Assembly (NCBI GenBank): GCA_965649825.1
Contig: OZ287701.1
Location: 1,291,101 to 1,355,100 of the forward strand
DNA length: 64,000 nt
Reading direction: 5' to 3'
From: Penicillus capitatus
Taxonomy: Eukaryota > Plantae > Chlorophyta
A program made the position numbers and the translations under genes. Within the stretch, counting starts at the first letter, position 1, and every line of letters begins with the position of its first letter. The notes below the pieces were generated by a model that saw nothing but the letters and a program-made list of their open reading frames with translations, had not been told where the DNA came from and did no database searches. Below are positions 1 to 64,000 of this stretch, one piece after another.

Positions 1-398
1 ACACTATCATCGACCGCAATTTCGTATCCGCTGCAAAAAGAAACGATCTCTTCGAGGACTCCGTTTTGTACATTGGCCCAATCGTCTCGGTCCGGCACCG
101 TCGTCGTCAGACATTGCATCATGACTTCACCAATCACCGCAGCAGCACATGTGTCGGTACAAAGAGCGAAGATCTGTCCATAGTCGGATGCTCCAGTCGT
201 ACATCTGGCTCCGCCGCAGTACTGATCGTAAACCTTTTGGACGCAAGGGATATCGCAGAAATTCAAACTGCTTTCCTCCAACTGAGCGGAAATTAGAACT
301 CTGTTACTGCTGCTGCTGCTGCTGCTGCTGAGAACGACGGCGCATAGGAATAGTAAGGTTGGTAGACGGCGCAACTTGCCATTTTTGGCATCCATCAT
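1..398 (-). CDS. Secreted Cys-rich protein (8-Cys domain paralog 1), runs off the left edge
   Basis: Hand translation from ATG 398 is open to position 1 (absent from the ORF track because there is no stop): MMDAKNGKLRRLPTLLFLCAVVLSSSSSSSNRVLISAQLEESSLNFCDIPCVQKVYDQYCGGARCTTGASDYGQIFALCTDTCAAAVIGEVMMQCL...IVSFCSG. Signal-peptide-like N-terminus; Cys spacing matches the neighbouring gene. Confidence 0.75.
   Translation of the reverse strand, partial: MMDAKNGKLRRLPTLLFLCAVVLSSSSSSSSNRVLISAQLEESSLNFCDIPCVQKVYDQYCGGARCTTGASDYGQIFALCTDTCAAAVIGEVMMQCLTTTVPDRDDWANVQNGVLEEIVSFCSGYEIAVDDS
307..330 (+). repeat. (CTG)8 microsatellite encoding poly-Ser on the minus strand
   Basis: Directly visible; lies just after the hydrophobic core of the signal peptide of the 1..398 gene. 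Confidence 0.95.
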
Positions 399-1514
399 AC
401 GTCAACTGGTTGTCTACAAACGCACGACCGTCTACAGTCAAGGAAAAGTGAAAAGACGGCGAGGACTGGCAGGTAAACGTGACAAAAGGAGGAGAAAAAC
501 GCTTAAGCGGCCGCAGGTGTGCCGTTTTCTAAATAAAGAGCACTTACCGTTGCGTTAAACAACTCGTGGTGTCACGTGGCGTTTGAAAACGGTAAACGCT
601 GTGGTTGACGTCAGGGAGGAAGGGAAACGCGATAAGGTCACGGTGATGAGCTTTACCTGGACACTTGTCTTTGGAATGGTTCGTATCGAACAGTCGAGGA
701 GGTGAAGATTGCGTGGCACAAAAAAATCAGAAGAGTCAGCGGCGACTGGATGTAAAACGCGGGATAGCGCGGCAGATAGGGAAGGAATGGTAAATGTTGC
801 CGACGGTTATGAACCACGTGTCTATGTAAAGGGATGGGGAGGAGAGAAGATTTCCAAGAGAAGAGATTTTTCAGTTAAACGATGTGGATACGGATTCGGA
901 ACACATCTCTTATTTCACGTCTTGATTTTGCACTTTCATCTCCACTTTATTAGAGATGTCAGCTTTGGAGGAGACCCCATAGAAGGGCGGAGGTCACAGA
1001 ATTCACGTCTTTAAAGCCCATGCGCACGAGCATGCTTCGAACAGGAACACAGCAGAATTCACAACTGTCAAGGACATCGAGACCAAACGATACACGCAGT
1101 GATCACGAAGGGTCTCACATCTAAGAGAATTGAAACATGTCGCCACATTAGGCACAGCATAGGCAACTTGTTGTTTGGACGTTGAGTAAAAGCGAGCCCC
1201 CAATCATCTCTTCCCTATCAAACAAAGACAAGGAAAGATGTGTCTTAAGGAGAAAAGCTGTCAATAGCAGTGAGTGGGAGAGAACAAGACGAGGGATGAC
1301 TTGAGAATTGAAAACTGACGGCTGGGGACATTGCCGATAGCTTTCCATCGGATTTTCTAGAACGTATAGACATCGGATACAGTGCAACGTCTGATATCAA
1401 ATAGGAATTCTGGCTAGAGATATAAACAAGGTACCCGCCGATCAAGTGATACAGTCAGCCATGACCCGCTCGCCACAAGTTGCTCTTCCGAGTCAGAAGT
1501 GATAAGGCATTTGT

Positions 1515-3066
1515 TTAGGTACTGTCGTCATCATCATAGTCAAAGGCAGTAAGGAACCCATCATCAGGAATGTCGTCTTCGGGGAAGTCTTCATCGAAGA
1601 TGGATACAATGTCGGCATCCAAATCTTCATCCATGTCATTGACATCCAACGCGATCGCGCACCCGGATGCCTAGAAGGGCACAGGTCGTGATAACGGCGA
1701 TAGACAAAGTGACGCTCTTACTTCAGCTTCGGCTTCAGGAGCGTATGCTGGACTCTCTACTGGTGATTCGTATGGGGATTCGTACGGTTCTGGAATGGGA
1801 GCGTATTCTGGTTCTTCGATCGGTTCTTCGATCGGCTCCGCGATGGGTTCTTCACTTGGTTCTTCGATCGGTTCGCTCTCTGGTTCTTCGATCGGTTCGC
1901 TCTCCGGTTCCTCAGTGGGCTCCACTTCTGGTTCCTCTGTTGGTTCCACTTCTGGGCTCTCTTCTGGTTCGGTATCTGGCTCTTCTGTGGGCACAGTGTC
2001 TGGCTCTTCCACGGGCTCGGTGTCGGGCTCTGTAACGGGTTCTACAGAGGGTTCCTCCACAGGTTCCGTTTCCGGCTGCGTCTCCGGTTCCTCCTTTGGC
2101 TCTGCCACAGGTTCTTCTGTTGGCTCCATAACGGGTTCCGCCACAGGCTCTTCCGTTGGCGTAGGTGTGGGTTCCGCCACAGGCTCCACCGTTGGCGTAG
2201 GTGTGGGTTCTGCCACAGGCTCCACCGTCGGCACCGGTGTGGGTTCTGCCACAGGCTCCACCGTTGGCTCCGGTGTAGGAACAGCTGTGGGGGTCTCAGT
2301 AGGTGCAGGATCTGAAAACAAACTCCATCAAGGCAAGGGCATCAATGACAGCGTGACAGTACCTGGAGAACTGGCACTGGGTGCAACAGATGGACTGTCC
2401 ACCGGAGGTGTTACTGGTTCTTCTTCGTTTGTTGGAGGACTAACAGGAGTTTCGGCTGGGCCATCCACAGGCACTTCTGCACTTGGTGTCGGGGTCTCTT
2501 TTGGTTCATCCGCTTGTGGCGCCTCCGAAGGCTCAACCTAACGTCACATCATCCACCCATGAGCAAAAAAACGCACATGCGATCGCAACCGACTTTGAAG
2601 GGATCTCCCATCGCGCAAAAACTCTGAACAGTGAGTACGAAATTGTTTTGAACCTAAGAATCACACAACGATCATTTAAGCGCCCTTCAAAAAAGCGTCG
2701 CCTACATCCGTGGATCCCCCAATGGATGACAAACAATCTAGAACCACAGAATAGCATGATGCCTTTCTGATGGAGAATTCGATGGCTCACCTAACATACC
2801 GCCGCCAGAGATTGCCGAAATGCATGCTGGTCCACACAGGGAGTTGAACTAAAGGAGCAAAAAGATGTGTGTCCCCCTGAATGCGTGATGCTGATGATGA
2901 TGACCTGTTCCGAACTGCTGACTCCAGTGATGCAAGAGGACTGACCACAGTTGTTTTGATAGATGCCTCGTACGCAATCGCTTGCGCAAGCGTTTTGTGC
3001 TTGGATGCCGGGAACCAGTAAAGAGCAAAGGAAAGCAAGCAATAGGCCAACCGTCGGCTGACACAT
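1515..3066 (-). CDS. Secreted 8-Cys domain protein with Pro/Glu/Thr-rich mucin-like stalk and acidic tail (multi-exon; 3' end uncertain)
   Basis: MCQPTVGLLLAFLCSLLVPGIQA signal peptide, then CASDCVRGIYQNNCGQSSC. GT-AG introns (e.g. 2904-2849) splice to FNSLCGPACISAISGGGML/DCLSSIGGSTD/VQNNFVLTVQSFC, then the EP/TP-rich ORF 1671..2321 and an acidic last exon ending TAA at 1515-1517. Confidence 0.7.
1760..2300 (-). repeat. Low-complexity coding repeats (EPVAEPTPTPTV, EEPESEPI, EEPEVEPT units)
   Basis: Imperfect tandem repeats in ORF 1671..2321. Confidence 0.85.
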
Positions 3067-4207
3067 GATTTTCATTGACTTCATTTCCTCTGAATAATCA
3101 CGACTTCTTATATCAAGGGTTTCAAATCTACAGCCAAGAAAACGCATACTGTGCGTCTGTGCGATGTCAACGAGGCGCAGAAAGAAAACGTCAAAGAGAT
3201 GGCACAACATGAACGCCAAAGATTTCGCATCAGAACGCAAAGCAGGCATGGGAAAGCGCTTTAAACCTACTGCCTCGTATATAAATAACGTCCAGCCCAT
3301 CGCCCGTGCCTTCACGGTCTCTCGCCGCTAGGCGATATGATGCCACGCATGAGACTGTTGGCAAGGCGACGTGGCTTTTCGCAGAACGGACGCGCAAATT
3401 GGTCGTCGTTTGCGTCGACGTGGTCAAGGCGCCGTGCTTACCGCAGTGCGTTGTGCTTTCCGTCGGGGGTATTTCTAAGTAGACGTTGTCGATTGGATTT
3501 CAGAAAGCGCGTCCGCGTTGCGTGACAGCCTGAAAATGCTTGGGCGGAAGGGCTCTGAACGTTTGGCTTTCCAAATCGACCAAATCAGACGGAAGTTAAG
3601 GCGCTCTTATCCAGGACCAGTAAAAAGCACGAATTCCTATGCTGAACGCCTAACCGTCACATAGAAGAGATACGAATTGTGCAGTTCCCAGGGAAATTCC
3701 TTCAGACCCATGCGCTCTTCACTATCCCCTAACCGTCAGGTTTCTCCACCTGAGCGTGCTCCCCTCTTAAAGCGGCAGCACCCTTCGTTGTGCTTCCCAT
3801 GCGTAGCGTTCTGTCCATGCGCGTATGAGAGAAGCGAGTTCGTATAGAGACAACGGTGCTTTGTCTATAATTGCCTAGATGCTTTTAGGTATCGCCGTCA
3901 CTTCGTCACTTGTTGTCTAGACACAAGGTACTGCCGAGGTCGACAGCGAAGGGCAGTGCCGGTCGCATCACCCATCCGTGTCACCCACACCCAACTGCGC
4001 GTCGGCGTCGTGAACTGCCAACTTCATCTCGTGTGTGCTCTTTGCGACGTTCCCGTTCCGTTGCTCGCTCCCGGAGTCTTTTCGCAGCGTGCTCTGTTTT
4101 TCTGGCTCTCCTTTTTTTCTCTGCCGTGCCGTTAGCGCGTTCTCGTAGCAGTTTGGCCTCCACACTGTAGGGCCTCTCTGAAAAACAGTTGCGGCGGCAG
4201 CACTCGA

Positions 4208-6770
4208 ATGTATAGCGGTGGTGACCTTGCCAAGCTGTTAAAAGAGAAGCCATCAACGTCACATCGGCATCCGCAGCGTTCTCCAGTCGAGGAAGGAGGG
4301 AAGAAGCTATCGTACTCCCCCTGTTTGGCGGCACATCTGACGCTGCTGAATAATCTTGCCCAGCATGATCTAAATTTTCAAAACCTGCTGGTCCTGCACA
4401 ACCTCGTCAATCTCGTTCTGGATTTCGGAGAAAACAAAAGACAGCCCTATCATCGACTGCCTTCGTGGGATCGCCGAAGGAACTGTTTAGCTGAACTGGT
4501 CTGCAGCTTTGGAAAACAAGAAAAACCGGGAGGTCAGTCACATCACATGCCTATCTCCCAAGTGCGTCTAACGCTGCGTCTGTAGATCAAGGGCAATCCG
4601 CAACGCAGCAACGGTCAATGTCCGATAAAAATAACCAAACGGCAGCAAAGGGATCTTTGCCTGAGGTCGTTATGGGATATCCTGCCACAGAATACGGAGA
4701 AACGGTGTCGCCAGATCGGACGTTAAATGTCTATAGTCAGAATAGTCTTTCATGGGATGCCGCTGTCTGCGGTCAAGAGCTTCACGAACAGCCGCCAGTT
4801 CAATACATTCACGGAGATTGGATGCATACGCAGTGGTACCCATGGGGTACAGGGGGTTCTATGACTGTCGCAGATCCCATGTCCAACGCGCTCTACCATC
4901 AGCTACTCCTGAAAGAGGAAGCCGATTCCACAGGCAGCGAGTTTATAGAGAGTAGACAACAGCAAGGTAATGTGTGCGTGGATGGACTGATGGTTGATAT
5001 CGTATGCCGATGGATAGCAGAGATGCAAAGGGAGAGAGAAGAGCAATCGACACATGGCACAGCGCTGCAGAAATGTCGTTCATGGTCCGAAGCAGCGCAT
5101 CCGTCTTCCTACGAAGGTATGTCCGTCTCGCAGAGCAGCAGTACGACTGAGATGTGTACAGGCACGATGACGGTCCAGGAAGAGCATACGCATTCGCCTC
5201 TTGTACCTGGTTGTCCCTTGACCACTCCTGTCCACGTCACATCAGAAAGGGCGATCTGTTTTGCAGGTGCCGATGCAATGCCGGTCCCTTTCAGACTCGA
5301 TCAGGAGATTCCATTAGATCAGTAAGAGCGCCGCCGCCATCTTGCAGTGACAAAAAAGTGTGAGGGTCACTCTTTGTGCAGGAAGAGTGATTTAGAACGG
5401 TTCCTAGAAGCAGCAACGCCCTCTTTTTCTTCAGCCTTCCTGAGTCATCACGTTTCAGATTCATGCAGTGACCTTACCATGGCACGCCGCCACCCACCAT
5501 CCACTCCATATCGCATCTCGATGCCTCTAGGGCGATATCTGGGAGTTTTATGAGATTCCCTGCGTGTATGGCCTCCAAGTTCCTTTTTTGAGAGGTATGC
5601 CCTCAGCGCACCATCGTTTCTGAGCCCATTGCGTAATGTACAGGGGGAAAAGGTGTATCCTTTGCACATTTTGTACCGTCTTTATCTGCTATTCGTCTTT
5701 TCACACCTGTCATAAATGAAGATGGCCCTGCAGAGGGAGATATATATAAATGTGACGTGCCGCAGTATCCTCCATCCATGCGACTCGCTTTCGAATTTTT
5801 TGAAACGGTCAGGCTCCCGTATGCCCGATGACATTTGCAGATACCTCTGTCTCTAGCTGAAGCCGCATCTACGTGCACCGCTGATCGATGAGGTCAGGAA
5901 TCTTGCAACAGCGGTAAGCACACAGCACCTGATGCAGGGGGCGTCATGTATTGGGTGGGCTCTAGGGGGTAGCCGGAAAACTTTTGCCGAATCTGTCCTT
6001 GTCAAATATTCATCCCTCATCCTGGTATGTGTCATGACTCGTGTTGCGTCTGTCGAGAGTGTGTGGATGGATATACTCTTTTAGGTTTTCTGTAGCGTGG
6101 TACCCTGTCTATTGCATTCCCGAAGGAAAACTGCGGACTTCTTTCTTGACCTATCATTCCGTGGGACCAATGCATCAAGTCTCGAACCGCACGATTGGCG
6201 AAGTCCAGCAGCTCCAGGCGCATCTGATCGGAATCAAGTTTATGGCTTTGAGTCCTGATGCATGGAATCGGCCACAGACGAAGCCATCAGACAACAATGG
6301 GTATGTCATTGCTTTACTTGACAGCGCTCTGTTCCGCACATCGTTGCCGTGTCCCTAGTCCGGCAACCGACGCAACATCCTCAGAGAATCACGAAACGTT
6401 TTCAAGAAATAAACAAGAGCCGCCGCCGCCGCCACTGCTCAGATCTATCACTGTTGCCAAGAGTGAGACGCAGACGCACGTTTTCCCAAACTCAGTCGTG
6501 CAATGCTGGTGCGCGGCAGAGAATAATGACAACAGGGAGGTGCTCGAGCGCATGTCCGGTGAGAGGCCAAGAGACTTGGAAGACAAGATCGGACTCCTGC
6601 AATCCAATGCCGAGCGCCTATCCCGAGCAAAGTACCCCCGACGCCTCTCCTCCACGCATCTCCATCTCTCTCTTGTCAGCTATCGATTGTGGGCCCCAAG
6701 GAGTGGCGGCGCATTGGATTGGCATAAGTGCTACCACCAGGACTTTGAGTTTTTCCATCTACGTAGTTGA
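4208..6770 (+). CDS. DUF789 family protein, multi-exon
   Basis: Exons give SDLERFLEAATPS, GDIWEFYEIPCVYG, FVPSLSAIRLF, FEFFET/LKPHLRAPLIDEV, FSVAWYPVYCIP..SFLTYHS and C-terminal HQDFEFF, the conserved blocks of plant DUF789 proteins. Start codon uncertain. Confidence 0.8.
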
Positions 6771-7018
6771 GGTCGCTGTCGCTGTCGCTGTCGCTGTCGG
6801 TGCCGAGGCAAGAGATGATGGTGCGCATCAATCAGCACAGGGCAACATGATTTGATACGAAACACGCTGTTATTGTGGCCGTCGCGTTTTTGTTTTCTTT
6901 CTTCCACAGGCATTGGACTTCGATGATGCCCGTCTAAAAAGGCCCAAGCCTGTCTGTTTTCTCACCTCTCCTCCTCAACTGACCTATTAAATGACCGACG
7001 GATACTTAGTCCATTTTG

Positions 7019-7996
7019 TTAGTTCCATGTCTTGCTGTTTCTTGGGTTGAATGCACTGTGTACATTGCATGGCATGTCTCCTTTTTGGTCGCTCAAAATA
7101 AGCACTTCATCTTGACGATAGAAATAGTTATCCGTTCTTTGTGGTATTCCCTCAAGGTAGTTCAGGTCAATGACAGGCAGGCAGTGGCATCTGGAGTGAG
7201 AAATTGATTACTGTATAGTTTACATATTCAGTACGACGATATGTGTGTAAAGCGTTGCCAACACAGGATGCCAACAGTTCCGTTTTCAACGTTTCTGCTC
7301 ACTCAAATGACAAAAGACACAACGATGACACGTCCTCGAATATCAACCCGTCTAACATCCCTTCAAATAGGACGGAGTGGGGGCCATGTAAAGATACGCT
7401 GGCAGAACAGAAAAGTTAAAAAGATTCGGATGGTATTGTTTCCGACCGAGAACCGCGAACGATAGAGAAGCGAACAGAAAATGCGGAATTGACTAGAAAT
7501 CGTGCATCAAGGGCAATCACTTGATCCGTGCGTCCATATGGCCTTCATCATAGACAACGGCACGGATGACAGTCATTGGCACAGGATCGCGATGTCACAG
7601 AAGGGGATCAAAGGGATCAGCGCGCATTCCAGAATGCATGTGAATACCCTGCTGCGATCTTTATCCTCTGAGGCGTTGTCCACTCCCACTGAAGCAGGAG
7701 ACGTCGGCGAACGATCTAGACTGTGCAGCTTTGTTGAGTCGTCAGTCGTCAGACGGCGATGCGTTCATTGCTTTGCTTCCAGTCTTCATAAACGGATGGA
7801 CAGGAAGCGACGTACTGGAATCGGTTTTCATCGGTACTGCACGTCTATCTACAAAATCGTCCGTGTGGAACGGGCGCTGTCATCCGTGACCTTCTCTTTG
7901 TGTCGAATCAGCAATCAGGGGGCTACGGATGTTCATTACCTGACGTTTGGCGGCGATATGATGTGACGGCGAGATATCTGTCGTGTCACCCGTCAT
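7019..7996 (-). CDS. Probable spliced hypothetical protein
   Basis: Protein-like segments separated by short GT..AG introns: DENRFQYVASCPSVYEDWKQSNERIA/IVRRRLLLQWEWTTPQRIKIAAG, VIRAVVYDEGHMDARIK, LPVIDLNYLEGIPQRTDNYFYRQDEVLIL. Exon joins not fully resolved. Confidence 0.35.
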
Positions 7997-8036
7997 CAAC
8001 AGACCTGTTCTCGAACGGCGTTCTGCGCCAGAATAG

Positions 8037-8831
8037 ATGAGCGGGTCACCACTGAGATCAAACGGCCCGGCCGACAACCACGCTCATAGCGACAATGGAT
8101 GGCCACCGCCATTCTACGCACCGCCGCCGTATGCGGGCGGCATCCCGCCTTCTGGCGCTCCCGACCCTCACTGGCCGACCTGGTACCCCGAGTGGCTTAC
8201 AGCACCACTGGTCTTTTCGCGCCCTGTCGACGATTGGAAGCGCGACCCGACGCAGCATCCTCACTGGCATTGCGAATGGGGCGTCGTCGCGCCGCATCCC
8301 TCAGAAGTCTTTGACCAGGACATCTCTCGAGAAAGAGCCATTCAACGGGTTCCATCTACCCCGGCATTTTCGCTTGAGCCTCTCGAGGTTTGTGTGTGCG
8401 TTGCTCAGGTCGACGCCGAGGAATACGTTCGACGCGAGCGCAATACGCATTGCTGCCAGCGACGCACTGTTGAACATCCCGTGTACATTCTAACAGATTT
8501 TCCCACCAAAGACAAGCTCAAGATCGATCCAGAAAATCTCTGGAATCCCCATCGCCTTGCCGCCCCAGTCAAGCGATCTTTGGGCGACGAGATCAAAGAA
8601 ACAATGCACCGCTTTCCCGAAAAAATCAAGAATGATGAAGAGAAGATCGACGAAGGCAGTCCATCGGCATCATTCAGTTTTTTGCAACGGCCGTCAAATG
8701 CGGAAGATTATCTTCACGCAACGCAGCCCTTCGTCTCTCAGAGCATCCGAAGAAAGCAAGGTCGATCCACAAGTCAAGACGTCAGTTACCCTCCCTTGTC
8801 GACAGCACCTGGAGGCACGGGACAGAATTGA
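8037..8831 (+). CDS. Hypothetical protein, Pro/Trp-rich N-terminus
   Basis: 264-codon ATG-initiated ORF; possible in-frame 60-nt intron near 8350-8409; no family recognised. Confidence 0.4.
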   Translation: MSGSPLRSNGPADNHAHSDNGWPPPFYAPPPYAGGIPPSGAPDPHWPTWYPEWLTAPLVFSRPVDDWKRDPTQHPHWHCEWGVVAPHPSEVFDQDISRERAIQRVPSTPAFSLEPLEVCVCVAQVDAEEYVRRERNTHCCQRRTVEHPVYILTDFPTKDKLKIDPENLWNPHRLAAPVKRSLGDEIKETMHRFPEKIKNDEEKIDEGSPSASFSFLQRPSNAEDYLHATQPFVSQSIRRKQGRSTSQDVSYPPLSTAPGGTGQN

Positions 8832-10426
8832 TGTCGCACAGCAATCAATGACCACTGTATTGTTTACAACACTGACAACAGTCTTAGAATCACGCGACAA
8901 TGAAATGTCAGGACGAGCGCGATAACGAAAAAAAATCGACGAGTTTTCCGACAGAACCAGCCGCTCCCGAAACAGCACACCCTCAGCAAACAGCCTCCGC
9001 GACTTTGGTCTTATTGACGGTTCGTCTTGATAAGCAAAGACATTGATCCTTGACGACCAAGGGAGAAAAGGCACACTCTTATGCAGCTGTGATGATCTCA
9101 ACGTCGAGCAGAAACAATAAGGACGTCAGGAATTGATCGCACGACATCATGCGCTTTGCAAGAAAGAAAGAGGAAAACATAAATTCCGATCAGTAATCCA
9201 TCGGCATACGAGATGCCTCGTGTCTTATTCCTACTAAACAACGAAGATAATGGCCCCTTATCTCCGGTCCATCCGTGAAGGCCGGCATTTCGTTGTATAT
9301 TGTTGCTCCTACTGCTATTGTCTGCCACTCTTATTGTCGCATACACGACGGTCTGGGCGTTTTGGCATAACGTTCACTGACGTTTTTGATAAATCTCCAC
9401 GTCTACACACATTCCATACATTCCTTAAGGAATGATCATCATCGCAGGGGACAACGCACTCTCGTTCGGACGTCTTTCGCCTTTTGGAAGATTTTTTGTT
9501 TCCTTGTTTTCTTCGTCGATACGTGATGGACAACGGTATGGGCTTTCCAATACGCTTTCTGTGCAAAGACATTTCCTGCCATCGGTGCCTAGAGATGTCA
9601 CATCACACATGGTCACACTTTTAGTTGAAATGCCGCAGCGGATATACATCGTCTGAGACGAGTGGCCGGTCTTCTGAAATCCTCCTCAGTCCTACCGCAA
9701 ACGTCATGCGATTGGCGTCAATCGTTCTCAGGGCAGACGAGGTAATATTTTCTCGATTATCCACGCCTACATCCATCTTGTATCCCGCCCGCGCCATTCG
9801 ACACGGATGGGTATTCAGCAAACCGTGAAGGGACAATGTGTTGTGTGCTCTCGTCGTCGAAGCTGCCCTCGTACGTATCGCCTTCATTCTCTCTGTCTAG
9901 CGTTTGCGCTGTTTAGCGTAGCTGCGTTGCGTTGTCTTGGCCGAGGTCCGTGTGCGTTTGTGCAGACGACGTTCGTTCGGTTAAAAGCAGGAATCCGTCG
10001 TACGCCTGTCACGCGCCAGAGTCGATTCCGTATCGTATGCGTCGGCGTGTGTGTTCGTGCACCATTTCCCGTGCCATTCGACACCACCGTCCTTCAATTT
10101 GCAAAGCCTGTCGAGTCAACGTCGTTTCTTCCTGTTTATCTTTTCTAAGCGCCGTGTGGACCGTCATTCGCCTCGGAACCGAAAACGAGCGCAGCAAAGG
10201 GCGTCACGCAACGGAGAGTGGTTTCTGCCAAACGACTCAACGACCGATAACGATTCGAGTGGCTCGTTAAGCGAGTGCGTTCGTGCGGCTCCTTCGTTAC
10301 GAAGGAACGTCTTATGCCACAATCATTTAGCTCCCTACTGCGAACCTCCTCGATCTGTCGACCGAATTTCAAACATTTTAGACTGAGACGCACGTCCTTT
10401 TCCTCAGCAGGAGATCCGAAAAAGCA

Positions 10427-12801
10427 TTGCCCATGCCGTTCACACTGGCCAGTGTCCGCATACCCAATGGAGAACAGCCCATCTGCGGCGTCATGCTCGA
10501 ACCCTATATTCTCTTCAGAGATGAGAGCTCAAACGTGGTGACGGCGCTATCCGTTCCCAACGAGGGCGCGACCGTCCCATACGACGAGCCCGAGCCCCCT
10601 GTCGTTCTCAGAAGTCGGTGGTATCGGTATATCTCACACCTATCTCTTGGTAAAAAGAGTGAGATGGCGGCGCTGTTGTTGTAGACAGACAATGACGCCT
10701 GGAGCCTGTGTCTGCAGTATACATCCAGACAAGGACGCCACCATTCAGTGTATGCTGTGTATCAAGAATCGCGTTCCAGCCAATCTCAGCTATCACTGTT
10801 CGGGGGAATGTCTACGAGCACATTGGCCATTACATCGGAACTATCATGCCCGTTATCAAGCGCAAGCACAGTACATTTCGAACGGTGGTGCGATCCAGTC
10901 GCATCTTCTTTCCATCCCTTATTAGGGGAGATGAGATGCAGGGTATGAGAATGGATTTGGCGGCTACGGTTACGTGAATCCTGGTTTCGGACGGAGCAAT
11001 GATCTACCGAATTACGATGCACAGCAGCAGCAGACAGTGATGCCGGGATACGAATGGGTAGAGGTTGGATGCGATCGATGGTACGTCCCGACACTCGAAG
11101 ACGTGGGATGCGTTCTGAAGTTTGAGTGCTCACTCATTTACACAGCAAACAGCAAGAATGGGCCAGTCTATGCCAACGGAAGCTACGCCAACGGAAACGC
11201 CGCAACAGCAGGTACAGGACTGCCCTTGTCCAGAATTCAGCCCGAGTGCCTATCGATGTGTTGGTTGGTGACAGAGTATCCAAGTGCGACAGAGAACGCC
11301 CGGCACTATCACATGTCCAAGGAGACATCGAGAGTGAAGCCAGCACCCAATCCACCTGAAAGGGCAATGATTCCCCTGTGCACATCCCCACGGATTGGCC
11401 ACGAAGGCCGGTTTACGGTTTTGTCTTACAATCTACTTGCGGATCTGTACGCTTCGGTGAGGCGACTTCTGTACTCTTGGCTGCCTTGCTCATCTGTGTA
11501 CACTTAGCAAGGTGATTTCTACCATTCCTACTGCCCAGCATGGGCCATTTCATGGCATTATCGACGACAGAATCTTGTCCGAGAACTCATACGGTACAAT
11601 TGTGACATCCTGTGTCTTCAGGTCACACCATCTGTTGTTAGAAGGGGCATGAGATTTTGTGTGATGATCCTGATGATCTAGGAAGTACAGAGCAACCATT
11701 ACGAAGATTATCTGAGAGATGAAATGGCACGTCACGGCTATGGTGGCGTCTACAAGAAGAAAACCAATGATCTGTACATGGGCAAATGCTCTGCCATCGA
11801 TGGATGTGCAACTTTCTATCGACAGGATCGCTTTGAGCTGATAAAGAAATATGAAGTCGAGTTCAATAAAGCAGCAGTGACGACCGCCAATCAATTCAGG
11901 GAACCCACAAGGAACGTCGCCCTTCAGAGGTTATCCAAGGACAACGTCGCGATCATTGTCGTCCTGGAAAGCAAAGATGTGTTCGTCAACAACGAACGGC
12001 AACTCGTCTGCGTTGCGAACACGCACATTCACTCGGTTCCCGAAAACTCAGACGTCAAGATCTGGCAGGTGCATACATTACTGAAGGGACTAGAGAAGAT
12101 CGCCGCCAGGTAAAGACACTCTCACTCAAATTTCTCACTCTTTTGCTAACCGTCATCTACAGTACGAAGATTCCGATCATCGTGGCCGGCGATTTCAACA
12201 GCGAACCGGGAAGTGCTGCGCATGTCCTGATGGTTTCTCAACGCATTGACCAACGACATGCCGTACGTACCCCTCCCTGATCCTCCCAGGTATCCCGATG
12301 ACTCTGTTCTGTCGGTGTAGGAGACAGCCCACGATCCAGCTCAGTTTCTGCAGCATATGTTACCTGTGCAGCACAATCTACCGTTATCTAGTGCCTACTC
12401 TTCTGTACTGACAGCTCCAAACTCAAAAGACAATCCGTTACTGAATCAGCAAAAACTGAGGATGGACCCCAGGACGCGAGAGCCGTTATTCACAAACTAC
12501 ACGAAGACATACAAGGCAACGCCACTCTTCTCACACATTTGGTCACTCTTTGCTGCCGCAGGGAACGCTGGACTATATTTTTTACACTTCGAATTTACTG
12601 TTTCCGACTGCTGTACTGGAACTCCCGTCGGAAGAAGAAGCTGAAATAGGCAATGGTCGTCCATCCACATTCCTCACTCTTTTGTATCTCACTCTTTCTG
12701 TGGTCTATCTAGGAATTCCAAACGCTCGGTACTCGAGTGACCATATTTGTATCATGGCAGAGTTTCAGTTAAACTACTCGACTTACGATCCACGGTTATG
12801 A
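10427..12801 (+). CDS. CCR4: CCR4 mRNA deadenylase (EEP family), plant CCR4a/b type with N-terminal Cys/His module
   Basis: N-terminal LRSRWYR and CSIHPDKDATIQCMLC..SYHCSGECLRAHWPLH. EEP motifs SYNLLADLYA, ILCLQEVQ, NTHIHS, AGDFNS, GTLDYIFY, SSDHI. About 7 short introns. Confidence 0.95.
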
Positions 12802-12977
12802 AGATGACATATTGCTATGAATATTTCTCCGCTCCTCTTCCTTCAGACCTTTAGAGTTTTGTGCCACTGTTTGTTGTCTGATGGATACAGAAATTATGAA
12901 ATTCTGCAACAGCAGCAACAACAACGGCAACAACCATCTCCACCTTCTTAAGCTGTAAGAAAAAATTACACATTTAT

Positions 12978-13497
12978 TTACAAACACTCGCCATCCAAAC
13001 ACGACGCAAATGGCTCTCGTTCACCACACGGTGTGTCAACTCTGGCATCTCTTTGATCCAACGCCCTAAACGTCACATCATCGCACGCGATCCACACGAT
13101 CATGGGCGGCGCGTCACGTCGAATCGAAATCTGCTGACGCTCCTGCAGGAGTCTCCCTTCATGACGCACAAAAGCCAGTTCTTTCCCTGATCCGATCCCC
13201 AAACGTCACATCATTTGGGAGTAGGATCGGTGCGCTGCCTGTTGCTAATCGAACGTGCACGTATTTGCGAATGGGTTGTTTGGGCGTCTTAGATTCAATG
13301 GCCACCAGTTTGGTAATGATCCCTTGTGTATCTTCTCTGTACTGTCTCTGATATCGATATCTCAGTTTCGGCACATATTTCTGCCGATACTTCTGCTTCT
13401 TGAAATACCGTCCAACATCCCGAATCCCAAAATCCGATTCTGACCTCCCTCCCCACTGCGCCTTCCAATGAAACTGCACACAACGGACGTCCATCAC
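12978..13497 (-). CDS. Small spliced hypothetical protein (basic, K/R/Q/Y-rich)
   Basis: ORFs 13159..13497 and 12978..13202 can be joined through short introns containing TGATGTGACGTTT near the acceptors; no family recognised. Confidence 0.35.
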
Positions 13498-13723
13498 ACT
13501 TGGTCACACTTTAACACCCCGACCTCTCGCAGAACTCGATGGACGCCCCATGTCGCAGTCCTCCCGCCACAAAGAGAGCGCAGTCTATAGGGTTGGAGTC
13601 GTCTGCAGGGCACAGGGTGGATCCGGTTCTACCGCTGAACGAGGGGACGCAACGGAAGTCGCATCTTCGGCGACGAGAATCTTCAGACGCGACGTCTCAT
13701 CTTCTTCAAAAACGTATCTCGCT

Positions 13724-16700
13724 ATGGAGTCGACGTGCACACTATCTGAATCGACCGAAGATGGAAGCTGTCTGCATAACTACGTCGTCACCGCTCAGCG
13801 TCCCACTGCTGTCACGCACACGGCGGTTGGGAGCATCACGGATGCCCACGCCATCGACTTGGTCGTGGGGTACCCCCTTTGTTTACCATCGTCGCGATGG
13901 TCACTCTATGTCTCTCCGTCACAGGAAGAGCACCATCCTTGAGCTCTTTACTCTCAAAAAGGAAGGACTGCAGGTGCGAGTTACCGTCCATCACATCACG
14001 GATCTGTTGCATATGTATGTGTGCAGCCCCTACTCGAGTATCCACTCAATGGCAGAATTGCAGCACTTGTCGTTTTTCGTCAAGAAGTGCTGCCCCATAG
14101 CGCCGCCACCTCTATTTTCAGCAAGATACGTGTGCTACAGGGAGACAATCGCGACAGCCTGCTTCTGCTAACCGAGCGTCGGAATATAGCCATCCTCAAA
14201 TACGATACGAAGATACGTAGGGCCCCCTCTTCTGTAGGCGAGACCGCAGCTCACGTGCCATTCTGCTGCTCTAGAGGATTGGGAGACCGTGTCGAGTGGC
14301 TCTGTTTACCAGAGGATCGGCAACGATGCCAAGAATGGTCCGATCGTGTTCATGGATCCCGATCAGAAGATCGTCGGACTGCACCTCTACGATGGGCAAC
14401 TCAGAATCACCTCCATCGTCGGCGGCAATTTCTGTCACTTCTTTAATGTCCATATGGACGAAAAGCACATTCTGGACATGTGCTTCCTCTCTGCCTCACA
14501 CTTTCATTCAAATCTCGCCGTTTTGGCTGTCCTGTATGAGGACACCAATCACGTCCGCCATCTGCGAACGTATGTCGTGGACACGGAGCGCAAAGAGATC
14601 GAAGATGGTCCATGGCCACAGCCATCTCGAGCACATTCCGCCGAAATGCTCATCCCGATTCATGCCTACGGTGGACTGCTGTTGGTGGGGGAGTCCATGA
14701 TCTACTACCTCTCGAGCCACGAACAGGGACGTCTTGCCATTCCCGTTCCCGAAACCACCTTTCGATGCTATGCCAAAGTGGATGACAACCGCTATCTCCT
14801 CTCCGATCACAGCGGCAGTCTCTACGTTCTCGTCCTGAATGCACCCGATCGCGTGGTCAAAGAAGTGTCCTGTCAGAGACTGGGTGAAAATGCTGCCCGG
14901 CACAAAAGCGGCTATCTGGATGCGTTGTGTATGTAGGGGAGGCAACACCGGCCGCCAGTATGTCGTATCTGGACTCCGGAATCTTTTTTCTCGGATCCAA
15001 ATGTGGTGACTCCCAGTTGATCAAACTGGCACCAAACGTCACATCAACCGGTAAAGGGATGCCCTCCCTGTATGGGGTCCATGGTGGAGGATGTATGATG
15101 CAGGGGCATTGGAGTCGCCGATTCAGGTGCTGAGTCGTTTTATCAATTTGGGACCGATTCTGGATTTCTGCGTTGTCGATTTGGAACGACAGGGACAGTG
15201 CCAAGTATGTATCCACGTGTCACGTCATTCCATCTCAGCCGTGGTCTGCAGATCGTGGCATGCTCTGGAGCCTTTACTCAAGGATCGCTGCGCGTCATTC
15301 GAAACGGCATCGGCATTTCGGACCAGGCCACCGTCGCATTGACAGGCATCAAAGCACGGCACCCTTGAATCGGGAATACAGACAATCATTCATCTGAGGT
15401 AGGGACTGTGGAGTTTGAGATATTCTCTCAATCAGGAGCAAGATGTCTTTCTCATCGTCTCCTTCATTAACGAGACACGTGCATTGGCCTTCTCTTACTA
15501 CAATAAAGACGAGCTAACAGATGCTCAGATCCCTGGTGAGGCCGCTGTCGTATCCGGGTCGTTGTGATGGGCGCACTGGTCTCAGGATTTCAGGCGAACA
15601 AACAAACACTGCACTGCGCGAATATGATCTACGATACGCTGATCCAAGTGACAGAGTGAGAACTGTGGTCACTCTTTTTGTATGGAATGCTGATGGTGAC
15701 GGTTAGAGATGAGATGGTGCTTGTCTCTGGTCAGACGCTGCAACAGATTTCGAAATGGATTCCGAAAGAAGGCAGCAGGATCGTTCTCGCTTCGAGTTCT
15801 CCTTCTCAGGTCCCGCGACAAAGCTCTCTGCCACGAGCGTCGTCATCCAGTTAGATATCCACATGTGATGTTGACAGATCTTTGTTGCCTGCGAAGAAAA
15901 GGAGCTCGTTTATCTGGAGCTCGGTCAAGATAGATGGTCAGAGATCTGGAAGTACACGGCGGATGATGAGATCTCGTGCATCGATATCACGCCGATCGGT
16001 TACTCTCCATCCTGCCCGTTGGTGTCTCTGATGTGACATGATGTGACAGGCGATGATTCGCTCGTCGCTTCGTTGGCGGCTGTTGGGACATGGGACATGA
16101 ACGTGCTGCTTCTGGATCTCAAAACCAAGAGTTCAACAACCCCCTTCCACTGAACAAAGCCAACAAAGTGTGACTGACCATTAGGTGTCCTGTCCAAGAT
16201 AGACGTCTCACACGAGATCATTCCAAGAAGCGTCCTCTTCTGTACATTTGAAGGATTGCGTTATCTCCTGGTAGCGATGGGCGATGGGCGGTACACAAAA
16301 CGTGTGACCTGATGCTGCAGGCTACCCTCTGTGTGTTCGTACAGGCTGTTGACATATGAGATCGAGCCAAAGACAGGAGTCCTTTCTGACGAGAGACGCA
16401 TCACCATCGGAACCAAGCCCGTCACCCTCAGCAGGTCACACATATCTGATGTGACAGATGGATGCGCTGCTGATCGCACGGATCTTTAGGTTTTCATCGA
16501 GAGGGCTCTCCCATGTTTTTGCCTCTTCGGATCGACCAACCGTCATCTACGGCGAACAGAAGAAGCTCATGTTCTCAAATCTCAACGAACAGAACGTCGT
16601 GCTCTGCCTTATCCCTCTCCTGATCCTTACGCTTGGTCTCCAGGTCAATTTCCTGACGAGCTTCCATACAGAGAGGGCTCCCGATTGTCTCGTCCTTGCC

Positions 16701-18183
16701 AAAGATGACGGTCTGGTGATTGGCAACATCGATGACATCCAGAAGCTCCATATCAAATCGGTCTATCTCAGAGAAATGCCACGTCGCATCTGTCATCAAC
16801 CCGAAACGCATTCCTACGGCGTGTTAGTCGAGAGCTACTTACCAGACGGCCGCCCACAGAGCTACTTCAGAGTATTCGATGATGAGACCTTCGATTTGAA
16901 GGAGTCTGCTCGATTTGAATACACAGAAACGGGCACGAGTCTCCTCTCACTCAATCTGCCTGACAAACATGCACTGCCTCTCATTCTTTCTATGCCTTTG
17001 CTGACAGAGATGCTGTTTTTCAGTGCGGATCAGAGATGGCGCCGTTTTTTCTGGTGGGTACCGTCTTCATCGTGGCAACAGAGCACGATCCACGGAGAGG
17101 ACGTCTCCTGGTCTATCGCTACGATGACACGCTTGGCAGTCCGAAACTGACGCTCATGACGGAGAAAGAATTCAAGGGGGCGCTGTTCTCCCTCAAGCCC
17201 ATCAGTGATCGCATCTTGGCTACTGTTAACAGCGAAGTGCACATCGTGGAGTGGAGAGTGGCAGAGAACGGAACAAAAGATCTGGTCGTTCGTTGCAAAC
17301 ATCATGGATACATCTTCGCCGTTTACTCCGATGTCCGCGACAACTTTGTCATTATCGGTCCGCATTCTCACTCTTTCTCTTTCCTGTCACATCATTCTCA
17401 CTCTTTTTTGCAGGAGATCTGATGCGCAGCATTTCGGTACTGATCTATGATCAGTCGTCCGATGAACTGGAGGCGAGGGCCAAAGACTCCTCCAGCAATT
17501 GGATGACGGCGGTTAAAGCGTTGGATGACGATGTCTTCTTGGGAGCAGAGAACACCTACAATCTCTTTACCGTCAAGAAAAGAGTGACCGGCGTACGAGA
17601 CGAAGAGGGACGACTGGAGGTACGTCGCATCCCTCTACGAGAGATCTAGCCACTTCTCACGACTCGTATGCAGACGGTTGGCCAATACCATCTGGGCGAA
17701 TACGTCAACGTCCTCCGCGAAGGATGCCTCGTGGCCAATGCAGATATGGAGAACTTCTTGCGCCCCCCTGTCCTGTTTGGCACGACAAATGGCCAGATCG
17801 GCATGATCCTTTCGCTGAAGCCAGAAATCTTCCGTTTCCTGCAGAAAGTGCAGACAGCCATGCAGAAGGTTCGATCTGTCCCTGTTGCCCTTCGGATACA
17901 GCAGAAGGACTGATAGGTCATTCGTCCATTGGCCATGTTCGATCACAGCGAGTATCGGCGTTTCTGGAACGAACGTCAGTCAAGAGAGGCGCGTAATTTC
18001 ATCGATGGCGATCTGATCGAGACGTTCCTGGATCTGAAGAAACACGATATGGATGCTGTCCGCACAACTTTCTTTTCCATTGACATCTTCTATTCCATTC
18101 CTTTGTTGCAGGTGGCAGAGATGGTGAAGACCCCTGCAGACGAAATCTACAAGATGGTGGAAAATCTCAGTAAACTGCACTAG
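13724..18183 (+). CDS. DDB1: UV-damaged DNA-binding protein 1 (CUL4 adaptor), about 18 short introns
   Basis: [91 protein letters not shown] and terminal LSKLH* match DDB1. Confidence 0.97.
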
Positions 18184-18623
18184 CGCCGCCGGACAGCAGT
18201 ACATGGATACAGAACAAGAATGACATTTCACGTGGAGGCAGTCAGTCGGTTGTGGATTCATGAATTGTTGTTTAATGCATTATTGTCAAACATAAAGGCA
18301 CGTCAACAACAACAACAGCGACAAGATGTGTCAAGTCGTCCTGGAATATCACGTGTTCGTAGCAGCCTGGTCATGCAAGATAGCTGTTGTTAATAAGTGC
18401 AAGCGATGTCGTTATTGAAAACTTGCGGGTGTCCCGGTGTAGATTTTTATTCAGCAAGGCAAACGTGGAACTCGGAGATCGCTGAGGGTCATGCAAGAGA
18501 CAGAGCTTCAGAGATCCACAGGTACGTTGGCGTTCGGGCACCAGGGACAAAATGCGAAAAAAAGAAAGTGAGAAAATCGCTGAGCAGATTCTGTCATTCC
18601 TTGGCGAAGTGTACAGTCATTAA

Positions 18624-20667
18624 CTAAATAGACATAGGAAGGAGATCTGCCAAAATTATTACTGTATGCAGATTTTCAGGAAACACGGTATCTTGATCGA
18701 TCGACCACAAAGTCAAGGGCATCTCGGTCACTCTTTCTTCGAAAGCAGGGCAGTCCTTAGGGATGAAGATAGTAAGCTGATTGAAGGTGGCCTCGACGAT
18801 GAAATGTCACAGCATCCAACCCACGTTGAGAATACCAAGTAAATGACGACTGCCGTATACTTGATAGCACACAGCCACGCTGCAAAAGGGGCTTGTCCAG
18901 AACTCAGAGCACGAAGGCTCCGAACAACAACAGATGAAAGAGACCAGCGGCAATGAAGGTGATGATCGGAATCGACAGTCCAGCACTGTCACTGCTCGAG
19001 AGCTTTACATTTTCGCCCGCTAGAGAAAAACATCCGATGTCTTATCAACTGCCTGCGTATGTGCGTGCATTACCTTGGCAAGATCCACTGCCTGTAAGAT
19101 CATAGCCATCTGCGCAGACATCACAGAACCATGGACTCTTGCATTGAGAACAGTCCGCTGTACATTCTGCCGACACGTGCAATGCCAGCCATGAGTGCAA
19201 AGAGTAATATGTTGTCACACTTACCGATGCAGTGACCGTGCTCCAGATAGTAACCCGGAAGACATGCGAAGCATTCATCGCCATTTCGACTGCACTTGGA
19301 GCAGTGATCCACCGCCTTGTGACACTCTGAGCACGAAAGACACTGACAGATGCGATTCGGCCACGGGAGGTTGCATCCTTACCGGCGCAGCCGACTTTCC
19401 CGGACTTCAGCAGCCGAACGAAGTATCCTGTCTTGCACTTGATGCAGCTCTGCTGCGATCCATTGCAGTTCACACAGTTGGTATCGGGACATTCTGGAAA
19501 CGGCACCAATGCATCATAGAGATCGCATCCAGATGGAGAGCATGCGAGAGCGTACGCTTGCAGTGGCCTTCATGATAGAGGTCCACGTGGTAGCCTTCGT
19601 TACATTGGTAGCAGCTTCCTCCAGACGGAGAGCATTTTCGACATTCTTCATCATTGCAGCCTAACGCACAAACGCACCATCGTCTGAACCAACGACAGCT
19701 TTTATCGAGTATACCGAGCGTCATGCATTTTCCAAGTCTGCTTTGGTAGCCCTCCGAGCAAACCTCGCACTCTTTTCCATCTGATGAGCACCTCTTGCAA
19801 TTCGTGTCGGCACAGGCTACGAGACACAAAAAGTGTGAGATCTCCATTGACTGAGTGCGAGGTCTCTATGTATGCATCACTTGCCTTTTTTGACACATTT
19901 GTTGCCTCTTAACTGATAACCTTCGTCACATTCTGTGCAGCCGATTCTCGTCGCCTCGCAAAGTTTGCAGTTCTCTTCATCGCATCCCGTCGGTCCTGCA
20001 AACCGTTATCCAATTAATCTCATATAAGATCACAGATCTGATCCAACCGATCCAAGAGCAGATTCCATCCAGGTCTGGCGCATAACCGTCGACGCATTTG
20101 TAGCACACATCTGAACTGCAATCCACACATTTGTCGTCCACACACCCTGCACCGCAACAACCAAACGTCCCATCACAACCACAACGCTCGACTCGAAAAC
20201 CTTTCTTCTCGCATGCGTAGTTTATTCTATGGTATCCACTGGAGCAGGAGAAACAATGATCTTCATGGCAAATTTCACATCCAGACTTGCATCCCTTTGT
20301 CGTTGCCATCGGCTTGGCCGGCTCTGAAAAGAAAACTCGAGGAGAGGAGAATGCAGAAGGTAGATAGACCTTTGGTCGAGGTCGATTTCTTGGCATCTTC
20401 TTCTGGAGCTTTGCCTAAACACCATTCGCGTTCAATGTGTCTCTCTCACTTGTGCCGAACTTTCAGTCGGTTCTGCCACTGTTTGGCTTGTTGGCTTGAC
20501 AGCAGCGGTCTCATTCGAAGGCTTGGCTAAAACAGAAGAGTGTCATGGGCTGGACTCAGATGACAACACCAATGCTCTCCTTACTCTCCGTCTCTTTCTG
20601 AGCCGCGGCGTGCAGGACGACGAACAATAGGAGCACACACCAACACCACGAGTTAGCTCGGTGCATC
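18624..20667 (-). CDS. Type I membrane protein with furin-like/VSP-like CxxC repeats (multi-exon; ends approximate)
   Basis: Signal peptide (MHRANSWCWCVLLLFVVLHAAAQ), Ser/Thr/Lys linker, at least 7 C-x3/4-C-x2-C-x5/6-C-x2-C-x2-GY units, hydrophobic GLSIPIITFIAAG segment, short tail. Confidence 0.75.
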
Positions 20668-21105
20668 TGCCACACATGCACATGTTTTGCCTCAGTCCAT
20701 TGCCCATAATGCCGTAGTGCAGGCCATTGTTTGTCTATGCTCAGATAGCAAGCTGTTACCGTGCGTTTTGCGTCTGACATGTTTGACTGCAGCCTCTTTC
20801 CACGTTCGGAATAACGGCAACCGTTTGAAGACGCGGAGTCTGTGCTGGAGGCGTTTTAGGACCTGCAGAGCTTCTTGAGAAGGCGGTTAAGAATCGGGAC
20901 AACCACTAAGGCACCAAATACACTGCGCTTTCAGTCGTGCCAAAGACGGCAGGCCGATTGGAATTCTCCGATTATTACAAGGCATCTATCCAACCGTCCA
21001 GTCCGTCAACAAGGAGCCACGAATGGAAGACCAGGGGATGCCGTCTAACCGTCAAGGGACGCGGCGAAATGACAGCATGCCTCGACAACATCTCCAACGC
21101 ATACG

Positions 21106-22177
21106 TTACTCGCAAACGACACGGGAAAACATTCCGGCCTCTTCGCGTCGGCATGGCTGAATCGACCGCAGCTCCACATCGAATACCTATCATCATACAC
21201 ACCGACGAAACCACCATTGAGGCTTCGACACCACAAGTTCATGCTCACTTCGCACTGTTTTGCGCTGAAGAAAGTGGATGGTCCAATTGGTGGTCCTAGT
21301 GCAGGCGGTATGATGACGCGACGTTTGCCACCTGGCTTCATGCTTTTCAGCGCCAGTTCGAAACCTAAACGGCGATCGATGTTTCAGAGGAGGACGTTGG
21401 GATGGGATCGAAGGCCTGGAATCAGGGTTCCTGTTCCCAATCGCACTTCGGCTGGCGCACCGCGGCGATAGGTGCTGTCGATGCGTGCGCCGTTTTCGTT
21501 GTAGCCCGTATAGTCGAACGTCACTTGCTCGTCGTTCTGTGGATAATCGCCTTCTCCCTCGGCGAAGTCTTTAAAAATCAACCTGCACAACACGTGATGG
21601 TCTCTCACTTTGGCTTGACCGCAACGATCTGCTTACCCGTTATCTTCCTGGACATATCCGTTGGCAATGACTTTGACGTCGAAGCCTTCGCGCACGAAGG
21701 TTGGAAAATCCAGAGGCACCTGATTCTGCTCCTGAATCTTCATGTTGTTCAGTACTGCCTATGCAACGACGGAGACCAAGGGCGATCAATGATGCCCTCG
21801 TGGACGCCAACCACACTTACCGTCGATTCCTTTGGCGAGAGATCGGGATTGGTCGAGATATCCACATAAATCACGATACCCTCCTGCATCACCAATGTGC
21901 TAACGGATCGCCTGTCGTGGATGGGCACCTCAGATGCGCGAGCAGAAGAGAGAAGAAGCGGTGGAGTGAGGCACATGGCTAAGAGCCACTCCCGTCGACG
22001 GTATCGACCTGATCGCCAGGAAGCTGTTGCTGCGGTGACGACATTGGCCGTCGTCGATCGTGCCGTTCTTGGTGCGGTCGTGCGTATGATGCTATTTCGC
22101 GCACCCGGGCGAGTCCTGTCCCTATTCTCCGCGAGTTGTCTGCGAGACGAGGTGTCAAAGCGTATCGCCCTCGACAT
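21106..22177 (-). CDS. FKBP20-2: Thylakoid-lumen FKBP-type peptidyl-prolyl isomerase
   Basis: Transit peptide plus twin-Arg RRREWLL..ARA; FPTFVREGFDVKV, TFDYTGYNENGARIDSTY, MKPGGKRRVIIPPALGPPIGPSTFFSAKQ, VFDVEL..VVCE*. First ATG is 22177 (the track start 22189 is TTG). Confidence 0.9.
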
Positions 22178-22199
22178 GCTTTCCTTCAATCGTGAAACG

Positions 22200-23228
22200 T
22201 CACATCATCGTCATGACCCGTTGAACAATGGCTTCGAATGCGGAAGCACTGGGAGCAGATGTTCTGTCCTCCATGTCCAGAATAGACTGACCGGACTCGG
22301 ATGCCTGACTCATGCACGGGTCCAGCGGAATGGATCCCAGAAACGTCACATCAAATGCCTCAGCCAACTGCCGTCCGCCGCCATGTGTCGCATCCAGCAC
22401 ATCCATTGCTGCTGTCAGATGTTCTGTCTCTGGAAACACCGATTGGACAGCCGCCATCACTTCTGCTGTCACATCACGTTCTCTGTCGAAGAAACGAAAC
22501 TGACACATAGGCTGCCGCAATGTACTCATATTCTCGATGATGCCAAGAACAGACAAGCCCACTTTCTTGCAAAAATTCAGTTCCTTCCGCACGTCAGCAA
22601 GCGCCACGTCTTGAGGCGTCGTCACCATCAATACCCCATCGACATTTGTCGCCTTTAAGTACTGTGCCACGGAGATGTGCTCGTCTGAGGTGCCGGGCGG
22701 TGCATCGATGACCAAGTAATCCAGTTCACCCCAGTCTACATCTTTCAAGAACTGTTTGATCAAGGCATTCTTGCGTGGACCTCTCCACACCACAGCATCG
22801 TCTGGATTGGGCAGCATGAATCCGATAGACATGACTCCCAGATTCTCAGCACAGTAAACAGGCGACCAGCCAGCACCGCTCTGGTGCACGTCCTCTCCCT
22901 CCAGTCCCATCATTTTGGGAATCGATGGACCACAGATGTCGATATCCAGCAAACCCACTTCCTTCTTGCCATCCCGTGCCAGCGCCAAGGCCAACTGCGC
23001 TGCGACGGTGCTCTTCCCCACGCCTCCCTTGCCCGACAGCACCAGCACCGTATGCTTTACCTTCTCCAGTCGCCTGGCAATGACCTCGAGCTCTGGATCA
23101 GGTCCTTTCGGCTTGGATGCACAGATGGACTGGTTGGGACAGCCCGCACAGGTATCCCTGCGTCCGGCATCGGGCGCCTCCGTTCCTGGACAGTCTTGTG
23201 GAACGTCTGTGTTTACTGGACGGTTCAT
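22200..23228 (-). CDS. NBP35: Cytosolic Fe-S cluster assembly scaffold, intronless
   Basis: N-terminal C-x13-C-x2-C-x5-C, deviant Walker A GKGGVGKST, DIDICGPS, WRGPRK, DAPPGTSDEH, TTPQ. Lacks the central CPxC, as in green-lineage NBP35. First ATG 23228. Confidence 0.97.
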   Translation of the reverse strand: MNRPVNTDVPQDCPGTEAPDAGRRDTCAGCPNQSICASKPKGPDPELEVIARRLEKVKHTVLVLSGKGGVGKSTVAAQLALALARDGKKEVGLLDIDICGPSIPKMMGLEGEDVHQSGAGWSPVYCAENLGVMSIGFMLPNPDDAVVWRGPRKNALIKQFLKDVDWGELDYLVIDAPPGTSDEHISVAQYLKATNVDGVLMVTTPQDVALADVRKELNFCKKVGLSVLGIIENMSTLRQPMCQFRFFDRERDVTAEVMAAVQSVFPETEHLTAAMDVLDATHGGGRQLAEAFDVTFLGSIPLDPCMSQASESGQSILDMEDRTSAPSASAFEAIVQRVMTMM

Positions 23229-23619
23229 CTTTTCGTACAATCTCGATGGTACGGAACTTCTGAGTGAAGCTCAAAGTTTCTGTCGTTGAAATAGACTAGA
23301 TGAGGCGTGTGAAGACGTTGACGTGACAGGCCTGCCAACATGCGGACGAAGGACGAGAGATATTCTACGCCAGAAGCGTCACGTCACCCCGAAAGAATAA
23401 GAGGCCGGGAGAATCTGATGTTTGTATTGTTTGCGACAACGTTTGGTTCTTGTGTTCTTCTCATCCTGGACGAAAACGAACGACGAGTATTTCGCGAAAC
23501 TCCGCGATGTCCTATCTTTCAGAACAACCCCTACTTACGGATAGCATTTGTATACTTCAGGGACGCAGAGCGGATTCTTCTCTTCTCCGTCTGATCCAGC
23601 TACCTGGACAACGAGATTG

Positions 23620-26600
23620 AACTAACTTCTTGTTGCGGAAGGCTTTGCGAATTGGGAAGCGGCGATCAATGGACGAATAGAGTTCACGAAATCACTACCG
23701 TCTAGCGACTATATCATTCAAGTAGATGAACCAGACAACTGTGTAGTCACTCACCCGCCGGAGCAAGTAGGAGTACTAGAATCAAAAGTCAATGAAGACA
23801 GCCGGCCAGACGATATACTCGCAATTGCAGTAGCCGAGCAGTATACCGCAAATGTTAACAATACTATCATCGCCTGGAAGCTCACAAGAAAGAAAGAAAT
23901 TGGCGGGGATGTGTCGGACATCGTGCTCCGCGGTCGCGCACACGCGTAAAGGCGAGCGGAGGGAAGAACAGTGTTGAGCCAATGCAAAGACTGATAACAC
24001 GGTGCGTTCGGTCAGCTAAATACCCCGGCGCACGCGAACTGCTGTCACGTCAGGAAGCGGACGCCAATCAATAAGGCGAAGGTGCTGGCGAGCATCCGGG
24101 CAAGTTTACACTCCCAAAGCGATCTCCTCCAAAGCGAGACCCGGCCGCAGCGTCTCGGCATCACAGCCAAAAAGGACGACATGCAGAAAGGAGCTTACGC
24201 AATCGTTTAATGTTAGTAAAGACATGCATTACATTTAACAATGGTGGCTCAAATGGAGACTCGACGGACACCAAGTGGACTGGTTTAAACAAGACTGGTT
24301 CCCGGGCAGAAGTCTCTATCGAGCGGCCAAACTCTCAGCATATCCCGGAGAGCAGTCGTAGGGACAACCTTGAAGTTCGATGATCGTCTATATTTGGTCT
24401 CAACCATCTTACGCTCAAGCAGCCGCCAAAACCCCTCCTGTCACCCCCAAAAAGCAGAGCTCAGCTCAGATGAACTCCCGCCGGGTGGAACTGCAACAAC
24501 GCCGAGCAGCTGCCTTTGGGGAGGCCAGGAAGAAGCTCCGAGACGATCTCAGATCCTTCCGCCTACAACCGTTAGGGAATACTCCAGAGGCAGGAGCGAG
24601 CTTAGTTGGCAGACAGCTCCTTGATCGTCTAGACCTGAGAGGTCAAGCCAAGATAGAAGACGTCAGACGGGATTCGAGACGTGGACTGTATATTCAATTC
24701 GATGCGGCAAGTCTCGCAAAGGTGGAACAGAAATTGAAAGAAATGGAACGCTCCGGCCACGATCCTTTCGTGGAAGGCTTATCCTTGAAGGGTCTGGGGA
24801 ATTATGCGTTGGGACCCCCTCGTGAGTGCACTACGCGCGGAATGAAGCCAGCAGTTCTGACAGGAATCCCGCTGGATTGGGAGGAAGAAGACACTCTCGA
24901 TGAGATCATCCAACAGAACGCCGCCAGATGGAACTTTCCACCGGATCAGTTAGACCCAGAAAATAGGAGCCAACACATCAAGATAGACCAGAGGCTCAAC
25001 CGCAGACAGGAAGATGGTGCATGGACGCCCTCGACGGCACTCAATCTATGGCTGAGCGAGGAACTTTGGCTGAGGATCCAGAAGGACGGAGAAGCTTTGC
25101 AGTTTGAGTACAGGATCCATGAAGTGCGAGAGTACTCCCGTGGTGCTAGGAGCAACGTCCGGGGTTCGGCCACAAAGACCCCCCTGCCCATGACACACCC
25201 TACCTCGCCTAACGAGATCAGCCCCCGTGATCAGGCTAATAATTCAAACAGCTCCTGTAGGACTCCCGCACAGCTCCCTCCCTCAGACGCAACTCTTCTC
25301 AAAGGCTGGCAAATAAACATGCACAACAGCCAACGAGAGCTGGACATCCTCTCGAAACATTTGGATGAAGACCGACAGGTAGGGGTGGTGGCGATCTGTG
25401 AACCGCCTTGGTTCCTGCGCAGAGGCGGCGCTATCCCTCGGTTCCGGACTGTCCGAGCACTGGCGCGCTCAGAGGAAGAGAAACTCGCGATCTGGATCAT
25501 CAGAGAAGATCTGGACGCAGCTCGGATCCCGCTGAACAATGAAAGATTAGCCGCGGTGATTCTCAGAACGCGCGCTCAGAAAAAGATTACCTTGGTGTCA
25601 GCCTACATTCAACCCATGACGGGCGCCGGGTGGCTAGCGCTCAGGACATGGCTAGAGGGACAGAAAGAAGACCAGGATACTAGGTACAACGCCATCTGGC
25701 TCACCGGGGACTTCAACTCAAGACACCCGATGTGGGGACCCGCCACAGCGCCGATTACTAACGTGGCAGAGGAAATTATCTCGGTGATGGATGAACTGGA
25801 TTTCAGCCTGCACAACCAAACGGAGGCCCCAGCCACCTTCACCGGGGTAGCAGGTGAAAGTCATATAGACCTTTCCCTTTCCCGAAACATGCCGTCTTCG
25901 GTCAGCTGGTGTGTACGAGACGACCTGGAATCCTTGTCGGACCACCGGATCACGGAGACAGAATTTCTCCTTGACAACGATCGGATAAACCAAGGTGCCC
26001 CGAGAAAAAGATGGCGTCATGCAGATTGGCCTCAGATCGAAAAAGCCTTGGACCGCTTGCAGCCTCATCTAGCCACTCCCAACGCTATTCTGAACTCAGC
26101 CTCGGAAGCGGCCTTCGACAGCCAAATGAACGCCCTGCAGATCGAGCTGAGCAAGGCAGCAGCCCCGCATGTGCCTCAAGGCAGGCCCTCCTCACAAAGG
26201 AAGCACTGGTGGAATGAGGATGTTGCCCGGGCTCATTCGACATTAAAGAAGGCCAAGAGGAAAGGAAAAGACACAGAAGAACACATGGCTGCATACCGGA
26301 CTGTCTTCTGGAAGAGATTGCCGCGGCGAGGTCACACCTCCAATCCGCTATCCGAGGACGAAAGAGAGAAGCCTGGAGAGAATTCCTGGCTGACAACAGT
26401 AGCACAACCAGGGACCTCTGGTCAACGTACAAAAGACTGACGAATCCGATCGGAGCAGAGAAGATTGCTTTCCTAACAACAGGGAATGGAGACCTTGTGG
26501 AAGACCCGTCCCAGATCAGTGAATTATTATTCCAAAAGTTCTTCCCGACCAACCCCAATGCAGAAGTGTAGAGAACATACGAGGTAGTAAGCTCCCCTCC

Positions 26601-29150
26601 ACACGTGTCGGTTGCCGAAGCTAGAAGAGCCTTTATGGGCGGACGACCGTTTGCCGCCCCTGGCCCTGATGGACTCCCCAAGGCCTTGATATCACGTGCC
26701 TTCCGGAAATTTCCAGAGGTGTTTGCGGCCATTGCCACAAGGTCGCTTGAACTGGGCTTCCTTCCACGGTCTTGGCAGCAATCTGAGGTCATCTGCATCC
26801 CGAAGAAAGCAAATCCTAACAAGGAACTAGCGCTTCTGGGCCCAATAAACCTCATTGGCTCGATTGCAAAATGTGTGCACCAGATTGTCGCGCAGCGACT
26901 GACACAGTTTCTCGAGTCAACGAACGGCCTCTCCTGCAGACAGTTCGGTTTTAGAGTGGGGAGAGGGGTAGTGGACGCTCTGGTGGAATCCACGGACTTT
27001 ATCGAACGGCACACAGGGACAGGCCGCGCAGTATATGGGGTAACTCTGGATATCAAAGGGACCTTTGATAGCATTCGACCCTCGGCGATACTGGATGCTC
27101 TTGAACGTCTCGACACACCCCATACCTCATGCGCTGGATACAAGCTTTTCTCAGTAACAGAAAGCCAAGCTGGATCTCGAAAGGGGAAGCTTCACACACG
27201 CCCCGTCTATTGGGACGCCGCAGGGAAGCCCATTATCCCCTCTGCTTTTCATCATAGGCATGGATCCGATCCTGGAACTGGCCCAAGACATAGAGGCCCT
27301 GCACATACAAGCCTATGCTGATGATATTCTGGTCCTTAGCACAGCTCCGACTGAAAGGTCAGCGCAGATAAAGCTTCAGGAGACTCTAGACCGCATGAAC
27401 ACTTGGGCTCAAGATAGAGGTCTGATCTTCGCTCCAGAGAAATGTTTTCAGATCCGATTCGTGAAAAGAAGAAGACGGATTGACACTTTCCCCGTATTCC
27501 TACGTGGTCAGCAACTCAACAAGAAAGCCGCAATCATGTACCTCGGAGTATGGCTGGATGAGACGACCTCCTGAAGCACGCAAGTGGCCAGCGCAGCTGG
27601 GAAAGTCCGCACGCGCCTGGACTGGATTCGGCGAATGACAGGCCCGACCTGGGGCATGTTACCTGAAGCCGTTGAGAAGCTGGTCAGCAGGGTTATCGAA
27701 CCAGCTGCATATTTCGGGGCAGAAGTTTGGCAAAGGGCAGCTGACAATGAACGGACAGTTAGTCCTCTGGAGACAGCCATGAGACAGGCATGCTTACTTC
27801 TAGCTGGAACTTTTAGGACTACCTCATACCCCTCAGCCTACTCGCTCGCAGGGGTTCGCCCGCCCGCACAACAAATTGTGCAACAAGAGCTGCACTTTGA
27901 TTCCAGAAGAAGACACAGAATGCCGGCTATCCCGATGTTTCTTCAAGCAAGAACCGAACGCTCAGCTGGTCAATGCTACCGCAGAATTGCGTGGTCCCGA
28001 TGGCAGAGAGCTACCCCTAGAAGGCCTCTGGAAATCCCACCTCAACGGATACACCCATGGTCTCCGATCCCGCCCTCTCAACTCGAACTCCTTTCAGGCC
28101 CCGCCTCGATACCGGTCTATGAACGCCCAGACTGGATATTGTCTGTATCGACGCAACAAGACAGAACCCGTCACCGCCTCGGCACCAGCTGGGGACTCTT
28201 TCAAGGAGGCAACAGACAGGGATAAAGCTGGTGGGATCCTGACTGGACGTCGGTGGAGCTCTCCACGCTTGTGGGTCTGCGCAATGGTCTGCGTACCCTA
28301 AAAGAGTGGCTGACCTCGACAGCGCCGAATCGAAGACAAAGCCTGGTAGTAATCGTCGACTCGAACCGAATCCAGAAAGCAGCTCTAAGTTGGTCCAACG
28401 TCTCAGAAACCGGCATTCAGATACAACAAGAACTTCTCGATTGGTCCATGGATGGCCACTCGATCTTCTGGGCAACTCAGAAATGGAAACCCGGTCTGTT
28501 CCCAGCCCTGTCAGAGTGGAGACGTGCAACTGCTATCACAGAAGACAGCAGCAGCGGCCCAAAGGGCATTCCCCCGGACAGATCATGGATCAAGCACCGA
28601 ATAGCGCACTTTCTGAACAATGAGGCAGCAAAGGACATCAAGCAGCGAAATACCAGCTTCCATCTGACGGCGTTTCTGACGAATTTTCGACGAGGGCACT
28701 TCCCTGGGAAATACCTAGAGAGACCCCAGGCTTCCAGACTTTCGCAGTTCGCAGCGAACCACTTCCCTTCGAAACAGTACCTCTTCAGATTTGGAGCCCT
28801 GGCTGAATCTCCGGCATGCTCATGTGGGGCGGCGCAAGAAGACAGAAATCATCTCTTACTGGAATGCCCTTTGTTTCACGAAGCACGAAGGAAGCTCCAG
28901 CGACAGATACCGGGAACGCTCTCAACTGCGTGCATCTTCCAGTTTCCGAAAGAGATGTCGGAGTTCGTAGAAGGCATCAGTGACCAGTGGAGACAAGCAG
29001 GAAGAAGATGGTGCAACATCTAATCCAGTCTGTCTCGAAACCTTAATCCAGGGATGAATGACACTTTTAATACATAGATACTTTGTTCACACCTAATGTA
29101 CAGACGCACTCCTGATCTTCACAAAAAGGAGTTGTAAAAGCTCACAATCA
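23620..29150 (+). mobile_element. Decayed non-LTR retrotransposon (APE endonuclease-RT-RNase H-like-CCHC); boundaries approximate
   Basis: EN motifs QINMH, VAICEP, GDFNSRH, IDL, SDH. RT motifs APGPDG, QFGFR, LDIKGTFD, PQGSPLSP, YADD (27314). C-terminal C-x-C-x7-H-x4-C. No clear poly(A) tail or TSD seen. Confidence 0.93.
24380..29023 (+). pseudogene. LINE ORF1/ORF2 coding region disrupted by frameshifts and stops
   Basis: Frameshifts near 26320, 27120 and 27205; in-frame TAG 26569, TGA 27572, TAA 28223. Confidence 0.88.
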
Positions 29151-30432
29151 AAAACAAAGATCTGGGTATTTGACCGTCTGCTGCGTCCATTCGATATGCT
29201 CTGAGGCATTAAACATCTCGGCCCCTTCACGGCCCAACTCGACTATAAATAACCGTTATCCTTGGCAAGTCTTCGAAGAGGTCGTTCGTTTTGCATTGAC
29301 AGTAGGAAAGAGCTCCATCGTTTCTTGTTCTTTAAAACGACGCCGAGCGAATCTACATCAGTTGCTCTTGGGCTATCCATCGGAAAGACCGAACAAACTT
29401 GTTTCGTTGAGGATCTCTGGAGGGAAAAGGACAGCAAACATTCCGAATCGTAGTTCTTCCTCCTTTCTTTGGCATCTCTAGTTCAGTTATTCTAGTAGCG
29501 CCCATTTCCAGTAGTTGGAAACCTTGGTCAAATGCAGCCACCGCCTGGGCATCTTTTCTGATCCCCTGTCGACACCTGCACCAAATCTGACCTCACGAGC
29601 TTTTCTGTCAAACCGCAGGGTATCATCTTGTTGACGCGTCGTTGGTCTGTTAGCTTTATTGCAAAGCTTAGGTCGAGATTACCGAGCTCTTATGCTTTTC
29701 TTTTTACCTACCGCATTCAGCGATTCAAATGTCCGCCGATGCTCCGTGTTCTTTCGATGCTCGCTCGTCGCACATAAAAAGATTATTCGAAAAAATGTGC
29801 GTCCACCCTTCTCCGAATACAAGTGAAATGGATACCTTCCTTGTTACTTAGACGAATCTGATGCAATAAGCGGACAGTAGCCATCTCGAATTTGCTGCAA
29901 ACGCGTCATCATCGCGGATCGACATGGGATGTGGAGATTCTGTGCACAACAAGCTTTGCTTGTAGGAACGACTCTCCCTTCCCGACGCGCCATGAACGTG
30001 CCAACATTTTGATCGCTTCATCCGTAGCACTGTAAGATGTCGCGAACCTTGCCAATTTGTGATGCATTCTTTAATGGCTAAACAACTCTCCTCTTAAAAA
30101 TGCAGTCCATTTTCAAACCACGACCATCGATACCGATACATACTAGAGCGACGTGGATGTACTTCGATCCATTCAGTAAGGCGCCCGAATTACACGTCCG
30201 GCAAATGACAACACACGCCAGACGAGCCACAATATCATATCTGGTTGCGATACGTGGAACAAGAGACGCCCCGAGACATGCAAATCTTCTTCGACTGACC
30301 GAAACATTAAGGAAAGTGGTTCTCTCCATCATCAAGACACCGACGACAAATAATGGCATAAAATCATGTAAGCGTTGGTGTGTCTCGATCGCTTGAGTTC
30401 TGCAAGCGTTTATTCGGAAAGCGTCCATTCGT

Positions 30433-33400
30433 TCATTCTTGTATCAAAAGGTTTTCAAGCAAGCCTGGAAACTTCTCTTCGAAATGTTTCTTCAAATGCC
30501 CGAGATACTCGTCGAGAGTCTCCCCTTCCCAGCGCCCAATCTCATGCGATGAGAACGCATGCAACACAAGGGGAACCTTCTTCTCTTTTGTGGAAGGATC
30601 CAGTGTAAACGAGTTCTGGACGAAGATGAGCAAGAGGTTGTTCTTTAAGGCAGAGATGCTTGATGGAGGAATCCAATCAAGTCTCGAATCGCTTAGTGCT
30701 GTTTCCGGATTCCGCTGCATGGAGGAGTGTTCGCTGTAACATCGTTTCTGAAGCATCGGCAACAGTTCGCCAATGGCGTACAGAGCCTTCTCGACGAGTC
30801 CCCTGATAGCCTCCAACGCATTCGAACGCATATCGTTGTGTTCGTCGATGCACCCTCTCTCCAGCATCGGTACGAGTGTGCCGACAAGATTCGTCGCCGT
30901 TCCAACAGCCTTCAACGCATTCAAACGAACATCTCTGTGTTGGTCGACGCACCCTCGCTCGAGCATTGGCATAAGCTCACTCACGAGTTGCGGCGCTGCC
31001 TCAATGACCAAGCCGACGGCCTCTATAGCTCTCAGACGCACAAAGAAATCCTCGTCGCTCTGAACAATTGCAAACAGAGGCAAAAGTTTATCCGCGATGT
31101 GTGGCGCCGCCCCAACAACCCTGCCGACGCACCCGATCGCGCTCCAACGCACGAAACACACCTCATCAGTGCACTTTCGATCAAGAAGCATCAGCAATTC
31201 GCCTGTGAGGTTTGGCGCCGCCTTAACGACCTCGAATACAGTCTCTATTGCATTTTGACGCACAAAGAAGTCTTGGTCGTCGCACCCACTCTCCAGCATT
31301 GGCATCAGTTGGTAGGTGAAGCACTCTTTCCCACTGAAAGCCTTGCCGACAGCCTTAATCGCATTCTGACGCACAAGAAAGTCTTCATCTTTGTATCCCG
31401 TCTCCAACAATTGTAGTAGTTTGTTAAGTATATGCGATGACTCAGTGATGACGTTTCCAATCGCCGTCGTCGCTGTTCGACGCACGTCCGAGTCATCGTC
31501 GCCGCAACCCATGGATAGATTTGGCAGCGCCTCGTCGGCGTGTTCGGGTGACACCACGACGACATTTCCAAGTACGGTCATCGCCGCTCGACGCACTCTC
31601 CGGCTTCCGTCGCCGCACAACTTATCCAGCGTCGGCAGCGCCTCGCCGGCGTGTTGAGGCACCGCCGCGACAACATTTCCAAGTGCCACCATCGCCCCTA
31701 GACGCACGTCCTCGTCTCCGTCGCCGCACAACTTATCCAGCGTCGGCAGCGCCCTGCCGGCTTGATGAGGCGCCGCCGCGACAACATTTTCCATTGCGGT
31801 CATCGCCGCCTGACGCACGCTCCAGTTTCCGTCGCCGCACAGCTCAGCCATCGTCGGCAGCGCCTCTCGGGCATGTTGAGCTACTGCCGCGACGACATTC
31901 TGAATTGCGAACATCGCCGCTTGACGCACTTCCTGGTCGTTGTCGTCGCACACTTTTGCCAGCGTCGGAAGCGCCACGCCGGCGTGTTGAGGCGCCGCCG
32001 CGACGACATTTCCAAGTGCTGTCATCGTCGCCTGACGCACTCTCCAGCTTCCGTCGCCGAACCCTTTAGACAGAATCGGCAGCGCCTCTTCTGCGTGTTG
32101 AGGCGCCGCTGCGACGACATTTCCAAGTACGGTCGTCGCCGCCTGACGCACGCTCCACCTTTCATCGCCGCACAACTTAGCCATCATCGGCAGCGCCTCG
32201 CTGGCGTGTTGAGGCGCCGCTACAACGACATTTCCAATTGCAAACATCGCCGCCTGACGCACGCTCCCGCTTCCGTCGTCGCACCCCTTGGACAGAGTAG
32301 GGAACGCTTCGCCGGCTTGATGAGGCGCCGCTTTGACGACATTTCCAATTGCGCTCATCGCCGCCTGACGCACGTTTCTGTTTAAGTCACAGCTCCTCTT
32401 AGACAGAGTCGGCAGCGCCTCGCTGGCGTGTTGAGGCGCAGCCGCGATGACATTTCGAATTGCGGTCATCGCCGCCTGACGCACGCTCCAGATTCCGTCG
32501 CCGCACGCCTTGGACAGTGCCGACAGCGCGCTGCAAGCTTGTTGAGGCGCCGCCGCGACGACATTTCCCATTGCGGTCATCGCCGCCAGACGCACGCTCC
32601 AGATTCCGTCGCCGCACCCTTTGGACAGAGTCGTCAGCGCCTCGCTGGCGTGTTGAGGCGCTGCCGCGACGACACTTCCAACTGCGGTCATTGCCGCCTG
32701 ACGCACGTCTTTGTCTCCGTCGCCGCACCCTTTTGACAGAGTCAGCAGCGCCTCGCCTGCGTGTTGAGGCGCCGCTACAACGACATTTCCAATTGCAAAC
32801 ATCGCTGCCTGACGCACGCTCCAGCTGCGGTCGCAGCTCCTCTTAGACAGAGTCGGCAGCGCCTCTTCTGCGTGTTGAGGCGCCGCTTTGACGACATTTC
32901 CAATTGCGGTCATCGCCGCCTGACGCACGCTCCAGATTCCGTCGCTGCACCCCTTGGACAGAGTCGGCAGCGCCTTGCTGGCCTGTTGAGGCGCCGCCGC
33001 GACGACATTTCCCATTGCGGTCATCGCCGCTTGACGCACGCTCCAGTTTCCGTCGCCGCACAGCTCAGCCATCGTCGGCAGTGCATCTCTGGCATGTTGA
33101 GCTACTGCCGCGACGACATTCTGAATTGCGAACATTGCCGCTTGACGCACTTCCTGGTCGTTGTCGTCGCACACTTTTGCCAGCGTCAGAAGCGCCTCGC
33201 CGGCGTGTTGAGGCGCCACCACGACGAGATTTCGAATTGCGAACATTGCCGCTTGACGCACGTCCTTGTCTCCGTCGTCGCACACTTTTGCCAGCGTCAG
33301 AAGCGCCTCGCCGGCGTGTTGAGGCGCCACCACGACGAGATTTCGAATTGCGAACATTGCCGCTTGACGCACGTCCTTGTCTCCGTCGTCGCACACTTTT

Positions 33401-36400
33401 GCCAGGTTCGGAAGCGACTCGCCGGCATGTTGAGGCGCCGCTACGGCGACATTTTCTAGTGCGCTCATCGCCGCCTGACGCACACTCCAGTTTCCGTCAC
33501 CGAACCCATTGGACAAAGTCGGCAGCGCCTCTTCCGCGTGTTGAGGCGCCGATTTGACGACATTTCCAATTGCGGTCATCGCCGCCTGACGCACTCTCCA
33601 ACTTCCGTCACCGAACCCCTTGAACAGAATCGGCAGCGCCTCTTCTGCGTGTAGAGGCGCCGCTGCCACGACATTTCCAAGTGCGTTCATTGCCGCCTGA
33701 CGCACGCTCCACCTTTCATCGCCGCACCCCTTGGACAGTGTCGGCAGCGCTTCTTCTGCGTGTTGAGGCGCCGCTGCGACGACATTTCCAATTGCCGTCA
33801 TTGTTGCCTGACGCACGCTCCGGCTTCCGTCGGCGCACAGCTCATCAAGCGTCGGCAGCGCCTGTCGGGCGTGTTGAGCTGCCGCCTCGACGACATTTCG
33901 AATTGCGAACATCGCCGCTTGACGCACGTCCTTGTCTCCGTCGTCGCACACCTTTTCGAGCGTGGGCAGCACCTTGCCGGTGTGTTGAGGCGCCACCGCG
34001 ACGAGATTTCCAAGTGCTGTCATCGCCGCTCGACGCACTCTCCGGCTTTCGTCGCCGCACAACTTAGCCATCGTTGGCAGCGCATCGACGGCGTGTTGAG
34101 GTGCCGCCTCGACGATATTTCCAAGTGCGGTCATTGCCGCCTGACGCACGTCTTTGTCTCCGTCGTCGCATACCTTTTCGAGAGTGGGCAGCACCTTGCC
34201 GACGTGTTGAGCTGCCGCCTCGACGATATTTCCAAGTGCTGTCATCGCCGCTCGACGCACTCTCCGGCTTTCGTCGCCGCACACCTTTTCGAGCGTGGGC
34301 AGCACCTTGCCGGCGTGTTGAGGCGCCGCTGCGACGACGTTTCCAAGTGCGGTCATTGCCGCCTGACGCACGTCCTTGTCTCCGTCGTCGCACCCTTTGG
34401 ACAGTGTCGGTAGCGCTTCGCCAGCTTGGTGAGGCGCCGCCGCGACGACGTTTCCAAGTGCGGTCATTGCCGCCTGACGCACGTCCTTGTCTCCGTCGTC
34501 GCACACTTTTGCCAGGTTCGGAAGCGACTCGCCGGCATGTTGAGGCGCCGCTACGGCGACATTTTCTAGTGCGCTCATCGCCGCCTGACGCACACTCCAG
34601 TTTCCGTCACCGAACCCATTGGACAAAGTCGGCAGCGCCTCGCTGACGTTTTGAGGTGCCGCCGCGACGACACTTCCTACTGCTGTAATCGCCGCCTGAC
34701 GCACTCTCCAACTTCCGTCGCCGCACCCTTTTGACAGAGTCAGCAGCGCCTCGCCTGCGTGTTGAGGCGCCGCCGCGACGACATTTTCAATTGCAGTCAT
34801 CGCTGCTCGGCGGACGTTCCAGCTTTCGTCACCGAACCCCTTGGACAGAGTCGGCAGCGCCTCTTCCGCGTGTTGAGGCGCCGATTTGACGACATTTCCA
34901 ATTGCGGTCATCGCCGCCTGACGCACTCTCCAACTTCCGTCACCGAACCCCTTGAACAGAATCGGCAGCGCCTCTTTTGCGTGTGGAGGCGCCGCTGCCA
35001 CGACATTTCCAAGTGCGGTCATTGCCGCCTGACGCACGTCGTTGTCTCCATCGTTGCAGCCTTTGGACAGTGTCGGAAGAACTTCGTCGGCGTGTTGAGG
35101 CAATTGTTCTGCGATGACACTCAACATTTCCATGCACTGTTTTTGAGTGCGCCGACTGTCGCCTTTCTCCACTTTACGCAATACGAATTGAATTATCATT
35201 TCACTTCGCTTCTGGTGATGGCTCATGAGCTTTAAGAGATCTGTGATTCTGGTCATTTCTTCACGTGTTAACTGATGCTCGCTCGTCAGCGTCTTTTTTA
35301 TTTCTTCGATGGTTTCATTGAGAATTTGAGGAAATGCTTCCAAGACGCGAGACAATTGTTGAAACTCTTGGACAACGATCTTGCGAATCGGAAGATCGTC
35401 TATAGTGCGCTTCAGCAGTTGACAGGCATTTTTTACGAGTTTGACCACTTGTCCGGCGTTTAAAAGTTCTTCCATATATTCTTCATCAGTTCCTTCTAGT
35501 GTTGCCTCGAGTACTCGCATCTTAGTGAAAAAGTGCTGTATCCCCAGAACTTCGATTGGTGCTTCGTCGACAAGCGAAAGCACCTCTTGCATTGCTAACT
35601 TGCTTCTCCTTTGTGCTAAGGAGTTCATAGCGAAGGAAAGTGTCAATGCGTGCTTTCGATTGTATTTTTCTTGTCGAATAAACTCCGCCACTCTATCTTC
35701 GTCCGATCCTTTTGTTCTCAGGGTTTTTGCGATGTATCTTGCAGTAAAGTATTGCTGAAACGATAGGTGAGGGAACTGATACTCTTGGCCCTCCGACACG
35801 GGCAAGAGGAGTCCACTATCTTCGAGAATTCGAGTTGCATTCTTCAACGTTGCGTGCTGCATAACAAATCTTCCTTGGACGACAATTAGTTTCTTAAGGA
35901 GCGATTCAAAGGCTATCTTCTCCATATCTCTGAGGAGTTCCGCTTTCTGAATGTTTTCTGTGGTTGGCTTCTCCTTGAATCTTTTCCAGGCAAAGTGTGT
36001 TATGTCGTTGTATATTTGGAACATGCTCGCTCTCTTTCCTCGTTCTTCCGTTGCGGTTCCGTGCTTCTTCGACAAGGAACAGAGAATGTTTGCTATCATT
36101 GGAATGTGCGCCATATCCCACAAAGCATTAGAGTCTTCGAGAAAGTGGATGAACCTCGGAGCCTCGTCTTCGGACATTTCGCTCTTTATGTAGTCTCTCA
36201 ACTGCTGATCGTCGAATCCAAGATACTCCACTTGGATATCGACGCGTGTTTCCACGTCTCTCGTGTTGTACGGACGAGAAAGAAACAGCACCTTGCAGGA
36301 TCGCTCCCATACGGTGGACAAGAGGTCGATCGCATGGTCATCTGTCTCTTCCAGTCCGTCAACCATGAGCAGCGTTGAAGGGTCGTCGAGATCGAGTTCC

Positions 36401-39295
36401 ACTCGAGCGACTAGGTCTTCGAAGTCAGAAGTGTGCTTGCTTTCGGGGAAGCACATCTGCGATACCGCTTCTTCGAGTCTTGTCCACTCCTGTCCGTTGT
36501 GCTCTGCACTGTTGAGATGACTCGCCGGCACAGCGTAAACGGCGTTGAAATCCTGTGCCATTGCTCCCAATGCCCATCTGTGTGCGATGACTCTTGCGAC
36601 GCACGTCTTTCCGCAGCCGGGGTTTCCGCAGAGAAGCACTCTCTGGACTTCGCTTTCCGGGTCTCCGGGTTTGAGAGCTCTTCGTTTGAACAGGTCGTCC
36701 AGAACAACAGGGTTCTTGACTCTTGTCTTCTCCTCGCAGTGTTCCTTCGCTTGTTTCCCTCCGCGGTTTGAGGACTCTCCCTTCCTTTCTTCCACTCCTT
36801 GGACAGCTCCTTCTGATCCATCTCTCGGTTCGGTCCCCCGCACTTCTACGATTTTGCCAGAGATGACGACGTGGTGCTTCATGTCCTTGACATGTTTGAG
36901 AGATCCTTCTTCGGTCAAAGAAGTCACCTGCAGGAACAAGACGCTCTTATCGACTTGAGTGTGCTTCTCGTTGTGATACCGTCGCAAAGTCATCATGCAA
37001 GTATCTCTGCCTCAACTCTTCTTCGTGTGCATTCATGACAGCAAGTGGAATGTGCCCCACGTCTCTGCCAATCTTAACCAACAGTTTTTCGTGTTCCGGC
37101 ACGATCCCCTGCAAACTTCCAGCTCGAAGCTTGTCTTCTAGGCTGTTTCCGTCCAACCATCCCATGAGCGCGTCTCTGGAAGATCCCTCGCAAGCATGAT
37201 GTAAGGCTTCGAGTGCTTCCTTGGTCGTTTCGTTGCCTTGTCCAGTCACATGCACCTCGTATATGACATCCAAGAGTGCGATCGAGATGTCGTCATCGTC
37301 GATCCATCCTTCGCCTGCGGCTTGCTGCGTTGCCAGATCCGACAACATGATCGTTGCTTCTCTGCGAGTGCTCTCCGACGATCCTTCGATTGCGAGCATG
37401 CCCAACTCGTCAATGATTCCAAATCTCAGCGCCTTCAACTCTTCGCCGTTTTCTATCTTTCGTTGATTCTCTATTGCGCTACTGTACGCAGACTCGAAGG
37501 CAGCAAGGTTAATTTCGTCCTTCGTAGCTTTCAGCCTTGCTGCCATCAGATCCCACAGCGAGTCGAACCAATGTCTCTTCGACATTTTCGACATTTCGAC
37601 AACGGAGACCTGATTTCTTTCGCTTGAATCCTCAAGGGCCGTCGGATCGATGTCGCCCCTTTCCCGATTTCTAAGAGGATGAAAAACACGCACGAGTCCA
37701 CGAACGACATATTGTTTTGTTTGTGAAACTATTCGTGGAGTAGTGTCGCCTTTAAGGCGTTTGACTGCTTGACGAAGAACTCGGAAATGCATGTCCACAG
37801 AGTAGAACTCGCAGGAGAGTTTCATGGTTCTCTCTTGCTCTGCAATGGTTCTACTCAACGCTCGCTTCTCTTCTTTGCGGATCTCGTTTTGATTGACGGT
37901 GTTAAGTAGGAAAAACGTTTGTTGAAGTGTGAGAAAGGTCCACTTGTGCTCCGAGAAGTTCTCTCTGTTAAGGTTCGGTGTCGCAGAAAGACTTCCCAAA
38001 AGCTTCTTTGCTACGACTATCAGCTGCTCAGCGCCACCGTACACAGATGGATCGACGTGCACAAGTGCCCTGTGGAGGGCGGCGGCGAAGTTCGGTTTCA
38101 GAAATTCTCCTTCGGATATGGAGGAACAAAGGTCGTGAATTAGATTTTGTATAATGGCTTTCTCGTTTGCGGAGCGTGTGGCGATGTCGGCCAGTTCTGC
38201 GTACTCGAGGACAGCCTTCGGCGCGAGACAATCTTCCTTTCGTTCGTGATACTTGCACAGCCATCCGAGGAGGACTGTGCGTTCGTCTTCGTCCGTGGCC
38301 GCGTTGTACGCGGCAACCAACGACTTGGTGCTGTCGATGTTGCACCTCCTCACGACAGCACGCAGAAGGATTCGATTGTAACGTTCTTCAGTCTGGACAT
38401 TTTGGGATGTGAGCTGACCGTCAGTTTCCGACGCGGATGGCCGAGCGCCACTGGGTCCTTCGTCAGGAGCACGAGCTTGCATGTTTTCGCTTGTGGTCTG
38501 CAGGACAAAACGTCTTCGCCCGTCGTTCGGCGAAGCGGACAAGTGCACTTACCGTCGCAAAAAGTTCGCAGAAAAGTTCGCAGTGTCAGAAAGATGCCGT
38601 CGGCGTTGTCGTTAACGTTAAATGCGATTGAGTCGATTGATTCGACTGACGCATCCTGCAGAAGAGCAGATCCGAGTCATAGATGCAGACATCGAGGGAG
38701 ACACAGACATCTCAGCACACGAGCGAGATTCAAGCTTAGTAATCTGGAATTGAGTTAGCACAGCAAAACAACAACAGGCAGCATGTCATCCAATGGCGCC
38801 ACTCCGTCCGAATCGCGATCCAAACTCTGGAAGAACGTCTTACCTGCATCGCATGCAATGCCGTGTCCGTAGCCGAGCGTCTCTTCTGCTTTGTTTCTCC
38901 GCGTACTTGAAGAAGTCGTGGACAGTCATGAGTCGTTTCTTGTCTGGATGGCCAGGGGATGAGATGTCGACCCAGAAAGGAAGCTGGATGCGACTGAGGG
39001 ACTCCTTCGAATCTCCCAGATCGAAATCTCCGACGCTCAGACTCGAGAAATGCACATCTCTGACGCGGAAGTGTCGTTTCTGACACTTTCTGCTTAAGGG
39101 ACGTTCGTTCAGGAGAAGGCGAAACAACGGGGGACGGTGTTTCAGGATCCGCTCGGTGCAGAAGTTCCCGATTTGGCGAACACCGCGGAAGCCGTCGTGC
39201 AGAAGCTGTTGGAGTGGAGGCGGAGACTGTTGGAGGAGAGCTGCGAAGGTTGGTTGGTTCGAAGGGACGTCCTCCGGTCGGTGACTGCGCGGCAT
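30433..39295 (-). CDS. NLR-like STAND protein copy A: N-terminal helical domain-NACHT-about 40 HEAT repeats
   Basis: Exons 39295-38844, 38743-38719, 38655-38553, 38497-36980, 36927-30433. Walker A GNPGCGKT, Walker B LLMVDGLEE, winged-helix FPHLSFQQYF. Open frame from ATG 38482 is about 2665 aa; a +1 indel near 38585 breaks the link to the upstream exons. Confidence 0.9.
30720..35100 (-). repeat. Tandem array of 117-bp (39-aa) HEAT repeats; about 33 near-identical and about 7 diverged C-terminal units
   Basis: Consensus HAGEALPTLSKGCGDxxxxVRQAAMTAIGNVVAAAPQ counted in the 2187-aa translation; high DNA identity between units. Confidence 0.95.
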
Positions 39296-39383
39296 TGCCA
39301 GGACGCTGCCGAACTCTCCGCGATGTGAGGTGACGTGACGTTTCGACGACGATCGATCGATCTTTTGCATGGAGCGCTACCGT

Positions 39384-39690
39384 TGTCGCGTAGGGTTTTA
39401 GATGGAAACAATTTGAACGGTGGGCGCACGTAAACCTTTTGAAACGTAAAGTCTTACAAACGAAAGACAAGATCTGTACATTCACAATGCTTTTATATGG
39501 TACTTTATTTTAAGTAACAAAGAAGGAATATTCTGCGAAGATTCCGGAATCTACTTGGAATCTGTGACGTAGAGCCGCGGGTCTATTTGTGGATGGGAAG
39601 GTGTAGCGAACCTACGACCTGTCGCTTGGAGATCGACACAAGTGTAAGTAGATGAGCTCATTGTTAGGGGCGTGTTGGCTTAACACAACA
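39384..39690 (-). repeat. 3' LTR (307 bp)
   Basis: Identical by eye to 45890..46196; TATAAAA at 39497-39491 on the minus strand. Confidence 0.97.
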
Positions 39691-39712
39691 TGGGCCCACC
39701 TATCTTCTGTCT
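39691..39712 (-). promoter_or_regulatory. Polypurine-tract-like segment
   Basis: AGACAGAAGATAGGTGGGCCCA abutting the 3' LTR. Confidence 0.55.
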
Positions 39713-42702
39713 AATCTCCGAAGGAAGTCACGATGGACATTGTGCAGTGTCGAACCATTGGGCATACGGATATCCCAACGGTGGTCACTATGTTTCTTCA
39801 CCACCACACAAGGATAGACCCATTTGGAGTAGAGTTTGGAGTCGAGGCGGTCGGCCAGCTGCGTGTTGTACCATGAAACCTTTGCTCCTTCTTCAATGGG
39901 ACGGATCTTGACTGTCTTGTGGTGCCTTGCATTGGTTGTTTGGTGTGACTTAATTATTCGTTGATAAGCTAGTCCTCGGTCGGTGTCTAGTTGTTGTGGA
40001 CTAGTTATCGTGCCATCCCGTTGTGTGCCAGTTAGAAGGTATTGTGGACAGAACAGAGTCGTACTATGGATCGTTCGGTTGATCTCTTGTACGCTCGTGC
40101 TCACATGTGTCGTCCAATCACCTCTCCTTTCCGCCCATATCCGCCTAAGTCGGTTTACGAGGTTTCGGTTGAACGCTTCGACAGTGCCCGCACTTTTGTG
40201 GGAATAGGCTGGGGTATGTAAAATATCTATTCCGTGCTGTGTGCAAGTACTTTCGAAGCTCCTAGCAATGAAGGCGCTTCCGTTGTCGCAGAGGATTCTT
40301 TGCGGAGCCCCAAACTTTCGTGCCCATTCGAGTACCAGCTTGATAGCCTGTGCTGCTGAGCAGGTCTTGCATGGGCGCCCCACGCCGAACTTAGTGAAAG
40401 CATCGATTCCGGTAGCGATATACCGAAATCCGTGGCTGCCACGGTTCAGCGGTCCAATGAAGTCTAGACACAGTGTGTGGTTCGGTGATGGACTGTCAAT
40501 CATACCCAAGTCTACCTCCGACCGTGGGTTGCGAAACATTTGGCACGTTTCGCAGTTATTGACGTAATCTCGCACGTCGTTGAAGTCGTTCGTCCATCGG
40601 GTTCCGTCGGACCGCAGGTTAAGGAATGTTTTCCTTACCCCGAAGTGGCCTGCATGAGCCTTCTTGATGAGCTCGGTCCGTTCTTCCGGAGTGTAGGATA
40701 CGGAGTTCACTTGATATCCCTGTTGTTTCTTCTTGGTGTGAAATGCGACAGGTGCGTTGTCCCTCCATCGGCTGAGAAGATCCGCTATCACGTTGTCCTT
40801 CCCCTCTACAAAACAGAAGTGGAGACGATCATGGGAAAAGTGGTGCCGGAGCCAGCAATGCTGTCTCTGGATCCGGAGGTCCTTGAACTTATGTAGAAAT
40901 GTTGGCTCCTTGAGCCAATTGACCGTCGCCATGTTGTCGGAGTAAACGAATACCTCCGTCTGCTTGATCACAAAGTAACATTCCTTCAAGGCCCGTACTA
41001 TCCCCATCAGTTCTCCCAGAAAACTTCCGACCCTCTGTTTCGTCGTGAAGGAGCCAAAGAGAACAGGTTGCAAGGTCGAGTTTAACAGGACATAGCCGAA
41101 CTGGTTCAATGGGTTACCACACCAATCCGTATACAGATGGAAAGATCCCCGTGTTTCCAACGTCAGTCGGTATGTATTGAGGCATAGAGTCTGAACTGCG
41201 TCCTTGTATATCTCGTCAGCCTTGGTGTAGTCATTGTGTTCGCGTTTCAGGAATGGCTTGAGTTGTGTGACGATCGAGTCGTATTTGTAACAGTACTGTG
41301 CCAGTTGCTGGCACAGACCCATGGCCTTTTGTACGTCGTGACGTGATGTGATAGTTGGCAGCTTCTGGAGTATAGCCTGAGCCCTGTGGTAGGGGTTCAA
41401 CGTCCCGCCACTGAGTTCAGTACCCAGAAAGCTTACCGATGTCTCAAACCAGTCACATTTTTGATAGTTGATCGTCAGGCCATATTCGTCAAAACGTTCA
41501 AATAAAAGCTTGGTCTTGAGGAGGAGTTCCTCCTCGGTTTCGCCGCCGATCAATATGTCGTCAAAGTATCGGACCACATCCATGCCCTGTAGGATGTGGG
41601 TCATGCGGTTATTAAAAAGCTCCGGACTGACGTTGACGCCTTGCGGCAGTCTCCGAAAGCCGTACGTGACGCCGTTCCAATGGAGTGCAAAGAAAAGCGA
41701 AATACTGTCATCGATGGGGATGGAGCCGTAGCCGTGAACAATGTCCACGATGGTGTATACGGTCCACTTGGGATCCACCTTTTGAATGATGTTGGCCACT
41801 GGGATGATGGTCCCCCCCTGAGTTCCCTTCAGGTAAGTATTGATATCGCGGAAGTCAATGGTGGGCCGAATCTTGCCATTTGGTTTACGTATGAAGTTTA
41901 AAGGTGCTACGACTGCTCGTATTGCCTCAGCAATAGACAATGGTCGTATAACACCCTCCTTATGCAGCGAGTCGATCTCTTTTGAGATCTCCTCGTTGGT
42001 AAGGTCTGATACGTAGTTCTCCCGCCAACATGGCTTAGGCTCGCCCTGCCAACAAAGGTCTGCGTCCCGTATCCTGATGTTCCACAGCTTATTGGTTGTG
42101 GGACGAATGGTATCCGAAAAAACTAATGGAAAGTCATGTCTTAGTTGCGATATTGTCTCGTTCCTTTCTTCTGGTGTCGTGATATTCATGATATTGACAC
42201 GTTTGGTCTTCTCTCTCAACGGGTACTCGATACCATCAACATCGATAATGGAGTCCACGTTGCCCTTGGCACAACAGAGTCGCATCTTGCTGGTGATATG
42301 CTGTGGGACATCGGACTGGTTAAAGATTACCACGCTGATCTGACCATTCGTGTGTATCTTGACCTTGCAGAAGATGTTCTTGTTATGGGTGCAGTCAAAA
42401 AATGCCGCCCATTCTGTTGTTTCGGCAAACTTGAAGGGCAAAATGATGCGGCGACTCCGAAAAGGTCCTAACACAAAACTTCTTCCAGCTACGAAGACGA
42501 CCCAGCCGTTTTGTTTGAACGGGAATAACTCCCGGTCGATCGATTCTGTGACTTGAAGTGAAGAAAATGCCGGTCTCTTTTCTTGTGTCTCTTGCGGTGA
42601 ATCTTCATTCCAATGAGATTTTACCAGTACCAAACGTTTTTCTTGTGGTGCACGCGGTTTGCCTTGTGCCTGCTGAAAAACAGGCCGGTGCCTCAGTTTT
42701 TT
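39700..42702 (-). CDS. LTR element pol: dUTPase-fold-like segment, reverse transcriptase, RNase H, integrase
   Basis: IDFRDIN, RLPQG, YFDD; RNase H TD..E..SDN..ADLLSR; integrase H-x3-H..C-x2-C, LDFIG, DNGSAF, VEAFN. Confidence 0.96.
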   Translation of the reverse strand, partial: KKLRHRPVFQQAQGKPRAPQEKRLVLVKSHWNEDSPQETQEKRPAFSSLQVTESIDRELFPFKQNGWVVFVAGRSFVLGPFRSRRIILPFKFAETTEWAAFFDCTHNKNIFCKVKIHTNGQISVVIFNQSDVPQHITSKMRLCCAKGNVDSIIDVDGIEYPLREKTKRVNIMNITTPEERNETISQLRHDFPLVFSDTIRPTTNKLWNIRIRDADLCWQGEPKPCWRENYVSDLTNEEISKEIDSLHKEGVIRPLSIAEAIRAVVAPLNFIRKPNGKIRPTIDFRDINTYLKGTQGGTIIPVANIIQKVDPKWTVYTIVDIVHGYGSIPIDDSISLFFALHWNGVTYGFRRLPQGVNVSPELFNNRMTHILQGMDVVRYFDDILIGGETEEELLLKTKLLFERFDEYGLTINYQKCDWFETSVSFLGTELSGGTLNPYHRAQAILQKLPTITSRHDVQKAMGLCQQLAQYCYKYDSIVTQLKPFLKREHNDYTKADEIYKDAVQTLCLNTYRLTLETRGSFHLYTDWCGNPLNQFGYVLLNSTLQPVLFGSFTTKQRVGSFLGELMGIVRALKECYFVIKQTEVFVYSDNMATVNWLKEPTFLHKFKDLRIQRQHCWLRHHFSHDRLHFCFVEGKDNVIADLLSRWRDNAPVAFHTKKKQQGYQVNSVSYTPEERTELIKKAHAGHFGVRKTFLNLRSDGTRWTNDFNDVRDYVNNCETCQMFRNPRSEVDLGMIDSPSPNHTLCLDFIGPLNRGSHGFRYIATGIDAFTKFGVGRPCKTCSAAQAIKLVLEWARKFGAPQRILCDNGSAFIARSFESTCTQHGIDILHTPAYSHKSAGTVEAFNRNLVNRLRRIWAERRGDWTTHVSTSVQEINRTIHSTTLFCPQYLLTGTQRDGTITSPQQLDTDRGLAYQRIIKSHQTTNARHHKTVKIRPIEEGAKVSWYNTQLADRLDSKLYSKWVYPCVVVKKHSDHRWDIRMPNGSTLHNVHRDFLRRLDRR

Positions 42703-45700
42703 GATACGGAGACGTTGTGGATGAGAATTTTATTGCCTTCGCCGTCGTACACGCAGTCCTCGTCACAATTGAGTTGTAACTTGAATGCTTGAAGGGTTCG
42801 CAGTCCTAGTATCGGACGTTGGACGCCTTCACAGACGACGAAGGGTATCTCTGCGCCTTTGTTCCCGAGGGTGCATACCAAAGAGATTTCGCCACATGTG
42901 TTGGTTGTTTGGTTGTTGAAACTGGTTACGGTCCGAATCTTTGTGGACTTGAGCACGAGATTGTGTTTTCTTGCCAGCTTCGCCGGGAGAATATTCGTTT
43001 GCGCACCAGAATCCAAAAGGCAGGAGATTTTTCCTGTAATTTTCTCCATACTGAGCGGAACGTTGTATTGGGACATCCTCCGAGAACTCTGGTTATGATC
43101 CGGAATTGCTTGTGCAACGGTTCCCGATCTCTGAGTTCCGAAGGCCTCTGCAGTCATGGGACAGCCTTTCATGGGGTGGCCCTGCTCGCATGTATGCCCA
43201 TACTCAGGTCGTACGTTATGTCTCTGACCTAACGACACGACATTCTGCACAGTACGTTCTGCCTGTAAACATTCGTCTATGATCCTCTGGACACGTGTCC
43301 AATTATCTGCATCTCCCCATGGTAATCCACGCAATCTTGACTGAATTTCCGTGTTCGCAATATTAAAGATTCTCTCAGTCGCAATAGCGTACTTAATCGG
43401 GTCGTCTATCCGATCAAGTAATTTCGTCATTCTACGTGTGAATTGAGAGAGATCTTCTTTGCGGTTTGGCAGCATTTTGTGGACATTTTTTATCGTAGGT
43501 CCCTTGCCAATGGGTGGTTTGGCGGGGGCCTGGTCCACTGGTGTACTCGGAATCGTAGGACCTTCATTGCGACGCCTGTTTGTGCTCTTGAGCGCCTGCG
43601 CATGTTGTTTTGGCTCGGTGGCTTCTCGGCTTTCGGGCGATGTGTCATGGGGATGCTGCTCACGTGCTCGATCTTCGATTGCTTCCACTCGCTGTCCAAT
43701 CGTAAGAATGCTGGCTTCCATAATCTCCTCCAATCTCCCTTGTCTGCTGACGAGTCTTTCCTCGAGTTCTTCAGCGCGTCGCATGAATCCTTCCTGAAAT
43801 GATTGGAAACCTTCCATCAAGGATTGGAACAAGTGTCCCGACTGAGGCCCCTGACGGGTCTCTGGTAATGGGTCTGGGCGGATTTCGTTTCCTTGTCTGG
43901 CACGTCCGGGTTCCTCGGGTACAGATGCATCAATTTGTCGCACTTGATTTTGGATCTGCTGATCCGGCTGCTCTGGTGGTGCTTGCTGATCCGGCTGCTC
44001 TGGTGGTGCGTGCTGATCCGGCTGCTCTGGTGGTGCGTGCTGATCCGGCTGCTCTGGTGGTGCGTGCTGATCCGGCTGCTCTGGTGGTACAGTCTGAGAG
44101 AGAAAGAGCTGTTGCGATCGCCTCCAATCTCGTCGACAGATGTACCAAAATAGTTTGCACACCCACCAGATCCCTTGGATCACGGCCCAAATATGCATGA
44201 TCGCCTTGCGGATGTTCCTCAGTACACTCAAGGTCCATGCCACGACTTTGTAAAAAAGCATAGCCGTCCCTAATAATTGCCAGCCATTACCAGTGACCAG
44301 AGCATTACGGATTGCCCGGGGACCTAATCTATTCCAGATTGTGCCCCACATCCATGTGACAAAGTTGTCTCGGGCACTGGTCAACCATTTTAAAGAGCGA
44401 TCGAGGAGTGTCTCATTCCCGTGATTGTACCCCCAACCGTTTATTTGGTTCTCGCAGATGCAATCGTCTAGGGCCGTCCTCATACTCTCGGTATGTTCAC
44501 TTATCCTGTCGATTGTCCTGCGAATATTGCTTAGGGTTTCGTTGAGGTGTTGCCATTCGTCAGAACCTCTCTGTTCTCGTGCATCTTGTGGCCCTTGAGG
44601 TCCTTGGCCTTGGTTGTCCGTCGACGAACCGTTTAAAGTGATGTTCTTAAACTGGTTGAGATCGTGTAAGGACTCAGAGACGAGTTGTAAGTCTCCCTGT
44701 AGTGTAGACTTCTGAAGGTTGTTGATGACCGAGACGGTGATAGTCGTCAACAAGCTTGCCGGGGAGAACGTGGAACGTACATCTCTGTTTGTCATCCAGT
44801 TGACGACCCCGTGTGTGGTGAGACCTACAACAGCACTTGTGATCATCTCGTTCAGGTAGCCTGGCCACGGGAGGTCGATCTCTATTCCCCAATCGGGAAA
44901 CACGGTCCAAGAGTGTCCACCTTCAGGCGGCAGAGCGTCCCCCATCTCATGCATGTTGAATACATTTTCAGGAGGGAGTTCTTGTTCAGTTTCTTGGTCT
45001 TCGGACTGTTCGGACCGTGCACCTTCTCCGGGTTCTGACTGTGGAGCCTCCTCGTCGAACAGATCTTCAGACACCTCCACTGGGATCTCGTACTCGTCAT
45101 ATTCGAGCTTGTAAGTTTCTGCGTCGGGATCTGTTTCCAGTGGCAAGTCCGTATCATGTCCGTCTTTAGACTCCGCGACCGGAATGGCGAACTCAAAACG
45201 CCTGCGGAGGGCTCTCGCCGAACCTGCTATGGTACGTCTGTCTTCTTCGGCATGTGTGTCTTCGCACACGAGGTCGTGTACCTTCTGTCTAGACGCGTCC
45301 AGCAGTGTCTTTTGTTCCCACGTCTGTGAATGAGTGCCAGGGATCAGTAGAAAGAAGGACATTCCTGTAGCTAGCAACGGTTTTCCTCCCCAATAGACCA
45401 GGGAACCTTCGCCGAGAAGCATGATCAGCATATTGGCTTCCTCGTACGTAATGCCTTCGCTTGCGTCATAGAAGATGATGCCGTTAGGGCACTCTTTGAC
45501 GAAGACCGCGATCTCCCTTTGAAGTATTCTAGCCTCATCCACAGATTTGGATTGCGGTTTAATATACTTGAAACAACTGCTCTTTTGTAGACTAGGCTCA
45601 TTCTTGATTCCGTTAACCAGCGAGTCGCATGTACTTGTCGTACAGTAGAGAATGGTAGACGTCGCTTTATCGTAAAAATTGTTGTCTACCTTGTCGTTTA

Positions 45701-45890
45701 TACTACGAGCAAGGTTATCGACATACTGATCTATCCAGTCTCCGCCACCGCGGATGTTTTCCTGGATGCTTGTTAGAGTTTTATTCCGTAACTCTCTTAT
45801 TCCATCCTTCCAGCCGAACCATGCGCCGTGCGTGACGGCGGCATAGCATAGAACCCACAACAGCATTGGGAGCACTCGCTCCGAAACCAT
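42693..45890 (-). CDS. LTR element ORF1 (about 1065 aa): signal peptide, AAA+-like domain, env-like/TM region, Gag-like region, aspartic protease
   Basis: MVSERVLPMLLWVLCYAAVTHGA leader; hydrophobic W-rich segments 44290-44135; coiled coil; GHTCEQGHPMKGC knuckle-like motif; LLDSGA and ILG protease motifs. Confidence 0.88.
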   Translation of the reverse strand: MVSERVLPMLLWVLCYAAVTHGAWFGWKDGIRELRNKTLTSIQENIRGGGDWIDQYVDNLARSINDKVDNNFYDKATSTILYCTTSTCDSLVNGIKNEPSLQKSSCFKYIKPQSKSVDEARILQREIAVFVKECPNGIIFYDASEGITYEEANMLIMLLGEGSLVYWGGKPLLATGMSFFLLIPGTHSQTWEQKTLLDASRQKVHDLVCEDTHAEEDRRTIAGSARALRRRFEFAIPVAESKDGHDTDLPLETDPDAETYKLEYDEYEIPVEVSEDLFDEEAPQSEPGEGARSEQSEDQETEQELPPENVFNMHEMGDALPPEGGHSWTVFPDWGIEIDLPWPGYLNEMITSAVVGLTTHGVVNWMTNRDVRSTFSPASLLTTITVSVINNLQKSTLQGDLQLVSESLHDLNQFKNITLNGSSTDNQGQGPQGPQDAREQRGSDEWQHLNETLSNIRRTIDRISEHTESMRTALDDCICENQINGWGYNHGNETLLDRSLKWLTSARDNFVTWMWGTIWNRLGPRAIRNALVTGNGWQLLGTAMLFYKVVAWTLSVLRNIRKAIMHIWAVIQGIWWVCKLFWYICRRDWRRSQQLFLSQTVPPEQPDQHAPPEQPDQHAPPEQPDQHAPPEQPDQQAPPEQPDQQIQNQVRQIDASVPEEPGRARQGNEIRPDPLPETRQGPQSGHLFQSLMEGFQSFQEGFMRRAEELEERLVSRQGRLEEIMEASILTIGQRVEAIEDRAREQHPHDTSPESREATEPKQHAQALKSTNRRRNEGPTIPSTPVDQAPAKPPIGKGPTIKNVHKMLPNRKEDLSQFTRRMTKLLDRIDDPIKYAIATERIFNIANTEIQSRLRGLPWGDADNWTRVQRIIDECLQAERTVQNVVSLGQRHNVRPEYGHTCEQGHPMKGCPMTAEAFGTQRSGTVAQAIPDHNQSSRRMSQYNVPLSMEKITGKISCLLDSGAQTNILPAKLARKHNLVLKSTKIRTVTSFNNQTTNTCGEISLVCTLGNKGAEIPFVVCEGVQRPILGLRTLQAFKLQLNCDEDCVYDGEGNKILIHNVSVSKN
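42696..42702 (-). promoter_or_regulatory. -1 ribosomal frameshift slippery site A_AAA_AAC with downstream stem-loop
   Basis: TCA AAA AAC TGA ends ORF1; the -1 frame is open directly into pol; paired stem 42691-42650. Confidence 0.85.
45878..45889 (-). promoter_or_regulatory. Primer-binding site, iMet-tRNA-like
   Basis: TGGTTTCGGAGC immediately after the LTR; 10/12 match to the plant iMet PBS TGGTATCAGAGC. Confidence 0.7.
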
Positions 45891-46196
45891 GTCGCGTAGG
45901 GTTTTAGATGGAAACAATTTGAACGGTGGGCGCACGTAAACCTTTTGAAACGTAAAGTCTTACAAACGAAAGACAAGATCTGTACATTCACAATGCTTTT
46001 ATATGGTACTTTATTTTAAGTAACAAAGAAGGAATATTCTGCGAAGATTCCGGAATCTACTTGGAATCTGTGACGTAGAGCCGCGGGTCTATTTGTGGAT
46101 GGGAAGGTGTAGCGAACCTACGACCTGTCGCTTGGAGATCGACACAAGTGTAAGTAGATGAGCTCATTGTTAGGGGCGTGTTGGCTTAACACAACA
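45890..46196 (-). repeat. 5' LTR (307 bp)
   Basis: Identical by eye to 39384..39690; minus-strand AATAAA and TATAAAA (46003-45997). Confidence 0.97.
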
Positions 46197-46779
46197 CCGT
46201 CTGCTCGAGCGCGTCGGCGAGGGATCGTACGGGACGGTGAGGACAAGAGGGAGAGATGGAAGACGGCGGTGGGTGTCTAGGTGTTTAAGGGACGCTGTTC
46301 GGGCACGGGTCGCATCGTGGCACTGAAGTTCTTGTCCAAGGAGGGAAGGACATCCGATGACGTGACGTCTCTGAAGCGAGATCGAGAGTCTGCGGAGGTT
46401 GAAGCATCCACATGTGATCCAGCTGCTGGACAGTTTTGAGACCGATGGAGAGGTCTGTGTGGTGACCGGTGTTTGAGATCGGGGTCACACATTGTCAGCT
46501 CCTCACGGAATCGCCAAGAGTAGCGGACACCACGCCGGCGAACCATCCAGAAGACTTCTCGGAATTGAAGCTATTCTGGCACGAAACGGCCACAAAAATG
46601 TCTGATAAGACGTCTCAACTCAGATGAAGTGAACGCTTGGGACAAGCGGGCTGACCGATTAAACCAACATGTTAGACCGTATCACTCTGCGATCATCACC
46701 GTGCTATGGAATCAACCTTCGCTCCAACCATTAGAAGACAGGACCGCAACTCACGACTAATCGAGTGAACACGGGCCCC

Positions 46780-47290
46780 GTTGCCTTGCATTGACAGAGG
46801 AGCTGGAATTCTGGTTGAGCGAAAAGAACTCCTGGGTCGTGGCAATCTCAGATCCACCGTACCAACTCCGCTCCTGCGCCTCGTACAAGGCAACCGCCGG
46901 GTCTCCACCGAGTTAGCAAAAAACGACGGTGGTTTTTGATCCGACAAGACATCTAAGCTAAACTGTCTACCCGACCAGACGACGCTGAAAGAGCAGTAGC
47001 TATCACCATCAGACCTCCTCGATGCCAAACAGGACTCGTCCCCTCTTACGTACAACACACGGCAGTCGAGGGTCTGCCGGGCGTGGAAAAGTCGATTGCG
47101 AATCTCAAAACCAAAACTTGATCCTTATACTCTAAGACGGAAGTGGTTACTCGAAACCATCGTGTTCCCAAGCCAGCCAACAAAATCGGAATTCGGCGGG
47201 AGGCCGTCCTAGCCTCAACTGGCCTCGCCATCGTCAATGAAGCAGACTCTCAGAGAGGGACTGAGCTGTCTTGTCTGTCACAAAAGGGTT
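46780..47290 (+). mobile_element. Highly degenerate LINE endonuclease relic
   Basis: Fragments VVAISDPPY, ERAVAITIR..LVPSYVQ and AVLASTGLAIVNE align with VVAICEPPW, ERLAAVILR..LVSAYIQ and ISVMDELDFSLHNQ of the LINE at 25.3-25.9 kb; multiple stops. Confidence 0.6.
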
Positions 47291-47871
47291 GGACCAAAAT
47301 GGACAAGTCCTCTCTACTAGGCGAAAAAGCGCTTTGTCGTGTTCAGACGATGGCCCGAGCGACTGCTCTCATTCAAACGCGTACGTTTCTTCGCGCGGAC
47401 GAAGGAAGACGCAGTTGCTGTGGTTGCATAGTTTTGGGCAAAGTGCGAAGTTCAGCAGGAAAACTGTGGAATCGAAGGCAGAGGTTGACGATAACAGCGA
47501 TACGCGGGAAAGGAGATTACGAGGAGTTGTGTTCCGATAATGAACCTGCATTCTTTGGACCTTCTTTTTTTGAGCACGAACTGCAAACCCATGCAGAGCA
47601 ACACCGACAACAATAAGCTACACAGCTGAACAGAGCGCAGCCCTGTGCCAGTCCATGATGGCATGGCCTGCCTTTGCACCACCACCACCACCACAAGATT
47701 GCTCGAATGAAGTGACGACGCATGAGCACGTTGCCGATTCGGATGCGGCTGCGCTCTTCGTGCAACGTATGTCCGCACAGCACTCTTTTGCACTGTATTT
47801 ACACTTTCTGTACGCAATGACCGAAAAGAACCATTTTTCAAGCGTTGCGTCCTGCTGTGGGAGCTTCGAAG

Positions 47872-49239
47872 ATGCCGACCGACTGGATGCGCCGACGTCT
47901 CGAACGTCACATCATTACGCGTAAGATGGATGTCGTGAAGCTCCGACTCGGTCGACCGGGAGGAATCATCGCGACACGACCTCTGCGGAGTCGCCGGCGC
48001 GTCACGGTCTGCGTCTCGGCAGCCAATAGAGAAAAAGACAGGAGGTCGGTCGAAATGGTCGGATTGGGGAATCTCTGCATCGATGTCCGTCTAGCAGTGT
48101 CCCGTTTACCCCGTCAACACCAAGGATGGCGCCATACGTTTATGCAAGAATTCCTTCAACATCCTCCTGTGCACGCCATCTACGAACCGGGTGGTATTAT
48201 GAACACCCTCATTGCTGGATCGCGCCTGGGATTGGACGCAATGGCTGTGGGACGTATGGGCATGGACGATCATGGGAGATTCTGTCGAACCTGTCTGAAA
48301 CAAGAAGGCATTCCGTATGTCAATGGATTTGATGTGGAGCCTCGACGTTATCTAACACCACACTCTTTGGTGAATGAGACGTCTGTGTGTCTTGTCATTG
48401 TCGATTCTTCGCAGCGTCATCTATTCTGTAGTACATTTGAAGTGGAGCCGGGGCCCGTCTTCCATCACCCTTCTAATCTCACTGCTCTCGCGTTGCAACA
48501 GATTCGAGAGGCAAAGGCGCTGTTCATGAATGGCTATGTATTTCAAGAATGCAGTGGCGAAATGCTGAAGTTTGCTTTCGACGAGGCGATCCAGGCCCAG
48601 ACGGCGACGTTTTTTGATCCTGGGCCTTACGGAACAAAAATGGCCAACGGATCGGCCGAACGACGCAGAGAGCTGCAAGAGATCATGCATCGATCGCACG
48701 TTGTCCTGGCAACGGAAGAGGAGGCAATGGCAGTGACAGCGACGTCCGATGCGATAGAGGCAGGACGGAAGATGATGCAGCACCCCAACAGCGTCACGCA
48801 ATGGGTGGTGATCAAACTGGGCGCCAAGGGATCGCTGTTTTTACAGAGAGACGTCGCAGAAGTGAAATACACAGCTGGGTATCCAGTACATGTGTCAGAT
48901 ACCGTTGGCTGTGGTGACAGCTTTGGTGCTGCTGTTGTCTACGGTTATCTCCGTCGTCAAGGAGAGAGGCCCGACGGTGTGATGGAACTGGCCAATGCGA
49001 TCGGTGCTATGACGGCAACGAAACAGGGCGCCGGTCGAAATGTCGCCAATCTGGATGATGTGAAGGCTCTACTGGAGAGACAACTGAAAGGATGCGCCGG
49101 CAGCAATGGTCACGTCGGTGTGGGGGCAGCGATAGATTTGTTACAGATGGGAGAGCACAAGCATCAGAGCCATCAAGATCACCACAATTATGCAGATCCT
49201 TCACTTACGTTTCAAACACAACAGAGATGCTTTGGCTGA
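47872..49239 (+). CDS. PfkB/ribokinase-family kinase with transit-peptide-like N-terminus (plastid nucleoside kinase-like), intronless
   Basis: VGLGNLCIDV, GG..N..IAGSRLG, FFDPGP, VVIKLGAKGS, DTVGCGDSF (PfkB signature 2). Start 47872 or 47926. Confidence 0.93.
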   Translation: MPTDWMRRRLERHIITRKMDVVKLRLGRPGGIIATRPLRSRRRVTVCVSAANREKDRRSVEMVGLGNLCIDVRLAVSRLPRQHQGWRHTFMQEFLQHPPVHAIYEPGGIMNTLIAGSRLGLDAMAVGRMGMDDHGRFCRTCLKQEGIPYVNGFDVEPRRYLTPHSLVNETSVCLVIVDSSQRHLFCSTFEVEPGPVFHHPSNLTALALQQIREAKALFMNGYVFQECSGEMLKFAFDEAIQAQTATFFDPGPYGTKMANGSAERRRELQEIMHRSHVVLATEEEAMAVTATSDAIEAGRKMMQHPNSVTQWVVIKLGAKGSLFLQRDVAEVKYTAGYPVHVSDTVGCGDSFGAAVVYGYLRRQGERPDGVMELANAIGAMTATKQGAGRNVANLDDVKALLERQLKGCAGSNGHVGVGAAIDLLQMGEHKHQSHQDHHNYADPSLTFQTQQRCFG

Positions 49240-49707
49240 TGGCGATCTGTCTTGAAGAAGAGACATTTCTGTATTGTGTGTGAGATTTGTGTGACGTGGA
49301 CGAGCGGCTACGGTTTGGTCGTGGCAAGAAGCAATCCATCTCAATTGACGTCATCGTGAACGAACGAACGAACTGCCTGTCTGAGTGTCTGACGTTGTGA
49401 CTCTATGTTTTGTAATTACAGTCCCCGGCCGTCTGCAACAATGATCGTCGTCATCATCACTCATGAATGGACCGTGTGCCAGAACGATGGATACATTCTG
49501 GCGGCTGATGCGTTTAGGGCGTATCGTGATGATCATGCGGTCTGCTCTCTTCTCTCTCATCTCGTTGGTCGTTGCGATCGTCGTTGGCAGTAGCTACGGT
49601 GTCTGCTGCCCCGATGTCTTCAGGGGCGGTCTGCGGGGAGTAACTGGGAGATGTCGGACCAAGCTCTGTGCGAACAAACATACACAGGATTGCATGGAGG
49701 GCGGTGA

Positions 49708-52700
49708 TCAAAATGCCGAACCTGGTATGGAAGGCGAGGATGGACTGTATCCCGGACTGGTAGGAGAGTATCCAGGCGATCTCCCACTCCCTGGCATCTG
49801 CGGTGTGTAACTCGGCGATGTGACCCGACCGGTTGAATGAGGACTGTAGTCCGGTGAGCTGAACTGCCTGGAGCCAGGAGGGGAGTAAGGAGAAGATCCA
49901 CCGCTGTCCCGAGTCATTGGCCTTCCAATCTGATTCGGTGCAAAGGACGGCGAAGAAGGAGAGTATCCAGGCGACTTTCTCGCACCATGCATCTGAGGAG
50001 AGTACGAAGGCGATCCCACCGAAACACCAGGAGATGTCGGTGTGTATCCCGTTTGAGGGGATGTGGATCGATTGGCTGCCGGAGAGTAACCAGGCGACGT
50101 CGGCGAGTAGTTTGGACTGGTAGGGGAGACACTCGGACTGGTGGGAGAATATCGCGGTCCTCGCGAGGAGTAAGTAGGACTGACAGGAGAGGTGTTCGTT
50201 CGAGGACTCGATGCCAGAAATGACGGAACGCCAGGGGAAGTCTGTGGCTGCTGGGGTGAGTAGCCAGGAGACGTCGGCGAGTAGCCACGTGCATCGGCAT
50301 ACGTCATTGGCGAAGTGGGAGACAGTCCAGGAGATGCTGGATTGTATGCGATGGCTCCGGGAGATCGTGGCGACATCGGAATGCAATTCGGACTGCCCGG
50401 CATGTAGCTGCCCGTCATCTGGTTGACAGAAGAGAGCATCGATCCGGGAGACTGTGGACTGCCAGGGGACCATCCAGGAGAGGTATAGTAGTTCCTCGTT
50501 GGCGAGAAGGAAGGACTGGCGACCGGAGCTGGCGAGAATTCGATACCTTCCACCATTGGAGATGTCAGATGAAAACCAGAATCGGCAAGAAACGAAGGGC
50601 CAGGGGTGAACGGTGCGAGACGGGGAGACATGGCATTCATGCGAACGTTGGGTGCCGTCGAGAGGTCTGCCACGTCGTATCCAATTTTCTCAGCCTCCAT
50701 CGCTTCCATCAGCAGCTCTTCGTTGAGCATAAGATCGAAACATCCCGTTCCCAAAGGACACAGCTGACCCAGCATGATATTCTCGGAGACGCCCTTCATG
50801 GTATCTCTCTCGGCATAGATCGCCGCCCTCAACAGAATCTCGACCGTCTCTTCGAAGGAACACTGTGCCCACGGAGATTTCTCCGTTCGGTTGATGCCGT
50901 GACGTGTGATCGCCATCACGTACCCACGAAACGTCATCATATCACAGAGAATCGCCAGATGACGGTAGTTCACATAGGACCCATCGAATTCAATGACACC
51001 TCTGAGTTCCTTCAGCAGTGCCGCACGGACGGCCTCGATGCCCAACACCTCCAGGACTTCGATAAGATGATTGCTGAGTGTTCTGGTGTAATCCACGCCT
51101 TCTTGGCAGAGAACCTCTCTCAGATTGACGCCTTCGGTGTCCAGAAGATACTCTTCGCGTTCCTTAAATGTCCCGTCCTCTTCATCGAAGGCTTTGGATT
51201 TTTCGGCCCGGATGAACACGCGATGGATATCTTGCACGCCTTGGAGCTCCATTTCCATCAGCAATCCTTCCAGTCGACGCAGGGCCTCGTTAAAATCGGT
51301 GTCCTGTTGCGTATAGTCGGTGCTCTTGCCCGTCTCGTCTCCGCAGATGATCCGAATCCTCAACACCAGTTCATCGGCATTGTCGTCCGTGTGAATGAGG
51401 TAAAGAAAATCGCCGTAGAGGGCACTCATCTTTCCAGCAATTTTCTCCATCGTCAGATTCTTATCCAACATCATTTCTTTGTTCAGCACAATACGCAGAA
51501 CCCACAACGAGATGCTGTTCACATTGAGGCCCTCGGTGTCACCCAGAATATAGTAATCGGCCAGCCATTCCTTATCCTCTGGCACCACTGTGGTGTAGAT
51601 ATCCGGATCATACCAGATCTCTGCCACCTGGACCACGTTTTTGAGCTTGGTAAATTCCAGCTGGCACTGTACGGCCTTGGCTGCTTCTTTGTCATCCTGT
51701 GCCTCGCCTAGGAGGTAGACAGATAGAGAGGGGGTCTTGATATTCTTGGCCACGTTAATGATCTCTGTTAGACGAGGGACACCCAACGTCACGTTCTTGG
51801 CTGAGACACCAGCATAGTGAAAGGTATTCAGCGTCATCTGCGTTGTCGGTTCGCCGACGGACTGCGCTGCAATGGTGCCGATGCACTCTCCTGGATGTGC
51901 CTTGGCGGCATGAAACTTCGTTATGATCTCGCCCATCACCCAGTCGAACGCCTGTTGCGTCAGTTTAAATTCTCTGAGGACGCGTTTGGAGGCGAGGATG
52001 CCGCGGACATGGCACATAAAGAGGAACACCGCATCGTACTGCGATTCGGCTGTGGGTGGCTCTTCTGGTGTCAGTCCAGCAATTTTCTTGTCCATCTCCT
52101 GGACAGCTTGGATCACATGAGCAGGACTGAAGGCTGGAGGGGGACCCCTTGTCTTGACATTAAACATCCTCTGGGCATTCCAGATCAATCTCTTGATATG
52201 GACGGGCAGATGCACACGGGTATCCCCATCCGGCAGCACGCGTTTTCTCAAGATCTCCAGATCCTGTTTCAGTTTTTCCTGCTCCTGTTCCAACAGGACA
52301 CGCAGATCGCTCTTCTTGGCATCCCGCCAGATGGTGGGGTCCATGTAGGAAGGACAGTGATCCTGATCGATATTGATCACGTACATTCTTTCAAACAGCT
52401 TTCTCTCCATACCATAGTGCTCAAGCTTCTGCACTTCGATAAAGGCGCCGTCCATTCCGTCTTCTCCATAGAGAAACTGCACCACTTCGCCGGAGGAGTT
52501 GCGAACGGTGCCATCGTATCGGATCATCAAATCCTCCATGGCCTTGACAAGACGTCGCTGAATGTACCCAGTGCTCGATGTCTTGACGGCGGTGTCGATG
52601 AGACCTTCTCGTCCACCCATGGCATGAAAGAAAAACTCCACAGGCGTCAATCCCTTGCAATAGGAGTTGCCAACAAATCCTCGGCTTTCGGGTCCAAAGT

Positions 52701-55218
52701 CTTCCTTCATAAAATGCGGCAGCGTACGTTGCTGGAAACCGAATGGAATCCGTTTTCCCTCCACGTTCTGTTGCCCGACGCACGCTGTCATCTGCGAAAT
52801 GTTGATGAAGGATCCTTTAGATCCAGCCTGAACCATCTTGACCACGTTGTTCGAGTACTTTAGACTCTCCTGTGCCTTCTTCCCTGCGTCATCTCTCGCT
52901 TTGTTCAGCACCTCATTCACGCGATGCTCAAATGAGCCCATCACGGTGTGACCAGGCAGCAGCTCCAACGTTCCGTTTTGAAACTTCTCAATCAGATCTC
53001 GCACTTCAGACTTGGCTGTCTCAATGATCTTATTGATCGAGAGCATGGTTGCATCGTCCGAGATGGTATCTCCAATGCCAATACTGAAACCCGAATGCAG
53101 CAGCCAGTGATTCACGGCATATTGCATATTGTCAAGGAATCTCCGTGTCTGATCGGGACCCTTCTCCATCCAAATGATGTGCACCAGACCACCAGCTGTC
53201 GGTCCCAGTGTCTTCTTGCACAGAGTGCCTGTCAGGAGTTCCCCTCCCTGAATCAGCACTTGAGTGTCTTCGGGAGAGACATCCTCCACTTCGCCTCTCT
53301 TGTTGTACCAACTCGCTTCGCGTCTGGCATTGATATCTGGCATAAGAATGGAAACCACCTGTTTTCCAGCCCACAGCGGTACATCTCCTCCAGGAGCTTT
53401 GAGAATCGTCGGACACGGGATCTGTCCATTCCATTCCTCCAAATGACATAAGATGCTCATAAAGAGCTCGCGATTCATAAATGTATCCCGTTGGGTCATC
53501 AGTCGTGCACCCAGCAGAGCATCTTGGACGATACCGATGACAGGTTTGTTGGCCTGAGGCGATACAATCATCTTGGGCACCATCATGAGTTCCATCGTCT
53601 CGGCACGTGCCTCCTCCGACTGAGGCAAATGCATGTTCATCTCATCGCCGTCGAAATCTGCATTGTACGGTGATGTGACTGATAGACTCAGACGAAACGT
53701 GGAGTAGGGGAGGATCTTGACCCTGTGTCCCATCATCGACATCTTGTGCAACGACGGTTGGCGATTGAACAGCACGACATCTCCGTCCATCATGTGTCTC
53801 TCCACTTTGTATCCCACTTCCAGATGTTTCTCGTTGTCTCTCTTTAAGTACCGAAGGTCCAATCGTCGACCGTCGTCTCGGATCACATACTTTGCCCCAC
53901 ATTCTCCCGGAGGCGGATGCGGCCCATTCTCCACCAGCTTCTTCAATTTCTCATAGTTAAAGGGCGTCACCGTTTCGGGAAAGGTCATGTTGAGAGCGAT
54001 GGTCCAAGGGACACCCACCTCGTCAATGCCGATATTGGCGTCGCCCGAGATGACGGTCCGTGCCGAGAAATCCACTCTCTTGCCCATAAGGTTTCCTCGA
54101 ATTCTGCCATCTTTGCCCTTGAGTCTCTGACTGATGGATTTAATCGGTCGTCCCGATCTTTGATTCGATCGCGGAATACCTGGCAACGTATTATCGATAT
54201 ACGTCGTGATATGAAACTGCAGCAGGTCTGAGAATTCATTGATAATATGCTGCGGAGCGCCGTTCTGCTCCTGTCTCTTGAGGTCATTGTTCGAACGAAT
54301 GATTTCTGCCAGCTTGTGTGTCAAATCATCTTCACATCTGGCAGAGCTGTCCATCATGACGGATGGCCGAACAGGTGGCGGCGGAACTGGCAAGACGGTT
54401 AGAATGAACCAATCCGGCCTTGAGTGCTGTACATTGAATCCCAGTGCTTCATAGTCCTCATCCGGCACTTTCTTCAGGATTTCGTAGGCGTGGCTGGCAG
54501 AGAGCTCCTGTTTGCGTTCGTTCTCTCCCAGCTCTTCCTGTTTGACTTTCTCAAAATCGACATGGATCTTTGTACCCGTCAATCGATACTTTGGCTGAGG
54601 ACCGCCGCTGAAGATGTCGACGCTCTTCGTGCCGCAGATCGATGCAAAGTATCGCAGACGGGCGTTTGGATCTTTCATACGCAAAGCGGCAGGATATCTC
54701 TCATCTTCCTACAAACAAAAGTGTGATAAGATCCCGACATTCTCACTCTTCTTTACTTGTTTATCAATCAACAGCTTCGATGAATGATATCCCACACAGC
54801 GCAGTACTTTGAGAACCGTTTTGAGGAAACCGACATGATACATGGGCTTCGCCAATTCGATGTGACCAAAGTACCCTTGAATGGACGGACACTGTCATCA
54901 TCCATGTATAGACGCATGCCATGAGAACACCTGGGCAGTCTTGAACACCACAACCGTCTTTCTGGCACTTGATGTTGCGGTCCATCGTTCCCAGTCGTGG
55001 ATCACTGAGGCCTCCTTTCTTTGGCTTACCCGAGACGAAGGTCTCCGGACTGTCGATTCGAGCAACGGAGTACTTGCGCTGTGTACAAACGTATGCTGAA
55101 GGGGGCACGGGTGGCGAAGGAGACAGACCAGCACTTCGGGCGAAAAGACGGAGAACTGAACGCCCGTGACGCGCTTGACGGATGCCGTCGAGAGCTCAAA
55201 GCGATCGTATGTCGTCAT
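49708..55218 (-). CDS. RPB1: RNA polymerase II largest subunit
   Basis: [32 protein letters not shown] catalytic motif, [15 protein letters not shown]-rich CTD. Three introns in the 5' region, then one exon of about 5 kb. Confidence 0.99.
49711..50570 (-). repeat. Degenerate RPB1 CTD heptad region
   Basis: Scattered YSPTSPG/S/N units with many insertions. Confidence 0.9.
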
Positions 55219-55594
55219 GGTGATCTCCTACGCGCCTCCGTTGCAATAGAAGACGATGCGAGTGCAGCGTAAACTTTGGGCAGCGACTGATGCGATGCCA
55301 CGCACAAGAATGGCAAACGTTCGATAGATCGTCGAAAACGCGTCTGGATGAACGTCCATTTAGACCACCGTCGCTGACGGCATTGTCTCTCGCGTTTTTT
55401 CAGCGCCAGGTGCTCGAGCAAAGTGTGAGATGGCGTGAGAATGTGTGACGAAGAGGTTGTAGCTGAGGTAACTGCTATTGTGTTCTGTTGCTCGGTGATG
55501 ACCAAATATATATACGCTAATCTGATGAACCCTGATGTCAATCTCGGTTTCCTTTCCTGAGAGCACATGTTTTCTGTACGTGCGTGAATTCGCT

Positions 55595-58500
55595 TCATTG
55601 TTTACAGATCGCCAAAGATGCGTCGTCTGTTTGGAGTTTTTCACAGAGACGTTTGCCAAATCGAAGGACGCGAGGATGGGTGGAGGATCCCACTTTCTGT
55701 AAGAGCACATGGACATCGTTCTGCACCATCTCTTGTTTTAGCACTGGACAGGCACAGAAGTTGCCTAGAGCGAAGAGCGCCGCCTGAGCAGCGGCAGATT
55801 CTGGTTGGTGTTGGCTGTCCTCGAGGATGCGATCCATGAGAACAGACACGGCGCCTGACTGCTGTAGAGACGTGTACAGCTGGCTTGTGTGTCGGACGAG
55901 ATTGCCCAGCACACTGGCAGCATTGGCTCGGCTGCGGTCGTCTGATTCGGTTTGGATGAGACGGAGGCAGACAGGGATGACTGCTTCGAAATCTCGGCAC
56001 AGGGTGTCATCGTGGAAAACCGCATTGCCTATGTGCACAGAGGTGAAGCCCCTGATACAGATCATCGAGATAGGGTCTGACCAATGGCAAAACAGGCGAA
56101 TCTCCGTGTGCCGCTGTCGGCATCTTTAAGGCACAGCAAGAGATGCTCTGGAATGCTGTGCTGGATCAGATCTTGGTAGAAGAGATTGGAATGGCGACAG
56201 AGATTGCCAATGAGGCATGCAGTCTTGGAACGGATGGTATGTGATGGGTGCTCGAACAGTGGCTTCAGTAGAGTGAGGATGTCGGCTTCTTTCAGCAAGG
56301 CAGTGGATTCAGGAAATCGCTTAGTGATGTGTGACAGCGTGCAGATCCATGTCTCTGTCACAAACTCGGTGGCCGATGCTGAGAAGGCGTTCTGGAAAAA
56401 GAGAGCGAGAGCTGACGATAGTAGTGGGGGAGATTTGTGGAGTGCACCTCTTGGAGGAAGTCTCTGCAGAGACCGCCGTTTTGCACAAACTGCCGAAAGA
56501 GTGTTGCATCTGCCGAGATGAGACGGGAAAGAATATAGACAGGCAGATTCCAATCAGCAGCATCGAGCCGACGGATTAAATCCATCAATATCCGCACAGC
56601 ACATGCCTCGCCCATTGCCTGCATCCAGATAAACCCCTTTCAATACGCAAAGAAAGAGTGAGAGGGCAAGACAGACATAGATCAGCTGTCCTGGACCATC
56701 TGGATCGGATGTGTTTGCCAGTGTCATATGCAGAAGGGAGCAGATGCGCAACTGGATCCTTTAACAGATGGCTGAATCGGTGCAGACGTATGTCTGCTGT
56801 ACTTGGTTCTCTTAGGATGCGCCACGTCTTTCGCGTTAAACTGGGAGACGATGTTCATCAAGGCATGCACGATCTCTGCGTTGACGTGGAGCGTCTGATT
56901 CTTGTACCTCTACAGGACAAGCGCTCTCGAATGGGTGTTATCAGCGTGGATAGCATTGGCATACGTTGGATGTGTAGTGCCCGAGTGCGATAAAGACGTC
57001 CAGAAGTGCAAGAAGACTTTTGACAAAAGGAAGAGGCGATGGCTGTACGGCAATGCTGAGGATATGATTTCTGGCTGCCTTGAATGTCAACTTCTGGCCC
57101 ATTTCTCCATAAATCTCCTGCAGGGAGAGATGCGGACTTTGGCACAGTACAGCCAGCAGCAGGAAGCCACCAGATTGCAACCTCGATGCATACAGATCGC
57201 TATTTCTCGAACGATGCATGCGCACACCTCAGACGTCGATGCTCAGAGGGATCTCCATGGCTCTCAGACGAGAGGTGATGAATTGCCACGACCGTTGCTT
57301 CGAGCGTCGCTCGGTAGAATATCTGCTCTTCGTTTTCATTCGAACTGACATTGTCCTGCTTTTCTGTCAGAGGAGATGTGCTCTGCTGCGTTGACAAGAA
57401 GGCGTGCAGACAGAAGGCGCTGGCTGATAAGACATCATGTGTGGCATCCTTTCTGTGCAAGACAGGTAACAGATGCCTCTGAAGCAGACAGACCATGCCG
57501 TTTGGCACATCGCGACGGACACAGCTATAGAAGAGACACGCAGCAAGAGAGTATGCAACACACTGAGAGGGATGCTCTCTGTAACGAAGCAGAAGAGGGA
57601 GTGCATCTGTTCTGATCGAAGAGATGGAGGATGGGCAACTTAGACAGCACTGCAGGAGCACCTGCAGATCACATAGGAATATGTCCCCATTCACATCTTA
57701 GGCATACCTCGACAGTAGCTGGCTGCTGTTGGCCGAGGTCATCCAGCAAAGCCTCTTTGATTGCCTCTTGTCCGACACACGCGACCACTTCTTGCACGAG
57801 AGGGCAGTCGTCTTCGAGCAGCGTGCAAGGATGGCCGAGGACAGCCATGTGTTCTGGCAGTGATTCTGGTGATCGGGAGGAATTGCTCATAGAGAGATAG
57901 GCACGAAAGAGCAGAGAGATATCCCGAATACCGCACATGATCTGCTCTCCTCCGCTACATACAAGCTCCAGAAGCCGATGACGACTCATGCACCTTGATG
58001 TATGAGATCTCCATTCTCTCTCAGTTGATGGAGCAGCTTTCATGACATCAAAGAGCTCTCGGAGCAGAATGGCCAGAATGCTGGAAAGGTGTGAAGGCTG
58101 CGCAGCCAGATCTCTGCACCTGAGTATGAGATCATGTGTCAGCTCTATGCAGCGACACGTCCAGCGCTTGAAGGACGCTACGTTTTCGAGCAAGACGTCA
58201 CATCAGTGCTTGGGCCATCCGTGTCTGTCCTTACTGGAGGCAGCATCGTAGAGGAGAGCGGCATCGTTCGGAACAGCATTCAGTCTCATTACAGCTCGGA
58301 TAAGCGAATGAAAGAATTCGAGTCGCTTGTCCTCCGGCTGGGTTCGGGAGATGACGTGGGCACACCATTTGAAAACATCTTTGGTCTTTTCAGACCGAGA
58401 CTCAAATCGATGCTTCCCGCGGCAACGGCAGAGGTCCTCCAGATGCTGGACGATACCTTGGACAATACGTGCATCCAAACACACCTCTGCAAACACGAAA

Positions 58501-59641
58501 GATAGATGCTGGGCGCCAAAAAGACAAAAAAAAACACCTCGGATATCCGTCTTGCTGCCAGAGTCATGCTTCCATGCTTCTATGAGCAGGGCCACATCGT
58601 TGCCGTTACGTTTTCCGCCATCCATCAATCGATTTTGCACTGGCAGGGTCTTCCGATCCAATACCTGACACACACGCCAAGCAGTCTATTGAATTTTCTG
58701 TCGTGTTTTCGCACATCGGCGTCCAGATGTCTTGTCAAGAAAGGATGGTTCAGCACGGCAGGGTAATCCAACCTCCTCTGCGGCGTCTTTTGCAGCAAGC
58801 CAATGAGAAAAGATTTGAACACGGCCGACATCTTCTCTGGAAACCTCACATCGCCATACATAATATTGCGGACCAGTCCAAGCATTGTCTTCGATTGAAA
58901 TGGCGGCTGTCCAACAGACAACTCAAAGAGAATCACTCCCAGTGACCACAGATCCACCTGTACAACCTATTAAGAGAGAACGACCCCGTCTCTCTGTCAT
59001 CACCGAATGATGATAGGGTCTTTCTTGAAGCAGTTCTGGCGCCATGTACAGCGGCGTGCCTTTGATCGATGTTACTACCACTGTACTTGACGAGACCGCC
59101 CGAGCGAAACCAAAATCGCAGAGCTTTACCACGCCATGAGAGCAGACCAAGATGTTCTGCGGCTTCAGGTCTCGATGAACGATCCGTTTGCCGTGAAGAT
59201 AATGCAGAGCCGAGAGCATTTGGCGGGCAATGCTCTGGACGAGCACTTCCGGAAAGTTCCCATCCACATGCAGCATTTCCAGCAGCTCGCCGTATGCGAA
59301 CTCTGCACAGGCGTTTCCGTGAGGAGCTGACAATGTGTGACCCCGATCTCACACACCGGTCACCACACAGACCTCTCCATCGGTCTCGAAACTGTCCAGC
59401 AGCTGGATCACATGTGGATGCTTCAACCTCCGCAGAATCTCGATCTCGCGCTTCAGAGACGTCACGTCATCGGATGTCCTTCCCTCCTTCGACAAGAACT
59501 TCAATGCCACGATGCGACCCGTCCCCGAACAGCGCCCCTTGAAGACCTAAACACCCACCGCCGTCTTCCATCCCTCCTTCTCGTCCTCACCGTCCCGTAC
59601 GATCCCTCGCCGACGCGCTCGAGCAGACGGTAGCGCTCCAT
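55595..59641 (-). CDS. TIO: Fused/TIO (STK36-like) Ser/Thr kinase with C-terminal ARM/HEAT region, multi-exon
   Basis: [62 protein letters not shown]-terminal [34 protein letters not shown] typical of Fused. Confidence 0.93.
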
Positions 59642-62600
59642 GCAGACGATCGATCGTCGTCGTCGAAACGTCACATCAGCTCACATCGCGGAGAGTTCGG
59701 TAGCGTCCTGGCAATGCCGCGCAGTCATCGACCGGAGGACGTCCCTTCGAACCAGCCGACCATCGCAGCTCTCCTCCAACACTCTCCGCCTCCGCTCCAG
59801 CGGCTCCTGCACGACGCCTTCCGCGGTGTTCGCCAAATCGGGAACTTCTGCACCGAGCGGATCCTGAAACACCGCCCCCGTTGTTTCGCCTCCTCCTGGA
59901 CGGACGTCCCTTCAGAAGAAAGTGTCAGCAACGACACTTCCGCGTCAGAGATGTGCATTTCTCGAGCCTGAGCGTCGGAGATTTCGATCTGGGAGATTTA
60001 AAGGAGTCCCTCAGTCGCATTCAGCTTCCTTTCTGGGTCGACATCTCCTCCCCCGGCCACCCAGACAAGAAACGACTCATGACTGTCCACGACTTCTTCA
60101 AGTACACGGAGAAACAAAGCAGAAGAGACGCTCAGCTACGGACACGGCATTGCATGAGATGCAGGTAAGACGTTCTTCGAGAGTTTGGATCGCGATTCTG
60201 AACGGTGGTAACATTGGATGACATGCTGCCTGTTGTTGTTTTGCTGTGCTAACTCAATTTCAGCTTACTAAGCTTAGATCTCGCTCGTGTGCTGAGATGT
60301 CTGTGTCTTCCTCGATGCCTGCATCTGTGACTCGGATCAGCTCTTCTGCAGGACGCGTCAGTCGAATCAATCGACCGATTCGCATTTAACGTTAACGACA
60401 ACGTCGACGGTATCTTTCGCCACTGCGAACTTTCCTGCGAACTTTTTGCGACGGTAAGTGCACTTGTCCGCTTCGCCGAACGACGGGCGAAGACGTTTTG
60501 TCCTGTAGACCACAAGCGAAAACATGCAAGCTCGTGCTCCTGACGAAGGACCCAGTGGCGCTCGGCCATCCGCGTCGGAAACTGACGGTCAGCTCACAAC
60601 CCAAGATGTCCAGACCGAAGAACGTCACGAACGAATCCTTCTGCGCGCTGTCGTGAGGAGGTGCAACATCGACAGCACCAAGTCGTTGGTCGCGGCGTAC
60701 AACGCGGCCACGGACGAAGACGAACGCGCAGTCCTCCTCGGATGGCTGTGCAAGTATCACGAACGAAGGGAAGATAGTCTCGCGCCGAAGGCTGTGCTCG
60801 AGTATGCAGAACTGGTCAACATCGCCCCAAGCTCCGAAAACGAGAAAGCCATTATGCAAAATCTGATTTACGACCTTTGTTCCTCCATATCCGAAGGAGA
60901 ATTCCTGAAACCGAACTTCGCCGCCGCCCTCCACAGGGCACTTGTGCACATCGATCCATCTGTGTACGGTGGCGCCGAGCAGCTGATAGTTGTAGCAAAG
61001 AAGCTTTTGGGAAGTCTATCTGCGACACCGATCCTTAACAGAGAGAACTTCTCGGAGCACAAATGGACCTTTCTCACACTTCAACAAACGTTTTTTCTGC
61101 TTAATGCCGTCAATCAAAACGAGATCCGCAAAGAAGAGAAGCGAGCGTTGAGTAGAACCATTGCAGAGAAAGAGAGAACCATGAAACTCTCCTGCGAGTT
61201 GTACTCTGTGGACATGCATTTCCGAGTTCTTCGTCAAGCAGTCAAACGCCTTAAAGGCGACACTACTCCACGAATAGTTTCACGAACAAAACAATATGTC
61301 GTTCGTGGACTCGTGCGTGTTTTTCATCCTCTTAGAAATCGGGCAAGGGGCGACATCGATCCGACGGCCCTTGGGGATTCAAGCGAAAGAAACCAGGTCT
61401 CCGTTATCGAAATGTCGAAAATGTCGAAGAGACCTTGGTTCGACTCGCTATGGGATCTGATGGCGGCAAGGCTGAAAGCGACGAAGAACGAAATTAACCT
61501 TGCTGCCTTCGAGTCCGCGTACAGTAGCGCAATAGAGAATCAACGAAAGATAGAAAACGGCGAAGAGTTGAAGGCGCTGAGATTTGGAATCATTGACGAG
61601 TTGGGCATGCTAGCCATCGAAGGATCGTCGGAGAGCACTCGCAGAGAAGCAGCGATCATGTTGTCGGATCTGGCAACGCAGCAAGCCGTCGGCGAAGGAT
61701 GGATCGACGATGACGACATCTTGATCGCACTCTTGGATGTCACATACGACGTGCATATGAGTGGCCAAGGCAACGAAACGATCAAGGAAGCACTCGAAGC
61801 CTTACATCGAGCTTGCGAGGGATCTTCCAGAGACGCGCTCGTGGAATGGTTGGACGGAAACAGCCTAGAAGACAAGCTTCGAGCTGGAAGTTTACAGGGG
61901 ATCGTGCCGGAACACGAAGAATTGTTGACTCAGATTGGCAGAGACGTGGGGTACGTTCCACTAGCTGTCATGAATGCACAAGAAGAAGAGTTGAGGCAGA
62001 GATACTTGCACGATGACTTTGCGACGGTATCGCAACGAGAAGCACATCCAAGTCGATAAGGGTGTTTTGTTCCTGCAGGTGACTCCTTTGACCGAAGAAG
62101 GATCTCTCAAACACGTCAAGGACATGAAGCACCACGTCGTACTCTCTGGCGAAATCGTAGAAGTGCGGGGGACCGAACCGAGAGATGGATCAGAAGGAGC
62201 TGTCCAAGGAGTGGGAGAAAGGAAGGGAGAATCTTCAAACCGCGGAGGGAACCAAGCGAAGGAATACTGCGAGGAGAAGACAAGAGTCAAGAACCCTATT
62301 GCTCTGGACGACCTGTTCAAACGAAGAGCTCTCAAACCCGGAGACCCGGAAAGCGAAGTCCAGAGGGTGCTTCTCTGCGGAAACCCCGGCTCGGGAAAGA
62401 CGTGCGTCGCAAGAGTCATTGCACACAGATGGGCAATGGGAGAAATGGCACAGGATTTCAACGCCGTTTACGCTGTGCCGGCGAGTCATCTCAACGGTGC
62501 AGGGCACAACGGACAGAAGTGGACAAGACTCGAAGAAGCTGTATCGCAGATGTGCTTCCCCGAAAGCAAGCACACTTCTGACTTCGAAGACCTAGTCGCT

Positions 62601-64000
62601 CGAGTGGAACTCGATCTCGACGACCCTTCGACTCTGCTCATTTTCGATGGATTGGAAGAGGCGGATGACCATGCGATCGACTTCTTGTCCACCATATGGG
62701 AGCGATCCTGCAAGGTGCTGCTTCTTTCTCGTCCGTACAACACGAGAGACGTGGAAACACGCGTCGATATCCAAGTGGAGTGTCTCGGATTTGACGATCA
62801 GCAGTTGAGAGACTACATAAAGGGCGAAATGTCCGAAGACGAGGCTCCGAGGCTCATCCACTTTCTCGAAGACTCTAGTGCTTTGTGGGAGATGGCGCAC
62901 ATTCCAATGATAGCAAACATTCTCTGTTCCTTGTCGAAGAAGCACGGAACCGCAACGGAGGAACGAGGAAAGAGAGCGAGCATGTTCAAAATATACAACG
63001 ACATAACGCACTTTGTCTGGAAAAGATTTGAAGAAAAGCCAACGACAGAAAACATACACGATTCGGAGCTCTTCAGAGATGTGGAGAAGATAGCCTTTGA
63101 ATCGCTCCTTAAGAAACGAATTGTCGTCCAAGGAACATTTGTTATGCAACACGCAACGTCCAAGAATGCAACTCGAATTCTCGAAGACACTGGACTCCTC
63201 TTGCCCGTGTCGGAGGGCCAAGAGTATCAGTTCCCTTACCTATCGTTTCATAAGTATTTTGCCTCAAGATACATCGCAAAAACCCTAAGAACACAAGGAT
63301 CGGACGAGGGAAGAGTGCTGGAGTTCATTCGACAAGAAAAATACAATCGAAAGCATGCATTGACACTTTCCTTCGCTATGAACTCCTTAGCACAAGGGAG
63401 AAGCAAGTCTGCAATGCAAGAGATGCTTTCACTTGTCGACGAAGCACCCATCGAAGTTCTGGGGATACAGCACTTTTTCCTTAGGATGCGAGTACTCGAG
63501 GCAACACTGGAAGAGACAGATGAAGACGATCTGGAAGAACTTTTGAACGACAGACAAGTGGTCAGACTCGTAAAAAGTGCCCGTCATCTGCTCGAGCGCA
63601 CTATAGACGATCTTCCGATTCGCAAGATCGTTGTCCAAGAGTTTCAACAATTGTCTCGCGTCTTGGAAGCATTTCCTCAAATACTCAATGAAACCATCGA
63701 AGAAATAAAAAAGACGCTGGCGAGCGTGCATCAGTTAACACGAGAAGAAATGGCCAAAATCACAGATCTCTTAAAGCTCGCAAGTCACCATCCGAAGCAG
63801 AGTGAAACGATAATTCAATTCGTATTGCAAAAAGTGGGAGAACCCGATGGTTGGCGCACTCCAAAGCAGTGCATGGAAAGGTTAAGTGTCATCGCAGAAC
63901 AACTGCCTCAACATGCCGGCGAAGTTCTGCCGACTATGGCTAAGGGGTGCGGCGACGGAGACAAGGACGTGTGTCGAGCGGCAATGACTGCACTTGGGAA
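59310..64000 (+). repeat. Arm B of inverted segmental duplication (continues past the window)
   Basis: Colinear reverse-complement match to 46515-46197 plus 39383-34990, roughly 90% identity by eye. Confidence 0.92.
59714..64000 (+). CDS. NLR-like NACHT-HEAT protein copy B, runs off the right edge
   Basis: Exons 59714-60164, 60264-60288, 60352-60453, 60509-62026, 62079 onward. Walker A GNPGSGKT, Walker B LLIFDGLEE; the first HEAT repeat starts at the window end. 1-nt deletion in a C-run near 59876. Confidence 0.9.

Follow-up and report, generated by a model that had tools for sequence, protein, structure and literature searches.

In the 64,000-nucleotide stretch of DNA analysed here (the window), the first open reading frame (ORF1) of an LTR retrotransposon from a probably green-algal eukaryote was found to open with a signal-peptide-like segment followed by a domain that is very likely a nucleotide-free (pseudo-)AAA+ domain of the Clp/Hsp100-D2 type. 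Beyond the first finding, the domain would form the lumenal head of a Gag-protease polyprotein anchored in the membrane. The overall explanation, i.e., a pseudo-AAA+ head on a membrane-anchored retrotransposon Gag-protease together with its proposed way of working, is held with moderate confidence. A signal peptide, a nucleotide-free Clp-type AAA+ domain and a membrane anchor opening Gag represent an arrangement undescribed for LTR retrotransposons.

The LTR retrotransposon is intact and very young. Its LTR pair consists of 307-bp direct repeats with the ends TG..CA and 100% identity, and its parts are as follows:

39384..46196, minus strand: complete LTR retrotransposon, 6813 bp (paired LTRs and Pfam domains of the ORFs)
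46197..46200, minus strand: target-site duplication ACGG, 5' side (sequence read directly)
45890..46196, minus strand: 5' LTR
45872..45889, minus strand: primer-binding site, starting TGG right after the LTR
42693..45890, minus strand: ORF1, 1065 aa, free of stops and frameshifts
39700..42729, minus strand: ORF2 (pol) with RT, RNase H and integrase (Pfam and frame analysis)
about 39691-39710, minus strand: purine-rich tract before the 3' LTR
39384..39690, minus strand: 3' LTR
39380..39383, minus strand: target-site duplication ACGG, 3' side (matching 4 bases)

The domain order PR-RT-RNaseH-IN is of the Ty3/gypsy type, and ORF2 matched RVT_1 (6e-22), rve (7e-15) and Integrase_H2C2 (4e-11) in Pfam. 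Relative to ORF1, ORF2 lies in the -1 frame, with an overlap of 37 nt between the two open frames. The start codon of ORF1 is formed by the last LTR base and the start of the primer-binding site, which encodes MVSER.., a beginning also present in the diverged copies P0029, P0030 and P0034. The following parts were located in ORF1:

45825..45890, minus strand: signal-peptide-like N-terminus, aa 1-22 (hydropathy, ..THG/AW)
45174..45824, minus strand: probable Clp-D2-like AAA+ domain, nucleotide-free, aa 23-239 (profile, hhalign, AlphaFold, Foldseek, dN/dS)
45198..45215, minus strand: RALRRR, aa 226-231, candidate Arg finger (conservation and model position)
44871..45173, minus strand: acidic linker, predicted disordered, aa 240-340
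44286..44870, minus strand: conserved helical ectodomain (stalk), aa 341-535
44133..44285, minus strand: membrane anchor, two adjacent hydrophobic segments (aa 539-557 and 563-585), then RRDWRR
43930..44124, minus strand: 27-nt tandem repeats, PPEQPDQHA x5, a linker on the Gag side of the anchor
42756..43043, minus strand: aspartic protease domain, D-S-G-A (Pfam gag-asp_proteas / RVP)

The head part of ORF1 thus runs from the signal peptide through the pseudo-AAA+ domain, the acidic linker and the helical ectodomain to the membrane anchor, after which come the Pro-rich repeats, a coiled coil, a Gag-like region with a zinc knuckle and the aspartic protease. The signal peptide that the sequence-only reading had placed before the domain stands as a signal-peptide-like hydrophobic N-terminus, judged from Kyte-Doolittle hydropathy (a hydrophobic stretch of 19 residues, mean 1.5 over residues 1-24) and the end ..AVTHG/AW. 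The acidic linker differs in length among the element copies. The helical ectodomain, with a dN/dS of 0.16, contains heptad-like helices, a D-C-x-C motif, four N-x-S/T sites and, near the membrane, a Trp-rich segment. In the PDB its profile matched neither a relative of known structure nor a viral fusion protein. The topology of the anchor is ambiguous owing to its two adjacent hydrophobic segments, and an even number of spans would place Gag in the lumen too. In this copy the zinc knuckle is incomplete by one short in-frame deletion relative to its relatives, and the gag-asp_proteas / RVP match falls under the curated Pfam cut-offs that it exceeds in P0025. The in-frame fusion of the domain, via the membrane anchor, to Gag-protease was absent from the earlier description of this DNA.

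Searched with phmmer as a single sequence against 1.84 billion proteins, the domain was linked (E=2e-6) to a cellular green-algal protein, P0032, encoded by an intron-containing gene of Chlorella ohadii (GCA_025026875.1). In P0032 a SAP domain (a weak match) is followed by a TM segment and then by the domain twice in tandem; the only other cellular-type relatives were P0037-P0039, which are close fragments of this gene. Within ALRRR, the final Arg was invariant in 8/8 sequences, both repeats of P0032 included. In the AlphaFold model of the domain, RALRRR closes the last helix, two residues ahead of the core strand beta5, like R756 of ClpB; the automatic alignment sets ClpB R756 opposite K203 and not R231, in a stretch of zero confidence. 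The invariance and the predicted position are consistent with the retained Arg finger claimed earlier, and the register against ClpB is not fixed by sequence. The refuter offered with that claim, that RALRRR might be a convertase site only, is weakened by these data, as the motif belongs ancestrally to the fold and occurs in the cellular protein.

RALRRR is also a minimal R-x-x-R / dibasic motif, and ORF1 may be read as an envelope-like glycoprotein in which the domain is the receptor-binding surface subunit, freed by furin/kexin-type cleavage at RALRRR from a downstream fusion/anchor subunit, its AAA+ ancestry being irrelevant to function. This is in agreement with the signal peptide, the N-x-S/T sites, the R-x-x-R / tri-Arg motif and the heptad-like helices downstream, as well as the D-C-x-C motif, the Trp-rich membrane-proximal stretch and the membrane anchor. 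The tri-Arg is strictly conserved across all element copies, head and stalk change faster than pol, as do envelope genes, and the topology fits enveloped particles with the head outside and Gag inside. However, the Arg motif occurs in both repeats of P0032, where ALQHRI retains the last Arg only and is not multibasic, and in the model RALRRR closes a core helix with beta5 next (pLDDT about 80), so that cleavage would be predicted to cut through the domain. The site is followed by the acidic linker and by no hydrophobic fusion-peptide-like segment, the stalk profile is without a viral fusion protein match in the PDB, and the dN/dS values of 0.16-0.23 indicate purifying rather than diversifying selection. 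An envelope-like function of the domain is considered unlikely.

The earlier proposal of a captured domain was supported by the Chlorella ohadii homologue and by sister elements lacking the domain. A relative element, whose pol is 52% identical and whose Gag-PR is homologous (E=1e-19), shares the layout signal peptide - ectodomain - TM - Gag - PR, its ectodomain being unrelated. The element most likely acquired the domain from a host membrane protein of the P0032 type. In the opposite direction, the Chlorella protein would be a domesticated piece of a retrotransposon, and the domain would not have been captured from such a host gene. A single cellular-type cluster among 1.84 billion representatives (searched with the element query), the narrow look of the cellular family, whose remaining relatives P0037-P0039 are fragments of one gene, and the about equal distance from CLPB of P0032 and the element copies are compatible with this. 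Against it, AAA+ domains are cellular, the domain is missing from sister elements with homologous Gag-PR-pol, and P0032 contains introns and a SAP domain, is oriented oppositely in the membrane and shows nothing of the stalk, Gag or PR of the element. Transfer from element to host is rated as quite improbable.

The segment 45180-45790 corresponds to ORF1 residues 34-237 (numbered from the ATG at 45890), and the six motifs on which the first assignment had been built, IQENIRGGGDWIDQYVDNLARS, TILYCTTSTCDSL, CPNGIIFYDASE, NMLIMLLGEGSL..GKPL, FFLLIPG and ALRRRFEFAI, do share one minus-strand frame. In single-sequence searches, AAA_2, Torsin and LAP1_C of Pfam were unmatched in 12/12 family members, even at E<=10, and the relationship of the domain was likewise undetected in the PDB; as these searches are blind to it, the motif reading could be confirmed by profile only. 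The family profile, built from the domain and its relatives (31-93% identity across other family copies), had as its best PDB match human CLPB/Skd3 (E=9.8e-6), followed by ClpC (6e-4) and ClpB-D2 (8e-4). Clp/Hsp100 proteins made up the 32 best matches and 43/49 overall, in agreement with the proposed Clp-type ancestry. Weak CLPB matches were obtained with the element-only profile (E=0.2) and with P0032 alone (E=0.09). By hhalign, residues 126-176 paired with 661-711 of E. coli K-12 ClpB (P=0.0016), i.e., from Walker B to sensor-1. The block shared with Clp-D2 comprises Walker B, a helix, a beta-hairpin and the sensor-1 strand, and the significant sequence match is limited to this region of about 90 residues.

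Structure prediction (AlphaFold model m9fbbca90872e; pLDDT 73.5, pTM 0.75; input alignment of only 12 rows) showed two N-terminal helices and an alpha/beta core, beta1-beta5, in the order b1-a-b2-a-b3-a-hairpin-b4-a-a-b5, which is the beta-alpha order of AAA+ proteins. By Foldseek, the PDB matches of highest probability and TM-score were Skd3 (0.98; TM 0.49-0.50), ClpB-D2 (0.95) and ClpC (0.95), at E-values of only about 1e-2 and TM of about 0.5, while the viral library gave a phage AAA protein (1.00) and phage ClpA (0.96). The Clp-D2/Torsin-like core read from the motifs is supported by the profile, hhalign, model order and Foldseek alike. TorsinA appeared at rank 34 (probability 0.85, TM 0.46). 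LAP1, LULL1 and Torsin chains were absent from the family-profile PDB matches at E<=10, and LAP1/LULL1 chains from the top 50 Foldseek matches. Membership in the Torsin or LAP1 family is unsupported, with no Pfam or PDB sequence match to either.

It may be argued that the AAA+ motifs were over-read and that the fold is another Rossmann-like alpha/beta type, e.g., P-loop-kinase-like, or specific to the element. The absence of a Pfam match, the poor single-sequence structure model (pLDDT 41) and the Foldseek E-values, of which the lowest belonged to APS kinase and none reached E<=1e-3, would favor such a chance resemblance. Yet APS kinase gave a TM of 0.24-0.30 and a probability of 0.57-0.89 vs about 0.5 and 0.95-0.98 for Clp-type proteins, the HMMER matches (E=1e-5) were family-exclusive, and the Clp family was recovered independently with the element-only profile and with P0032 alone. 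The order of motifs also fits, and the gaps coincide precisely with the P-loop and the pore loop. Purifying selection acts on the domain (dN/dS of the core 0.22 vs the L001 copy, 161 codons), which persists in lineages just 31-33% identical. The open ORF of 1065 aa, the kept domain, its dN/dS of 0.22, the cellular link and the Clp/Hsp100 profile match together point to more than chance, which is regarded as very improbable.

The pseudo-AAA+ domain appears catalytically dead, as had been proposed from its motifs. Three sites were compared with ClpB:

45624..45647, minus strand: former Walker-A site, aa 82-89, YCTTSTCD (alignment to ClpB)
45456..45479, minus strand: Walker-B remnant, aa 138-145, IIFYDASE (alignment to ClpB and CLPB)
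45333..45356, minus strand: sensor-1 strand, aa 179-186, FFLLIPGT (beta4 in the model)

The P-loop is deleted, ClpB 604-609 being without a counterpart and T84 standing opposite the Walker-A Lys, K611. In its place is a conserved C-x4-C; C83, C88, C106 and C134 are invariant across the element copies, and C-x4/5-C is found in both P0032 repeats too. In Walker B the Asp is kept (D142 opposite D677) and the catalytic Glu is replaced by Ala (A143 opposite E678), while the sensor-1 Asn is replaced by Gly (G185 opposite N719). The pore loop is deleted, and the C-terminal lid domain, carrier of sensor 2, is absent. That the domain is still an NTPase using non-canonical residues, for which D142 and nearby acidic residues retained in element copies might speak, is scarcely credible given the six-residue P-loop deletion with C-x4-C at the site, the missing catalytic Glu and sensor-1 Asn, the lack of a lid with sensor 2, and cellular repeats without even the Asp context (VLRRVD, VLNRVD).

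Tentatively, the head is proposed to work as a non-catalytic lumenal interaction module. The polyprotein would enter the membrane of the ER / nuclear envelope such that the pseudo-AAA+ head faces the lumen and Gag-PR the cytosol. Presumably unable to hydrolyse ATP, the head may serve protein-protein interaction or oligomerisation through the AAA+ subunit interface with the conserved Arg, its partner being either itself or a putative host partner of the cellular homologue. Gag assembly could in this way be concentrated and positioned at the membrane, as LAP1/LULL1 tether and complete Torsin. The lumenal location and the co-opting of a putative host lumenal ATPase, both suggested earlier, are plausible.

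Among known systems, the D2 domains of Clp/Hsp100 proteins (ClpB, ClpC, ClpA, CLPB/Skd3; Pfam AAA_2) are the best and sole significant sequence family for the domain and its Foldseek matches of highest probability and TM-score. Compared with these, the element domain lacks the P-loop, pore loop, catalytic Glu, sensor-1 Asn, lid and sensor 2, lies below Pfam detection, and is predicted to be secreted or lumenal, whereas Clp/Hsp100 D2 is cytosolic or organellar. Torsins, Clp-D2-like AAA+ proteins of the ER lumen, have a signal peptide and conserved cysteines and no pore-loop aromatics (PMC7175109). The element domain shares the Clp-D2-like type, the signal peptide and the conserved cysteines. 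In Torsins, Walker A/B and both sensors (1 and 2) are retained and the Arg finger is missing; the element domain, with its candidate Arg finger, has the inverse pattern.

Errantiviruses/gypsy, Athila/Tat, SIRE, Cer and retroviruses also add a signal-peptide-bearing, membrane-anchored glycoprotein-like module to gag-pol. In these envelope-carrying elements the module is a separate 3' ORF, whereas here it is placed 5' of gag in the same frame and a cellular pseudo-ATPase domain forms its head rather than a homologue of viral fusion proteins. Chromoviruses (chromodomain) and the orchid Ty3/gypsy elements that captured an ALKBH demethylase (PMC9289625) represent a similarly rare fixation of an extra cellular domain, selected across the lineage. 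Those captures are on pol or gag and nuclear or cytosolic; the present domain would face the secretory-pathway lumen and, with its anchor, makes Gag a membrane protein.

The lumenal domain of LAP1 is nucleotide-free, ClpB-D2-like and without Walker A or a C-terminal domain; it has a conserved disulfide at the pocket, and its Arg finger completes the active site of Torsin (PMC4358337). The Torsin activators LAP1/LULL1 (TOR1AIP1/2) and the element domain are both nucleotide-free, ClpB-D2-similar and membrane-tethered; the former are lumenal, as the latter probably is. They have in common the lost Walker A, a degenerate Walker B, the absent lid, conserved cysteines where the nucleotide pocket used to be and a strictly conserved Arg at the (candidate) Arg-finger position; a sequence relationship is undetectable. 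Unlike LAP1/LULL1, the element protein is type I, with the signal peptide first and the anchor C-terminal, and is fused to a retrotransposon Gag-PR. It is also found outside Metazoa, where Torsin is not known; plants and fungi reportedly lack Torsins (bioRxiv 10.1101/2025.11.07.687155). The cellular form P0032 differs from LAP1/LULL1 in its two tandem copies and parallels the LAP1 layout in its nuclear-type N-terminal domain (SAP), TM segment and then lumenal domain. The Gag of this retrotransposon resembles in layout the animal nuclear-envelope protein LAP1.

The window harbors a complete LTR retrotransposon of the Ty3/gypsy type (Metaviridae), as seen from its Pfam matches and the order gag, PR-RT-RNaseH-IN. 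Its features are as follows.

Features of the element
39384-46196 (-): complete element
LTRs: two, 307 bp each, 100% identical, with TG..CA ends
Target-site duplication: ACGG, 4 bp, on both sides of the element
Primer-binding site (PBS): starts with TGG and abuts the 5' LTR
Purine-rich (polypurine) tract: just before the 3' LTR
42693-45890 (-): ORF1, 1065 aa
39700-42729 (-): ORF2 (pol), with RT, RNase H and integrase (Pfam)

The insertion is very recent, since the LTRs are identical. ORF2 lies in the -1 frame relative to ORF1 with an overlap of 37 nt, and neither stops nor frameshifts were found in the two ORFs of this copy. Clustering of pol at ≥90% identity gathered 17 members from at least 14 contigs, and the family is therefore multi-copy. 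By pol identity, the element is closest to further copies from the same assembly (93 and 67%), followed by proteins of Caulerpa lentillifera (55%, the nearest pol relative bearing a name) and the Logan contig L003 (52%); distant pol relatives have RT_RNaseH domains of the Ty3/gypsy type. The RNase H part of pol (39700-42729, -) matched Pfam RVT_3 (PF13456, E=0.009) ahead of RT_RNaseH (E=0.12), and a 2023 survey reported none from green algae among the LTR elements having an additional archaeal-type RNase H (PMC10508981). The copy with 67% identical pol (L002:1500-8460) carries only short ORFs upstream of pol, the long ORF1 being absent, and by its sequence looks degraded.

The window derives from contig ctg339203_20x_l, part of the ENA metagenome assembly ERZ25074695. 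The genes flanking the element are eukaryotic, namely, RPB1, a NACHT-HEAT protein and a pfkB kinase. The neighborhood is organized as given below.

Features around the insertion
24380-26440 (+): 686-aa ORF whose domain is of the endonuclease/reverse-transcriptase type (Exo_endo_phos_2); a non-LTR retrotransposon is probable
30433-36996 (-): 2187-aa ORF, an NLR-like protein in which NACHT precedes more than 20 HEAT repeats
47845-49239 (+): sugar kinase of the pfkB family, extended at its N-terminus by an Arg/Ser-rich stretch that may be an organelle-targeting peptide
49708-54684 (-): RPB1, nearly whole in one ORF, with about the first 160 residues missing

The presence of almost all of RPB1 in one ORF points to an intron-poor genome. 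Among solved structures, mammalian Pol II was the best match of RPB1, which is uninformative as to the host. The NACHT-HEAT ORF is partly encoded by 111-nt tandem repeats (34000-35187), the segment 32001-34000 is GC-rich (0.62), and a strong AT skew was observed over 24001-28000, which includes the 686-aa ORF.

The segment at 45180-45790 (-), for which the sequence-only reading had proposed a captured, inactive AAA+ domain, falls within ORF1 and encodes residues 34-237; all six peptide motifs quoted in that reading were found in the ORF1 frame. ORF1 is laid out as follows.

Layout of ORF1 (residues)
1-22: hydrophobic, signal-peptide-like N-terminus
23-239: two helices and an alpha/beta core (the head)
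240-340: linker, acidic and disordered
341-535: the stalk, helical and conserved; it bears a D-C-x-C motif, four N-x-S/T sites and, near the membrane, a Trp-rich stretch
539-585: two adjoining hydrophobic segments, then RRDWRR
601-645: PPEQPDQHA five times, then a coiled coil
about 800-940: Gag-like, including a zinc knuckle
about 950-1045: aspartic protease, D-S-G-A

This layout points to a Gag-protease polyprotein with a predicted secretory, membrane-anchored module placed in frame ahead of Gag, and the signal peptide previously proposed to precede the domain corresponds to the signal-peptide-like residues 1-22. The zinc knuckle is incomplete in the window copy owing to one short in-frame deletion, and the full CCHC is present in the related copies and contigs L001, P0025 and L003. 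At the junction of the 5' LTR and the PBS (45872-45890, -), the final LTR base (..CA) and the two opening bases of the PBS (TGG..) together make up the ORF1 start codon, so that the signal peptide begins with PBS-encoded residues, MVSER..; this N-terminus is kept in copies that are just ~31% identical over the remaining head. Between the membrane anchor and Gag, the PPEQPDQHA units are encoded by five 27-nt tandem repeats (43930-44124, -), at which place L001 has a different Pro/Ser-rich sequence.

Single-sequence searches of the head yielded no match in Pfam, in PDB (phmmer) or in a word-indexed protein search (residues 1-430). An exhaustive phmmer search of residues 1-590 against 1.84 billion representatives retrieved 11 proteins, i.e., copies or fragments of the element family (head 31-93% identical) and one cellular protein, P0032 of Chlorella ohadii (E=2e-6, query 74-240 against residues 287-451). 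P0032 is the product of an intron-containing gene in GCA_025026875.1, and close relatives are present as fragments in other samples (P0037-P0039).

The Chlorella homologue P0032
L005:5001-11125 (JADXDR010000023.1): gene encoding 727 aa
From N- to C-terminus: weak SAP-domain match, Ala-rich region, one TM segment, two tandem copies of the domain (the cellular repeats)

When a profile of eight domains was searched against all PDB sequences, 49 matches were obtained, of which the best 32, and 43 in all, were Clp/Hsp100 ATPases matched in D2, with E-values of 9.8e-6 for human CLPB/Skd3, 6e-4 for ClpC and about 8e-4 for ClpB-D2, and with 6e-4 to 1e-3 over ClpC and ClpB-D2 together. The element-only profile (E about 0.2) and P0032 alone (E 0.09) each weakly matched CLPB; that both indicate Clp/Hsp100 and no other family is, at the sequence level, the behavior of a true remote homologue. 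Alignment of the family with E. coli K-12 ClpB by hhalign placed ORF1 126-176 against ClpB 661-711 (P=0.0016).

Tertiary structure prediction of the head using AlphaFold with a 12-row alignment (pLDDT 73.5, pTM 0.75) showed the chain order a-a-b1-a-b2-a-b3-a-hairpin-b4-a-a-b5, in agreement with the order along the chain of the AAA+/ASCE three-layer core (b1-a1-b2-a2-b3-a3-b4-a4-b5); a single-sequence model of residues 1-585 was too poor for use (pLDDT 41). All top Foldseek matches of the modelled head in PDB were P-loop NTPases, none at E≤1e-3, and the highest probabilities and TM-scores were those of Skd3 (0.98, TM 0.49-0.50), ClpB-D2 (0.95) and ClpC (0.95); in the viral library, two phage proteins matched best, one an AAA protein (1.00) and the other a ClpA (0.96). 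The Foldseek TM-scores and probabilities led to the rejection of a domain of the vWA/MIDAS or P-loop-kinase type. Hence, the head is an AAA+ fold whose nearest family is Clp/Hsp100-D2, and the Clp/Torsin-type core claimed earlier is borne out by profile, model and fold search alike. The Pfam AAA models were not matched by any family member even at E≤10, so that the head is by sequence a predicted Clp-D2 homologue but not a member of AAA_2 (PF07724) by the Pfam criterion. Pattern scans found nothing in IMG/VR and, in JGI metagenomes, a sole match due to chance, antisense in an unrelated gene (L007).

The catalytic motifs of the head were compared with those of ClpB, as listed below.

Counterparts of E. 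coli K-12 ClpB residues in ORF1, from an extended alignment reliable solely in the Walker B to sensor-1 block
P-loop 604-609: none (deleted)
Walker A K611: T84
Pore loop 649-656, including Y653: none (deleted)
Walker B D677: D142
Walker B E678: A143 (motif IIFYD-A)
Sensor-1 N719: G185 (R and H in the cellular repeats)

The Walker A motif (GxxxxGK[ST]) is absent, and C-x4-C (C83, C88) stands at the former P-loop site; together with C106, these cysteines are common to the element copies and both cellular repeats. Walker B lacks the catalytic Glu of hhhhDE while its Asp is kept, no polar sensor-1 residue is present at the end of b4, and the pore-loop aromatic for substrate threading is missing from the head. 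The C-terminal helical lid with sensor 2 is also absent, b5 being followed by the acidic disordered linker in ORF1 or by the next repeat in P0032. Every catalytic feature tested is lost, and on its motifs the head is judged to be CATALYTICALLY dead, as the sequence-only reading had held in respect of the GKT of Walker A, the Walker B Glu-to-Ala change and sensor-1.

That reading had also claimed that the Arg finger is kept. R231, with which ALRRR ends, is invariant (8/8 sequences) and is the sole Arg kept in the cellular repeat ALQHRI; in the model, it closes the last helix and precedes b5 by two residues, which is the position of R756 in ClpB-D2. Three hhalign attempts against E. coli K-12 ClpB left the register unconfirmed: the best local match of the tail was the D1 Arg-finger segment 327-337 (P=0.097), and a forced full-length alignment set R756 opposite K203 in a zero-confidence stretch. 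Because the sequence alignment failed to confirm the register, R231 is consistent with, but not shown to be, an Arg finger.

The window copy was compared with the L001 copy for selection.

dN/dS and dS between the window copy (42693-45890) and L001:2444-5800, with pol
First 22 ORF1 codons (overlapping the PBS): dN/dS 0.69, too few changes to interpret; dS 0.06
AAA-like core: dN/dS 0.22; dS about 1.4
Stalk: dN/dS 0.16; dS about 1.4
Protease: dN/dS 0.07; dS about 1.4
Pol: dN/dS 0.11; dS 0.33

The contrast in dS between the 22 codons (0.06), the rest of ORF1 (about 1.4) and pol (0.33) points to a mosaic or recombinant history and suggests recombination between diverged lineages of the element family.

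The head is best viewed as a putative interaction or oligomerization module, because it is predicted not to bind nucleotide, yet keeps, under purifying selection, the AAA+ inter-subunit surface with its Arg. In a plausible working drawn by analogy, head and stalk would be directed by the signal peptide into the ER or perinuclear lumen, and the anchor with RRDWRR would keep Gag-PR cytosolic, provided that the number of membrane spans is odd. The head may then pair with itself or with a partner of the cellular SAP-TM protein, by which Gag would be concentrated at that membrane.

In the main rival reading, the head would be a surface subunit of the Env kind that is cut free at RALRRR (residues 226-231). 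With regard to class I viral fusion glycoproteins of the retroviral Env type, helices, a D-C-x-C motif and a Trp-rich stretch are present in ORF1 but are not diagnostic, and a stalk profile found no relative in PDB, viral fusion proteins included. RALRRR is ancestral, occurring also in the cellular protein; in the model, it lies inside the fold directly ahead of the core strand b5, and no fusion-peptide-like hydrophobic segment follows it. Release at this site is accordingly considered unlikely, and the ancestral state of the motif, shared with the cellular protein, weakens the caveat raised with the original proposal that RALRRR might be just a proprotein-convertase site. A surface role on enveloped particles would be compatible with the head as an interaction module.

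As to the origin of the head, L003 encodes a homologous Gag-PR (E=1e-19) in the same layout of signal peptide, ectodomain, TM, Gag and PR, with an ectodomain of no detectable relationship to the AAA-like head or stalk. The ectodomain of L003 (L003:2-2434, Logan SRR33785046) contains a coiled coil as well as a loop rich in Cys, and it is followed ahead of Gag by some three hydrophobic segments. Since the layout is shared with an unrelated ectodomain, anchoring of Gag in the membrane predates the AAA-like head, and it seems characteristic of the clade. The 39% relative L004 has an apparently ordinary Gag on a contig too short to exclude an upstream ORF, and the comparison with the relatives indicates that a single sub-lineage gained the head. 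Capture of the head from a P0032-type host gene is the parsimonious reading, and the earlier description of the domain as captured is upheld by the cellular homologue and by the unrelated ectodomain of L003. The reverse transfer, in which the Chlorella protein would derive from such a retrotransposon, is rated as quite improbable.

It is supported that the element is an LTR retrotransposon that has captured a host domain and carries a membrane module of an envelope-like kind. LTR retrotransposons seldom fix extra domains, the known ones being chromodomains, extra RNase H, demethylase and virus-derived envelope genes. Here a cellular pseudo-ATPase domain would reside in the secretory-pathway lumen anchored to Gag, making the capsid precursor a predicted type-I membrane protein, and the element may be a natural example of a retroelement gaining a membrane-associated, envelope-like stage from host parts and not from a virus. 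In the literature searched, neither an AAA-like domain in an LTR element nor a membrane module joined to Gag on its upstream side was found.

The working was likened to LAP1/LULL1, the animal Torsin activators, whose ClpB-D2-like lumenal domains are nucleotide-free, lack Walker A and lid, have a pocket disulfide, tether Torsin and donate an Arg (PMC4358337, PMC7175109). The likeness is one of analogy, as the head has no Pfam match to LAP1_C (PF05609), and LAP1/LULL1 chains are absent from its PDB matches at E≤10 and from the Foldseek top 50. P0032 is, in its predicted order of SAP, TM and two nucleotide-free Clp-D2 domains, an architectural counterpart of LAP1. We consider it doubtful that, in green algae including the host of this element, a chromatin-binding protein of the nuclear envelope bears LAP1-like Clp-D2 domains that are lumenal and nucleotide-free, and that the element copied its head from them so that Gag assembles at the nuclear envelope or ER via that machinery; if true, Torsin-like perinuclear machinery would exist outside animals, and a mobile element would mimic an inner-nuclear-membrane protein. 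Torsins are reported to be absent from plants and fungi (bioRxiv 10.1101/2025.11.07.687155), for which reason no partner ATPase can be named; a LAP1 counterpart in Chlorella, a lineage said to lack Torsins, would make the age and spread of Torsin/LAP1-like perinuclear systems testable. Torsin itself (PF06309) gave no Pfam or PDB sequence match to the head, and the sole link is the Foldseek fold match to TorsinA (5j1t_A; rank 34, probability 0.85, TM 0.46). In Torsin, Walker A, Walker B and the sensors are intact and the Arg finger is absent, so that the motif pattern of the head is its inverse.
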